NCBI GenBank assembly: GCA_004431415.1
Contig: QPMI01000692.1
Span: forward strand, 1 to 64,000
Direction of reading: 5' to 3'
Length of the DNA: 64,000 nucleotides
Source of the DNA: Cyanophora paradoxa CCMP329
Taxonomy: Eukaryota; Plantae; Glaucophyta
Shown here: piece after piece, positions 1 through 64,000 of the stretch
How positions within the stretch are numbered: position 1 is the stretch's first letter
Layout of the letters: the number at the start of each line of letters is the position of its first letter
Notes under the pieces: generated by a model
Seen by the model: only the letters and a program-made list of their open reading frames with translations
Database searches by the model: none
Told to the model about the DNA's origin: nothing
Translations under genes and position numbers: made by a program

Positions 1-3000
1 GACTGCGGGGCGGACCCTTGGAGTCCACGATAGGGTTCGCTTACCCCCGCGTAGATTATTATGGCCGGGGCCGGCATCACGGCCGCCGGCGGGCTCATCT
101 ACCCCTGCCTCGACTTCGCAAAGCCACAAGTCGTCTTCTTCTCTGGCCTGTGGACAGTCGGTCCGCTGCACCCGCTCTAAAAATAGATGCGATCCAAAAA
201 ATAGATCGCGTCTCGCTGAGTAGTGTACCCCGGCCCAGACGTCGCGCTGCGGGGGGCGTACATGGCTTCGGGGAAGGCGCAGCTCGCGTTCGTCGCGACC
301 GCCACAGTCCTCATATGGACCGTCTGTGCGTCGTACCCCCGTTCCGTTTCCCCCCCCCCCCCTCCGGTGTACTTAACGAACTCCGTTCGCAGTCCCGCCG
401 ACTGGGGCATGCGAGTCCGCGGCCGACTACTTTGCGAATCTGATGTGTGCACGCGCCCTGCCCCGGCTGCTCCGCCCGCAGCGGAAGCGGAAACCGCGCC
501 CCTTCCGCCCCCGCAGGATCGCCGGCTGCGTACTCCCCCTCTCCTTCCTCTCGGTCCGGGTGCGCGCGAGCCCAACCCCGCGATTGCGCCGTACCCCTCC
601 TCTGCCCAACCCCCCGCCCCCCTTGAACTCCCCCCGCCCCCCAAACAAACAGGAGACGGAAGTCCGGCGGCGCTCCGATTTCGCCCGCGTCCGCTCCCTC
701 CGCTCCGAGGTTCGTCGTACCCCCAAGACCCCCTTCTTTCCTTCTTAAGCTTCTGTCTTCTTCCTTTTTTCCAGCTCCAGTGGGCGCGGGTGGAGGGGGA
801 CGGCCTCAGGGAGCACAACGAGCGGCTCCGCGAGCAGCTCGCCGCCCTCCAGCGTACGCCCCTCCGCTTCCCCCCCCCCGCTCCTTCCCCCCCCCCGCAT
901 TCCCGGAGCGAGCGGCTCGCCGCCGTCCTCCTCCTCCTCTCCTCCGCCTCCTAGGGGGCAGCCTGCTCACGTCTCTTTTTCTTCTTCTTCTTCCCCCCCG
1001 CCGCCCGCCGCCCTCCGTCTTCTTCGAATTCCCGCCTCCAGCCTCCTCGCTTCTAACTTCCTCCCTTGCTCCCCTTCCTTGCCTCCTGAACGGCCCTCTC
1101 TCGTCTCCTCTTCTTCCTCGCCCCCTTCCCGGCTGGCTGCCCCGCGCCCGACCCCCGGGATCAGCCGGGGCAGCCCCCCCCCCACGGGTCCGCCCCCCCC
1201 CGGGGGACCCCCTGGCTGGGATCGGGGGGGGTCCCGTCGCCCTCCGGGGCCCGCCCCGCGCCTCGGCCCCGGCCCCCCTCCTAAGCTCTCCGCCTCCTAG
1301 ACCTCCTCAACCGTCCCCCCGAACATCCCCCTCACTTCTCTCCTTCCCCTTCCTTCTCGCAGGCGAGAAGATGGGGGCCGACATCGACCTCGAGACGCCC
1401 CTCGCGAAGACGCTGCGCGCCCTCGACCAGCTCCGCTCCGACCCCCGTGCGCCCCGCGTACCCCCCCGGCCCGCGCATCTGATGCATCGTTTATTCGGCT
1501 CTTCACGCTCAAATTTTAGCATCATCGTTAGCTATAGCCCTTGGCTCTCTTAGCTAACAATCTTCAACCTCTCGACCTTCGACCCCGCTCCCCTATCAAG
1601 CTCACGCTTGGCTCGCCTGTAAGCTGCTGACCTATTCCCCCTGCCTTGGGGCGTGCGCAGGCCTGCGGGGGTTCGAGTGGGCGGGGCACGTGCTGGACTC
1701 GGCCATCACCACCCTCCTCGCCTCCAAGTCCATGTGCGCCAAGTCTAGAGCTAAGCTTAACTTGAGGGCCGCTTAGAAGCTCAAGAGCTTAGGAGCTTAG
1801 GGGCTGGGAGCAGCGTGTCTTCTCCTGTGTGAGGGAGGGAGCTGGGAGGGCGCTGGGAGCTCTAGCTTAAGCTTAATAGAGCTAATTTTAAGCTTAAGGC
1901 CGCTTATGCGACCAAAGCGAGCTGGAGCTTAGAAGAGGGGCGAGGCCCCTCCCCTCCCTCCCTCCCTCCCCTCCCTCCCTCCCCTCCCCTCCTCCTCCCC
2001 TCCCTCCCCTCCCTCCCTCCCTCCCCTCCCTCCCCTCCCTCCCTCCCTCCTCCCCTCCCTCCCCTCCCCTCCTTCCCCTCCTCCCTCCCTCCCTCATCTG
2101 ACTCTCCCCGCCTCTGACCCCTTCCTCGCTCCCCCCTGCAGCCTGGTGCCGGACCTGGTGGGGCAGGTCCGTGCCCGCGAGCGCCCCCCGCCGCCCTCCT
2201 CTTTCTGAACCAATCTTCCTTTCTCTCAAGAACCTTTCTGAACCTTTTTCTCTTTCTGGGCAGGTGCGGGAGGGCAAGCTGGCCCTCGACGCCGACGTCT
2301 CCCGCTGGCTCTTCGAGGAGGTGAGAGGAGATTCGATATATAGATCTTCAACTCTAGCTCTATGTCCACGATTAGATCCTAGCTCCCGCTGGCTCTTCGA
2401 GGTGCTGCGATAAGGCCACAATTGGATCCCAGCTCTAGTTCTAGAGGCCCGTCTCCCGCTGGCTCTTCGAGGAGGTGCGATGGGATAAGATCCGATCTCA
2501 TCTCAGATTAGATCCATGGCCACGATTAGATCCCAGCTTTAGATTCGATAGATCTTCAACTCTAGCTCTAGCTTGCTCTGAGCTGGGACCCGGCGGCCCT
2601 AGAGTTCCGGTACATAGCTCTGGCCCAAGCTCAAAGTAGCTAGATCAATCTCTAGAGTGCGCTAAAATCCGGCGGCTCTAGATCTCCGATAGCTAGCTCT
2701 GGCGAGGAGGTGCGCTCAGATTCGATAGATCTGCAACTCTAGCTCTAACTAGATTCTAGATTCTAGATTCTAATCTGCTCTGGATAGCTAGATTCTAGGT
2801 CTGCTCCCGCTGGCTCTTAAGCTTCGAGGAGTTGCGATCAGCCTGGCAGATTCGATCCCATCCGATATCATCTAGCTCTAGCTTAGATCCCAGATCCTCC
2901 GATCCGTCCGATCGGCTAGGCCCAAGCTATAGTATCCGAAATTGTGACCTTGGCTGGGTACTCACTGGCGGCCCGGCTCGCAATCGCAGGTGGCGCCTGC

Positions 3001-6000
3001 CCAGCGGCCCAAGGACGGACCCCCTTCGTCCCGCCTCCAGCCCTTCTCCCCGGTCCCGCCGCCCGCCCCGTGCGCCGCCCCCCCCCCCCCCCCTCCCCCC
3101 CCCCGGCCCTCCGTCCATCCATCCATCCCGATCCGCCCCTAACGTTCTTCCTTGCCGCAGCGGCTCGGCCCCCAGCTCGCCCTCCCAGGGCCCCCTCGTA
3201 CCCCCCGCCGGCCGCTCCCCGCCCGTGCTTCTCACCCTCAGCCCCGAGGTCTTTCTTCTTCTTTTTCGCCTTTTCTTTCCTTTTTCATCTCTTTTTTTTC
3301 CGCGCGCAGGGCGATCAACCCGCCACCCCCGAGCGGGTACCCCTGCCCCTTCTGGACGGGTACCTGTCCGAGGCCCGCCGTCTCGCCCCCCGCCTCACCC
3401 TTTGGGACGAGTTCGACATCCGCGAGGCGCGTACCCCCCTCAACGCCCCCCCCCTTCTAATCCCTCTACCCCCTTAGGTCGAGCGCCTCTCGGGGGGGCG
3501 GCCCCTCGTCGCGATCGGCCTGGCCGCAATCGAGGCGCGTACCCCCCGCCCCACCCCGAAGCGTACCCCTGACGCGCTCGTTCCCCCCTAGGGCCTGGGC
3601 CTGGCCTCGCGGCTCCCGATCGACCTACCCCGCCTGACGGCCTTTCTCGAGGCCGTCGAGGCGGGGTACAAGGCCCTCCCGTACCACAAGTTCGCTCCTT
3701 ATGTTCCTTACGCATCCTCCTCCTCCCTCCTCGCTCCTTACGCCCCCTACTCCTCCTCAGCCGGACGCACGCGGCGGACGTGTGCCAGTCGATGGCGGTC
3801 GTGCTGCTGCGGGGCGGCCTCGCCTCGCGCCTCTCCGACATCGAGCAGGTCCGTTGTCACAGGCGAAGGGACGATATCTAGAGATGTAAGAGGTGGAGGA
3901 TTAGAATAAGGATCTAAGCTCGCCGACCCAAGAAGAGCTAAGATAAGGGATCTGACCTGACCTGATCTGACCTCTTACCTCTTTTCCCCCCCTCTTTAAC
4001 GCCCGGCAGCTCGCCGCCTTTCTGGCGTGCGTCGTCCACGGTGCGACCCGATGAGCTTTTAGAGGGCTTCGGTGGCTATAATTAGATAAACCGGAGGGAC
4101 CTGGGATTAGCCCTCCAAGCTTCGCTCTTGATGGGCTCTCCGATGAGCTTTGAAAGAGCTTTAATTTGGTGGTCAGATGAACCTTGGGGGGCCTGGGTTG
4201 GCTATCTAAGCTCGGCTCTTGATGAGCTCTAGAGTGCGCTGCGGCCGGCGCCTCTGCCTCCTTCCGCCCCTCACACCGCCAATTCGGTGGTTAGAGAGCT
4301 TTGAGAGAGAGAGAGCATTGCTTGCTAGATAAGCTCTGGAAGAGCTTTGATTTGGTGGTAGACGAGCTCTTGTGGTGGTTGGTTAGGCCGCCGGCTAACG
4401 AGCTCTGAGAGGGCTTCGGTGGCCATAATTAGATGAGCCGTGGGGACCTGGATTAGCTGTAGCCTAGATGAAGCCTAGAAGAGCGCTAGATTGCGCTGTA
4501 GCCGGCGCCCCTGCCCCCCTTGCCCCCTCGCTCGCACCCGATTCACCCGGCTCCCGGGGTACAGACTTCGAGCACCCGGGGTTCAACAACAACTACCTGG
4601 TCAACACGGGGGACCCCCTCGCCGTCCTCTACAACGACAGGTGGGCGTACCCCCCCCCTTCCCCCTCCACCCCCAGGAGACCCCTCCTAAAGAGAGCCCG
4701 CTCAGGAGCCCGCTGGAGTCGCACCACGTCGCGGGTTCGGATCCCCGCGCTTCCCCTTCCCTCTTCCGACCCGTACCCCCTAAACCTTCGTTCGCAGCGA
4801 GCTGGCGGGCGCTGCGGGAGCCCCGGTACAACTTCTTGGAGGGCCTACCCCGGTCCGACCTGAAGGACCTCCGCAAGACCGTCATCGACATGGTACCCCC
4901 CTCCCCTAAACTTCCCCCCCTTACTTCCTCCCCCCTCCTCTCCCGCTGGGGCGTCCCTCCGCTCCGCCCCTCCTGCTGTCTGCTGCCTATCCCATCTGAA
5001 TTTGATCTTGCCCTGAACACCCCTCCTGCCCTGTCCCGACTCTGTACCCCCCGCAGGTCCTCGCGACGGACATGAGCCAGCACTTCGAGATCCTCGGAGC
5101 CTTCAAGAAGCGCGCCGGTACCCGCCCCCCGATCCCTCCCTCCCCGGGCGCCGGGGTACAGCTTTGGGTGACGTCGGCCTGGGCTCGCGCGGCCAGCGGC
5201 GGGATTCCTCCCCCCCGGAGCCGAGCCCCCGATCATCCCCCCCGCTTCCTTCGTCGTCGCGTCCGGCCCCGGGTCCCGCCGCGCCTCGGTACCCCCCTTT
5301 CCTCTCTCTAGAAATCACGCGCTCTAAATTTAGCCAAACCCGCGCAGCGCGCGGACTCGATCAGCCGCGTACACCCGCAGCCGACCCTCAAGACCGTCGC
5401 CGAGGCGGGGGGCGAGGACGGCCTTGCTGGCTCCCTCTCCCGCCCCGTCTCCGCCGCGAGCCTCACGACTCAGCGCCTGAGCGCCGGCCCCGGCGCCGGC
5501 GCCCTCGGAACGGCGCGGCGCCACGGGCCCACCCCGCCCAAAACGGCGGCGCCCCAGGCCCCGGGGATGGGGACCGGTATCTTCTCGCCTGGCGTCTCCT
5601 CGCACGCGCTGGTACCCCTGCCGCTCCTTCCCCCCTCTGAATCCCTTCAGGCCGACGACCGGTGCGCGGAGTACCCCTGCCATCTTCCTCCCCCCCCCCC
5701 TTCGAAATTCAAATGACGCCCCCTGCAGGCGTCTAATCCTCTCCATGGCGATCAAGGTACCCCCCACCTTACCCTACACCACCCCGCCTCGTCTAATCCT
5801 GTACCCGCAGGCCTGCGACATCGGGCACGGCGCCAAGCGGCTCGATCTCCACGTCGATTGGTCCCGCCGCGTCTCCGCCGAGTTCTACAACCAGGTACCC
5901 CCCTCCAACTCATTTCCCCCACCCGTTCTCAACTTCCCCCCCCCCCCTACAGGGCGACCAGGAGCGGGCCCAGGGACTCGAGGTATCCCCCCTCATGGAC

Positions 6001-6249
6001 CGGAACTCGGCGAACCTCCCCCGCAGCCAGATCGGTACCCCCCTCTGATCGATTCGTCGATCCTCGTCGCCCCAGTACGCTGACCGGGGTACAGGTTTCT
6101 TCGACTTCATATGCCTCCCGAGCTACGAGGCGCTGGTGGGGGTACTCCCCGCTCTCCGCGAGACCTTCCTGGGGAGCGCCCGCCGCAACTACGCGCACTG
6201 GCAGGAGCTGGCGGCCGCGGCGGCCGCCGGGCTCTCCCCCACCCCCTAG
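1..6249 (+). CDS. Class I 3',5'-cyclic nucleotide phosphodiesterase (PDEase_I), multi-exon, probably 5'-truncated by window, N-terminal TM segment
   Basis: Spliced exons read PYH-NRTHAADV, VH-DFEHPGFNNNYL, LYND-SPLESHHVA, VLATDMSQHFE, AIK-ACDIGH, EFYNQ-GDQER, SQI-GFFDFICLP: canonical class I PDE catalytic motifs. Stop TAG at 6247-6249. Confidence 0.93.
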
Positions 6250-7524
6250 CCCGTTCCGTGGCCTCCCCTCTTTCTCTCTTTCTCGTACCCCCTTCGCCTC
6301 TTCTTCCCCAACTTCGTTCCCTGGCCTCGCCCGCCTTTACACGGCTCAGTTCCACAGTGGTCGCTGTCATGTTGCGACGATCGCTTTTCCCAGCAGTCTC
6401 TTTACTAAGTGACTTCAGTGTTCTGTATCTGTCTGTATTAGAATCCTCTCATGTAGAATTAGATTAGATGATCCGTGATGTTTCGTTCGTCAAGCTCCGC
6501 GGCCGCTGGCCTAGGGCCTTGTACAGACCTATATATCACGAACTCGCGTTACCGCGATGCTGATGCCACCCTTTCAAGTTACTGTTGATTTCAGGACGAG
6601 ATTTCAAAACAGTTTAGGAGCGCGCTCGGTGTTCATGAGGTAGCTGAGCTCGCGGTAGCTCGTCTTTATATGTATGCAAAGGTGTGTAAATTAAATTCAG
6701 ACAGATCCAGATCTAGATCCGATGATCTCTAACTACATAGCCCTGCCACGGTGTCATGATGATCCGCCTCCAAGCTCCACTCTAGTACTGCCAGGCTGTT
6801 CGCCGTCCATAAGTGCACGCATTTTAATTTCATATATATAGTTATAACCGTTTTGAACGAGCTCTAGCCATAGCTAAGAATTCGAAGAGGGCTATAGCCT
6901 CAGGGCCTGCTCATGATCACGGGCGCGGCCTAGGCCCCGGGGCCGGGCGCGGCCTCCTAATCCTATAGCTATGGGGCCTGGCCTGATCCTAATCCTCTGG
7001 GGCCTAATCCTATCGATATCGCGGCATCCTTATCCTAATCCTAACCCTAATCCTAAGATCTGAGGGTCACGGGCCTGGTCACGGGCCGGCGCCGGGCGCG
7101 GCCTCCGGATCCTCCGGATCCCGGGCCTAGCCTGGGCTCGAAGGCGCCCCCAGGCCCGGGCCCGGGCCTCCCCCGAGATTTCAAAACAGGACGACATAGG
7201 CCTGAGGCCTGAGGTCTAGATCTAGATAACGAACGACAGGTCGAGATTTCGAATTCGAATTCAGACAGGCCTGAGGTCTAGATAATTGACAAAGAGGGCT
7301 CCCGCGGCTGTGCCTGGCCTAGCTAGCCTGTGCTCGTCCCCGGGCCCGGGCCTCCCCCTTCGAATTAAAATAATATTCCGATTTCGAGTCCGCCGGCGCC
7401 TCTCCGGACCCAGACCCGACCCCGCGCGCCTCCGCGCCGCCGGTGCGGGCGGCCTTCATTGACTACCGATGACTACTTCATTACAACAATTTCAATTATA
7501 CGTATACTACAAATTGGGTACTAG

Positions 7525-8563
7525 CTAAGAGGGCTCCCGTGTCTGACCGCAGGCCTCGTCGCCTCCTCCGCGGCCTGGGCTCGAACCCTCCCCCCTCGAG
7601 CTCCTTTCCGACCTCGCGTCAGCGTTGACGTCACGGTCCGCCGTCGCCTCTCCGGACCCGGCCGCGGACCCGACCCCGCGCGCCTCCGCACGGGCGGCCT
7701 CGGTCGCCGCGCGGCGCGCCCGGAAGAACGCCCGCATGAGCTCCGCCGAGTCTTCGGCGAGTACCCCCCGCGTGCTCCTGAGGCTGGGGTGCATGGGGTG
7801 CGGCGGCCCGGCCTCGAGAAGGTGTACCCAGGATCCCATGGCGCCGTGCCTAAGGTCCGGCGCCCCGTAGACCACGCGCCCGACGCGGGCGAGGAGCATG
7901 GCGCCCAGGCACATGCTGCAGGGCTCCAGAGTGCAGTAGAGGGTCGTACCCTCCAGCCGCCAGTTCTCCACGGCCCGCGACTACGCCGTCATGAACAGGT
8001 AATCGGATCAAATCGAGGCAGACGCCCGCACCGCGGATCGAATCGCGAGGATCTCCGCGTGCGCCGTCGCGTCACGCAGGCCCTCCACTTCGTTCGCGCC
8101 CTCCGCGACCACCTCCCCGTCCCGCACGACGACGGCCCCGATCGGAACCTCGCCCCGCGCGGCCGCCTCCCGCGCGAGCCGCAGCGCGCGGCGCATGAAC
8201 TCCTCGTCCTGAGGCTCCGCAGGCACCTCCTCGTGCGGCTTCGGCGGCTCGGGCGTCTCCCGCCTCCTCCGCACCCGAGCGACGATCGGGTCTGCAGTCG
8301 ACGCAGCGCGTGCCGCCCCTGAGGCGCGCGGGTCAGCGATGCGCACGCGATCGTTAGCTAAGACGAGGGAACTGCTCACCGCGCCACACTTGCACGCGCA
8401 GGGCCCGCGGCGTGCCGAGCCAGGAAGCGGTGTGCAGCCGGCGCGGGCTGGGCGGCACCCGCACCGCCGAGCAGGCTGCCGCTGAGGTCCTCATCGAACG
8501 GGGCCGGGCCGCGAGGCCCGCTGGCCGCCTCAGGGCGAACGCCAACCCCACGAAGGCGCGCAT
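7525..8563 (-). CDS. tadA: tRNA(Arg) adenosine-34 deaminase (TadA/TADA type), 3 exons, putative plastid transit peptide
   Basis: DEEFMRRAL...GEVPIGAVVV...DATAHAEILAIR and NWRLEGTTLYCTLEPCSMC...RVVYGAPD (HAE + PCxxC). N-terminus MRAFVG followed by an Ala/Arg/Ser-rich extension. Confidence 0.9.
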
Positions 8564-8632
8564 CGTCGGCTGTACCCCACCCGACCAAAGCAGTCGGAAG
8601 CACTCGGAAGCAGCTTCATGGGGGCCTTCTCG

Positions 8633-9594
8633 ATGAACCCCACAAGCATCCGCGTGAACAGGCTAACTAATGAAGACAATGACGGGCCCGATGCAGTGGG
8701 CCCGCGCGACCTCATCCTCACGCACGCTGCTCTGGAGTCCGAGGTCGAGAAGTGCGCTCCCGCCGCTGTGCTCCGGCGTCTGTGACCTCAGCTTAGCGCT
8801 CCTGTGCCGCTGTATAGCCCGCCAACGCGCTGCGCCGCAGGTTCCTTGAGGAGGAGAGCTGGAACGAGATCCAGGACATTGCAAGGACGGTGCACGCGCC
8901 CGGGCGAGCTGAAAGGCCGCTAAGATCAGCCTCTCACGCCTCCCGCCGCTGCAGTTCGACGACGAGGACAAGTTTGAGAAGGACAAGATGCTAGGGTGCT
9001 TTACGGCCTCCGCCGCGCGGCGCGGCGCGCGCCAACGCCGCGTACAGGCAAGTAAAGGACTTCAGCGGTGCAATAGACCAGCTGGAGGAGCAGGCGAGTC
9101 GATTAAACGAGGAGCTCGACCTGGCGGCGAACGAGGCGGAGGACGCGGAGAAGGAGAAGCTGGCGGAAGGCGCGCGCACGCGCCGCAGCAGGCGCCGCGC
9201 GCGCTCAAGGGCTCACGCGAGCGAGCGAGCGCCGCGCAGAAGTGTCGAAGGTGGTGCTGGAGGAAGAGGCGAAGGCGGAGCGTGAGGTGGAAGAGTTCAG
9301 CGCAGCGAGTGCGCGCACGCACGCGCCGCCGCGCCCCTTCCTTACTTTTCCGCGCTCGCCGCTTATGTCTACGCAGCGGTCTCAGCGGTAGAGCGCCTGA
9401 GGAGAGAGAACGAGATCCTCCGGAAGTGCCTGGGCCGGACCGCGGGGGGGACGGGGACGGGGCGGCCGGCGGTCAGCGGCGCGGGCGTCTCGTTCCAGGA
9501 GTACGTGTCGGCGGTGAAGGCGGCCGGCGGCGGCGGCGGCTCGGGCGTTGCCTTCGGAGTCACTAGCGGGGCGGGCGTCGCCAGCAAGCGGTAG
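8633..9594 (+). CDS. Small coiled-coil protein of unknown function, multi-exon
   Basis: Exons with GT/GC-AG boundaries give an E/K/L heptad-rich product (QVKDFSGAIDQLEEQASRLNEELDLAANEAEDAEKEKLAE). ATG lies 69 bp from the divergent tadA ATG. Confidence 0.6.
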
Positions 9595-9711
9595 CTATAG
9601 TTAGCCACCGGGTGGCCTAGCTGGGTTTCGGTCGACGTGTTGTTGCTTCTTGTACATTACACATATTTCAAGCTAGGATTCGGAGCCTTTGCAGAAGTAC
9701 ACTTCTGGGGC

Positions 9712-12700
9712 TTAGGTAGAAGCGCGGACCCGCTTCTCTGGCCGCCCCTCCACGATCCGGTGGAGGGGTATACCGTTCTCCTCCGCGAAGCCGCGGATCG
9801 CTCCCTTCAGCGGAAGGTTCCTAGCGTGCACGGAAATCTGAAGCACCGTCTCGCCCCCTTCGTCCTGCGAGGGGGGATGAGATCTAGATCCATATGAGCG
9901 GAGGAAAACTCCATGGGGGTACGGACCTCGAGCCAGAGGTCGGCGCCGGCGTCGAGGAGGGCCCGGACCGCCTCCGGGGTACACTCGCGGGCCGCGAAGT
10001 GCAGGAGGAACTCGGTACCCCCCCGGCCCCAGACCGCCTCCTCCAGGAAGGCGCGGCGTACCCCCAGGCCCTCCAGCTGGTCCCCGTCGAGGCCGAGGAA
10101 CTCTGCGACGGGTTAAGGAGAAAGGGCGTAGGGGGGTACATATACAGGTGCGGGGCCGCCAAGGGGGGCACGTCGACGCACCAACGGCGTAGGCAGCGAT
10201 AAGGGAGCGCCCGCGGCGGGCCTCTTCGCGCTGGAGCTTCCGCTGCCGCCTCGCCTGTTCGCTGAAGTAAAATGCTTTCTTCGGGTCCGATTGAGCGCTG
10301 ACCCTCTCCCGCTCCTCCTCTTCCCCATCGTTGCGCTCCTCCTCCTCCGCCGCCGCCGCCGCCGCTTCGAGCAGCTGGAGTGGGGTACGGCCCGCGGCGT
10401 CCTTCTCTGCCAGGAGGTCGAGCCCCGCGCGGGCCGCCGCCTCCAGCAGCGCCCGCGCGCCCTCCAAGAAGCCCCTCCCGCAGGCGACGTGGAGCGCGGT
10501 CGCGCCCTCCGTGTCCTGCGCATCGTTGTTTAGAGTAGCGCCGGGGGGGGGGGGGGGGGGGGGGGGGGGGAGGGGGGGGGGTTCGCGCCTTGTAGAGCGG
10601 GTTGGCGCCGATATCGAGCAGGGCCCCGACGAGCCGAGGCGAGCGCTCGACGGCGATGGCGAGCGGCGAGCGGCGCCCGCCCCGATCCGAGCGCAGCGGC
10701 TCGTTCGCAAGTGGCGCCAGCCGTTCGCCCCACTCGGACACAAGCTACGGCGAAAGCCGGAGTAAGGAAGGGAAAAAAAGAGGGGGGGCGGGGTCCGGAG
10801 AGGACCGTTCGCTTGCCTGCACGGCGGCTTCGGCGCGACCCCCGGTGGCGAACGCCGCTAAGGCGTGGAGAACGGTCGCCCCCAGACTAAAGCCGGGCAG
10901 GGCCCCCGGCAGAATACGGGTACCCTCTTCCCAAGCTTCCCGGAAGTAAGGGCACGTCTGAGGGGCGGTAGCGTGAGCCCGCGCGCGGGGCGGGGGGTAG
11001 GGGACTCGCCCACGGGTCCCTGTTTCCGTCCCCCGAAAGGCGGGCTAGGAGGGGTACGCCCAACTCCGCCACGAGGCGCCAGACCCCGTCCAAGTTGCGC
11101 TGCGGATCGCGTAGCTCTGCGCGTCGGCATCGGCATTTTTTTTTGAGGCGGAGAGGGAGGGTTACGCGCGCCTTGAAAAAGGAAGGGTACAGCGAGGCGG
11201 GGTAAATTGATTCGGCCCTCGAAGTGCTGCCGGAGGGCCCGGAGCGACGCCGCGTCCATACTAAGCTGCGCTGGGAGATTCGATCTCGTGGCGAAGAAAT
11301 CAAGCTGGCGCCGGGGGTACGCGCGCGAACCAGATCGCCAAAGATCACAAGGCTGGGGCGGCCGTCGGCGGTGTGGCGCTGCCGCGAAGTCTGCCGTTCC
11401 GTGAGGGGGGAAGGAGTACACGGGGGGTACGGGGCGCGACGTAGAGGTCCCGGAGGACGGGAAGGCGGGCGACGAGACGCTGTAGCTCGTCCTGTGACGG
11501 ATCCCAGTACCCCGTCACATCCAAACTTTCCAGGCGGGGGAAGCTGCGGGGCGGGGGTACCGGTCAGACGGGGAGGGGCGAGCGGGGGGAGGGGCTTGGA
11601 GGGGTAGAACGCGCTTAAGCCGCTTGAAGATCTCAAGCGGGTCGCAAATATCTGGGCGCTCGAGGTTGTCAATCTTTGGTACTTGGGTACACCTGTCCGC
11701 GGGTCCGGAGGGGGGTGTCAGCTCTCGTCCTTCGCGCTGTCGATATCAGGGGTCGCTCACCTGAGGTAGAGGCGCTCTAGGGGTGCCGAGCAGGCGCGGA
11801 GGAGGCGGCGGAGGGCGGGGAGGGGTACGGTGAGGCCGGAGAGGTCGAGGTGGCGGAGGCGGCGGAGGGAGAAGCGGGGGGGCAGGTCCTCCAGCGCTCC
11901 GAGGACTGCGACGCGGACGAGCCGGTCGCTATCGCGGTCCCGCGGCGAGAGAGGTGCGAGGGAGAGGTGCGTCAGATTTGGGCAGTGTTTGACAACGTCC
12001 AAAAGCGTGTGGCGGGCTCGGCCGGCCGCGGCCACTTGAATCCGGTAATCGACATCGCTTCTCGGCATCAGCGTCCGCAGCATGTACGGATCGAAGTCAA
12101 CGTTGGCGTCGACGTTCCCGAGCCAGAGCCGCTGGATGCGGTCGCCGAAGCGCGCGCTCAGCCGCGCGACGTCCAGGATCGTGTCGCCGCGCCCCGCGCC
12201 CTGCGGGCGTGCGCGTAAGCGAGCACTGCACCGGTTCCCATCTCTGCAATTGGTGTCGACGTCGCTGCTATAGCTAGCCAGCCCGAGGCCGCACGACGAT
12301 GCGAACACTCGCCCAGCCCGCACGCGCTGGCTCACGACCATCTCACCGGCGATCGGTCGCTAACAAAAACGGGCTCTTCGAAGAGCGTCGAGGACTCGCC
12401 GTACGCCAGCTCCTGGAAGCGGCGCCGAGCGGAAGCGAAGTTCCTAAGGACGTCCAACGTGCCGCTTGTCTCCGCCGCCGTTTTCATCAGTAGAAGCATC
12501 AGATCGTCTGAGGGCATCGCGAGCCTCAGTCGCAATCCGGCGAGGCGAACGCAGGAGACAGGGTCCAGCAGATCTAGCGTGCACGCCACGCACCAGACAG
12601 GCTCAAGATGGGCGCCGCGCTCTGCCCCGCCGCCATCGCCATCGCTGCTCAGCGGCTCACCGGCCTCGAGCAAGCTTGCAAGTTCTGGCCGTACCCCCCT

Positions 12701-12823
12701 GCAGAGCTGGCTGTCAGAGCGGCTGTCTGTGCGGCGGCCCGACGGCGCTATCCGGCTGACATTGCCTTAACCTTCGCTCACCTTACTAGTGCTGTAGCCG
12801 CCAGCTGCAGGCGCCGGCGCCAT
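9712..12823 (-). CDS. LRR (F-box-type) plus ankyrin-repeat protein, multi-exon
   Basis: LRR-like VVKHCPNLTHLSL / LRRLRHLDLSGL. Ankyrin motifs RSPLAIAVE...LLDIGANP, QDTEGATALHVACGRG, KDAAGRTPLQL, QDEGGETVLQIS. Exact start uncertain. Confidence 0.7.
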
Positions 12824-13075
12824 CGCTGAAACGCGGCGAGCTTGAGCTAGCGCTCGAGCTCGTGCGCAGATCTAGATTTCGACTTCCGAAGTTCTTCCTT
12901 TACTTCCGAAGTCCTTCCTTCCGACTTACGAATACATGGGGCTGGGCTTCTGCTGATATTTGACTTCTGCTGGGCTTCTGCTGACATTTGATCTCGATTT
13001 CTTCCTGTACATTACGCATACATTAAATCTAACAAGCGTCGGCCCGCGGCGGACGGCGCCAGCTGGAAGAGGGGC

Positions 13076-16000
13076 CTAGAAGAGGGGGCCGGCGCTGAGG
13101 CGGGCGTGGGCGATGCGCCCGAGCTGCTGCCGGGCGCGCGTCCAGAGCGCGCCGTTCGCGACGCCCACCGCGAGCTCGAAGGCCGCCTCGCCCTCGCGCT
13201 GCGCCTCGTCCAGCCTGCAGCGCGCGAGGAGGCGCCTGACGTGAGCTGAAGGATTCGAAGAGGCTAGTAAGGACGAGCTAATAAGGCTTATTCGAAGAGT
13301 TTGATGTGGGCTCGAGGCTCGATTTGAGAGAGGCTCGCTCGCTTCTCTAGGGGCGGCGCGGGCGGGCGCGCTTGTCTCTCTAAAGCCGGCGCGGGGGCGG
13401 GCGAGGGGCTTGACGCGAGCTCGAGGCTCTTCTCGAGTCGAGGGAGGCTCGCTCTTCTCTCCAGAGGCAGCTGCAGTGCGCACCTGTTGCACTTCATGCA
13501 CGTGTCCGCGCAGAAGCCGTGCAGGGTCGCCCGCAGGTACAGGCGCGACTCGGGGCAGACCTGCGCGGGCCGGCCGCTTAGCCTACGGATACGCTGAAGC
13601 CGAGCTTCAGCCGTCAGCCTCTTAATCTTTCTTCCTCTTAATCGTAGCCTTAATCTTTATCTTCCTAAGCTAAAGCGGAGCTTTGGCTTCTTTATCTTTC
13701 GCGTTGGCCGCATGGCTTGGCTTAAAATTAGCCTAGAAAGAGGGGAGGTGGAGGCACGAACCGCGAGGGCCCAGGAGTACACGCGCCGCGCCGCCTCGTA
13801 GTCGCTCGCGCGGCAGAGGCCGTGCCCGGCGTCCTGTTTCGTCGTACCCGTACCCCTCAGAACCTTGAAACAGGGTTGCGGGGAGGGGTACTACCGCACC
13901 CGAAGCTGGACGGCGCGGGCGCGGGCGAGCGCGGAGTAGGGGGCGGCACCGCCGCAGTCGCGGGGGCAGACGGACGCGATGCGGGCGAGCGCCAGCAGCG
14001 CCGCGTCGCAGGGGGCTACCGCCACGTGGCCCACCTCGCCCCCCGGGTCCTGTACCCCGGCGTTCAGGTCCTTTCTTGTTGGGTGGAGGGGTACGGCGCG
14101 CGCACCCGCTCGGGGGGCAGGACGACGGGGGACGCCGTCAGGGCGGGTACCCAGTCGCTCGGGAAGGGGGGGTCCGAGTCGGGGGAAGACTCCGGGGTAC
14201 GGCGGCGGGCGCTCGCGGGCGGAGGGAAGAAGGTAGGGCCCCGGGGCTTGCCCCACGCCGCCGCCGGGCTCTCATCGTACCCCCCCTCGTCGTCCTCCGC
14301 GCAGGGCCCCGCCGCAGCGTCCAGGAGGGCCTCCAGGAGGGGTACCGCCCCCGCGCCGGCGGCCGCGCGCGCCCCGTCCGAAGTTGCGCAGAGGTGCGCG
14401 ATGCACTCGATGACGTACCCGGTTTGCTGCCGCCCCGCTTGAGCTCGGCAAGTAACCCATCAAAAAAGCGACGCCGTACCCTCCTGCGGCACTCGAGGGC
14501 GTCCAAAAGCTCCGCCTCGCCCGGCGCATGCCGCTCTTCGTCGTTTAGGTAGCGCCCCGCCTGGAGCGGGAGTGGGAACGGGCCCCCGGCGGACTCGAGC
14601 CCGGCGCACCTGTACGAACGTGTATACCCGGTCGTCGATCTCCTCCTCCAGCGCGCTGCGGACCGCGGGTGAGGGGGGTAAGGGGGCGAGAAGCGGGCGG
14701 GGGGGGGTACGGCGCACTCCTCGAGGCAGTTGGCGAGGGCGTCGAGGGGGTCGCCGTACCCCCCCGCCTCCCCCGCGCGCCGCAGCAGATCGTGCACCTC
14801 CACCTCCTCGGACGGCTCCAGCACCTGCCGGGGCCGCTCGCTCACTCGGGGGGTACAGCGATGCGGGGGCGGGGAGGGGGGTACAGGAACAGGAACCTTT
14901 GGGGAGCGGCCCGGGGGGGCGGAGAGGAGGCAGGCGAGGGCCTCGGCGGCGTGGAGGGGGGCGAGTGACTCGGGGAAGGCCCGGGGGGGGGCCCGCGTGG
15001 CCTGGCCGAGCAGCGCTCCTAGGAGCCCCGGGCGGCGTGCGAGGCGGGCGCGGGCGCCGGGCCGCGGCGCCGCGCGGCACGCGAGGGCGGCCAGCGCCAC
15101 GGCGCCCGCCTCGTGGACGACTGCGGCGAAACTGCGGCCGCGGCCCGCCTCGCCCGAAGCGAACGAAGCGAACGAAGCGGCGCACCGGGGAGCGTACTTG
15201 GCGTCCCCCAGCCGCTCCTTGATGAGCCGGGGTACTGCGAACGCAGCCGCTTCAGAAGGCCTTCGAAGGGATAGGGGCGCGGGCGGCGGGCGCGGACCGC
15301 GGCCGCGTGCGCGGGGGAGGTCCCCGGCGGCCGAGGCGGCGTCCAGGTCAGCCAGGACGTGCTCGGGCCCGACGGAGAGCAGTTCCAGCAGCGCGGCGGC
15401 CAGCGCCCCGCCCGGGCCCTCCTCCTCGTCCTCGGACTCCTCGTACCCCTCCCAGGGCTCGCCGAGGGCGGGCAGGGCCAGGTCGGTGCGCAGAACGGCC
15501 GCCTGCGCGAGGAGCGCCGCCTCGTAGCGCCCGCGGAGCGACGCGTCCCGGAGCAGGGCCGCGAGCCGGGGCAGAAGCTCCGGGCAGCACCGCAGCTGCG
15601 CCGGGAAATTAGATGGACGCGGATGGGGACGGCGGGGCGCGTCCGCGCCTGCGCCGCGGCCAATGCGCGCGATGTGGAGCCCCCGCGGCGGTCCAAGAGC
15701 CCGCGGAGGACGGTGCAGGCGCGCGCCGCGACCGCCACGGAGTCTTCCCCCACGAGGCCGACGAGGGCGGGCACGAGGCCCGCGCGGATGAGTCCCTCCG
15801 CGAGGGAAGTGCAGCGCGGCGCCTTCTTGTACTCGGCGGCGGCCTCCTTCCAGCTCGGGGCGAAGGTGCGGCAGGTCGGGAGGTCGGGCTCGACGTCGCC
15901 CACGGAGTCCAGCGCGACCTCATCGTCCTCATGCTCCCGCGCAAGCGCCGCGTAGATGCTCGTCAGCGTCGTCTGCGCCCCCGCGGCGTCAGCGGAAGGG

Positions 16001-16110
16001 TTCGGCGAGTTCGTGCGGTTAGAGCGGGCGGGGCGCGCGCGAACCAGCTGCTCATGCTCCTCCAACGCGTTGAGAAACTGGACCTGGCGCACAAGGCAGG
16101 CCGCATCCAT
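13076..16110 (-). CDS. Armadillo/helical-repeat protein with TPR-like C-terminus, multi-exon
   Basis: ARM-like segments (LIRAGLVPALVGLV...AARACTVLRGL; AAGAGAVPLLEALL). C-terminal exons DYEAARRVYSWALA and EAAFELAVGV. Splice sites are consistent. Confidence 0.5.
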
Positions 16111-16303
16111 CCCCCCAATTCGAATTCCACGGCTGGCTGAAGTTTCACGCTACCCCTGACCTGCTCGCTCCCCCCTAGCAAGCTGCGCGCGACGAAGCTG
16201 CGTGATTCGAGCGTCGGCGCGCGATCCAGCTCAGCTAGCAGCACAGCAGGAGCCGCTCGATCTAGCCTAGGCCCGCCCGCCCTTCGCAAAGTATCTTGGC
16301 GCA

Positions 16304-17456
16304 ATGGCGTCGGTGCTCGAGAGCGTGGACTGGGCGGCGGTTAGGGATGCGTTCGCGCCATCGGCACAGTACATGTGCTACTGGGCGACTTCGTTCTTCG
16401 CGCTCTGGGCTGCGGTGGGCAACCGACTCACTTTCGACGACAAGAACCGCATCATCTCGATCCTGCACGCCATCGTCGCGGTCGCCCTCTGCTTGGTCGA
16501 GCGGGTACAGGAGCCCGCTCTGAACGTCGGTGCGGGCGCCCGCGCGCCCGCCCGCCTCCCCGCCCGCATCTCCGCTGACCGGCCGCGCTCGTGCCGCGCC
16601 GCAGGGGCGCCAAGCACGCCATTCCAGCACATGATCCTCGAGATCTCGTTGGGGTACTTCGTTTATGACTTCATCGCGTGCTCCATCCACGGGGAGGTTC
16701 GCACCCGCCGCTCCGCGCCCCGCCCCAGCGCGCGTGCGCGCCCTAGCTGAGCGCCGACCCGATCCGCGCGCACCGCGCGCCACCTTAGGACTTTGCGATG
16801 ACTTTCCATCACATCGGTAAGAGAGCGTGCGCGGCCGCCGCTGCCCGCCGCCGCCGCCCACGCTCCGCCGCCCGCAGTGACGAACCTCGGGCTGGCCTTC
16901 GGCGTCTGGCTCCGCCAGTCCGGCTCCGAGCTCACCGCCTGCCTCTTCATGATGGAGGCTAGCTTGAACCCCCCGCCCCGCCCCTCCAAGCGCAGCTGAG
17001 CTCGCCTCAGGTGACGAACCCGATGCTGCACCTGCGGACGATGCTGCGGGCGCACGGCATGAAGGACACGCCCGTCTACCAGCTCAACGAGAAGGTCTTC
17101 TTCATAACGTTCTTCTTCGCCCGGTGCGCCCGTACCCCTCGGCCGGTCGACCCCCACCCGACTCACCTGTATCCCTCCTCCCCCGCAGCATGGTCGTCGG
17201 CAGCTACTTGTGCTACGTCACGGGAATGTCCGACAAGTCCCACATCGCCGTCAAGATCGGCGGCTTCGGCATCTACTTCATCTCCATGTTCTGGTTCATC
17301 AAGGTGCCGTACCCCTCCCCCGGCTCGAGATTTCGTACGCGTACCCCCATCCTCACGCCCCGCGCGCAGATGCTGCAGACTGCAGCGCGGAAGGTCGCAG
17401 CCGCGAAGAGGCCGCGCGGCGAGGGCGCCCCCGCCTCGCGCAAGAAGGGAGAGTGA
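16304..17456 (+). CDS. TLC (TRAM/LAG1/CLN8) domain membrane protein, TMEM136/TLCD5-like
   Basis: Spliced product: NRIISILHA...SLGYFVYD...MTFHH...SGSELTACLFMME-VTNPMLHLR...FFITFFFAR...ISMFWFIK. Confidence 0.88.
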
Positions 17457-17573
17457 AGCTCGAGTTCCGGAGAATAATAGTTAGTGCCACCTAGCTGTAG
17501 GAAGGGTTCAGTTTGCTCATTTTGCTTTCGGCCGTCTTTGTTTGAAAGATTGCTTCTACACGGGTACCGGAAT

Positions 17574-20500
17574 TTACAGGGCCGCCTCGGCCTCGAGGAG
17601 CTCATCCTCGGGGGGTACATCCTCGTGCGCGGCGGGGGGGTACGGGGCCGCGCCGCGGGCGGGCCGGCGGCGGCGGGCCGGCGAGCCGGCGGTCTCGCTG
17701 GAGCTCGAGGCGTCGTACGAGGAATCGGTGTACCCCCCGTGGGTGGGGGGCGAAGAGGCCTCGTGCTGGGCGGCGGCGGGGGAGGGCGGGTCGCTTTGGA
17801 CTGGCCCCCCGGGGGCGGGCGAGGGTACGGCGGCGACGGGGATGGGGGGCGAGTAGGAGGAGGCGTGGGCGCGGGGTCCGTGCCGGCCGCCGCCGCCGCC
17901 GCCGCCGCCGCGGGCGGCCAGGGGCGCCGGCCGGGGCGGGGTGGCCTCCTCCTCCCGCCCGCTCTCGTCCGGCGAAGACGGCGCGCGCCCGCGCACGGCC
18001 GAGGGCGCCTGCGGCCGCTCCGCCCCGCGCTCCCCGCGGAAGCTGAGGTTGTGGTGGTGGTGCCGGGGCGGGAGCCTCTCCACCTCGTAGAGGAGCAGGC
18101 CCGAGCCGGCGCCGGCGGTGACGAGGCGGGAGCCGTCTCGCGAGAACGCGACGCGGGAGACTGTACCCGGGTGCCCCACGAACGCCTGGCGCGGGCAGGG
18201 CGCCGCCGGCGTTCGGGAGAGCGCGTAGGGCCAGAGCCGAACCATGCTATGTCTCCCTTAGCGGGCGAGCGGGGAGGAGTGGGCGGGAGGGGGGCACCGG
18301 TCCGAGCCGCCCGTGGCGATGAGGCGCCGGTCGGGGCTAATGGCGAGAGCGTCGCAGCCGGCCGAGTGGATGCGATGCGCCTCGGAGAGCAGCGACCTGG
18401 GGGAGGAGAAGGGACCTCAGGGGGGTAAGGCGAGGGACGGGGAGAGGCGGGTGTACCCCGTGCGGCAGTTGAAGCGCTGGAGGCGCATGTCGAGCGTCAC
18501 GGCGACGATTTCCTGCGGGAAAGGAGGCGGGGTACGATCGGCGGGGTGCTCTCGAAGGCGGGTACTGGATTCCTGTACGGACCTGGCCGCAGGGGGAGAA
18601 TGCGATGCGCCCGAATCCGAAGTCCGGGACGGGGGGCGGGGCGACGGGCGGGGGGGACAGCATCGCCGGGGGGGTAGGGGAGGCGCCCGCGGGGCGGCGG
18701 CCGGGGCGGGCGCGGCGGCGCGGCGGCCGCCCCCCGAAGCCGGGTGGGAGTACTCGATTCTCAGAACCTCCGAAAGGCTCTTCGCATCGAAAACAACAAT
18801 GCAAGTCGCCTCCGGTCCCACGCACGCGAACTGGGTGCTGGGGGGTACTCAGAAATGAGAGATGGGGGGTGGAACGGCCGGGGGTACGGCTGGGGCTCGG
18901 ACCTGTCGGGGGATACGGCGATAGAGACGACGGCGGTCGGGCGCATGGAGGCGAGCATCTTGACGGGCCGGTGGAGCAGCGTCGGGTCGTACGCGCAGAC
19001 GTTCCCGTCCTGGGGAGTACGACCTCAACGCGGGACGGGGTACGCCGCGGTTCGGGTATTTGGGGGGGTTCGGACCTCGGAGGAGGAGTAGAGCCGCTCG
19101 CCGTCGGGGGTGTACGCCACCTGCATGACGGGGCCCTTGTGCTGCTTGAACTCCTGCGGCGAAACGTGAGCTTGCACAGGGGTACGTCGTTTAAGGGGGG
19201 GGGGGGTTGGAGCCGGAGCGCGCCTGGAGCACGCCGGTGTTCGCGACGTCGAGGATGCGGACCGCCCCGGACTCGAACCCGACGGCGAGCAGGTGCACGC
19301 GGGGGTGGTACGCCGCGCAGCGCGGGATGTCCCCGGGGCAGTCGAACTCGTACAGCTGGAGGGTACAGCGTTCGGCGGAAGAAAAGAGGGGGTACGGGAT
19401 TCCGAACCTGCTCGCCGGCGTCCGCGGACCAGACGCGAATGGTTCCGTCCGCTGATACCGTCGCAAACTGCCGTCCGGGGTACGCAAGTGAGCGGGGCGC
19501 TATTTTTAGAAGAGGGAGAAGGGCTCGGGCGGGCGCGCCTCATTACGGGTCGGGTTGGGGTCTACAGCGATGTCGTGGATCGAATCCACGTGGGACCGCA
19601 AAACGGTCTTCGAAATTCAGAGACGGGGGTACGTGAGAACGGGCGAGTGGGCGGGAAGGGGCGGAAGCGTACCCGGTATTCGTGGGTGGGTACGTCGAGG
19701 ATTCCGAGCGCGCCGTTCTCGCAGCCGACGGCGATGCGGAGGCAGTCGGGGGACGCGCTCACCGACGTCACGGGGCCTGCCGGGGGGTACGGGGTCAAAA
19801 GGAGCGCCCTGGCGAAAGGAAGGGAGGGGGAAATGGGCTCGAAAGCGAATTCGCGTACCCTCGTGCTCGGCCTCCATGAGCGAATCGGAGAAATCGAGTG
19901 GCCAGACGCGCAGGAACTTGTCGTCGGACGCTGTACCCCCCAAAACACGTGAGCGGGATGCTCGAGCTCGGAAAGGGGCGCCGCGCGGGTTCGAACCGGT
20001 GACACAGAAGCCGTCGTTCACAGAGAGGCCGTTGATAGCACCGTCGTGCAGCCGGAAGACGCATTCAAGGGACCGAGAGGCGTAGTTGATCTGTCGGGGA
20101 AAGGGGCGATGAGGGGGGGCAGAGCTGGGGGCCTGGCGGGGGTACCTGGTAGACGCATCCGTCGTCCGTGCACGCGAACATGCGCCGGTCGTCCACGTTC
20201 AGGGCGCGGTACCCTCCCTCGAAGCCGACGTCGAGGAAGTTGCGGCCGGGGCCGTGGGGCCCGAGGGGTATGCCCATGTCCCGGAGCTTGCCCTCCTTGA
20301 GGCGGTACACGCGAACGTTCTCCCGCCCGCACGTGACGATCCGCTGGTCCTCGAAGGGAGAGAATAGGACCCGCCGGATGTCGAAGGGGCTGACGTGCCG
20401 AGCCACCAGCCGCGGGTCGCCTGCGGGGCGCGTTCGGATCGCGAGGGGGGTACGCCGTGCGCGACTGGGGGTACGGTACGGACCGCCGTCGGGTACGTCG

Positions 20501-21454
20501 AGAAGGTCCCAGAGCGTGAGGACGGGCCGGGCTGGGGGCGCGCAGTCGGATTTGATCGGGCGGAGCTTAAGATTTGATCGCACCCTGATGGTCGCGGCCT
20601 CCGAATGCGAGGAAGCGACCCTCGAGGGACCAGTCGACGGTCCAGGCGGCGGTCGCCCGCGGATTGAACAGCGCCACGCTCCGCATCGTCGCAAGGTTCC
20701 ACACGCGCACCTGCGCGATGCGGGCGGCTGAGCTGGACGGCGCGGGGGAACCCGGGGCGGGAACGGGCGCGCCAGCGGGTGCTTCCCCTCCTGGATGGTA
20801 GCGAGCAGCTCGCCGCGCGGCTGCAGAGCCATCGCGGCGATGGGCGCCGTGTGCCCCGCGAGGAACTGCTGCGGGCCGCAGCCGCCGCCGCCGCCCCGCG
20901 GGGCTCGCACGGCCTCCTCCCGCGGCGACACGTCCATCACGACGACGGTCGACGCGCACGAGAAGATGAGGCGCCGCCCGTCGGGCGTCCACAGCACGTT
21001 CCGCGGCGTCTCGCCCGCGAAGCCGAGCAGCTGCACTCCCGCGGTTAGCTGGCGCGGCGGCGTTGGCGCCTGCTGCGCTGCACACGCAGCACACCTTCCC
21101 TAGAGCGAGGAGAGGAGATGGCTCCGCCAGGCGCTGCGCCACGGCCGGATCCTGCGACGGGATCCCCGCCTCGCTGAGCGTCTCGCTCATGGACTCCTCG
21201 TGGATGAACGGCGGAGGCGGCTCATGCGAGCCGTGCCAAGACGCTGAAGCTAGAAGGGGCGAGCTGATATGGACCGTCTCGAGGCTTGGCGGCTCCTCCT
21301 GGCGCTGAGCGGGGACGCCGAACCGCTGATCTGCGAATTCAAATTTGAGAGAGCGCGGGCGTGTTTAAAGCGGCCCAGAAGCACCATCGTCACTGCAGTG
21401 AAGCCGGGACATGCCCCGCAACACGCGGTGCGCGATGTCCTCTGCGCGTTCCAT
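17574..21454 (-). CDS. WDR90: WD-repeat protein WDR90/POC16-like (centriole/basal body)
   Basis: Diagnostic segments QQFLAGHTAPI, FSPFEDQRIVTCGRENVRVYRLKEG, SDDKFLRVWPLDFSDSLMEAEHE-GPVTSVSASPD. Many WD40 exons. Confidence 0.85.
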
Positions 21455-22221
21455 GTTGCCGGCTACCCCCCTATCGCCGGGTACAGTGATTCCTCCAATT
21501 TTCGCAAATTTCAGGATTTCCGTGGGAAATGAAAGCTCAATGCGTTCACAGTTACGTATACGTTCACTCGTTCACGTGCGCGCATCAAGCGTACATATAC
21601 GTATACGCGGCTCATGCCGCAGTGCGCATGCTATGATGATGCGCATGCAGCGCATCCGATCACGACCAGTCGGACGCCCCGCGGCGCCGGCCGGGCCCCC
21701 GACATCAACACCGCGCTGCCCGCGCATTGGTAGCTATCGGCGCATGCGCACCATCGGCGGTTGAGATCTAGAGCCTCGGAGCGAGCTCGAGCCTACTAGT
21801 AAGCCGCCGGGCCGGGCCGGGTCCCTGCTCATGATCAGGCCCGCAATTGCAATTAATTGCAACCAGTTTGGACCCGCGGCCGAGCGCCGATCGCGAGGGC
21901 CGAATCCCGGAGCCCGGAATTGTATGCGCGCAGTGACAGCCGCCGCCTCGCGCAATCGGCGCCGGCCCTCGCGATCGCCCAAGCGCTTTAAATTCATGCT
22001 CGCGCAGAACGGGCCGGCGGAGGGCACCGGCAGCTTCTGCCTCGCTGGCTCGTTCTAGATCTGAAGCCACGTATACTAACATCTTTTTACGAAAGCTATC
22101 ATCTACAAGCGAAAGAACGAAATACAGCGTAATCATTTAGAGCGCTCGCAAATTTAATGGAGGCTATAAATCTGAAAGAAATGATTTCGATGTCGATATC
22201 GATCTAGATTTAGAGTTCGAT

Positions 22222-23684
22222 CTAGATCCGCGCAGCACTCGCGAAGCCGGCCGCCATGGCAAGGCACGCCGCGACGATGGCAAGCAGCCCCGAAGGGACG
22301 ACGCCGGCGCCGATTGCGACGGCGGCCGAGGCAAAGTATGGAACGGCAGCCACTCCAGCGGGAGTCCAAGTGAACGCCTGCAAAGCAAAAACGACGTCAA
22401 TCCAGCTCAACGAGCTCAGGGAGCGATATTAAAAGGGCGACGTCAAGTGCGGAATTCATTTTTATGACGCACATTCAGCAACGTGAAGGTCGACTGGATA
22501 AATAATCAGCACATGCGCGCGCGCTCGCGAGAGTCAGCGAAATTCGCACTAGTTCGAAATTCGAAACGGAGTTCAAAACTTGAAACGCACGAAAGATCCG
22601 GAGGGGCTACTGAACCGCAGAGCATAGTTCGAGTTCGGCACGAAGGCGTCGACGGCCTGCGCATGCGCAATATTAAAATATATAGTTGTAATTATTGCAA
22701 TTGTCGTTAACGAAATTAAGCTAAATTTCATATAGATATATATATCGATGTAACGCGCTGTCGATCAGATCTAGATATCGACAATGGATTTTTCTATTGC
22801 AAAGAGCGCCATTTGCAATATTAATATTAATGTCTAGGTTCGCCGCGCACCGCAAGCAGGGTGCGTTGCGAGCGTCCGCTGTTGCAGGTCGCCACCGGAG
22901 GAATGCCTGTGCGAGCATTCGGAATCAGCTGTAGTATGATATGATCATGACCATGGTTGCATATATTAAAGCGCTTGAATTCGATCTAGATCTTGAATTC
23001 GGGAATTGCGGGCCGGGTGGAAGAAAAACAAATCCAACGCACGGAACGAAATGAGAGTCGAGCTGATGATCCTGCCGTTGACTGCCTTGCACTCGCTTGC
23101 TCCGGAGACGATGAACACGTCGATGTTGGAGGGGTAGGGACCCGGGAAGTTCTGCAAATCATTAAATCAACGTTAACGCACGTGGCCATGAAAATCAACT
23201 CGAAAAATTGCGCTTTAGTTTCTATTCCTAGGCCTGCAATAAGCAAAATCGCTATCGGAACGTTCGTCGATATTATATATATGGACGAATTCGAATTTTC
23301 GAACCTCTCCGTTGATGGTGACCTCGCCTCCGTCCGCCTGGGGGGCCCGGACGACGGGCCGCTGGACGTCCGCCGTGTTGGTGACGGGGTCGAAATTAAG
23401 GCTGAAGGACGAGCCGACGCCCTGCACCACGATTCTCGTGATGTTCTGCACGGGGTTTAAACCCAAAACGATCATGAGTCATATTTGCAGCCAGGCTCTG
23501 TCACTTTGTATACGTATACGTAAACAATATAATAAAAGGCGCACCAGGACCGGGGGCTTGGGCGTTGGGAGAAGCGACGGTACCGGTGGCGGCAACGGGG
23601 ATGGGGACGGGCTCGGCGTGCTCGTCGCCGGCGCCGGCGGGGGCGCGGAGGTACCCGGGGAGGGGGTCGGCCCGGCCGCGGCCC

Positions 23685-23716
<32 letters not shown>

Positions 23717-24333
23717 GGTGACGCCGACGGGCTTGGCGTCGACGAGGGGCTGGGGCTCGCCGACGGGCTCGGGCTCGGGCTCGGGCTCGGAGAAGGAGTC
23801 ACGGCCGTCGGATCCACGCAGACGTTGGAGACGTTGACGAGCGGCGGCTTGCAGGCGCAAATGGGGCGCATCGCGACGAACCAGTAGCCGGCGGGGTCCG
23901 ATGATACGAAAGAATTCCGTTCAGGGAACGCCTGTGAGCTTGGTGTCCTGGTGTCCCAGGGCGGCATTGTGGCGGTTGCCAGAAGCGACCGTCTGAGAAG
24001 ACGCTCGATCACGTTTACAGTAACGGGTCCAAGGTATTCGTCAATTTCGCTAGAGCAATTGTACGCGGTGGCGACCATTGACTGCCCCGCGGTGCAATTC
24101 TTCAAGCAGTAGCTTATCCCGTTGTACTGCTGCACCGTGCTCCCGACCGCGGTGCAGCCGCTGGTCGAGCATATCGGGCCGCCGGCGCCATCGACGATAA
24201 TCGAGCGGTCCACCGCGCAGCTGGCGCATCCGCTGACCAGCGCAGGTGCGAACGCCGCCAAAACAACGACGGAGAAGGCAGCAGCTGTGAAGGCCGGTCG
24301 CGTACGTCGCGATATCGATCGCCCGCGGCTCAT
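22222..24333 (-). CDS. Secreted/surface Cys-rich protein with (Ser-Pro)n hydroxyproline-rich stalk and hydrophobic C-terminus, multi-exon
   Basis: Signal peptide (AFSVVVLAAFAPALVSG), Cys-rich domain, SPSPSP tract, downstream exons (NITRIVVQG..., NFPGPYPSNIDVF...) and hydrophobic tail (GLLAIVAACLAMAAGFASAARI*). Confidence 0.6.
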
Positions 24334-24746
24334 GGCTCCCGGCGGATCGTCGGACAGACTCGGACCGTCGGACAGACTCGGGCTGAGATCTAGACGTCAA
24401 CGTCGATACTGCACTGCGAAGTTGTTCTCCCTGCAGCGGCAGCGCCGGCAGGCTAGGCTGCAGCCTGCAGCTAGCTAATGAGAGAAGGAGCGCGCCGCGG
24501 TGCCGGCCCGATATATATAGGATCATATAGCTATAGGGCCAGTATAGGCTTAGTAGGCTATAGCTAGTAGCTACTACTATACTAGTAGTAGCTATCGATA
24601 TCATAGCTATATATATAGCATAGGTAGCGTCTCCGAGCCTCGGAGATCCCCTGAGATTCTCAGATTCCCCTCACTGAAGCATCCTCGCCGAGTCGGAGTC
24701 TCCGAGTCTCGGCCGGCGGACCTCGCGCAGACTCGCGCGGCGCAGT

Positions 24747-25255
24747 CAGGGTTCCGGCCGAAAAAGTTTTCGAAAAATAAAACAAAATTTTCTGTAAAAG
24801 TTTTTGCAAAATGTTTTGGTCTCGGCTGGACGCTCAAAAAGTTTTGCTCGAGAAAATATTCGGGGGGCCCTTTTCTCGTGCAGAACACGTCGTAATAAGC
24901 TTCCTATACGTATCTCTTGCATGTATAATGAAGTTTAAGCGATAAGCAATGCGATAGGGGCACTCTGCACGTCGATAAGGGTCAGACCTCACTGTACCCC
25001 TGGCGAGCCCTTTAGCTAGGAAATTCATGAGTGTGCCTTCGCCCAAATGGGCTCGAAATAAAACTTCTGACCACTTTTCATGCTACAAGAATGTTAAGAG
25101 GACCTTAAGAGCACGTTTAGAGCGCGTTTGCGCGCCTCTGGAACGTGCCTTCTCATTTGTATGGCAAAACTTTTTGAGAAAGTTTTCAAAAATTTTTAAA
25201 AGTTTTAAAAAGTTTTTGGGGGTCTCCTGGGCCCACAAAAAAATTTGGAACTCTG
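24747..25255. mobile_element. hAT-type MITE (509 bp)
   Basis: Termini CAGGGTTCC...GGAACTCTG (1 mismatch) flanked by a perfect 8-bp TSD GGCGCAGT (24739-24746, 25256-25263). AT-rich, non-coding. Confidence 0.88.
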
Positions 25256-26155
25256 GGCGCAGTGCCACTCACTGGCTCAATGGCACATTGGCACTCATGA
25301 TCAGTGACTGGGCCAAAAAAGTTCTGAACAAATTCGCAAAAATGTTAGCCTGTTTTTGCCGAATTGAGACTTCATGACTCTTCGCCAAGAGAAACTGAAA
25401 GAAACTCCGGAAGGCTCCGACCGTACGTGTCGGACACTTTACATGTACATCACAGTACATGTACACTGTGAGTCTGTGACATGTGCTGCATTGTGCGGCA
25501 CTGCGGCATTGTGCGCGCATCATCGCGGCGCATGCCAATGATGCCATGATGCTCCGAGACTCCGAGCTCGACTCGGCGAGGCTCCGAGCCTCCGACGCCG
25601 CTTCCGATCGCGAGTCACTGCAGCGGCAGTGCAGCCTGGCAGCCTGCAGGCTGAGTCACAGAGTCTAGAGTCTCCGACCCCGGCCCGATTACGTATATAT
25701 ACTGTAGAACGGGTAATATCTAAGACCCCAAAATATTTAGTAATTCCGGGGTTCGGCCGGTTTATTAGGCTGAAAATAATCATAGAGAGGCTTTAGTACG
25801 GTCCTTTAGAAGGGTGGGAGCGGCGCGCGCAAGGGTGTCAGGACTCAGGAGCAACGCGCTTCACACTGGCGGTACTGCGCATGCGAACTCAGAAAGCACG
25901 TGCACTGCGAAATTGGCACGTGCACTGCGAAATATGTGCAGCCTGCGGATATCATTTGCGCTGCGATATCATTAGCGCTGCGAATACAAATTGTCACCAT
26001 ATGGGAAAGCAATATAATTATACTATGATAACTTAAGTAATTATGCATATGAGCCCTGCAATTGAGCAGTGAGCATTGGGTACATTTACGTGTATACGTA
26101 CCGTATACGTAGTACTGCGAATGCGCATGCCTACGGGAAGTCCAGCTATATTGCA

Positions 26156-27194
26156 AGGGGGGGTCAGCTGCTCAAACCCCCGGCCCCTTGCTACCCGTCG
26201 GATTGTCTGTCCTTTTGTCCAAGCCGGCCAGTTTGCAAGTCCGTCTTTTTCTCAACGTCGAAAGTCTTTTTAAGGTACCCATATGCATATGGCCAGCCGC
26301 CAGCCGCCAGCCGGCCGAGCAAGTCGAGCTCGCGTCGCCTCACGAGCGGCCCCGCGCGTCCGGAGAGGGCCGCTAGCGCTGCAATCTCCCGCCTGCAATC
26401 TCCGACCTCCCGTCGAACCGGCCGCGACCGTCGCAACGGCCCGAACCGGCCGCGACCGTCGCAGCGCAGCTCCCACTACTAGGCTAGCTCCTATTCGGGC
26501 ACGGCGCGTCGTCGCGCGCTCCGCGGCATCACATGGCCGCGCGCCGCGCAATCGATGCCACAGCGACGGGCAACTGCAAACGGTGCGCGTGCATATGGCC
26601 AGGAGGCGCTGTGCATGCGAGGCGGCCCGCCGGTGGCTCGCCGGACGCGGGAATGCGTGAGGGACAGCTGCGCGGCTCGCTTGATGGGGCGGGGGCACGC
26701 AGCGGGCAGCCGCGTGGCTCGCCGGGCGGGGCGGAGGCGCGGTGGGCCGCAGGCGGCTCGCCGAAGGGCGGGGCGCGGGCAACAGGCGGTGCGGAGGCGC
26801 GGCGGGCGACGGCACGGCTTGCGGACGGGGCGGAGGCGCAGCGGGCGGCGGCGTGGCTCTCTGCAGCTGGGCGGGGCGCAAGTGCGGCGGGCGGCGGAGT
26901 GGCTCTCTGGGCGGGGCGCAAGCGCGGCGGGTGGCGTCGGGGCTCGCCGGGCGGGGCGGAGGCGCGGCGAGTGACGGCGCGGCTCGCCGGGCGGTGCGGA
27001 GGTGCGGCGGGCGGCGGCGCGGCTCGCCGGCGGGGCGGAGGCGCGGGGGCGGCGGCGCGGCTCGCGGGACGGGGCGGAGGCGCGGCGGGCGGCGGCGCGG
27101 CTCGCCGCCGGGCTGCCCAGCCCTACGCCTAGCGAACGCTCAGATGCTACCTTCAGATGCTGTCTTTCAGAGTCTGTTAGTTTAGACCCCACCT
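26156..27194. mobile_element. Non-autonomous TIR element inserted at TGCA (family B)
   Basis: TGCA|AGGGGGGGTC ... GACCCCACCT|TGCA. Contains a GC-rich minisatellite and no credible ORF. Confidence 0.7.
26700..27112. repeat. ~40-bp GC-rich minisatellite (GGCTCGCCGGGCGGGGCGGAGGCGCGGCGGGCGGCGGCGC-like), ~10 degenerate copies
   Basis: Directly visible tandem units. Confidence 0.8.
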
Positions 27195-28019
27195 TGCATT
27201 TCCTGAGACGAGCAGGGGGAGGGGGCGAGTCGAAGACCTAGTATAGCTATAGCAAGTCCTAGCGTGTAAAAATGGTTTACAGGGGGCGGGCGGGGGCGGG
27301 GGCCCGGGGGCCTTAATTTAACAAGCGAGTCCCTGCGGAGCAGGAGTGGCCTTGGGTCTTGGGGCTTCAAGGCGTGAGAGCGGCCGCTCTTTGTTTTTAA
27401 ACGGGGGCCCGCAACCGCGCGCGGTTACGGGGGAGGGGGGAGGAGAAATAGGGGGGTCCACTCGGCAAGGGTACACACTCAAGTAAAGAGGGTACAGAAT
27501 TGTGCCGCAAGGGTACAGAGATCGATGCGGGGCCCAATCGGCCGCAGTTGTACCGAGTACAGGCGCCGATGGGTCCATTGGTCGGGCCTATTTTTCGGCG
27601 CTTTTTGAAGGTGGTTGATAATTATGTATAGCTATGAATCATTTGAATGTAATTCGAAGTAATAAGGCTCTGTCTAAATTGTTTACTTTAATTATCTTTC
27701 AATCAACACATCAAATACTTTTATATCCCACATCGTGGCACACAACGACCCTGTCTCATACAAATTTGCAGGCCGACATCGTGGCGCTCCGTTAATTTGG
27801 ACACTATTTTCTAGCGAATGGGGTGCGGTCTCTTGAAATTAATAATTTTCAAAATTCGACTTGGATGACCAATGTGATTTAAGCTTTCAATGTTTTTCCG
27901 GGAAAATGCTTTTCGACGCTTCTCGACGTGCTGTTACTGCCCGTTAGAGACCTCTCATAGGAAAACCGCCTCGGCCATCGTGCTCCCCAGGGTCGAAAAC
28001 GGGTACCTAGGTCCAAAAA

Positions 28020-28172
28020 TTTTGGCCTGAATCGCATTTTGAATCCACGGACAGGACAGGCACAGACCTAAGGGCCTCTCCTTTCCCCAAGGCCGATTTT
28101 GGCCTGAATCGCATTTTGAATCCACGGACAGGACAGGCACAGACCTAAGGGCCTCTCCTTTCCCCAAGGCCG
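28020..28172. repeat. ~77-bp perfect tandem duplication
   Basis: TTTGGCCTGAATCGCATTTTGAATCCACGGACAGG...CCCCAAGGCCGA occurs twice. Confidence 0.85.
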
Positions 28173-28570
28173 AAAAGCTTTTGGGACGACCGAGGTTACA
28201 CAGCCAGACGACCGGTACCCGTACCGCCCCCCCAGGGCTCCGAATTTCGAAGCCCCTACTTCTGCTGACTCATGATCATCGGATCCGATGATCAGTGAAC
28301 CTGCAGCTGTGCCCCCTGGGCAGCGCCCGCAGTCCTTGGTGTCTAGTTATATATAGAGAGAGAGTCGTATATATATATATATACCTAGAGACTGTGGCCG
28401 GTAATTCACCAAAATAAAAACAATTAACCAAAATAAATACATTCAAGTTCTCACTCGTGATATCGATCGGGCTCTCTTTCTCGCTCTCACTCTCACGTGC
28501 ACAATGCGTGTACGTATATATGCGTATCTTTTTCTTCGATGCTATTCGCTCTACGGCAGCTCGAGCAGCG

Positions 28571-31500
28571 CTACGGCAGCGCCCCGCGGCCGCCCTCCTG
28601 CACAGCCCCCACAGTCGCCTCCACAGCCTCCCGATCGAACTCGCCGGGTACCCCCCTCCACGGCGATCGCCGGCACCGCCGCCCCCGCCCCCACATCCGC
28701 GCCCTCCTCGTCCGGTACCCCCGCCGGCGCCTCCCCGGCTTCCTCTTCCGCGGCGGTACCCGGGCCCGGTCCGCCCTCCAGCTCGAGCTCGGGCCCGAGC
28801 TGGGGATCCGGGGGCGTCGGGCCCTGGGGCCCGGGGGGCGAGGCCGCGCCGCGCTCGGCGGGCGACGCCGACGCCGGCGGCGGCGCGCCCGGCGCCCGGG
28901 CAGGGCCGCCCCGCCTGCACTCCTCCCAGAAATCGGCGGTACCCCTCCAGCTGTACCACGCCGGCGGCTGCGCGAACGCCATCTCGCGCTCGCCCAGCTG
29001 CGGGGGTACCCGGTCGTCAGAAGGAGAGAGGGGGTGGGGGGGGGAAGAGGCGTGGCGGCGTACCCTGTAGGCGGCGCGGAAGAGGGGCCGGAGCTTCTCG
29101 GTCCGCAGCGCGAGGCTGCCGAAGGCTTCGAAGGCCACCTGGGGGGTACGCGGTTCAGTCAACGAGGGGTAAGCATGCGCTCGGGTTTCGAGGGGCGGGG
29201 GGTACGCACGGCGCCGTCGGAGAGGGGGGCCCCCGCGGCCTCCATCTCCGCGAACAGCTCCTCCGCGAGCTCCTGTACCCTGCCGGGGCACCGGGTTCGG
29301 GGCGGGACGGGGGATACCGAGGGGCAGGTGAGGGGAGGGGAGGTTCGTACCCGCCGCCGTAGCTTCCGTTCTTGCCGAACTCTTTGCTGGCGGGTCCTTC
29401 CCCGGAGGTCTCTGCGCGGGGCCAGCTGGGACTCGCGAAACAAACCCCCTGGCGGGAGCCGAACCGGCTGCCTCGGCGAACGCGACGCGGAGGAGGTTGA
29501 TCAGTCCGAACCGGTTGAGCAGGAGCTGTACCCCGCGCCGCGTGAAGGGGGTACACATGGAGGGAAGAAAGGGAGAGGGGTACCGTGTCAGGTGCGCCGG
29601 GCCGCTGCGGGCGGGCGGCGGAGTGCTGCTCGAAGCGCTCGAGGGCCCACCGCATGTACCCGTGCTCCAGCGCGACCTGCGGGGATACATGGGCAAAGAT
29701 CGAGGGGGGGAGGAGCCCGGAGGGGGGTACCGCGGCCTCGCAGATGGCGTAGAGGAGTCCGGCGGAAGGTACGCGGGGCCCGGCGGGGAGCTGCGGGGTA
29801 CGGTATCAGATGCACAGGCGCGGTGGGGCGAGCAGGGGTACGGCGGACCTTGAACGCTGCGTTCTCGACCGAGCGCCGCTGTGGGGTAAGGGTGAGAGGG
29901 GGGGGGGAGGGAGGGGGGGAGGGGGGGTATACGCACGCGGTCCTTGAGGACCTGCACGGCGGCAGCGGCGAACGAAGCGGGGGCGGGTACCGGGGGGGGC
30001 GAGGGGCCGGCTCCGGAGGCGGCGGCGGCGGGGAGGGGCGAGGCGGCGAGGCTCCGGGCCCCCGGCGCCTGAAGAGTCGAAGCCGCGCGCTCAGAATCGG
30101 CGGCAGCAGCGGCGGCCGCGGCGGCCGCGGCGGCCTCGGCCTCTGCCGCGAGGGCGGCGACCCGCTGCCCGCGGGCGAGCACTGCCTCCAGGGCCGCGTG
30201 GGGGAGGCGACCCAGGCACGCCTGCGCCGAAAGCGGGGGGGGGGGGATGAGGGGACGGAGGGAGGAAGAAAGAACAGGACGAGGATGCACTTGGAGCTAT
30301 GAGCTACGAGCTATGAGCTATGGGCTAAAGGATATGATTTGGAGCTATGCACTCGTGAACAGAAGGGGGGAGGGGGAGGGAAGGGAGGGGGGGGAGGGGA
30401 GGGTGGGCGGACCTGGGCGACGGCGGCGGCGCGGCCCGGCTCGAGCTGCGGCTCCAGGAGCGTCCCCTCCGGGCCCAGGCCCACCGCCCCCAGGCCTGCA
30501 GATCGGATCGGATCAGATCGATCAGATTAGATCAGTCTTCAGCAGAGTTCGGCTTTTCGGCTTTTAGTTCCTTGAAAGAATAGCTCGGAAAGCCCTGACG
30601 CCGGAGGGCGACGAGGGATGGCGGGCGGCGGGACTAGAAAATCACTTGAAGCTAGAACCTGAGCTAGATCATTGGACCCTAGATCAGATTGCGGACCGCG
30701 GGCGAAGACGCGGGCGACGTCGAGGCCCCAGGCCTCGGAGGCGAACATCGCGAAAGCGTCCACCAGCGGGTCGCTCCCTGCGGGGGCGAGGGGGGGGTGG
30801 GGAGATGAGGGGGGGGGGGGGGGGTGAGTGAGGTAGTCGGGGGAGAAAGGGGGAGGGAGGGGGGAGAAATGGGGGTGGGGGGGCGTCGTCGGTTCCGCTA
30901 TGGAACCACACAGGTATTTCCCAGTTGGACCTAAGACGCTCCCCCCCTCATTCTTCTTCTTCTTCTTATTCTTCTTAGGGGGGGGATGGATGGACGGGTG
31001 GATGGGAGGGGGGGCGCTATCGCTCGCCGCGGGCGGCGGCGGCGGCGGCGGCGGCCTCGACGGCCCAAGCTGGCCTATGGAACTATGCAGGCATTCCCCA
31101 GCTGGCCCTAACACGCTCCCTCATTCTTCTTCTTCAGGGGGAGGGGATCGCTCACCGCGGGCGGCGGCGGTCGCCTCGAGGGCCTGGGCGGCCGCCTGCT
31201 CCACCAGCCGCCGGTTGCCGTAGCGGTCCGCGAGGTACCCGGCGAAGAGGGCCCGGAACCGCTGTGGGCGGCCCAGGGGCCCGCTGTCGAGGGGGGCAGC
31301 GTGGGCGGCGGGGCGGGGCGGCCGAGGGGACTTCGAGGGCTGTCGGGGGGGCGTAAGAAAAGGGGGGGGGGGGGGTAGGAGGAGGAAGGCACCGGGGCGG
31401 CGGGGGGGGCGGGGAGCTGCGGGACCACGTGGGGGGCCCCGGGGTCGAATCCGGCCGTGAGCGTTTCCTCGCAGTCCTTGTAGAAGTCCCGGATGAACCT

Positions 31501-34500
31501 GGAGGGGAGAGCTTAGAGGGGGTACAAGAATTGGAGGGAAGAGTGGGGGTGGGGCACTTCAGGAGCCACTGGCGGGGCCGGGGCGGCTCGTGGGGGCCCG
31601 GCCCGCGCCGCAGGCGTGAGGCGAGCGTTGCGAGCCACGAGTTGCCGTTCTGGGGTACCCCAGCGAGCCCTTTCGATCCAGTACCCCGGGGAGGGGAGGA
31701 CGAGGCGGCGGGGGTACCTGAAAATCGATGCCGAGGACGTTCGGGGGCGGCTCGAGGGCCTCGTCGACCACCTGCGGGGGGTACGGCGATCAGACGGTGT
31801 CGCTGCCGGGGGTACGGGCGCCCGGAGGGTGGGTACCTCGGTCACGGCGCCGGGTGCAGCGTTGCGGACCGGCTTGGGGGCCCCACCGGCGGCGGCCCTG
31901 TACCCCGCCGCGCCGCGCGCGCGTGTCAGTAACTCAGTGAATCATTCAGTGAATCAGCTCGCTGGCACGCCTGCGGGCGGGACCTGCGCCCGAGCCACCG
32001 CCCTCCCCGACCTCCGACTCCTCTCCTTTCTTCTTGCCGCTGCTGCTGCTCCCGGGCGGCCCCGGCCGCCTCGCCGACCCCTGCGCCGGCGTGCGTCGTG
32101 AGTAGCGCCCGTCAAAGCTCAGATGAGCGTGGGGGGGGGGGGGGGGCGGGAGGGCCGGCGCTCGGACGGACCGGGGGCGCGGCCTGCGGGGGCGCCGGTG
32201 CCGCCTTCTTCTCTGAGACGGGCGGCCGCCCCGAGCCGCCGCTCGGAGGTGGCTTCGCGGACGACGACGCCGCCGCCACCGCCGCCTCCGCCGCCGCCGC
32301 CTCGCGCGCGGCGACGCCCCTCGCCGCCGCCGCCCTCGCCGCGTCGGCCGCCTGCGGTCCGTAGGCGTCAAAACTTGGAAGAAGGCAGGCGATTAGGCCT
32401 TAGCTGTAGGCTACATATGAAAGCCACCAAAGTCTATAGAGCTAAAACTTCGAGGAACTGGAACTGGAACTGGAGCTGAAACTGGGCGGGGCGGTGGCGC
32501 GCCTTCGCGGAGACTTCGGCGGCGGCGGCGGCCGAGGCGGCCGCGCGCTCCGCCGACTTGCGGGCGGCCTCCTGCGCACGAAGTCAAAAAACAAGAAACG
32601 AGGACGAGAAAAAAGGCGCGGCGCCCGCCAGCGATTGGGCTGGGCAGACCCTCCGGCCCGTCCTATCTACCCGGCTCTAATCTCTCGCAACCCTTACTAC
32701 GTTTAGAACGAAACAAAGAGATCTCTCAGAGAGGCGCGGCGCCCGCTACAGCTAGGGCTGGGCGGCGCCCCGCCTCGCATCCAACTAATTATAACCAGAC
32801 GACTCTTATCCACTTCAACCCGCAAGGTCGAAGGCGGAGGGGATGGCATCAGGCGGCCGATGCGCGGCACCCGCCTGGGCTGGGCGGCGCCTCTCATATC
32901 TCCCCAACTCTTATCCCAAGGAAGGGAAGGAAGGGCGGCGCATGGCGCCGTGGCATCCGCTAGCGCTTGGGCTGGGCGGCGCCCTGTCTAGATCTTATCC
33001 ATCCAACTCTGCAACCCTTAAAACGAAGGGAAAGGCGCACGGCGCGCTCGAGGGCGGCGCGGGCGTGCTCGGCCTCGGCGCGCGCCGCCGCCTCCCCCGC
33101 CGCCGCCCGCTCTGCCCGCTCCGCCAGCTCCGACAGCGCCGCCTGCGCCGGACAGGGTGCGGGGAGGGGCGGGACGGCCCTCAGGTTAGGGGAGCAAAAA
33201 AAGAAAGGGAGGAAAGGTCTGCTAGAGTTCTGAAATAACAGACGCCGATTTCAGCGACGTTCCGTTCTCTTCCCCTCTCGGCGAGGCGGGGCGGGGCGGG
33301 GCGCACGGCGAGGCGTCCCTCGGCGGCCGCCAGCGCGCCCGACCTCCGCCCGCCCGCCGGCGTCGCCCCCTGCGCCCCAGAAATCAGAAATCGGAAATCA
33401 GAATTAGGCTCAGCGTTTGCTCAGAGGGCGCCTGGGCGAGGCGAGGAGATATATATATGTCTCTTAAGCTTCGTCTCTTGGGAGGGGCCGGCACGCCTTT
33501 CCTTCAGGCCTCCCGAGAGGTAAAGAGCTATCACTATGTTTCTTAATGGAGCTTCTTGTAGTAAAATCATTGCAGGGAAGAGCGGAGGGGGAGTAATGGA
33601 GTTTCTTAGGCTAGGCTAGGTTAGGCTAGGCTAGGCCCAGCGTTGGCTTAGAACGGCTCGCTCTCAGTCTGGGTCTCTTAGAGGCGAGGCGATCAGAAAG
33701 TAGCATTTGTCTCGGTCTAGTTTCAGTCTTAAGGGGCGGCGTGCCTTGCCCTCGCGCGAGCTCGAGACCGCCCGGAAGGACGAGGCGCCCCGCCGCGACT
33801 TCTGGGGGCTCGCCACCCTCCCCAGCGCCTGCGTGCGGCGAAAAAGACGGTGGAGAAGGAGGGGGAGGAAGGTTGGTTCTGCTGCGCTTGGGTAAGAAGA
33901 AAAGGCTTCGTTCGCACGTTCTCGGCCAGCTCGGCGAGGGCCAGAAGCGACGCCGCGTGCGCCGCCGCCGCCGCCGCCTCCGCCGCCGTCGCTGCCGTCG
34001 ATTCCGCAGCGGCGGAGGCAGAGGCGGAGCCCGCCGGCGGCCCGGGGGCCGCCCCCGCCTTGTTGTTGCCCCGCTTTCCCTGCGGTGCGACGGGGCTCAA
34101 AAGAAGATAAAAGAGAGGAGCGGAGGGGGGGTACGCTCGCTCGCCTTGCGCTTCTTGGGGGAGTCGCCCGGCGCCCCCTCCCCCCCCTCGCCCTCGCCCT
34201 CCTCCTCGCCCTCCGCAGCAGCTGCTCCTGCGCCGCCCTGCGCCGGCGCCGTCGTCAGATCCGATCCGATCGATTCGATTCGAGGGGTCTCGCCTCCTCC
34301 TCCTCCTCCTCCGCGGGTGCCTCTGGAGGCGCAGCAGCAGCCGCCGGGGCGGACGCCCCGCCGCCCCCGACCCCGCCCCCGCCGTCGCCAGCGCCGGGGT
34401 GAGGATCATGATGACGGCGTGTCGCCGCCGCCGCCTCCCCCTCCTCCTCTTCCCTTGCATGGGGGCGCAGCGCGACGCTGCCCCGAGGCGACGAGGCGAG

Positions 34501-37500
34501 GGCAAGCGCCAGCGGCAGGCGGGAGGGAGACTCCAGAGGGAGCGAGTGCGCCCGGCCCCGCCGCACGGAGTGCGACGCGGCGCCGGCGCCGGCGCCGTGG
34601 CGGTGAGGGGAGGCCGGCCCGGCGACCGGATCCGACCCGGCGCCCGTACCCTCCTCCTCCTCCTCGACCACGTGGTCCAGGTCCCGATCCAAGCCCCCGT
34701 GCCGGGGGGGTACGCGGATAATCGAGGCCGGAGAGGGGGGAGGAGCCGCCTCCGTCTGGCTCGCCTCCTCCCGCCGCTCGGGGCGGGCCGTGCCCTCGTC
34801 CGTCTGCGTACCCAGGTCCCGCACCTGTATCCGGAGCGCCCGAGCCTGCGAACGAAGGGTCCTAAGGCAAGAGAAGAGGGGTATGGGACGGATCGGGGAG
34901 GGGGGTACCTCGCCCTGGCTGCCGGGGAGGGCGCGCAGCTTTGGGTCCACAACGATGTAGCGGATGTTGAACTCCACCTGAAAGGGGGGTACGCGTTTGA
35001 TTGCGGGTACGGAAAACGAAGGCGGGGGGCGGAACGAACCTGGCTCCGCCGCTTGCACAACCCGCTCCACATGAACAACGCGAACCTGTGGAAGGTACTC
35101 GCGTCATTTGGGGGGGGGGGGGGGGGGGGGGGGGTACGTGCCAGCTTGCGAGGACAGAGCGGAGGGACGAGTGCTTCTGGAGGTACACCAAAAACCTGCC
35201 GGAGCGGGGTCGGGAGGTACGCGTTCAGCCCCACAGCGACGGGTACGCCGAAATGTCAGTTCGGGGCGCACTGGACGGCGGCCTCCTGGCGGGCCCGCGC
35301 CTCGTCTACCCCCTCCGTAGCCTGCCGCGTCGCCGCCCCCTCGTACAGCTGCGGGGGGGGGTACCCGTTCATCAGACGCCCCATCGAGGGAGTCAGATTT
35401 GATGTCGTACCCTGTGGAACTGGGCCAGCTGGATCTCGAGGGAGCGCGGGGCGGGCAGGCGCGCCGCCGCCGCCTCCCGCTCCGCTCTTTCCACCTCCAT
35501 ACGCTCCTAAGATGAGACGAGAGTAAAGCGCAAACAAGGGAGAGGACGAGACAGAGTCGAGGCAGAGTAAGGATAAGGCGGGGCACGAACGAGCTCGGAG
35601 AGGTCGGCGGAGGGGGGAGGGGCCGCCGCGGCCGCAGCGGCCGCCTCGAGGGCGGCTGGCCCGCGGAGCCCGCCGCTGCGCTCAAGCGCCGCCAGGAGCT
35701 GCCGGCGTGCCCGCGGAGGCAAGCTTAGAAAGCCAGCCATGCCCCTAGGCCAGCCCTAGACGCTGGACGCGAGCGGACGGGCGGACCTGGCGGCGGTCGT
35801 GGCGCTCGGAGGCGAGGGCCCGCTCCGCCTCCTCGGCCGCCAGGGCTGCCGTCCTCAGCTCCCCCGCCAGCCGCGAGGCCCTCGCCTGCGAACGAAGGCT
35901 CTAGATCAGAACGCTTCTTCTAAGAAGCTTTCGATTAGAATGCTTCTTCTAAGAAGCTTTAGATGAAACGCGAGGCCCTAGCCTGCGACGAGCGCCCGCG
36001 CCCTCGAGATAAGAAGAAAAGAACGCTTCTTTTAAGAAGCTCCAGATCCAAAAAGAAGGTTAGGTTGGGCTTTAGTTCAGAATGCTTCTTCTAAGAGGGT
36101 TAGGATCAAGACGCTTCTTCTAAGAAGCTTTAGATCAAATCGCTTCCTCCAAGAAGCTTCAGATCAAAGCGCTTCTTCTTCTTCTGCCTTTGTGAGCAGA
36201 AGGAGGCTGGGCCCTCCAAGTGAGACAAAACGCGTTCTCCAGCGAGGTAAACGCCCTCTAGAAAGCGGGTAAAGGGGGGGACGGGGACGGGGACGGGTAC
36301 GGGCCTCGGAGGCAGCCAGGCGCCCCCGCAGCGAGTCCGGGGGCTCTGCCTCCAGCGCCGCCCGGCGCCACCGCCCCGCCTCCCGCTCCGCCTGCGCCGG
36401 ATCAAATTCGGATCAAATTCGGATCGCACGGATCGAATTTGAAATGTATGCGCCTGCGCCGCCTCGCGCTCCCTCGCCCGTAGAGCCGCCAGCGCCTGCT
36501 CAGATCAGATCAGATCAGATCAGATCGGATAGAAAGGGGGGGGTACGCGAACCTCGCCGAAGATGGCGGTCTGCCGCCGCCGCGCGCGCTCCAGAAGGGC
36601 CCCCCGCTCCCGGCACTGCTTCCCCACCTGCGAACGAAGGCGCCATCTTCGGTACCCCCACCTTCCTCCCCCGGGTACACCCGAACCTGGCGAACGATCT
36701 CCGAGAGGGCGACATCGTGGACCTCCCATTCCGGTACCCACCGCGCGGGGGACGGCTGCGCGGGGCGGTGCGGTCGAGGAGGGGGGGGGGGGGGGGAAGG
36801 GAAGGGGAGAAGGGGGGCGGGTACCTCGGGGGGAGGGGGGCCCAAGCCCGCTAGGAGGGAGTCATAGGCCCTCGCGAGGTACGAAACCTCTTGCCGCTCC
36901 CTGCGATTGTAACATAGTAAGTTTAGCATGTGAGATCAAATCTGTGAGATCGCCGATGGATCAAATGTTTGGCGGCGCACGAGGGGAGCTGCTCGCTGGG
37001 AAACAGGACCTGCTCGAAGGCCCGCTTCTCCCCTTTTAGGATACCCTTCTCGTCCGCCCCGCCGTGCAGGCTCGACTCGGACGCGAAGAAGCGCGCCGCG
37101 GAGGGCCGCGCCAGCGGCTTGCCGAACGCTGGCTTGGCGCCGTGCGGCGGGGGCGCTGGCGGCCCGACGCCGCCGCCCGCGAAGAGTGTGGCAAATAGTA
37201 TCTGACCCGCCTCGTCCAGCGGGTCGGAGTTGGAGACGCTGCCGCGCTCCCGGGCGCTCTGGTGGCCCCTCCGCTCCGGCGGTGGCCCCGCCGGCGGCTG
37301 CGGCTGCGCAGGGCGCGCGCTCTGGGATCCAGAAGAGGGATGCGCTGCTGGTATCGCCTCTCGGGCGTCCGGGACGCCCCGCGGCGAGTCTGGCGCCTGA
37401 GACTCGGAGGCGGCCTGCAGCTGCGATTCGGGCGGCAGCTGCTTCCGCGAGGAGGCGGCGGAGACGAGGAAGCCCGAGTCGCTCTCCCGCGCGGCGCTGC

Positions 37501-37639
37501 GGATGGCCGGCAGCTTCAGCGCAGGCACGCGGGGCCCGCCCTCCACCTGTCCCGCGTTGCGGCTGAGCGTCAGGGGCGCAGGCTGCCGGGGCGTCTGGCG
37601 CTCGGCGGCTGCCGGAATCTGTATCCTCGCATCCAACAT
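28571..37639 (-). CDS. Large axonemal dynein light chain (p28/DNALI1) domain protein, AXDND1-like, many exons
   Basis: Exons EIVRQ-VGKQCRERGALLERAR match the p28 motif (ELIRQV..C.ERG.LL). Coiled coils and C-terminal helical/EF-like exons. One apparent homopolymer +1 near 28650 relative to its duplicate copy. Confidence 0.55.
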
Positions 37640-37841
37640 CGCTCTTCAGCTGCCGGCGCGGTGCTAGCTATGCATGACGCGGGTTCTCGGCGTGGGGCAG
37701 GGGTTAGCACGTGCTGCGCTGTAGAGTAGCTCGGTGAGATGAGGAGATTCCGATGCGGTACTGCTTCAAAGGCCAACGCACTGCCTACTTGTTTTTTTGG
37801 CGGTGTGGGTGTACCCCACGAAGAGGGGGTAGCTCGCAAAG

Positions 37842-39665
37842 ATGGAACGCGCGGAGGACATCGCGCACCGCGTGCTGCGCGGCATGTCTGGGCTCCACTG
37901 CAGCAATGATGGTGCTTCTGGACCGCTTTCGGCACGTCCGCGCTCTCTGAGATTGGAATTCGCAGGTGGTCCGCTCCCAGCTGCAGCGCCAGGGGGAGCC
38001 GCCAAGCCTCGAGACGGTCCATATCTGCTCGACGCTTCTAGCTTCAGCGTCTTGGCACGGCTCGCATGAGCCGCCTCCGCCGTTCATCCACGAGGAGTCC
38101 ATGAGCGAGACGCTCAGCGAGGCGGGGATCCCGTCCCAGGATCCGGCCGTGGCGCAGCGTCTGGCGGAGCCATCGCCTCTTCTTTCTCTAGGGAAGGTGT
38201 GCTGCGTGTGCAGCGCAGCAGGCGCCAACGCCACCGCGCCAGCTAACCGCGGGAGCGCAGCTGCTCGGCTTCGCGGGCGAGACGCCGCGGAACGTGCTTT
38301 GGACGCCCGACGGGCGGCGCCTCATCTTCTCGTGCGCGTCGACCGTCGTCGTGATGGACGTGTCGCCGCGGGAGGAGGCCGTGCGCGCCCCGCGGGGCGG
38401 CGGCGGCGGCTGCGGCCCGCAGCAGTTCCTCGCAGGGCACACGGCGCCCATCGCCGCGATGGCTCTGCAGCCGCGCGGCGAGCTGCTCGCGACAATCCAG
38501 GAGGGGAAGCACCCGCTGGCGCGCCCGCTCCCGCCCCGGGTTCCCCCTCGCCCTCCAGCTCAGCCGCCCGCAGGTGCGCGTGTGGAACCTCGCGACGATG
38601 TGAAGCGCGGCGCTGTTCAATCCGCGCGCTTCGAGCAGCACTCCGCCGCCCGCCCGCAGCGGCCCGGCGCACCTGACACGGTACCCCTCTCCCTTTCTTC
38701 CCCTACATGTGTACCCCCTCACGCGGGTGGGAGTACAGCTCCTGCTGAACCGGTTCGGACTGATCAACCTCCTCCGCGTCGCGTTCGCCGAGGCCGCCGG
38801 TTCGGCTCCCGCCCGGGGGCGTTCTTTCGCTCTGCCGCGCCGCGGGTCCCAGCCCGCCCCGCGCAGAGGCCTCCGGGGAGGGACCCGCCAGCAAAGAGTT
38901 CGGCAAGAACGGAAGCTACGGCGGCGGGTACGAACTCCGCCCCCCACCTGTCCATCGGTACCCCGCTTCCTGTCCCGAGCCTGACGCCCCGGGCAGGGTA
39001 CAGGAGCTCGCGGAGGAGTTGTTCGCGGAGATGGAGGCCGCGGGGGCCCCCCTCTCCGAAGGCGCCGTGCGTACCCCCCGCCGCTCGAACCCCGACCGCA
39101 TGCTTACCCCTCGTTGACTGAACCGCGTACCCCCCAGGTGGCCTTCGAAGCCTTCGGCAGCCTCGCGCTGCGGACCGAGAAGCTCCGGCCCCTCTTCCGC
39201 GCCGCCTACAGGGTACGCCGCCACGCCTCTTCCCCCCGCCACCCCCTCTCTCCTTCTGACGACCGCGTACCCCCGCAGCTGGGCGAGCGCGAGATGGCGT
39301 TCGCGCAGCCGCCGGCGTGGTACAGCTGGAGGGGTACGGCCGATTTCTGGGAGGAGTGCAGGCGGGGCGGACCCGCCTCAGCGCCGGACGCGCCGGCGCC
39401 GGCGCCGCCCTCCGAGCGCGGCGCGGCCTCGCCCCCCGGGCCCCCGGATCCCGGGCCCGAACCCAATCTGGAGGGGTGCGGACCGGGCCCGGGTACCGCC
39501 ACGGACGCGGAGGCCGGGGAGGCGCCGGCGGGGGTACCGGACGAGGAAGGCGCGGGGGCGGGGGCGGGGGCGGCGGTGCCTGCGATCGCCGTGGAGGGGG
39601 TACCCGGCGAGCCCGATCGCGAGGCTGTACAGGCGGGAGCGGAGGCGGGCGAAGCGCTCCCGTAG
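37842..39665 (+). pseudogene. Chimeric pseudogene: WDR90 5' copy fused to a copy of the 3' end of the dynein-light-chain-domain gene
   Basis: 37810-38625 is the reverse complement of ~20670-21485 and 38626-39665 is the reverse complement of ~28570-29640. In-frame TGA at 38601 where WDR90 has CGG. Confidence 0.85.
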
Positions 39666-41135
39666 CCGCCCACTCTGCGCGGTAGTCGCCACGTGCCACT
39701 GTGCTGCAGCTGTATAATTCTTGCGAACGTCCAGTCTAGACCCAGATTCTTCGGTGACGTCGACGTCATGATCATGATAAAGCTCCTATCTAGTTTAACA
39801 AGAGACGCAACGTATACGTATACGTACCCGGTCGTGAATCGTGCACGTGCCCCCGCTCAGCGGCTGCAAACGCGCATGCATATGCATATGCGCACGTGCA
39901 CGCCTGGCGCCAGAGTCGATCGTGAGCTCGGTCGTAGTCAGCCCATAAAATTAAACATACGCAGCGATCAACAGCAATGAAGAGTACGTATACGTATACT
40001 GCATGCAAGCGTGGATTTCCTGAATCGACTCGGCAAGACTGCGTGGCACAAATCCGGGCTCTTTAGATGCCTATGCTATCAAACAATGCTCTCTAAGTGA
40101 TCTCGGTCCCCAGACGGTACAGCTCGAGCTCAGTCACTGCTATGGCCTGCTCTCAGTAGGCGAGGGCGGCGTGCCCAACGTCGACGTCCATGCTATCAAA
40201 CAATGCACTCTAAGTGATCTCGGTCCAGGTTATACGTTCAGCTCAGTCACTGCTATGGACCGCCCTCAGAAGGCCACGGCGGAGTGCCCCAGGGCGAGCC
40301 AGGCGTGGCAGAAGCTGCCGGCGCCCTCCGCCGGCCCGTCCTGCGCGCGGGCGAGGGCCGAGGGGGCGGCGGGTCGGGTCCGGCGCGGGGCGAGGGCGAG
40401 GGCGAGAACCGAGGGGCGGCCGCGGAGGCTTAGACCACTAGCGCGTGGGACGCGCGGCGAGGGCCGCGGGGCGGCCTCGGCCGGTCGGGACAGGGCCAAG
40501 CTTAAGTTATAGGCGCGTGGGTGGGCGTGGGCCAAGGGGGCGGCGGCGGCGGAGGCCTAAATCACTAGAGAGCTCGGAGGCGGCCCGGCCTCGGCGGGTC
40601 GGGTCCGGACAGGGCGCGCACGCGCACCGCGTGGACGGGGGGCTCCTCGAGTCCCGCAAGCGACTCGTGCGCCTCGCCCGCCCCGGCCCCGGCCCCGACC
40701 CACGCCGCCGGCCCTGAGCGACGCTTTCATGGACGGAACTTCTATGAACGGAACGGGCGGAGCCGAGCGGGGCGCGCGCATGCGCACCGGCGGCGTCCGA
40801 ATCGAAGTCGTACAGGGCCGCGGCGGAGTAGGGGACGAGCTCGAGGACCTCGGCGGCCTCGATGGCGAGGACCTGATCGGCAGGCGGGGTCAGTGAGTCA
40901 GCGTTCGGGGTTTACGTCGCCGAGGGCGTGTTCACGTCACGCCAGGGGCACCAAAGCCTGGTGCTTTTACAGCTGAAACATTTAGATTTCCGCGTAGTTT
41001 ATTAACAACTAACGTGGCTAATGCTTCTTTTTCAACAATAATCCTTATCCAGGGCAAAGGATTACGCCAGGTACTAGGCTGTTACTTATTCGCGTTACGC
41101 TGCTAGTTATATAGAGCCGCGCGCGGCCGAGGGCG

Positions 41136-44100
41136 TTAACGCGTTCGCGACCGCGAGCGAACCGGGGTATCGAGCTGCTGCGGCTGCTGCTCTTCCTCCT
41201 CAGCGGGAGGCGGCGCTTGCTCCTCCTCAGCCGGCGGCGCCGGCGCCTGCTCCTCCTCGGCGGGCGGCTGCTGCTGCTCCTCTTCAGCCGGCGGCTGCTG
41301 CTGCTCCTCCTCGGCGGGCGGCTGCCGCTGCTCCTCTTCAGCCGGCGGCTGCTGCTGCTCCTCCTCGGCGGGCGGCTGCTGCTGCTCCTCTTCAGCCGGC
41401 GGCTGCTGCTGCTCCTCCTCGGCGGGCGGCTGCTGCTGCTCCTCTTCAGCCGGCGGCTGCTGCTGCTCCTCCTCGGCGGGCGGCTGCTGCTGCTCCTCTT
41501 CAGCCGGCGGCTGCTGCTGCTCCTCCTCGGCGGGCGGCTGCGGCTGTTCTTCTTCAGCAGGCGGTGCTTGCTCCTCCTCGGCGGGGGGCGGTGCTTGCTC
41601 CTCCTCGGCGGGGGGCGGCGCCTCTTCCTCAGCTGGCGGCTGCATCTGCTCCTCCTCGGCGGGCGGCGCCTGCTCCGCATCCTCACCCGTCCCCTGCAGC
41701 TGCTCCAAACCCGCGGCCATCTTCTCCTGTAGATGGTCCATCGCCCGTTCCTGCAGCTCCTCTTGAATGTTCTCCTTGAGCTCCTCCTTGAGCTGGTCCG
41801 TAATGCTGTCCTTTGCCCCCTTCTGGCCCTGCTTGGCGCCCTTCTTGGCTCCATTCTTGGTGCCCTTCTTGGCTCCCTTCTTGGTGCCCTTCTTCGCTCC
41901 CTTCTTGGCTCCCTTCTTGGCTCCCTTCTTGGCTCCCTTCTTGACGCCCTTCTTGGCTCCCTTCTTGACGCCTTTCTTCATACCCTTCTTGGCTCCCGTC
42001 TTGACGCCCTTCTTCATGCCCTTCTTGACACCCGTCTTGACGCCCTTCTTCATTGCGCGCTTGGCCCCCTTCTTCGCGGCGGCCTTGACCCCCTTCTTCA
42101 CGGCGTGCTTCGCTGCCTTCTTGGCGGCTGCCTGCGGATTGCCGTTGATTAATTACAAGTGCGCGGCGGCCGCAGAGGGGCGCGGGGGGGGCGCAGGGGG
42201 CATGCCTTGCCCGCTTTCTTGGCCGCCTGCGCCACGCACGCACGGGCCGCGTAAATACAAGTCCCGATCGGAGCGGGAAGACTTGAATCTAAATCAAATT
42301 TCTTAATAACGCACCATGCTGGCGGCCTTGCCGCCGGGCGCGGCCATGCTGCCAACGTCCGCGGCCAGCATGGCCCCATTCATGAGGGCGCCCTTCCAGT
42401 CCCCGGCCTGCCCGGGGGCGCCCCGTGTCAAGCTTCAAGGCAACACAGAAGGCATACAGCAAGCTCTAGCCGGTCCGAGCGAGGGGCCCGGGGCATTCAT
42501 GTACAACTCAGCGTCCTGAAGGCATAAAAAAAGCAGAAGGCATAAAAAAACGAAGCTCTAGCCAGGCCGAGGGGGCCCGGGGCACTATTTTTCCGATCCG
42601 GTCGGACCTTGACGGCGTCCGCAAAGTCGAGGGCCGTCTAATTAATCAGCATGCTAGCCTCCTAACCCCACACATATTTTAAGATTAACCTCCTAACCTC
42701 CTAACCATATTCTAAGTTTAATGCCTGGATCCCGGTCGCACCTTGACAGCGTCCTCGAAGTCGAGGGCCGTCTGCGCCGTGTCGCCGACGATGGGCACCT
42801 TGACGTCACGCGGCCCCCCCACGTTCAGCGATGCGACACGGGCACCTTGGCGGCTTATATAATATATAGGCCACTTGTACTAGGAAAAGGGGCCGGGGCC
42901 GGGGCGGGGGGGAAGGGGAGGGGGGTACCTTGGCGGCCGCCTTCGTCGCCGACACGCGGAAATCGTTCGCCTCCCGAAGGAGCCCCTGCCTCACTAAGTT
43001 AACCGAGAAACGTTTCAAGTTACTAAGAACAAACTGATTAAATTGGCTCAAAGACCTACTTGTACTTCTATAGCTAGTAACCCGAATTAACGTAATACTT
43101 CTATACCACATGCACAGGAACCCCTGCGCACGTCGCGCGTACTTAAGCTTCTATATATAGCTAGTAGTTTAACAAACTTGTACTTAAGCTTCTATATATA
43201 GCTAGTAGTTTCAAGAAGTTACTAGCAGGAACTCCTGCGCCCCTCGCGCGGACGGACGCCGATCGATATCGATGTCGGACCCCGCCGCGCCCTAGCCTAG
43301 GCCTCTAGCGCAAGCACGGGGGCCGGGGGGCCGGGGGGTGGGGCGGGAGGGCGGGGGGGGGGGGAGGAGGCGGGGGGGCGGGAGGGCGGGGGGCGGGAGG
43401 GCGGGGGGGGGGAAGGGCGGGAGGGCGGGGGGGCGGGGCGGGAGGGCGGGGGGGGGGGGGGGGGGGGGGCCTCGAGCTCGGAGCACGCATGCACATGCCG
43501 AGCGAGCGGACGCCGATCGCGATCGATCGATATATATTCACCCCCGCCTCGTCCTAGCCTAGCCTCTAGCGCAGGCAAGATCTAGAGGGCCTGGGGGGAG
43601 CGCGCGGACCTTCACGTTGCCAGAGGAGGCCGCGTCGAATCCCTTGTCCGCGAACTTGCGCGTCGCGTCGACCTGTAGATCAAATCAAAAATCGAGCAAG
43701 CGCGGCGCTTCATGAATATCGATATCGTCCTGGGCAGCGGAGGGAACGCGAGCGGTCAGCGTCCTGTGATTACGTTATGCACTCCGTTCGCTAGTTGATG
43801 TTAGATGTTAGATGATGTTAGAAATTCCGGCTCGCGATATGTATAGATCGCGCCCCGTCGCCGGCGCTGGCCCGATCGACGTGCGCGGACCATTTCGGTG
43901 GCGCCCTTGCCCGCGTCGACCATCGCCTTCCCAAGAGATCCCGGCATCTGCAGATGGGATCCCGTCGGTGCCGGCGCCGTCTTCAACGCGCGAGCGGCGG
44001 CGTAGCCACTAGGACTAGGGAGGAGAGGGGGGGGGGGAGGGGGGGGGGGAATCCGCCGAAGTCTGTCTCCCCCTCATTCAAAGAAAGGCAGATACAGGCG

Positions 44101-46204
44101 CTGAGGCTCCGGCGAACCCCCTTTCTACTCGTGAGCTAGGCCCGTCGCCCCGCAAAGAAGTGAACGCGGGCGAAATTAAACTATGCAGCAGCGCCCAGCC
44201 CGGCGACGGCGCGCGCGGCCGCCCCACGCGCGAAATCAGAAACGGCCGCACGTGTTTTCCAACGCCTTTGAGAAGACCGCCCCCGACCTTCAGACTTCCC
44301 GTCATCATGTTAACCTTGGCCATGAGCACGCCCTGTCGTGTACCCCCGCCCGACCGAAGACCTAATGATCAGCGGCCAGCTATTTATAGCGAGGCGAGCG
44401 AGGCTATATTTAGCGACCTTCGCGGCGCCCTTGATGTCGCCTTTGGCGAGGGCTTTCGCCGTGCTCTTGGCCGTGTTGTAGACCGATTTGATTTGCCCGG
44501 TCTGCGGGATCGATATCGTGCTCATGATCAGGTGGATCAGAGTCTGAAGGCTAGGTAGGTGCAGACGGCTGCTTCTGCCATACAGGCCCAGCCGGAGGCC
44601 TAGGTCGCGGCGCGGCGCGGCGCACCGCATGTTTGACTGCGTGCTTCGCCACCGATTTCACGCCCTTGCCCACCGTTTTCACGCCCTTCTGGATGCCCTT
44701 GCCGACCTGCGGGAGCCGTATAGGTAGCTTTAGTATAGCTTTATAGTATAGGCCTCTAGATCTAGATCTGAGCCGCTTGTAATATATCTAGCTTTACAGT
44801 TTAGCTATGTATAGGCCAGTCCTCTCGTATAATAATTACCTTGCTGACGCCCTTGGAGATGCCCTTGACGACCTGCACAAGCCGGGCCGCCCCCGGTTCA
44901 GCGCGGGCTCGAGTCCAGCGGGAGCCCAGTGGCCCCAGGCCTTGGCTTGCTCAAGTTTACCGCTCGCAATAAAATGGCCAGTAGAGGTATAGCTTTCTAG
45001 CATAGGCCTCTTAGCCGCTTATAGTTTAGTTTGGCTTTGTAGTGTAGGCCAGTCCTCTCGTATAATAATTACCTTTCTGACGCCCTTGGAGATGCCCTTG
45101 CCGACCTGCACAAGCCGGGCCGCCCCCGGTTCAGCGCGGGCTCGAGTCCAGCGGGAGCCCAGTGGCCCCAGGCCTTGGCTTGCTCAAGTTTACCGCTCGC
45201 AATAAAATGGCCAGTAGAGGTATAGCTTTCTAGCATAGGCCTCTTAGCCGCTTATAGTTTAGTTTGGCTTTGTAGTGTAGGCCAGTCCTCTCGTATAATA
45301 ATTACCTTTCTGACGCCCTTGGAGATGCCCTTGCCGACCTGCACAAGCCGGGCCGCCCCCGGTTCAGCGCGGGCTCGAGTCCAGCGGGAGCCCAGTGGCC
45401 CCAGGCCTTGGCTTGCTCAAGTTTACCGCTCGCAATAAAATGGCCAGTAGAGGTATAGCTTTCTAGCATAGGCCTCTTAGCCGCTTATAGTTTAGTTTGG
45501 CTTTGTAGTGTAGGCCAGTCCTCTCGTATAATAATTACCTTTCTGACGCCCTTGGAGATGCCCTTGCCGACCTGCGCAAGCCGGGCCGCCCCCGGTTCAG
45601 CGCGGGCTCGAGTTCAGCGGGAGCCCAGTGGCCCCAGGCCTTGGCTTGCTCAAGTTTACCGCTCGCAATAAAATGGCCAGTAGAGGTATAGCTTTCTAGC
45701 ATAGGCCTCTTAGCCGCTTATAGTTTAGTTTGGCTTTGTAGTGTAGGCCAGTCCTCTCGTATAATAATTACCTTGCTGACGCCCTTGGAGATGCCCTTGC
45801 CGACCTGCGCAAGCCGGGCCGCCCCCGGTTCAGCGCGGGCTCGAGTCCAGCGGGAGCCCATGGCCATAGGCCTTAGCTTAGCTAAGCTTAAATGCTCGCA
45901 ATAAAACGGCCGGTCCCCTGGTATAATAATTACCTTGCTAACTCCCTTCTTGATCTGCGGGCGGCGGGACCGTCGGGCTCACATTCAGCAATGCGTTGGA
46001 CCCAAACTGATACTCTTTCAAATAAAAAACGAAATCGAATTCGAACCTTCTTGAAGAGTTTTCTGAGAAATTCCGGTGGCCGGGGGGGGGGGGGGGGGGG
46101 GTCATGATCAGCACTAGTCGTGCACTCACGCACGGCCCGAGGGGGCCGGACGCGCGCGCGGCCGAGGGCGGGGGGGGTACGTCAGGGGCGCACTTGAACA
46201 CCAT
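41136..46204 (-). CDS. Unknown protein: cationic 11-mer K/G repeats, central PT-TG-like hydrophobic segment, KKG repeats, acidic PPAEEEQQQ tail; many microexons
   Basis: Spliced: MVFKKLFKK-IKKGVSK-(VGKGISKGVS/RK)x5-VGKGIQKGVKTVGKGVKSVAKHA...VPIVGDTAQTALDFEDAVK...AGDWKGALMNGAMLAAD...(KKGA)n...(PPAEEEQQQ)n. Confidence 0.7.
44812..45860. repeat. 233-bp tandem array (~4.5 copies); each unit is a 33-nt exon plus a 200-nt intron
   Basis: CCTCTCGTATAATAATTACC recurs at 44821, 45054, 45287, 45520 and 45753. Copies are nearly identical. Confidence 0.95.
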
Positions 46205-47349
46205 TTTCGATCACTCGAGCTCGACGTTACTCCCGATGTTCCGAAGACCGTTATCAGGTGAGAACGTAGGCGACCTGCGACGCTCATGATCAGACAAATC
46301 ATAAACAGATACAACGTTCGATCAGAAGCGGCCGCGGAGGCTCTAAGGGTATCGATGCATATGGATCAAGACAGGAATCTCCCAGTCCGGTCACGGCGTC
46401 CCACGGCCGAGCCGCGACCGAGTGGGGTGCGCGCGTCCGTACATGCATGCATATGTAGATGGTTATCGTACAGTGCGAAGTTAGCTGGCCGCGGCCGAGC
46501 GACCCGGCCGCGCGCGCTGCGCGGACTCTCGCACGGGCATGGGCACGTGCACGGGAGTGGGCCGGCCCGGGGACGGCCCGGCGGCCGCGGCACAGGCCCG
46601 CGCGCGACCATAGGGCGTGGTTTGCGCGTGGGCCGCGGTACTAGGGCGAGGGCCGGGGCTCACCGGCGATACGAAGCGGAAGCCTGCGAAGCGCGCGAGG
46701 AGCGCGTGGTCCAGAGCTCGAGGGGCACGCGCGCGCGGCGTGGTCCACGGTCCGGCGCGGCGGCTAGTCCGTCGACGATCGCTCCGCGGCCGAGGCTCGA
46801 CCGGCGCGCGAGTAGAGCTAGCTATAGGCGCCGATGCGCTGCGCGCGGCGGGGTCCGCCGACTCTGCGACAGTCGACTCCGCGCTGCGGCAGCTGCAGTG
46901 CGCAGTGCCGATGGTCGCCCGCGCCGGCGAATTCAAAGTCGCCCTCGTCCTCGCCGGGTCGTTCAAGTTCGAACGGGGGCGCTGCGCCCGCGCCCGCGCT
47001 CGGCGGCGAGGCTACCTATAGCTAGCTAGCTAGCTACCGCGGACCGCGGCCGGTAGACGACGGTAGTTCTGCTGCGCGGCCCGGCCGCTGCGCACTGCGG
47101 CGATGCGCATGCGCAGTGCGCAGTGCGCACGCGATGAGTGGGCAGCGTGGCCGAGCTGCATGCGCAGCCTGCAGCAGCGTGGCTGCGTGGGCCGAGTCCC
47201 GCGACCCGGTGACCGGCTGGTGGCAGCCTCCTTTCACCAAGTTTCACCAGCACCAGGGTACGCGAGCCCGGGGAGTGTACCGGTTCAGTGCGTACCGAGT
47301 ACGGTCTGTATGATCGGCGTGGAAATCCGACTCCGCAAATCCTCGCGGT

Positions 47350-47849
47350 ACGCAGTACTGCGGTGCAAGCTTGATGCAGTGAAAAGTAGTCCAGGCGGCA
47401 CGGGTACCGTGCGGCGTACGCGGCGCACTGCAGCTGCGAGGAAGCGGAAATCTAGAGGAGACAGCTAGAGAGAAGTGGTTCCATGCAGAACCGCGCAACG
47501 AAGAGCAAGGCGCGTACACGACGCACTGCGAGGAAGCCGAAATCTAGAGGAGACAGCTAGGGAGAACTGGATATCGATCCATCATGGCATGCAGAACCGC
47601 GCAAGGAATTCGAAGACGGGAGTGAGAGAGAAGTTATAGTTTTCCCCTCGAAAACCACTTTTCCCCCTCGACTTTGACGCTCGAAAGTCGAAGGCTGACC
47701 GGTCCACCGAGCCAATCGGAACGCGAATAACGGCTCATTTTTTTCTGTTGTTGCATACTGGACCTCGAAAACGGCCTCCTAGAAAAATTTTGCCTGAAGC
47801 GAGGGAACGGGAAGCAAGGGGGGAAGACCTTCTGTCTTTTTTCCCCCCT
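47350..47849. mobile_element. Partial, diverged, inverted copy of the MITE at 55165-56141 (family A)
   Basis: Reverse-complement similarity to ~55165-55830. Ends in TTCCCCCCT; the other terminus is not seen. Confidence 0.8.
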
Positions 47850-47929
47850 AGACTTCGAATTCAGGGCACTGCGGTCTTTCTTTGTCTTCAAATTTAAATA
47901 GCCTCGCTACTTCATTAATATATTCATCA

Positions 47930-48180
47930 CACTAGTAAAAACCACCCCAGTTCGCTTCGATGCGAACCTTAGAGATCGCCACTCTGTGAACAGGATTCAC
48001 TCATAATAGGTAGAACTATTTTGTATGGCGAAGTCTGTGAACACTATACGAATTGTACCCGTAATTCTAAAGAAGTCGAGAGTTCGAAAACCAGAGTTCC
48101 AGACTTCGCACAGAGTTCGCGGTCAGAGTTCCCGAGTTCGCTGCATAGTTCGGCTGCAGAGTTCGAGCAGAGTTCGGTCT
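47930..48180 (+). mobile_element. Possible CACTA-like terminus with GAGTTCG subterminal repeats
   Basis: CACTAGTAAAAA at 47930 followed by ~7 (CA)GAGTTC(G/C) repeats at 48079-48177. No partner end in the window. Confidence 0.3.
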
Positions 48181-48654
48181 ATATATAGAACAGCGAGGCG
48201 TGCCGGGCGCCCGCCCCAGGCGCGCCGCCCCGCCCGCCTGCTCGCCATCCAGCAGCCCCGGAGCATAGCAGGCATGCATACGGAAGTCCTGCAACACTTA
48301 AAACATGGCGCCGCCCTTGCGGCCGCTCGCTATTGCTACCGGAAGCTACCACTAGGAGAAGAATGCTAGCGCAGGTACGCGTGCCCGGCCGCGCCCGCGC
48401 CAGCGCCCGCTCTGCTCGTGCCCGCTCCACTCGCGCGCGCCGCCCGCTCCGCTCGCACGCGCCGCCCGCTCCGCCCGTGTCCACTCTGCTCCGCTCGTAC
48501 ACGCCTCCAGCGCCGCCCGCAGCCGCGCCCACTCCGTTCCGCTCGTGCGCGCCCGCTCCGCTCGCGCACAGCCACTCTGTCGTCGCACACCCCGAGTTCC
48601 ACGTTATCCTGCAAAGGGGATACATAAGGCGATGGAGCGGGAGGAAGGGTACGG

Positions 48655-48916
48655 ACATCTAGACCTAGGGCCCCCTTCGGGCCCGCGCGGGAGGGGTACG
48701 CCACCGCCGTCGCCTTTGGACCAAGGGCCGATAGGGCGCCCGTTGCCCGAAGGCGGCAGCGAAGGCGTACCCCCACCGGGGACCCGGAGGGAGCGCGCGG
48801 GGAGGGGTTTGTGCATCTAGACCTAGGGCCCCCTTCGGACCCGCGCGGGAGGGGTACGCCACCGCCGTCGCCTTCGGACCAAGGGCCGATGGGGGGCCCC
48901 TTGCCTGAAGGCGGCA
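48655..48916. repeat. ~100-bp GC-rich direct repeat (158-bp spacing) at the left flank of the viral element
   Basis: CATCTAGACCTAGGGCCCCCTTCGG...GAAGGCGGCA at 48656 and 48814. Confidence 0.85.
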
Positions 48917-49286
48917 TCGCTCGCATGCAGGTAAGCCCCACCAATTGCGCGACCTTCCCACTACCATTCTCAGTAAGCCCATTATCCATTTTCAAATTTC
49001 TCAGTAAGGCTCAGTAACAAACTATAAAATAGCACTGTATTTTTCAGACTTCTAACCTCTCCTTACTGAAACCAATCACGAAACCCTTTCATTCTTTATT
49101 TTTCTAATTCCTTACCATTCCCAGTAAGCCCTTTAACTTTCCCCCGATCTCTCAGTAAGGACAGTAAGACCCTTATTTTTACGAAATGTTCCCGATCGTT
49201 TCCGGACTGTTTTCAGTTAGCCAAATTGAAAAATCCAGGTAAACCCCACCAAATAAACAAGTGATCCCCACTTAAAGATATCCCGA

Positions 49287-49625
49287 ATGTATAATGTAAC
49301 AATGGCAAGCAATCAAGTAAATTTACCTGAGAGTAAGCGGTGCAATGTTTGCGATAAGGTAAAACCGGCATCGAGTTATGCATTGCAAAAGCGTAGCTCA
49401 GGGAATGTACTTTTGAATTGGAGATGCAAAGACTGCGACCGAGAGTATCACAATTACCTTTATCATTGTGTGTTAAAAACGCGTCCGAAGATCGAAGTAC
49501 AATCGAAGATATGCTCGCACTGCAAGATTGAGAAGCTTGCAAGTGAGTTTAATAAAAGACAAAGAACGAAGGATGGTCTCAACTACCAATGCCGAGAGTG
49601 TTATAGCAAAACACGTAAGAGTTAA
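49287..49625 (+). CDS. Viral double zinc-finger protein (CxxC...CxxC x2, HNH-endonuclease N-terminal/Stc1-like fingers)
   Basis: KRCNVCDKVK...WRCKDC and KICSHCKIEKLASEFNK...DGLNYQCREC. Confidence 0.75.
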   Translation: MYNVTMASNQVNLPESKRCNVCDKVKPASSYALQKRSSGNVLLNWRCKDCDREYHNYLYHCVLKTRPKIEVQSKICSHCKIEKLASEFNKRQRTKDGLNYQCRECYSKTRKS

Positions 49626-49851
49626 ACCGAATTTCATTTTATATTTTTTAAAGCAAGTTTGTGCTGCCGAAAATGCCCACCTGCACAAACTTGCGAGACC
49701 AAGGTAAGCCCCACCGACAAAGTACGACGATAGACCACGATTAATCGCAACTGGAACCACTCGCGCCCCGCCCACTATGCAAGATACATGCCTTTCTTAT
49801 GCATGATCTATGAAAAATAACAATAAACCCCTTTCTCATTCTTCGAATTCT

Positions 49852-50115
49852 TTACATAGGAGCACTCACAGGAATTTCGCTTGCCTTTCGAACAGTCCCC
49901 CGATTAAATGCTTGCTCTACAATCGCTTCCTTTGTGAGTGGAATCGGAATTCCAGCGGCAATACACGATTTAACTTCTTTGTCCACAATCTCGTCAGTTG
50001 CTGACATTGCGCGACTTTTCACTACATTAGTAATCCACTCAGCAGGGGAGAACGCAATATATTCCATTGCCGACTTTTCTGTATTCGATAGAATCACCTC
50101 AAATATGTTCGACAT
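49852..50115 (-). CDS. Small phage-like tail-fibre-associated protein
   Basis: LSNTEKSAMEYIAFSPAEWITNVVKSRA...IPLTKEAIVEQAF resembles (from memory) small hypothetical proteins encoded beside tail fibres in aquatic tailed phages. Confidence 0.6.
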   Translation of the reverse strand: MSNIFEVILSNTEKSAMEYIAFSPAEWITNVVKSRAMSATDEIVDKEVKSCIAAGIPIPLTKEAIVEQAFNRGTVRKASEIPVSAPM

Positions 50116-50137
50116 TCTTTATTCTAAGAAAAGAAAA

Positions 50138-51046
50138 TTAATCGATTGCGGTTATCATGGCTATATATAGTCCACATCTGTCTCTCCATGCATTCTGAAC
50201 AAACATTTCGACATAATCGCCCGGGGAAAGCAATATCACACCACCTGTTGTCATACCAGTATATACACTAGCAATTGGTATTCTATATCTGAATTGACTT
50301 ACTAAATTAATATTTATCTTTATTTCCAACATACCTGTGCCTGATGCTACATTTTCTGTTAATGCAGAAGCATGAACAACGTATATTCCTTTTGTTTGAC
50401 AGGTAAAACGACCCTCAGAAAAAGTTGATGTTCCAAGTCTTGTGAAACCAGCTGAATAGTCAACAAATTTTATTTCTGCACTTCCAGTTCCTCCTGTTCC
50501 TGTTCCATATCTTCCCATCATTGGGTGACTATTCATTTTAACATTGCCACTGAATGTGCCTGTGGTTCCAGTAATTCCAGCATTTCCTGAAAGAAGCCCT
50601 GAAAACGTCCCAGTGGTTCCACTTACTCCTCCACTTGCTGTAAGTCCTCCTGTAATAGTCGCACTTGTTGCTGTCACAGCCCCACTAACTGCAAGTCCAG
50701 TCCCGATCCATGCCCCGCCACTGTAAACTTGAAAAGCCGCTGATTTCCTATCAGCCGGATCGAAAGCTGTTTTATAATCCGCTTGACCTTCATATAGATT
50801 ATCTTTGGTGACCAGCCCCGACGATATTGCGGGTCGATTAGATACGATCATTTGAGTAGCTTTAACGATTCCACCAGCCTTGTCGGCTCTGAGTTCTTTG
50901 ACTCTGAGAATGGAAGTCTCATTGAAAGAATCGGTTTTCGCTGTTTCAGTCGAAGGGAATGACTCGTTTAGATCATATACAGTGTGTTGCACGTTATGGA
51001 CAGCACTGGCTGATAAGGAAAACACAGGCGTGAATACTGTCGACAT
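50138..51046 (-). CDS. Fibre protein with C-terminal C1q/TNF-like head
   Basis: G/T-rich shaft (GTTGTFSG x2) then GRFTCQTKGIY...VILLSPGDYVEMFV (C1q-like pattern). Confidence 0.7.
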   Translation of the reverse strand: MSTVFTPVFSLSASAVHNVQHTVYDLNESFPSTETAKTDSFNETSILRVKELRADKAGGIVKATQMIVSNRPAISSGLVTKDNLYEGQADYKTAFDPADRKSAAFQVYSGGAWIGTGLAVSGAVTATSATITGGLTASGGVSGTTGTFSGLLSGNAGITGTTGTFSGNVKMNSHPMMGRYGTGTGGTGSAEIKFVDYSAGFTRLGTSTFSEGRFTCQTKGIYVVHASALTENVASGTGMLEIKININLVSQFRYRIPIASVYTGMTTGGVILLSPGDYVEMFVQNAWRDRCGLYIAMITAID

Positions 51047-51066
51047 CTTTTAATTGCTCTTTATTA

Positions 51067-54000
51067 TTACGTGAGAATATTATTGTTTTGGAGAGGTCCG
51101 ACAGCAATCCAATGGAGTTTAAGGGTGCGATTAGCTGCTGTGACATCTGTGAAATTAGTTGATGCGAAAGTTGTGAATCTTACGATCCAGGTAAACTTAT
51201 TTTTTAAACCCACACGAGTATTATTAACATACTCAGGTCCGATATATACACAGTTGGTCATGTCCCAATTTACAGAGTTGAAGCTATTCTCGATAGAGGT
51301 AGTAATCACTGCATCACTATAAAATGGGGTAGAGAATACGACCGTTCCCGATAACTGAAAGGTTTCTCCTGCTGTGGAATTTCGATTTTCGAGGACTACA
51401 TCCGCTGTCCCTTGTTGCACATATGCATTTGCATTTACATAGCTACCGAAATTCGTGAGCAACTCGATGCTGTGATTGTGAGTAGGTGGCGAAGTAGGTG
51501 TGTTAGTTAAATCGTTATAGTCCCCGCTCGTAGCCACAGCATGCAAGTTTGGTGTATTAATCAGATCATTGTAGTTTCCACTTGTAGCCACAGCATGCAA
51601 TGTCGGTGCAATAGGGGTGTTAGTTAAATCATTGTAGTCACCACTTGTAGTCACAGCATGCAAATTCGGTTTAGTAAATAATCTATCCCATGTTCCATTG
51701 AAAGGGAGTGTAGATTCGGATATAATAACACTTTGATCGATCCAGCGAGGTATGTAAGTGGTGAAATCGGGAATTCTTGCTAAATCATAGTAATCACCTG
51801 TGAATGCTACACTACTCCAAGTAGGCTTCTCAGTAATATCAGTCCATTTACCACTAAATCCCAGCGGAACATCTGTGAGTTCTTTGTAGCTCACCTTTTG
51901 TTTCGGTATCGATAGCTCAATGGGCGAGAATGCACCCGAAAGCTGATTTTCAGAGGTGAAATACATGAGATTTTGACTATTAAGGAAGTCATCAGCGACA
52001 TTAAATTTGGAATTCGTGGGCAATTCGAGTCGACTTATTGGGGTGTTTGGATCTAATACATATTCAGCACCAAGGTGGATAACAGGAAAAGTTTGATCAT
52101 TCGGAGTGTCCACAAAGAAATTAGAAGCATGCACATCACCTGCAACAGTTCCACCTGTTAGTGGTAAATAATCATGATCGTGTGAATCAGGTGGATAGGT
52201 CGATGGGGGATTGACAATATGCTCCCACAAATGCTTGTGAACATTGGGTAATTCAAGTCGACTAAATGGAGTGTTTGGATCTAATACATATTCAGCACCA
52301 AGGTGGACAACAGGGAATGACTGATCATTCGGAGTGTCCACATAGAAATTTGGAGCATGCACATCACCTGTAAGAGTCCCACCTGTAAGAGGTAAATAAT
52401 TCCCAAGAGCCGACGTTAATTCGGTATCTGTAACATAATCTTCAAGAATTGCTGCAAGTTCTGTATCATCTACATAGTTTTTGCTTTCGAGGTAATCATC
52501 TGTTACCACACCTGAAAGGGTTGTATTGTGTAAGTTTTTCGCCGCCATTCTCTGATTGACTTCTAAGGCGCCACCTGTTGTTGTTTTAATCCATGCAATC
52601 TCGCATTTTCCGTGATCATCTGTGGGTTGTCCCACAACAGGAAGATAGTTTACAACTTTCTCCCTTGTGAACACAATCTTAGGTCTTGCTACATCATATG
52701 CGCTTTGATCCGTTACATTTACTTGAATTGCTGCTGAAAAATCCGCTTCTTGTCCTATTTCTCCTGGGTGATAATTCGTAACATAGATACTGGGGAAAGT
52801 ATCATTTACTCCTACATTGAAATCGCCACTATAAACTCCATTTACGATTGGATCCCGTGGTAATCTTACAGCAAGAGTTCCCACCATCGGTGTGCCTGTT
52901 TCACCTGTAAACGACCCATTCAGGTTAACATAATGATCATTCAAAAACAGCCTCTCAGGTGTATTAATGGATTGGTAAAGTGTGACCCCATTAAAAACAT
53001 TTCCGATTGCATTCAATTGCGCAAAAACTGGCTGCTCATCTATTTCCTCCCATGGGTGCCTGTGGTTACTATTGGTAATCTCTGAATAATCATGGGAATG
53101 TTTTCCTGGTGGGAAGGTTGAGGGCGGATTTGTGATATCTTCCCATATATGCTTATGGGCAAAATCTGTTATTTGATCTTTTGTGTGATTATGGGCAAAA
53201 TCTGTAATATCTGCTTTTGTGTGTTTTTGCTTTGCTAACCAATCTAAAACAACATTCGATGTCGGGTGATTTGGTAGGTTTGCTTCAATCTTCACAGTGA
53301 GATAATCGACTATTACATTACTTCCATTAATATTACTTGCCCATAGGTTACTGCTGTAAATGTTACTGGCATAAATATTACTGGCATAAATGTTACTTGT
53401 AACTGTAAGGTTTGATGAAATTGTAAGATTAGATGAAATAACACCACCTTTGAGAGACAGGTAATCATGAGTGTGTGGATCAGGTGGGAAGGTTAATGGT
53501 CGATTGGTGATATGCTCCCACAAATGCTCGTGAGAACTGGGTGGAAACGTTAAAGGGACATCTGTGAGTTCTTTGTAGCTCACCTTCTGCTTTGGTATAG
53601 TGAGTTCAATTGGTGAGAAATCACCCGAAAGGCGATTTTCAGAGGTAAAATACATGAGATTATGGCTGTTAGGTAAATCGCGATCGAGTCTGCAAATCGG
53701 GGTGTTGTCGCCTAATATAAATTCGGCGCCTGTATGCACGACCGGGTTTCTTTGGATATACATATTTGATGCACCTATTACAGGTGCCACAATGGGCACA
53801 TCTGAACATATAAGGTTGCAAGTGATGGAGAAAATGGTTTTAGGGGCGAATAGATTGCAAACAAAGGTCACAGTAGCTGGATCAATAGTAGGATCGACAT
53901 TTGAACAGATCTGAAACATCCACCCTCCCACACAGCTGCAATTTAAATTGCGAAAGGCTGTGCCTGCCATTGCATCCACATAGCCAATCCCATTTGCTAT

Positions 54001-54189
54001 GTCATATATGTGACCAAACTCGTAACCAAAAATGTCATTCCATAGGTTAGAAGCCATAGCTCCCATCACATACCCTTTTAGATCTACTATCAGGTCATTG
54101 GATTCACTGGGTATATTGGCATGGGTTATATAAAATTGATTATCCAAGACAGCATTCTTTATTGTCGTTTCTACTATGGGTTCAGTCAT
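51067..54189 (-). CDS. 1040-aa viral fibre/adhesin with phage tail-fibre repeats
   Basis: HxH...I repeats (HKHIWEDITNPP), YLPLTGGTLTG x2, (V)ATSGDYNDLTNTP x3-4, SN repeats, and a C-terminal GTVVFSTPF lectin/gp53-like domain. Confidence 0.8.
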   Translation of the reverse strand: MTEPIVETTIKNAVLDNQFYITHANIPSESNDLIVDLKGYVMGAMASNLWNDIFGYEFGHIYDIANGIGYVDAMAGTAFRNLNCSCVGGWMFQICSNVDPTIDPATVTFVCNLFAPKTIFSITCNLICSDVPIVAPVIGASNMYIQRNPVVHTGAEFILGDNTPICRLDRDLPNSHNLMYFTSENRLSGDFSPIELTIPKQKVSYKELTDVPLTFPPSSHEHLWEHITNRPLTFPPDPHTHDYLSLKGGVISSNLTISSNLTVTSNIYASNIYASNIYSSNLWASNINGSNVIVDYLTVKIEANLPNHPTSNVVLDWLAKQKHTKADITDFAHNHTKDQITDFAHKHIWEDITNPPSTFPPGKHSHDYSEITNSNHRHPWEEIDEQPVFAQLNAIGNVFNGVTLYQSINTPERLFLNDHYVNLNGSFTGETGTPMVGTLAVRLPRDPIVNGVYSGDFNVGVNDTFPSIYVTNYHPGEIGQEADFSAAIQVNVTDQSAYDVARPKIVFTREKVVNYLPVVGQPTDDHGKCEIAWIKTTTGGALEVNQRMAAKNLHNTTLSGVVTDDYLESKNYVDDTELAAILEDYVTDTELTSALGNYLPLTGGTLTGDVHAPNFYVDTPNDQSFPVVHLGAEYVLDPNTPFSRLELPNVHKHLWEHIVNPPSTYPPDSHDHDYLPLTGGTVAGDVHASNFFVDTPNDQTFPVIHLGAEYVLDPNTPISRLELPTNSKFNVADDFLNSQNLMYFTSENQLSGAFSPIELSIPKQKVSYKELTDVPLGFSGKWTDITEKPTWSSVAFTGDYYDLARIPDFTTYIPRWIDQSVIISESTLPFNGTWDRLFTKPNLHAVTTSGDYNDLTNTPIAPTLHAVATSGNYNDLINTPNLHAVATSGDYNDLTNTPTSPPTHNHSIELLTNFGSYVNANAYVQQGTADVVLENRNSTAGETFQLSGTVVFSTPFYSDAVITTSIENSFNSVNWDMTNCVYIGPEYVNNTRVGLKNKFTWIVRFTTFASTNFTDVTAANRTLKLHWIAVGPLQNNNILT

Positions 54190-54226
54190 TATACTCTATT
54201 ATGGAATACTACAAAAATTAAGGTTG

Positions 54227-57200
54227 TTACATAACGTTTGGAACATGTTCATATATTCTCCCTTCTCGCTGTGCCATTTCCGCCATAAAGTCTCTGTCAT
54301 TATTCATCGTTTGCTCTGCCAATTCTTGTGCTCGTGATTTTTTGGGTGCTGCCCTACTTGCTGGTGGTTGATCAGTTCTCACAACACTAAGACCATGCCC
54401 CTCGGCTGACCTCACCTCTAACCCCACATCTCCTTCGGCTGCTTGGGTCACATTCAGCTCAGGTGTGGAGTATTTATTACCTGCTCCTGCAATGGTTCTG
54501 TCTATGCATGCACAACACAAAGCTCGGAATTTGTATGCAAGCACAAGCCCAAGAGCACCGAGAATCGGCAAGAGAATGATAAGCACTAAATTTCCTGGAT
54601 CCGATCCGGGTGCTCCGACTGGATTGGTAGGATTTGTGGGATTATAAGGTGGTGTGTTTGGATCTGGATTAGTTGTAGGGGGATCTTGTGAATCGGGATC
54701 TGGATCAGGGGTATTCGGATTGGGATCGTTTGGCGGCGGCTCTGTCGACCCTGCTAATGTGGTTGGCGCTGTGTATGCATTCGCAAACACGATGGGAGCC
54801 GTCGCTGGATTTCCTGTGGAGGATCCTGAGATTGCACCATAGGTATCTGCGAGATACTTGTATAATTCCTGTGTCACAGGTGGATTGCTCACAGATCGAC
54901 ACACCCAAATATTGCATGTGGTATCATAGACTGTGTCCCTAATAAAGGGAGGTAGAGCCGTCCCACTGAATGACTCAAAGAATCCATTTCGCGATAGCAA
55001 TCGATGCCCTGCATCACAATTTCCGCCCTCATAATATTTGGTAGCCGAAATCGCACCTTGCACATAAATATTACATGTCGAGTGCAATCCAATGTTATTT
55101 AGGTTAGGAGTATATCTGTCATCGAGACGGACAGTGCACACCCATGGGGAAGCGGTTTTTTGCAAGGGGGGAAAAGAAGACCGAAGGTCTTCCCCCCCTT
55201 GCTTCCCGTTCCCTTGCTTCAGCCAAAATTCTTCTATGAGGCCGTTTTCGAGGCTCAGTTTGCAACGCAGGAAAAAAATGGGCCGAAATTCGCTTGCAGC
55301 GACACGTGTTTGTCGCTGCGGCCGTCCATGCAAAAAAAGGTTTTCGAGGGCGAAGACCAGTTTTCCTTGACTTGAAGCCTGGAAACCAACTTCTCTCTCA
55401 TTCCGATCTTCGAATTCCTTCCGCGATTCTAGCGAAGACCAGTTTTCCTTGACTTGAAGCCTGGAAAGCAACTTCTCTCTCATTCCGGTCTTCGAATTCC
55501 TTCCGCGGTTCTGCATGGAACCAGTTCTCCCTATAGCTAGCTGTCTCCTGTAGATTTCGGCTTCCTCGCAGTGCGTCGCGTAAACCTTGCTCTTCGTTGC
55601 GCGGTTCTGCATGGAACCACTTCTCCCTAGCTGTCTTGCTCGATCTCCTCTAGATTTCCACTTCCTCGCACTGCGCCGCGTACGCCGCACAGAATTACTT
55701 AAAAATTCTCCCTAGCTGTCTTGCTCGATCTCCTCTAGATTTCCACTTCCTCGCAGTGCGCCGCGTACGCCGCACGGTACCCGTGCCGCCTGGACTACTT
55801 TTGACTGCATCAAGCTTGCACCGCAGCACGTGCACCGAAGCACGCGCAGCCCGTGGGCCGGATTGGCCCGTACCGCGTAGCTTAGGCCGTGCAACACAGT
55901 TGATGCGCAGCGTTTCAATCTCAATCTGGCCTTTCATTGAGGCTTTTCTTTATTCGGTTAGATCGCAGCGTCTGCTTATCGGGCCTTTTCTATTCTTTTC
56001 AATCATATGCAAATATAATCTGTTTCTATCTTTACTACTTCAATTGCAACCTGCCGCGCGCGCTGGGCCGGGGTCGATCTAGATCTGCCCCTTGCATGTT
56101 CGTGCCACTACTACTCTTTCATTAGATCCAGATTCCCCCCTTGCACCCCCGGCGCGCCAAAACGCGGCCGGGCCACTAGTATATATTTCTTATCGCCCAC
56201 TTCGATTACATCTGTATTTGGGTGGCTGTCAAGCTGAGTCCAAACTGCATCATATCTGGAAGTGTAATAAACTAACAGACCATCAGTAGAAGATGTGAAA
56301 GCAAAGAAGGTCATAAAGTCCGTGGATCCAAAGAAGTCAGCATTGGTCGATGTTAGGGTGACTCTGGGATAGCTCATGTTGACAGTCTCAGAAGGATATG
56401 GAATATATGAGGTGTAATTGCGATTGAACAGGTAATAGTGAAATCCATCTGAGACATTCGAGTGAGTGGGCAAGGTGACTGTTAAGGTCTTACTGCGATT
56501 TTCAAACGTGTTCTGTATGACAATGTTGCAAGAATTAATATATCGAGAATCGAAAAAGTAATTATTTGTGACTCTATTATCGATCACAGTCGCATTGGTT
56601 CCATTAAACACGAAATTCTGCCCATTGATCCTTGTAGTATATAGGTCGGTCACATCGAGTGGATACTTTATTTTTAATCTATCAGTATCATCATACTGGG
56701 GAGTCTGACCCACAGCTGACCACCCTACTGTGTATGGGGGATATTCAAATTTCGCTGTGGTCGCATTATATGTATAGAAGTAGACACCGACTGGGTAGCC
56801 ATTGATATAAGTATGAATCGTAGGATCGGCTACAAGATTAAAGCCTGTCGTGGTGACATTCTCTGCTCGAAAAACGGTAGTATATTTGGGTGCTGGTGTT
56901 ATGCCTCCTGAGGGCTGGGCGAAATATCGATTGGTATCTACTATGGTAACAGTTGGGGGGGCATTAAATGCCGATGTGAAGGTAAAAGGTATACTAATCG
57001 ACTCTGATGGAGTATATCTATAATAGTAGCCATTTACCATACTTAATAATTCTGAGCTCGGGAATGACCTGCTACCTGTCTGAGTCATAGGGGTAAACGC
57101 TTTGATATTGTGGTATGATATACTGGGTGTCGGGGAGTTTACCAAAGCGACAGCATCTGCGAAATCAGACTTTGTTATATAGAGCTCTTTAAGATATTCT

Positions 57201-58882
57201 CGTTTGAAGGGGTTTGTGGGTTCGCCAATCTGTATATTGGAGGCTGGGAAGGGGACGACATTATTTACCTGTAAATCTCGGTAAACCTTTACTCTGGGTT
57301 TGCTATCGAATTCAGGGGTGATATAATTGATATTCAGAGTGAAACTCAGATTAGCTATGGTGTTCAGTGAGGAGTTCCGGATAATGAGAGTATTTGTTCC
57401 AACATATTGGAACAAAACCTGAAACCCTGTGGAGGTGATATTATGGACATATGCCTTGTTATATTCATCAGTGAAAGTGATTTGATTATAGTAAACTGTA
57501 TGATCGACCAAGGTAACCGTAGGTAAAATCTCGAAACCTGTGACACCCAATTGATCCCAAGTAAATGTGTATGTTGGACTGTCTGCATAAACTACATAAA
57601 CTTCGAGACCTGCGAATTTCTGCGGGTAGCCTGTGACCTGGTAGGTCTCAGTCCGCGAAACCGAGCGGGAAAGGTTACTATTAAAGTCAGTGTAGCTGAT
57701 CAGTGCATTATCACTGGTGAGAATCTGATTGGGTCGGAGTGAGTGATTAAATGGAAGGATTAAATTGGAGGCAAACATGGAAACTCCATGCACCTCTGAC
57801 CATCTCAGATTCGATAAACCAACCCGGTATGTGTTATCAGTCGCGGGGTAAATGTTCCTTTTCGATAGAATATGGGCTAAGGTAATTGCAAGCGTTCCAT
57901 CTGCTGCAAACAGAGCATTAATTTCGGATTGCAAAGCCGCGATTTCAGTAGTGTGGGTCGTGAGGGTTCCATCCTGGCTGGAATCTTTGGTGTTCTTGCT
58001 CCTCTCGAACTCCAAAAACGCCTTTACGATGTCCTTGCCCAAAAGATCGTTTATATTGTCTCTGGTAATGTAAACATGGTCTGTTCTCAGTGCCTGTTTC
58101 TCTGTGGTAAAAGCCGGAATCTCCTCTGCAAATGATATAGTCGTTTTATCAAGTGCTAAGGATCTCACATTCGGAGCATTGGCGCCAATTATATCCACAA
58201 CGTTCCCATTTTCGACAATTTCTAAGGTCGGTTTCGCGGGGTCTAATGTGAAAACACCCTCTGTTATCTGGGGAACCGATTCGCTCTTCTGAATCACAAA
58301 GGATTCGATGTTTAGGTTACAGGTTGCGACATTGGTGGCGAAAAACGACTCGGACTTAAGCGAGTTTACGTTAAGAGTATTTGTAGATATGTTACTTGCT
58401 GTAATATTACTCGTCGTTAGATTACCTGCTGAGAGATCATGGACGACCTCTACCTTTGTTTTCCGCGTGGATACTCCCGCTATAAGTGTGCTATTATCCA
58501 CGATTCTCATAGCTGCATTTTGGAAACCGCTCTCATCTTGAATGAAGAAGTTTAAGCGACCTCTATCGAATGCTTTTGGGATGTTCCTACGATTATATCG
58601 CACCGTTTTCGGTAGCTGGCGGGTTGCCTGAATGCTGGCGACTCTGTTTCGTTCGTTATCATCAAGTAAAAAGTCGATTCCAAGTTTATGATCCCCTTTC
58701 TCGACGTTCATTAACTGCAAAGCTGCGGGTCTGCTCGGTGTCCCACTGACTGGATCTTCGCGGTCTGCATTGAAGTTTATTTTCAGAGACCCGCGAATTT
58801 CAGTGTTTACCTGATCAGTGTCCTCTATCTGAGTGGTCGAATTAATAACTCGTGCATCTGGTCGCGGATTCAGGAACGACAT
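54227..58882 (-). pseudogene. 1224-aa fibre-like protein with C-terminal TM anchor, split by a MITE
   Basis: Removing 55165-56141 plus one TGCA joins ...RFGAPGVQ to KTASPWVC... in frame (3675 nt). Contains IYPATDNTY...RW, FTSAFNAPPTV-type lectin-like domains, a Pro-rich stalk and TM LVLIILLPILGALGLVLAY. Confidence 0.85.
55165..56141. mobile_element. Host MITE (977 bp, family A) inserted at TGCA within a viral gene
   Basis: TGCA|AGGGGGGAA...TTCCCCCCT|TGCA. Internal ~80-bp tandem duplications; homologue at 47350-47849; excision restores the ORF. Confidence 0.93.
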
Positions 58883-58925
58883 CCTCTTTATAAACAAAGA
58901 AGATATATAAGAAGTATATAAGATA

Positions 58926-60419
58926 ATGAAGACCGTTCTCGCTTTGAGTGGAGGGGGGTCGCGCGGAATAATCGAGGCTGCTATAATGGCACAGATTGAA
59001 GCCCAAACCGGTAAACGAATCCAACAGCTATTCGACTGCTTTGCGGGAACATCCACAGGTGGATTAATCGCGCTCCTATTGAATATCAAGGGAACCGATG
59101 GCGCCCCTAAATATACTGCCACTGATATTCTGGCGCTCTACAAAGCGAAACTACCGCTGATTTTCGCGAATCCACGAGTGCTTACATCGATTGTACAGCG
59201 CCCAAAGTACGAAGCAACTAACTTAGAAGCTGTGGCTCTGGAACTCTGCGGCTCAGCGACCATGGCGGATCTCTATAAACCCACCATCGTGACTGCGCTC
59301 GACACGGTCTTAATGTCCCCCGTTTTTATTTCAAGCAACGATGAAGACATAAATGGGATGCTTGTGCGCGATGCTGCAAGGGCTACCTCAGCTGCTCCGA
59401 CCTATTTCGAGCCGAAACAAGTCACAGTCGCCGGAAGAACATACTGTTTAATTGATGGTTGCATGAGTGGAAATAATTCGCCCGGGGTTTGTGGTTACAC
59501 ATTCGCCCGCACTTTATTCGGAAACTCTTGCGAGGAGGAGCTTATAGTGGTCTCGATTACGGCGGGTCATGTCCAAGACTCTGATAAGGCGACATCTGGA
59601 TATTCGTACGACACTATGAAAAATTGGGGGATCGTGCAATGGATGCTAAGCGCCACAGGATCGCCAATTCTCAGCATGTTCTTAGAGTCGAGTGATCTAA
59701 ACGCACACGTAAAGCTACTGAAACTTTTACCCAGAAACGATGATCAGAATTACGATCGCTACTATAAGCTGAGCGTTCCTTTACCGAAAGATAAAATGAC
59801 CCTCGATACTATCACAACGACGCACCTGCAATATTTGGAAACGGAAGCGCTCGCGTTTGTTTCCGCACAGCAAACGTATTTTAATGCGATGTATTCAGTG
59901 CTGACGATGAATATCTCAGAGGGCGACGTTCCCATTATTAATCTGTCCGGGTGCACAGATGTAAGCGCACCCCCGGAATCCAATTGGGTGCCGCTCGATA
60001 AAAGCGCTTTTATTGCGGAATTTGGCACAGCTTCTGATGCCCGCTGGTCAAATGCTACGGGGTGGGTGGGCTTTACCAACCCGCCGCAAGGTAGTAGGTC
60101 GGGAGGCAATTATTTACGCATTGATTTTCCGCGTCTGTTTATGCTTTCCTCTATAAAAATGAAGCCGGCTGCAAATGGAAACTACATTAAAACGTTTGAG
60201 ATCGATTACCAATTAACTCCGGGAGTGTCGGCACTTGTCACATACACAGAAGCCGGCGCGACGAGAGTGTTTACCAATGCAAATCAAATAGCCGGAAGTG
60301 CTGATCCCGACGAACATTTCTAAGCGAACCCGAGATCTATTAGAACCCTCGTAATCTGGGTGCTCTCGACGAACGTAGCTTCGGCATGCCGAATTGATTT
60401 CGAGGGCTACTACGTGTGA
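58926..60419 (+). CDS. Patatin-like phospholipase fused to an F5/8 type C (discoidin) domain; in-frame TAA at 60321
   Basis: LSGGGSRG, AGTSTGG, ATSAAPTYF, LIDG. C-terminal YLRIDF...YIKTFEIDY...FTNAN...HF*ANPRSIRTL...CRIDFEGY ends with TGA 7 bp from the next gene. Confidence 0.88.
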
Positions 60420-60426
60420 ACAGCGC

Positions 60427-61272
60427 TTAATCCGTGATCACTTCGAGCTGGAACGAGAATGAGAGACCGTTTATATCCGCAACAGAGCCCCGCCATTTTC
60501 GAAGCGAAATTGTGAGACGATCTAAATCGAGTTGCGATGTGACATTTACGTAAGGGATGCTTGCGCTCGGTTCGTGGTAAAAGGAATATCTACCAAAGTC
60601 CGAGTTCATCTGAATTCGCAATAGATAGGAGTCGTCGACATTGTTCAGTCTACCTGTAACCGCTGCGAATTTGGTAAAAGGGCGGAGCTCTTCGATATCA
60701 AGGTAAATATATGGAATTGCATTAAAGTCGACCATTTTCGGGCATATAATCGCGTAGCGACTGGGGTAATCTCTGAGTGGAACCGGCACTGGTTCTGGTG
60801 TGCTGGCGTAAACCACTCCGGGTTCTATGCCGAGACAATCACAGAACTCCTGGTCTGAGGACTCTAATGTAAACGGGCTATTCGGAGATGAGAAAACGAA
60901 GCGGTTCGTAGACAGAGCGAGAGAAAAGGAGACCGGGAAGAGACCGAGTGGATTAAAAGAACCGCCCGCAAATCCGAGTATAGCATCACTGTTTAGAGCT
61001 CTCTCTTTCGGATATCGTTCGTTATCAGCATCGACGTAATAATAATCGTTTACGCTGGGAATCGGTGCTATCATTTTGGATGCGGGGATTACTGTGGACT
61101 CTTCGTTTAGAAGCGTTATAGTTATTGTCTGATCGGACGGAACAACATAAGAGCTATTGGGAATCTCAGCTGATAGCACACGAAATCGCCTTACATTATT
61201 AAGGCGCGTTTTCAAGTGCAGCACGCCGTTTTCAAGGTCTCTACTGTCGCAATTTATTGTTATTCTTTTCAT
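60427..61272 (-). CDS. Minor capsid (penton) protein 1
   Basis: ITINCDSRD...LNNVRRFRVLSAEIPNS...YIYLDIEEL...LDRLTISLR...FSFQLEV: PLV/NCLDV single-jelly-roll penton pattern. Confidence 0.8.
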   Translation of the reverse strand: MKRITINCDSRDLENGVLHLKTRLNNVRRFRVLSAEIPNSSYVVPSDQTITITLLNEESTVIPASKMIAPIPSVNDYYYVDADNERYPKERALNSDAILGFAGGSFNPLGLFPVSFSLALSTNRFVFSSPNSPFTLESSDQEFCDCLGIEPGVVYASTPEPVPVPLRDYPSRYAIICPKMVDFNAIPYIYLDIEELRPFTKFAAVTGRLNNVDDSYLLRIQMNSDFGRYSFYHEPSASIPYVNVTSQLDLDRLTISLRKWRGSVADINGLSFSFQLEVITD

Positions 61273-61288
61273 AATCTATTATAGTAAG

Positions 61289-62215
61289 ATGAAAGAATAC
61301 CTGAGCTTTTCGAACGATGATCGCGATGAGGAGTTTACTCAGCCAAACCAGTATGTAGTGACATTACCCCGTCGCTATGACAACGTAAAATCGGTGCGCC
61401 TGGTGCAGGCAACGGTTCCCAATGTTCTTTCGACTGTGACGAACGATATTGATGCCACTGGTGCAACCATCGAGCGCATGGAACTCTATTTCTCGGTCAC
61501 AGCTTCGGATTCCGGATTCGTGACCATCACAATCCCCAAAGGATTTTACACCAAAGACGACCTTGCCGCAAAAGTCACAGAAAGACTCGAAGCAGCTCGC
61601 CTTTCAGATTTCGGTGGAAAATATATTAAATGCCGCTATAATACTACTTCAAAGATCTATGAGTTTTTCAGTGATAGTAACTTTTGGTTCAAGTTCTCCA
61701 AAGCTTCCCCTGAAACACTCAGAAAATCCAGTAATCGCAAAGCAATCGCTAAGAAACTCGCAATATTTGGTTTCAAAGATATTCAGCTATATGTTTACGA
61801 GACATTTACCCCTCTTGCAAGCGATACATTCCTTGTGTTTAATCCTGGGACGGGAACTGTGACACTCAATCGACGCATTCGCGGCTATACTCGTGGAGAT
61901 GAGACCCCGGCGGCGATGATCTGGCTATATATTGACGAATTTGCGCCGTTTATTCGCTCAGTCAACAAGCACGTCGATGGTTATTTCATGCGCATTCCAA
62001 TCCCACAGGAACTCGAACATGGTGATATCTACCACTTCGACACGTCCACTACGGTGCCTCTCATTCGTGAATTCCGCGAATTAAAATAGTTCGACCGCTT
62101 GACGATTAAACTCATCGACCATGATGGCGCTCTCTTAGATTTCGGGGTTTGGGCGCGTTATTTCACTTTTGAAATCGAAACCTACGACGCACCGCCCGAA
62201 ATGAATTTCTACTAA
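61289..62215 (+). CDS. Minor capsid (penton) protein 2; in-frame TAG at 62087
   Basis: NDDRD...PNQYVVTLPRRYDNVKSVRLVQATVPN...ITIPKGFYT...IWLYIDEF. After the TAG it continues FDRLTIKLIDHDG...FTFEIE, matching the penton-1 C-terminus. Confidence 0.82.
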
Positions 62216-62262
62216 GCCCTTTAAATTATTTTCTGATCCCAAAGATAAGAGAAGAAACGCTC

Positions 62263-63576
62263 ATGGAGACTAACAGCCAATTCCAGCGCCCAACGCTGAA
62301 ATCTATGCTCACCACCGATGACTACAAGGATTATTTCCTAAACAAGTCGCTGGTCATTGGAACGTCCTCTGGCACTAAGCCACTTCGAGTTCTGGTCGCC
62401 CCCGATACCGAACCAACCAATGCCCTCGGTAACCGAGTAGTTTTCAAAATCCCCCTCTACCATTTCCTGAATGGTCTCGCGCTGCAACTCGACCTTAACC
62501 CGATCACCCTCACTGATCTCACGAATGGTATCGCTGGAACTACTGGCTACCTTCGCGTCATTGGATCGCTAATTAAGCGCATTGAAATCTCTCACGCTTC
62601 ATTCCGCTATGTTGTCCCAGAAGATTTCGTCACCCAGTATTTTCTACTGATGACTGAACAGGGCGAACTCGATAAGAAACTTCGCTATGTGGGTGGTCTT
62701 GTCGGAACCGCTGGTAACACTGTCGGTGGAACCTACGAAATCGATTTACCCTCTCCTTTCGAGAAGGCGATGTTCCCACTTTGCGCTCTGAACTCTGAGA
62801 TCACAGTAGAAATCGAATTCAAGGCGCAAGGGGATGGTATTATTGAGGACACGAACAATGTTGCTAATATTGCGGTAACCAACAATGGCGCTTCCCTTCA
62901 AGTGCTGAAACCCCGCGTTATTTGCAAGGTCGTAAATGCCGATTAGGCGGTTGTATCTGAGACCATTGCCCGTGTTAAATCGACTGGCATCGCGATCCCC
63001 TACAACGAAATCGGTTTCCTACACACAGATTTCCAGCCGACCGCCTCCGGTTCGCGAGTCAATCTCTCGCAACTCACAGGTGCGGGTCTCATCCACACTC
63101 TCGTATTCTCTGTGCGCCAAAACGCGAAGACGAAGGTGAACAACGGAACTCTCTCGGTTCTGGCTCCTCGTGCACTCAGAACCAACGCTGTAAGCTTCTA
63201 TGTAGAACTCAACAATAACCGCCTTTACTCGAATACTTCGCTTCCTCTCATGATTGCCGCGACCGAACTTCAAGAGAAATATAATTCGGCGATCTTTACC
63301 GAGAGCACAAGCTACCCCGCTCTCACTGGCATTTATTTCGGTGCTGGAAACGGAAAAGCGTCGCTTCTCAACCAAGAGAATACGGGCTACATCGATGCCA
63401 CAGGCACATCGGCGTTCGATCTGGTCTTCGAATTCAACGGTGTCACAACGGCAGCCGAAGGTTCATCAGAATGGTATGCGGGTGCCGCTTATCAGAAGAT
63501 GCAAATTCAGTGCATTGCCCTCGCTCATAACATAATGATAATCACAGGCGACGGTATCCGAAGAGTATCCGCATGA
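62263..63576 (+). CDS. Double-jelly-roll major capsid protein (437 codons); in-frame TAG at 62944
   Basis: ORFs 62263-62946 and 63112-63576 share a frame with a single TAG between them. VVFKIP, LIKRIEI, FPLCALNSEITVEIEF and C-terminal IALAHNIMIITGDG are typical of PLV MCPs. Confidence 0.85.
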
Positions 63577-63621
63577 TTACCACATTCAGTCTTATTTTTC
63601 TATTGTTTTTATAGTGAAAGA

Positions 63622-64000
63622 ATGCAAAAAGGGACGACGCCCATGGATCTCGAGGAATGGAACCCGAAACAGAGGGTGAAACTTCCCGCACGATTTCTCC
63701 TTTTGGCGAAAACCAATTGTGGTAAATCGGTATTCTTAAAGTGGCTGATCAAAGAACTCGAAGACCAGATCTCGTATGTTCTGGTTTTCTAGCCTACGAG
63801 TTTCAACGGTTTCTGGGGACAAATTACAGATGAAGTGCATGATACCTGGAAACCGGAATATGTGGAGTCGATCATAGAAGCCCGCAAAAAAGCCATCATC
63901 GCGGGTAAGAAACCAAAGAATATTCTCATTGTGCTCGACGATTGTTTGGAGTCCGGAACTATCGATCTTTCGCGCGATCATTTGCTAAATAAATTGATGG
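63622..64000 (+). CDS. A32/FtsK-HerA family genome-packaging ATPase (3'-truncated); in-frame TAG at 63790
   Basis: Manual translation: RFLLLAKTNCGKSVF (Walker A)...YVLVF*PTS...KNILIVLDDC (Walker B). Missed by the ORF track. Confidence 0.88.

Follow-up and report, generated by a model that had tools for sequence, protein, structure and literature searches.

Gene content and left border of the element

The window (the whole 64,000-nucleotide stretch of Cyanophora paradoxa DNA analysed here) covers the left part of one copy of a virus family that is already published and present in many copies. The host portion (1-48,930) has a GC content of 65.4%, compared with 43.8% for the element without its insert, and the best GC change point falls at 48,959. 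The features of the host flank and of the element are the following:

47355..47852, minus strand: host-flank relative of the Helitron2-like insert, recognized by sequence match and by high depth in the bin 47,201-47,800
48637..48919, no strand: 125-bp direct repeat rich in GC, with a period of 158 and inverted arms of 41 nt, lying directly against the left border; it is either a host repeat or the outermost end of the virus
48925..49286, no strand: AT-rich non-coding left end with short repeated motifs (repeats D2 and D3), containing the GC change point; likely a terminal inverted repeat
49287..49625, plus strand: 112-aa CxxC zinc-ribbon protein (PHROG matches, E 7e-14 to 7e-10, to zinc regions of the Lar-like and endonuclease VII kinds)
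49852..50115, minus strand: 87-aa ORF without family match
50138..51046, minus strand: 302-aa putative fibre-like protein with a Gly/Thr-rich shaft and a possible C1q-like head (C1q E 0.036, below cut-off)
51067..54189, minus strand: 1,040-aa protein whose internal repeats resemble those of phage tail fibres (matches at E 5e-13 to 8e-4 to tail and tail-fibre families of PHROG)
54227..55160, minus strand: C-terminal 310 codons of a split gene, with a linker rich in Pro, Asp and Asn, a single predicted transmembrane helix (19 aa at a hydropathy of 2.75) and a short tail
55161..56180, plus strand: non-autonomous Helitron2-like insertion, 1,020 bp, non-coding (asymmetric inverted repeats, hairpins, empty site)
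56181..58882, minus strand: N-terminal part (900 codons) of the split gene, which totals 1,211 codons and is putatively fibre-like or for attachment (weak H_lectin match, E 0.012)
58926..60419, plus strand: patatin-like phospholipase (Patatin E 9e-21) with a fused discoidin-like domain (F5/8 type C; Atlas F5/8 score 0.95)
60427..61272, minus strand: minor capsid protein 1, penton-like, an uninterrupted frame of 281 aa (Atlas score of 0.97 with clusters of Preplasmiviricota, DUF5901 and Sputnik V18/19)
61289..62215, plus strand: minor capsid protein 2, a gene of 308 codons with a TAG at codon 267 (paralogue of protein 1 at E 4e-7; DUF5901 E 0.027)
62263..63576, plus strand: double-jelly-roll major capsid protein (MCP), 437 codons, TAG at codon 228 (fold model and published near-identical MCPs)
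63622..64000, plus strand: A32-like packaging ATPase (Pox_A32), truncated at the end of the window after 126 codons, with a TAG at codon 57

The sharp compositional switch and the long, intronless genes of the ORF list agree with an earlier note on this DNA, which had read the region as an endogenous Polinton-like virus (PLV) in a GC-rich algal genome, and its statement that the window holds no polymerase or integrase stands as well, since neither family was matched among the 11 element ORFs scanned; the right arm and right end lie beyond the window. No protease was matched in the window, Rfam gave no match in 44-64 kb, the core shows no methylation-type CpG loss (ratio 1.30), and an exact-sequence look-up in a protein collection returned 0 of 9 element proteins or truncated pieces and 0 of 1 host ORF. 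At the left border, multicopy depth begins at ~48,956, where contig depth in run X1 is 1,574, compared with 150-350 over the GC-rich direct repeat. The zinc-ribbon gene is set between 20-nt direct repeats 465 bp apart and is skipped in some copies, as revealed by a joint from 49,250 to 49,715 in runs X1 and X6.

Fibre-like genes make up ~8 kb of the element, an extent that the earlier note had considered large for a PLV; large fibre genes are in fact normal, most PLVs encoding such proteins of >1,000 aa and up to 3.9k aa (PMC12220804 section 13). The patatin domain retains the nucleophile motif and the Asp, and the C-terminal domain of the same gene gave no Pfam match with or without read-through, no homologues and a non-significant PDB match.

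Capsid and packaging genes

Structural comparison of the MCP model, with the stop read as X, revealed a double jelly roll aligning to a PBCV-1 capsid chain over 329 residues (VIA-align Z 24.8, rmsd 3.6; Foldseek E 1.7e-18), with Z values of 18.1 to iridovirus, 14.6 to Sputnik and 14.0 to mavirus capsids, and the 16 best structural matches are without exception capsid or scaffold proteins of the viral jelly-roll type. Pfam gave no match, and only 5 relatives were found among 1.84 billion proteins, the second-best being a C. paradoxa gene. MCPs ~95% identical are printed as C. paradoxa endogenous viruses (PMC10120064 Table S2), where two genes match the MCP of the window; a comparison by eye with gene_37737 shows 12 differences within the first 239 residues. 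The fold and these published near-identical proteins both uphold the reading of the element as an endogenous PLV. Pattern searches based on the MCP yielded no locus among viral contigs; in metagenome contigs they gave 74 candidates, of which 0 were confirmed. The MCP alignment is too divergent to serve as a search query. Protein P0004 had no PDB match by sequence.

There is moderate evidence for two paralogous minor-capsid-like genes, corresponding to the two pentons proposed previously: in addition to their paralogy, minor capsid protein 1 reaches its Atlas score with a recognition value of 1793, under the 2300 mark, and its low-confidence model (pLDDT 46.6) matches minor capsids in Foldseek with E 4e-6 to 9e-4. 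The start of the expected A32 ATPase is present as well, with a Pox_A32 E of 2.7e-4 on 126 codons that is below the curated cut-off. The ATPase is 32% identical to a Pox_A32 protein in locus L001, the one locus confirmed of 52 candidates in a pattern search; the L001 relative passes the cut-off, and no further element protein was matched in L001 by tblastn. The morphogenetic module described as complete in the earlier note has its full number of genes, but a TAG interrupts three of the four. Neither these stops nor the patatin-discoidin gene figured in the earlier note, which also overlooked that the insert interrupts a gene.

A Helitron2-like insertion in the longest gene

The insert splits one gene of 1,211 codons, whose two parts are, by coordinate arithmetic, in frame across the empty site, and the empty-site joint itself occurs in runs X6 and X8. 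It begins with one arm of a 13-bp perfect asymmetric inverted repeat (55,161-55,173 / 56,133-56,145), the 3' repeat ending 35 bp inside the element end, and forms a 5' hairpin (z -5.3) and a weak 3' hairpin (z -1.6; 10 of 200 shuffles fold as well). It sits after TTTT without target duplication, the empty site sharing at most one base. Because the inverted repeats are asymmetric, with two hairpins and no target duplication, the insert is Helitron2-like; a MITE, as proposed before, was rejected on the position of the 3' repeat and the missing target-site duplication. The other part of that proposal, a host relative in the flank, stands: 55,165-55,829 of the insert is 69-79% identical to 47,355-47,849 on the opposite strand. 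The non-autonomous Helitron2 element Helitron-1N1_CRe (PMC3627910) shares with the insert a 5' inverted repeat at the very end that is folded into a hairpin, a subterminal 3' partner just upstream of the 3' hairpin, the position after TTTT and the lack of duplication; in Helitron2 the 3' repeat lies ~20-30 bp from the end (PMC3627910), compared with 35 bp here.

Sequencing depth and probable residence in the host genome

In public DNA runs the element occurs at 25-55 times the flank depth and in many variants, although depth is not copy number and GC bias depresses the depth of the flank. Element contigs have depths of 2,247-2,483 in run X1 (flank 53-91), 3,011-3,884 in run X6 (flank 77-110) and 263-297 in run X8 (flank 5.4-5.6). 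Approximately 540 places are variable across 18 kb, and 0 letters of the flank contigs from the same runs differ from the window. High element depth with many alleles is found in runs of both 2012 and 2024. The GC switch, the multicopy variants and the empty site of the transposon give indirect support to integration, and no contig bridging the host-virus junction at 48.9 kb was found among the 32 contig pieces listed of the 6,226 from the public runs. The empty site supports residence of the element in the host genome and gives the order of events, integration first and the host Helitron2-like insertion later.

Premature stop codons

One in-frame TAG interrupts each of the minor capsid 2, MCP and ATPase genes (codons at 62,087, 62,944 and 63,790, respectively). 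The main contigs of all four runs read sense codons at these three places, and no contig of the four runs contains any TAG allele; hence the window sequence is the sole source of the stops. The other codon differences between the window and the main contigs in 62,040-63,850 comprise 21 synonymous and 8 missense changes, and the three stops are therefore in excess, constituting 3 of 11 amino-acid-changing differences versus ~4-5% expected (P about 0.01, range 0.007-0.028). Plain decay fits this excess poorly. The TAA at 60,321 in the patatin gene is likely a fourth premature stop. The frame stays open for 31 codons past this TAA, which is not unusual given the 28-36 codons past the stops of three other ORFs, and the assignment therefore draws on the domain, which looks cut short, and on a strand pattern.

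Alternative explanations

The element is, in our view with considerable confidence, one copy of a multicopy PLV family, likely chromosomal in C. paradoxa and likely incapable of forming particles, because its capsid and packaging genes hold stops and a transposon splits its longest gene. A possible though clearly less probable alternative accepts the element as described and regards the stops as assembly, polishing or handling errors, leaving the Helitron2-like insertion as the only real damage to this copy. Such stops can be assembly errors (PMC10120064 section 7; PMC8547959), and stops in endogenous PLVs and virophages have disappeared upon re-sequencing. Consistent with errors here, the TAG allele is in none of the contigs, one TAG involves two neighbouring base differences relative to the main contigs, and both near-identical published MCP gene calls are incomplete, one running off-frame after ~residue 240 and the other beginning at residue 130. 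However, random errors would bring ~20 missense changes per stop, no frameshift occurs in ~13 kb of coding sequence, and the minority haplotype of the window is real, a run X18 contig (depth 3.4) matching 62,276-62,445 with 0 differences and departing from the main contigs at 10 sites. No RNA data set was listed as containing the element; that run X18 is RNA is a guess, and the small number of contigs from it does not speak for expression. Contigs also drop rare alleles, and therefore a TAG allele present in a single copy is expected to be missing.

If the stops are real, host selection may have kept knock-outs of particle-building genes with the rest of the copy nearly unchanged. We consider this unlikely: the share of stops among the amino-acid-changing differences is suggestive, as is the location of all three and of the probable fourth in plus-strand genes at 58.9-64 kb (4.1 of 13.2 kb coding; chance ~0.009), but the pattern concerns a single copy and was spotted before testing, one stop alone would already suffice to abolish particle formation, and missense differences close to contig ends may be unlisted. 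Far less credible is read-through or reassignment of TAG in this viral lineage, which would leave the structural genes whole and gate their output by stop-codon suppression. All three core stops are indeed TAG, a codon accounting for 0.39 of possible nonsense changes, and 0 of 9 intact gene ends checked use it (TAA seven times, TGA once, plus the TAA at 54,227), yet each gene has only one TAG, the window has no tRNA gene, the stop that is probably the fourth is a TAA, a transposon disrupts the copy as well, and the sister copies carry three different amino acids at the three codons. On this last ground, reassignment to a single amino acid was rejected. No PLV paper was among the 10 of 719 matches listed in the literature on readthrough, by which absence is not established. 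It is likewise improbable that the stops are real and non-random, one per particle-building gene through selection or an amber-readthrough gate, and that the glaucophyte elements constitute an unclassified PLV lineage with a capsid nearer to giant-virus than to virophage capsids; were this true, tens of near-identical proviruses would have copies switched off per particle-building gene and the rest kept under constraint. That the viral stretch is a giant-virus fragment, or that a free virus was wrongly joined with host sequence, we regard as scarcely tenable. The MCP model is nearer to PBCV-1 and iridovirus capsids than to those of Sputnik and mavirus, and the junction is unbridged among the contig pieces listed, but the penton-penton-MCP-ATPase block is compact, the high depth with many alleles recurs in runs twelve years apart, a host transposon with an empty site lies inside a viral gene, and the MCP family is published as small endogenous viruses.

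Proposed life cycle and significance

With the element read as a damaged copy of an endogenous PLV, an intact copy would replicate by genes of the right arm beyond the window, its ATPase would package DNA into a capsid of icosahedral form that includes two penton-like proteins, attachment would proceed via fibres and lectin-like domains, the patatin lipase may breach a membrane, and integration would be catalysed by an integrase of the rve type, no other type being counted in glaucophyte elements (85 of 156; PMC12220804 Table S6). Once integrated, the window copy would have gained the host Helitron2-like insertion and the nonsense changes, and could at most be carried by proteins from sister copies. 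As the virus family is in print, the element adds little as a discovery. It provides a map, gene by gene, of a glaucophyte PLV's left arm and can serve to test the question, raised in PMC10120064, of whether stops in endogenous protist viruses are true decay or assembly error, a question made tractable by an alga that is in culture and has tens of closely similar copies.

Comparison with known systems

The published C. paradoxa elements (366 MCP hits and 156 elements counted; PMC10120064, PMC12220804) do not differ in kind from the window element. Like it, they have lipase, discoidin, tail-repeat and lectin-like fibre genes and no protease (PMC10120064 Tables S2 and S4; PMC12220804); among the 156 glaucophyte elements, lipase is counted in 89 and protease in 0, discoidin-patatin fusions are described (PMC12220804), and the PLV MCP profile scored in only 2 (PMC12220804 Table S6). 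The stops and the Helitron2-like insertion of the window copy are absent from these accounts in the portions of PMC10120064 and PMC12220804 available to us. With PLVs such as Gezel-14T, the cryptophyte PLVs and Trimcap B, the element shares a double-jelly-roll MCP, minor capsid protein, A32 ATPase, long fibre genes and a GC shift, and several members of Trimcap B are also reported to have two penton genes (10.64898/2026.06.19.733378); in contrast to PLVs in general, its MCP is very divergent, as seen in the missing Pfam match and the five relatives. The EMALEs (endogenous mavirus-like virophages) of Cafeteria, as described in PMC8547959, are likewise AT-rich multicopy endogenous viruses of a GC-rich protist with host-transposon insertions and fragmented genes, some of the latter being proven assembly errors in EMALEs. 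Unlike EMALEs, the element shows no protease gene within the window, the fold of its MCP has closer matches than the virophage capsids, and its insert is of the rolling-circle type.

Element border, gene layout and copy number

GC content drops from 65.4% at 1-48,930 to 43.8% within the element; the change point fits best at 48,959. To the left, the DNA resembles that of an intron-rich eukaryote, with a TadA-like deaminase spread across two reading frames. The ORFs to the right are intronless and tightly packed, in the following order:

49,233-49,717, region of the zinc-ribbon protein gene
87-aa ORF
fibre-like protein, 302 aa
fibre-like protein, 1,040 aa
long two-part gene, with a 1,020-bp insert at 55,161-56,180
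patatin gene (+), TAA at 60,321
two minor-capsid-like genes, minor capsid 1 (-) and minor capsid 2 (+), TAG at 62,087 in the latter
62,263-63,576 (+), major capsid protein (MCP), TAG at 62,944
A32-like ATPase (+), first 126 codons in the window, TAG at 63,790

Over half of the sequence words of 55-64 kb were found in 17 of the 24 sequencing runs listed, all under one organism label. Contigs from three public runs (DNA or unlabelled; X1, X6 and X8) were compared with 46-64 kb. Flank contigs match the window without other letters at depths of 53-91 (X1), 77-110 (X6) and 5.4-5.6 (X8); long element contigs have depths of 2,247-2,483, 3,011-3,884 and 263-297, respectively, 25-55 fold over the flank, depth being no copy number. 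We put this at tens of element copies; about 540 places across the comparison are variable. High depth sets in between 48,835 and 48,956, in agreement with the left border at ~48,930 proposed in the earlier note. No contig bridging the host-virus junction is among the 32 pieces listed of 32 + 6,194.

At the border, 48,637-48,919 is a low-copy (by contig depth), GC-rich tandem pair of 125 bp, 89% alike, with a period of 158 and many 41-nt inverted arms; it could represent a target repeat of the host, or else a viral hairpin end covered by too little sequencing. Direct repeats of 20 nt, spaced 465 bp apart, flank the zinc-ribbon gene, which is absent from some copies (joint seen in X1 and X6 contigs); the region is a variable cassette. 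An X18 contig over 49,036-49,401 (depth 14.7, 27 differences; X18 is only guessed to be RNA) terminates in an A-run and adapter within this region; it derives from another copy and is possibly a transcript. The element's lowest summed depth, with low-depth contigs and loose ends, occurs at 50,201-50,800 and 56,801-57,400, and the fibre regions seem the most divergent between copies.

The host DNA has features of its own. Inverted segmental duplications (20,655-21,485 and 28,616-29,641 versus 37,810-39,635; 89-92% identical) lie within a long intron-rich gene region, WD40-like by eye. A 233-bp unit forms a tandem array at 44,812-45,911 (4.7 copies, 98% alike), and an ORF at 41,136-42,152 (-) encodes Lys-Lys-Gly-Ala repeats and, after them, about 20 repeats of Pro-Pro-Ala-Glu-Glu-Glu-Gln. 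The intron-poor ORF at 23,479-24,333 (-), in a lower-GC stretch, has a signal-peptide-like start, a Cys-rich domain and Ser-Pro repeats; its predicted product looks like an algal cell-surface glycoprotein, and the protein collection held no exact-sequence match to it.

Capsid and packaging genes

The MCP (437 codons, stop read as X) was folded from a six-sequence alignment with a pLDDT of 64.6. The double jelly roll on which the earlier note had let its reading turn was recovered, with Z scores of 24.8 to PBCV-1, 23.8 to faustovirus, 14.6 to Sputnik and 14.0 to mavirus, and the same outcome from Foldseek. No PLV-labelled capsid chain is among the 50 structural matches listed, and the structural ranking therefore does not place the MCP lineage. 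For minor capsid 1, support comes from the Atlas (score 0.97, recognition under the reliable mark) and from Foldseek matches between a weak model of the protein and minor capsids or pentons; minor capsid 2 is paralogous to it (E 4e-7). The ATPase fragment matches Pox_A32 below the curated cut-off.

In an intact copy, the ATPase would load the DNA into an icosahedral shell built from MCP trimers, its vertices penton-like. Attachment would proceed through the fibre and lectin-like domains, and the patatin lipase, in which catalytic Ser and Asp motifs are present, would serve to cross a membrane; these roles are predicted from the protein families and PMC12220804. Integration would fall to an rve integrase, as predicted from counts published there.

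Insert in the longest gene

Contigs of X6 and X8 join 55,159 to 56,180-56,181, and X1 has corresponding loose ends; sister copies thus lack the 1,020 bp. The two ORFs beside the insert form, by coordinates, one frame of 1,211 codons, so that in the window copy at least the longest gene is lost. Of the observations made here, a host element within a viral gene, together with the empty site, argues most strongly for residence of this copy in the host genome. At the end of the split gene (54,227-55,160), a proline-rich linker precedes a single predicted transmembrane helix and a short, charged tail, an ending odd for a capsid fibre; the product may be anchored in a membrane or belong to an internal membrane.

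The insert carries a perfect 13-bp inverted repeat, with arms at the 5' end and 35 bp inside the 3' end. Its 5' hairpin, shared with its relative in the host flank, is strong (0/200 shuffles as stable) and its 3' hairpin weak (10/200). It sits after TTTT without duplication. Its earlier designation as a MITE gives way to a Helitron2-like element; PMC3627910 describes for Helitron2 the same set of asymmetric inverted repeats, hairpins, TTTT and no duplication.

In-frame stop codons

The morphogenetic module, earlier called complete, stands as to content (two minor-capsid-like genes, MCP and ATPase start), but minor capsid 2, MCP and ATPase carry one in-frame TAG each. The remaining interest lies in this excess of stop codons. 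All contigs over the three TAG codons read sense codons, in 4/4 runs compared at 62,040-63,850; these specify three different amino acids, and for one of the TAG codons the difference covers two neighbouring bases. Of the 37 difference rows for the interval, all of which were used, four belong to the stops; the remaining 33 affect 29 codons (21 synonymous, 8 missense). Single-base changes there are expected to yield 20-23 missense per nonsense, and three stops among 11 amino-acid changes have P 0.007-0.028. A fourth stop, in the patatin gene, is likely because the frame stays open for 31 codons beyond the TAA, the C-terminal domain has a discoidin-like look, and those codons carry what we take to be the pattern of the last two strands of the discoidin fold. 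All four stops lie between 58.9 and 64 kb, in genes on the + strand; the probability of this by chance is about 0.009, for a pattern noticed before testing.

We consider the stops probably real. That they are artefacts is the less likely reading, albeit one of some weight: the TAG allele is in no contig, and comparable stops elsewhere turned out to be assembly errors, according to section 7 of PMC10120064 and a passage of PMC8547959. Rare alleles, however, get dropped from contigs, frameshifts were not seen, and one thin contig of X18 is identical to the window across 10 sites that set it apart from the main contigs. Real stops favoured by selection are improbable, and real stops read through by recoding far more so. 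The capsid and packaging genes of the window copy are probably lost.

Relation to known elements

The IMG/VR contig L001 (37.8 kb) is a small DNA virus unrelated to the element: it carries an AEP primase-helicase, a 1,438-aa ORF and an A32 ATPase, and only in the last does it resemble the element. MCP relatives number five among 1.84 billion representative proteins, the second best being a Cyanophora paradoxa gene. Table S2 of PMC10120064 contains two C. paradoxa MCP gene calls with nearly the same protein, of which gene_37737 has 12 differences from the window MCP in the first 239 residues, by eye, and its Table S4 a C. paradoxa genome with 366 MCP matches in two clusters (272 + 94). Such sequences in C. 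paradoxa contigs are also remarked on in a passage of PMC8502044. Among 156 glaucophyte elements, Table S6 of PMC12220804 counts Pox_A32 in 139, lipase in 89, rve integrase in 85, DNA_pol_B_2 in 49, and protease and tyrosine recombinase in 0; the PLV MCP profile detects only 2/156. Its section 13 describes discoidin-patatin fusions from glaucophyte PLVs and fibre proteins of >1,000 aa as common in PLVs, so the ~8 kb of fibre and attachment genes is not, as once supposed, large for a PLV. Given the near-identical MCPs and the glaucophyte elements in print, the host is very likely C. paradoxa, and the Polinton-like virus recognized in the earlier note is real and belongs to a family already known.

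Follow-up and report, generated by a model that had tools for sequence, protein, structure and literature searches.

Four successive viral genes on the plus strand, at the right end of the window (the whole 64,000-nucleotide stretch of DNA analyzed), are each interrupted by a single in-frame stop codon, raising the question of whether these stops represent defence, regulation, or damage. The original prediction had put forward (a) strand-asymmetric C-to-T hypermutation, (b) programmed read-through or RNA editing acting as a latency switch, and (c) ordinary decay or consensus error.

An endogenous Polinton-like virus at the right end of the window

GC content falls from ~0.7 to 0.35–0.48 at ~48950, which marks the left edge of an endogenous Polinton-like virus (PLV), an AT-rich element within 67%-GC eukaryote DNA. 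Its ORFs are intronless and tightly packed, and it continues beyond the window end. The features are as follows.

48950..64000, unstranded: endogenous PLV, left ~15 kb
50138..51046, minus strand: open 302-codon ORF with a weak C1q-like end (Pfam, E 0.036)
51067..54189, minus strand: open 1040-codon fibre-like ORF with internal repeats
54227..58882, minus strand: large fibre-like gene, putatively a single gene broken by an insert into a 924-codon ORF and a 303-codon tail that lacks a start
55142..56173 (boundaries approximate), unstranded: insert of ~1.03 kb between two CAC triplets, part of it a host repeat by match to host DNA
58926..60419, plus strand: patatin-like phospholipase gene with a C-terminal domain and one TAA inside (Pfam PF01734, E 1.1e-20; gap sizes)
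60427..61272, minus strand: penton-like gene 1, frame open, paralogue of penton 2
61289..62215, plus strand: penton-like gene 2, one TAG inside, aligning with penton 1 (weak DUF5901 match, E 0.027)
62263..63576, plus strand: major capsid protein gene, probably of double jelly-roll type, one TAG inside (homology to P0001 and relatives)
63622..64000, plus strand: A32-type packaging ATPase gene, truncated by the window end, one TAG inside (Pfam PF04665, E 2.7e-4; P0002, E 9e-11)

PLVs have terminal inverted repeats and a length of 14–40 kb; the element here is at least 15 kb long, with its left end alone inside the window. An A32-type packaging ATPase was identified (PF04665), a double jelly-roll major capsid protein was indicated by weak but concordant evidence, and two penton paralogues lie in the window, with the DUF5901 match noted above. 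No integrase or replication gene was found in the 11 ORFs scanned, and the PLV extends past the window. The penton label of both genes, shared with the original prediction, is presumptive. Likewise, the C-terminal domain of the patatin gene is a putative discoidin domain by its motif, as the original prediction also labelled it; Pfam and a sequence search of solved structures detected no discoidin domain there, the latter giving one match to the C-terminal domain at E 0.15.

The capsid protein is divergent, with six matches among 1.84 billion representatives, no Pfam match, and no relatives found in viral or metagenome contigs. Its paralogue P0001 scored 0.98 by features with Capsid_N/Capsid_NCLDV clusters, in which 10–18% of the members carry the family; recognition stayed below the tool's threshold. 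A poor structure model of the paralogue (pLDDT 37.6) ranked D13, Sputnik, Melbournevirus, and iridovirus capsids first, at low confidence and none at E≤0.001. A contig search with the ATPase paralogue yielded one confirmed stretch and no loci.

One in-frame stop in each of four plus-strand genes

All four stops were present in the window as claimed, one per plus-strand gene and without frameshift.

60321..60323, plus strand: TAA, codon 466 of 497 of the patatin gene, with a TGA 31 codons later
62087..62089, plus strand: TAG, codon 267 of 308 of penton 2; a Ser codon in sister copies, a single G:C-to-T:A difference
62944..62946, plus strand: TAG, codon 228 of 437 of the capsid gene; a Glu codon in sister copies, a single G:C-to-T:A difference
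63790..63792, plus strand: TAG, codon 57 of at least 126 of the ATPase gene; Cys in the paralogue, with a probable Ser origin

The claim that each domain continues in frame beyond its stop held by homology for three genes, and for the patatin gene only indirectly, via gap sizes. The alignment of penton 2 with its minus-strand paralogue (E 4e-7) reaches 30 residues beyond the stop; that of the capsid protein with P0001 (60% over 433 columns) spans the stop, homology past it being found in three more distant relatives as well; and that of the ATPase with P0002 (76% over 119) continues in frame past the stop. When the stops were read through, the eight gene gaps from 50115 rightwards measured 7–47 bp, against 226 bp for the leftmost gap; with the genes ending at the internal stops, gaps of 103, 173, and 675 bp would result. 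The residue at the capsid stop position is Glu in P0001 and E, D, P, and E across four relatives. The Cys in P0002 is consistent with the small-residue, Ser-like position suggested earlier for the ATPase stop.

As also predicted, TAG ends no intact viral gene; TAA terminates seven of the ten ORFs listed. Across 4,395 viral codons we counted 4 TAR versus 117 CAR and no frameshift. The 3,027 viral codons outside the four genes held no stop (P about 0.01), a point against the decay reading given below. Downstream fold z scores at the four stops, in order, were −0.64, −0.08, 0.32, and −2.18, i.e., stable at one of four, and the four 3′ contexts all differ, with none shared. The window contains no tRNA genes, and a host ORF that uses 51 CAR codons and terminates in TAA weakly supports the standard genetic code.

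The minus strand had been regarded as undamaged, which was not borne out. The 924-codon ORF terminates in TAG TAG within the insert, of which the part at 55165–55829 matches host DNA at 47355–47849 in inverted orientation (E down to 1e-60). The halves of the fibre gene on either side are in the same frame, and the in-frame tail has its first Met at residue 278 of 303; no homologue of this tail was found among 2,854 candidates. Judged by sequence, the insert seems to divide the largest gene of the minus strand in two.

Sister copies and the spectrum of differences

Sister copies were represented by contigs from three deep runs of the same organism (X1, X2, and X6). Forty of 273 differences, picked by the tool, were listed, and 9 of these 40 are not fixed in all runs. 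Positions 60321 and 63790 are outside the 40; sister-copy letters are thus known for two of the four stops. At 62088 (penton 2) the full contig depth carried the sense letter (Ser) in X1, X2, and X6 (1, 1, and 2 contigs, respectively), and at 62944 (capsid) it likewise carried the sense letter (Glu; 2, 4, and 6 contigs). The stop letters at both sites occurred in none of the contigs of these three runs, contigs being prone to lose rare variants. The stop alleles are present in this sequence; in the organism itself they are putative, no read or contig carrying one having been seen.

The 40 listed differences comprised 23 synonymous, 15 missense (in 13 codons), and 2 nonsense sites; penton 1 holds 12 of them, 6 missense and 6 synonymous. 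Because most are synonymous, the haplotype is real and diverged rather than noise. C>T and G>A each occurred 8 times. Changes towards A/T numbered 23 versus 10 towards G/C (P 0.035, assuming the direction from sister to window), and whole-table T/C versus A/G counts were 40:29, 45:36, and 43:35 (P 0.23–0.43). G:C-to-T:A accounted for 7 of the 40, and for 28 versus 23 of the reverse in the whole table of X1. TpA was under-represented (0.78–0.89) in the viral parts, and CpG was not depleted in the block 58926–64000 (1.30). Furthermore, run X19, which we guess to be RNA, matched the window's own letters at 61435–61453; its five low-depth contigs lie outside all stop sites. Sampled words of the window reached at most 57% in any of the 20 runs listed, none of which was entered as RNA.

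Strand clustering and chance

The four stop-bearing genes make up 31–34% of the nonsense opportunity over the 11 viral ORFs, and all four stops fell in these genes with P = 0.009–0.014 under four strand-symmetric spectra, in a post hoc test. Within the block 58926–64000, including minus-strand penton 1, P was 0.50–0.54. Strand and position effects are inseparable, and there is no strand effect inside the block. Given four stops, one in each of four genes had P 0.05–0.07. At least four stops had P 0.04–0.2 under three general spectra if decay had brought 30–40 missense changes, and four had P 0.001–0.03 given only 10–20. Of note, nonsense changes are in mild excess relative to missense changes, which the decay reading leaves unexplained.

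Origin of the stops

Each stop probably arose independently as a nonsense mutation private to this integrated PLV copy, which is decaying. The data favor alternative (c), decay or consensus error; private stops with a mixed, strand-symmetric spectrum, named in the original prediction as the outcome against (a) and (b), were found at two of the four sites. The copy may have descended from a functional haplotype, its differences being mostly synonymous; purifying selection would have been lost after integration, followed by drift towards A/T, and the copy would no longer produce a complete capsid protein, penton 2, or packaging ATPase by itself. Clustering on the plus strand would reflect position and chance, possibly with a more decayed tract arising via inter-copy recombination. 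The host-repeat insert on the minus strand is independent damage and thus supports a decaying copy.

The main rival, an unlikely one, is that assembling or polishing a multi-copy element produced false-consensus errors, with open frames at the true locus. The absence of the stop letter from the contigs of all three deep runs at the two visible sites agrees with it, as does the ceiling of 57% on sampled words, and stops in multi-copy protist viral elements disappeared after polishing or Sanger sequencing in the available text of two studies (PMC10120064; PMC8547959). However, the false consensus of PMC10120064 has frameshifts too, and their absence here disfavors a noisy consensus; window-only differences are mostly synonymous, with one cluster found in X19; polishing by sister copies should erase private letters, not create them; and random consensus error shares the nonsense-excess problem with decay. 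We consider it improbable that the stops are real and host-selected, so that copies with virion genes knocked out persist and a half capsid possibly interferes with assembly by active copies. It would suit this reading that four genes carry one stop apiece, that three of these genes belong to the morphogenetic module, that the other differences are mostly synonymous, and that no nonsense was seen in fibre-like ORFs, but a single stop would suffice and penton 1 is open. Somewhat more doubtful still is the full version, in which the host lineage selectively kept a copy whose virion genes were disabled one after another, with fibre-like genes nonsense-free, and the half capsid acts as a dominant-negative inhibitor of active sister copies; if true, this would be virus-derived immunity against PLV. 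The half capsid is predicted to end after the first jelly roll, a domain boundary read from the family, and the model that bears on it is poor.

A local burst of oxidative G:C-to-T:A damage, in the cell or during library preparation, is very unlikely. Both visible sites and, putatively, the ATPase site belong to this class, which provides 21–32% of single-step routes to TAG (three of three, P 0.009–0.03), and its nonsense share of 9% versus 3–4% puts stops at two to three times the average rate; nevertheless, the class makes up few of the listed differences, and its whole-table skew is small. Still less credible, and largely refuted, is a latency switch that would control virion genes through programmed read-through, A-to-I editing, or TAR recoding. 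In its favor are the single stop in each of the four genes, usually TAG and in late genes, the absence of TAG as the end of any intact viral gene, and a stable downstream hairpin at one site, but the stops are unshared with sister copies at both visible sites, the residues found where TAG occurs are Ser, Glu, and Cys/Ser rather than Trp or Gln, TAR is rare next to CAR with TAA as the common terminator, and neither a common 3′ context nor a tRNA gene within the window was found. Alternative (b) thus failed wherever it could be tested. A-to-I premature-stop correction was rejected as well, with Ser, Glu, and Cys in place of Trp at all three sites with a homologue. A literature query for polinton-like virus and stop codon readthrough found no paper. 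Least probable of all is C-to-T hypermutation of CAR to TAR by a deaminase or RIP-like process. It would explain three TAG and one TAA on the same strand, but CAR is not the source codon at either visible site, C>T equals G>A, the whole-table counts show no significant skew, TpA is low, and CpG is not depleted. Alternative (a) is accordingly refuted at the penton 2 and capsid sites and could still account only for the patatin stop. As both visible changes are G:C-to-T:A from two different residues, C-to-T hypermutation, Trp editing, and amber recoding are excluded there.

Comparison with known systems

Amber recoding in phage late genes, A-to-I premature-stop correction in fungi, and RIP all place in-frame TAG codons in late or stage-specific genes. 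They require one residue per codon, a conserved stop, a C-to-T spectrum, or homologues with Trp at the site. Tests for each of these features found none of them here. These stops do not reveal a new code, an editing system, or a host defence.

A close likeness is to endogenous PLVs of protists, which, in the available text of PMC10120064 and PMC12220804, are likewise AT-rich in a GC-rich host and combine a capsid, penton, and A32 ATPase module with fibre-like genes; they too occur as numerous non-identical variants within one organism and show premature stops in assemblies. The available text of PMC12220804 also describes a patatin–discoidin fusion in PLVs of rhizarians and glaucophytes. Compared with protist PLVs, the capsid here is divergent, and the right end, integrase, and replication genes would lie beyond the window. 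In Cafeteria burkhardae, the endogenous mavirus-like elements (PMC8547959, available text) are also multi-copy, with ATPase, penton, or capsid ORFs that are fragmented in assemblies and with inserted host mobile DNA; they are virophages, however, and those of their stops that were tested come with indels and were not confirmed by Sanger sequencing, whereas those here come without frameshifts. As ordinary decay, the present case adds to the question of whether endogenous viruses of protists stay intact or become pseudogenes, on which the cited papers are undecided because assemblies there are unreliable. Its four nonsense changes, lack of frameshifts, and host insertion would make it a clean case of genuine decay, provided that reads confirm the stops.

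In-frame stops in four consecutive viral genes

One in-frame stop in each of four consecutive plus-strand genes, as originally predicted, was confirmed at every coordinate, with no frameshifts:

60321, plus strand, TAA: patatin-like phospholipase gene (Pfam E = 1.1e-20)
62087, plus strand, TAG: penton-like gene (penton 2)
62944, plus strand, TAG: capsid gene
63790, plus strand, TAG: A32 ATPase gene (Pfam E = 2.7e-4)

Continuation of the domain beyond the stop was supported by homology in three of them, namely, penton 2 (to its minus-strand paralogue, penton 1), the capsid (to the paralogous protein P0001 and three distant relatives), and the ATPase (to the paralogous protein P0002); for the patatin gene, gene packing is what points to it. 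The C-terminal domain of the latter, putatively discoidin, was not detected by Pfam or by a sequence search of solved structures. The capsid belongs to a small, divergent family (6 matches among 1.84 billion representatives) whose features lie nearest to the Capsid_N and Capsid_NCLDV clusters. The penton-like paralogues form a divergent pair at 60427-62215, head to head with starts 16 bp apart.

GC content was mostly 55-77% per kb in eukaryotic DNA up to about 48950 and 35-48% thereafter, where ORFs are intronless and closely spaced. The left end of the Polinton-like virus (PLV) element (48930-49200), with repeated CAGTAAG words, is a probable terminal repeat whose partner lies outside the window. 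A plus-strand viral ORF of 112 codons (49287-49625) has two CxxC-type pairs repeated, no internal stop and a weak Stc1 match (E = 2.3e-4). The host portion contains diverged duplications with look-alike ORFs (28400-30300 with 38300-39700; 20567-21364 with 37785-38676) that take in part of a WD40-repeat gene, a tandem array at 44850-45850 (unit about 160 bp by eye), and a minus-strand ORF of 338 codons (41136-42152) in which KKG(A/V/M) repeats precede AEEEQQQPP repeats.

Sense codons in sister copies

Of the sampled words of 58900-64000, 53-57% were present in 17 of the 24 sequencing runs listed, corresponding to about 1.8-2.0% divergence, or roughly 90-100 sites. Four runs were compared as contigs (346, 252, 553, and 5 pieces), yielding 273 variable places; difference counts rest on the 40 best supported, 9 of them not fixed in every run. 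The number of overlapping variants suggests a multi-copy family. Sites 62088 and 62944 are among these 40, and 60321 and 63790 lie outside them. In all depth of runs X1, X2, and X6, a Ser codon occurred at 62088 (penton 2) and a Glu codon at 62944 (capsid), where P0001 has Glu and the residues of four relatives are E, D, P, and E; letters missing from contigs are not thereby missing from the organism, since rare variants drop out of contigs. Because P0002 has Cys at the ATPase stop site, we infer a Ser origin there. Another family of this virus, more distant and with contig joints at much lower depth than the main one (244-263, 22-43, and 415-425), is also present in X1, X2, and X6. P0001 (60%) and P0002 (76%), for both of which the longest contig measures 3,816 nt, may belong to it.

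Of the 40 differences, 23 were synonymous, 2 were nonsense, and the other 15, in 13 codons, were missense; mostly synonymous and clustered, they mark a real diverged haplotype. Eight changes packed into 62406-62430 and another tight, mostly synonymous cluster at 61435-61453, where run X19 shares the window's own letters, suggest recombination tracts between copies.

Hypermutation and read-through

At both visible sites the stop arose by a G:C-to-T:A transversion. Among the 40 places, C>T and G>A were balanced (8 versus 8); TpA was not enriched, and CpG was not depleted in the block (58926-64000). Therefore, C-to-T deamination, one of the alternatives originally proposed, does not account for these two stops. 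Changes towards A/T outnumbered those towards G/C (23 versus 10, P = 0.035, direction assumed). Programmed read-through or editing fared no better: the positions occupied by TAG are Ser, Glu, and Cys/Ser ones, and none is Trp or Gln. Among 4,395 viral codons, TAR numbered 4 versus 117 CAR, and TAA terminates 7 of the 10 listed ORFs. The 3' contexts of the stops differ from one another, a stable fold occurred at one of the four, ARAGORN found no tRNA genes within the window, and a literature search for PLVs with stop-codon readthrough returned no paper. Both mechanisms were thus refuted at 62088 and 62944 and unsupported at 60321 and 63790.

Strand contrast and a host insert

The four genes represent 31-34% of the nonsense opportunity over 11 ORFs, so that all four stops falling there has P = 0.009-0.014; the genes also make up a single block, within which, penton 1 counted in, P was 0.50-0.54. 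The minus strand was not spared change, because penton 1 holds 12 of the 40 differences, half of them missense. The largest minus-strand ORF terminates at TAG TAG within the following segment:

55142-56173: insert of about 1.03 kb, bounded by CAC triplets at a spacing of 1,035 bp, with internal 82-100-bp repeats

Part of it (55165-55829) matches a repeat in host DNA at 47355-47849, inverted and 8 kb away, and the triplets are a possible 3-bp target duplication. The ORF beyond continues in the same frame without an early Met, and the two may be halves of a single gene interrupted by inserted host DNA, although searching for homologues gave no confirmation.

Origin of the stops

The sequence does contain the stops, and we consider it probable that they represent private decay of one PLV copy. 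The original prediction had grouped decay with consensus error; decay is preferred, and assembly artefact is the main rival, albeit an unlikely one. Under three general spectra the expected nonsense/missense ratio is 0.04-0.06. Four stops would be unremarkable given 30-40 decay missense changes (P = 0.04-0.2) but unlikely given only 10-20 (P = 0.001-0.03), and that number cannot be fixed from the 40 visible places. There is thus some scope for knock-outs having been selected, or for a burst of G:C-to-T:A changes, the class of both visible stops and of 7 of the 40 differences.

Comparison with known systems

A capsid-penton-ATPase module has been defined and a discoidin-patatin fusion described in rhizarian and glaucophyte PLVs (PMC12220804), and some PLVs have two penton genes (10.64898/2026.06.19.733378). 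Pseudogenisation triggered by transposon insertion has been suggested (10.64898/2026.07.28.741278). As for artefact, fragmented core genes were not confirmed by Sanger sequencing in one study (PMC8547959), and stops in protist viral elements disappeared upon strict polishing (PMC10120064). The false consensus of the latter, however, carries frameshifts as well as substitutions, whereas the four genes here have no frameshifts.
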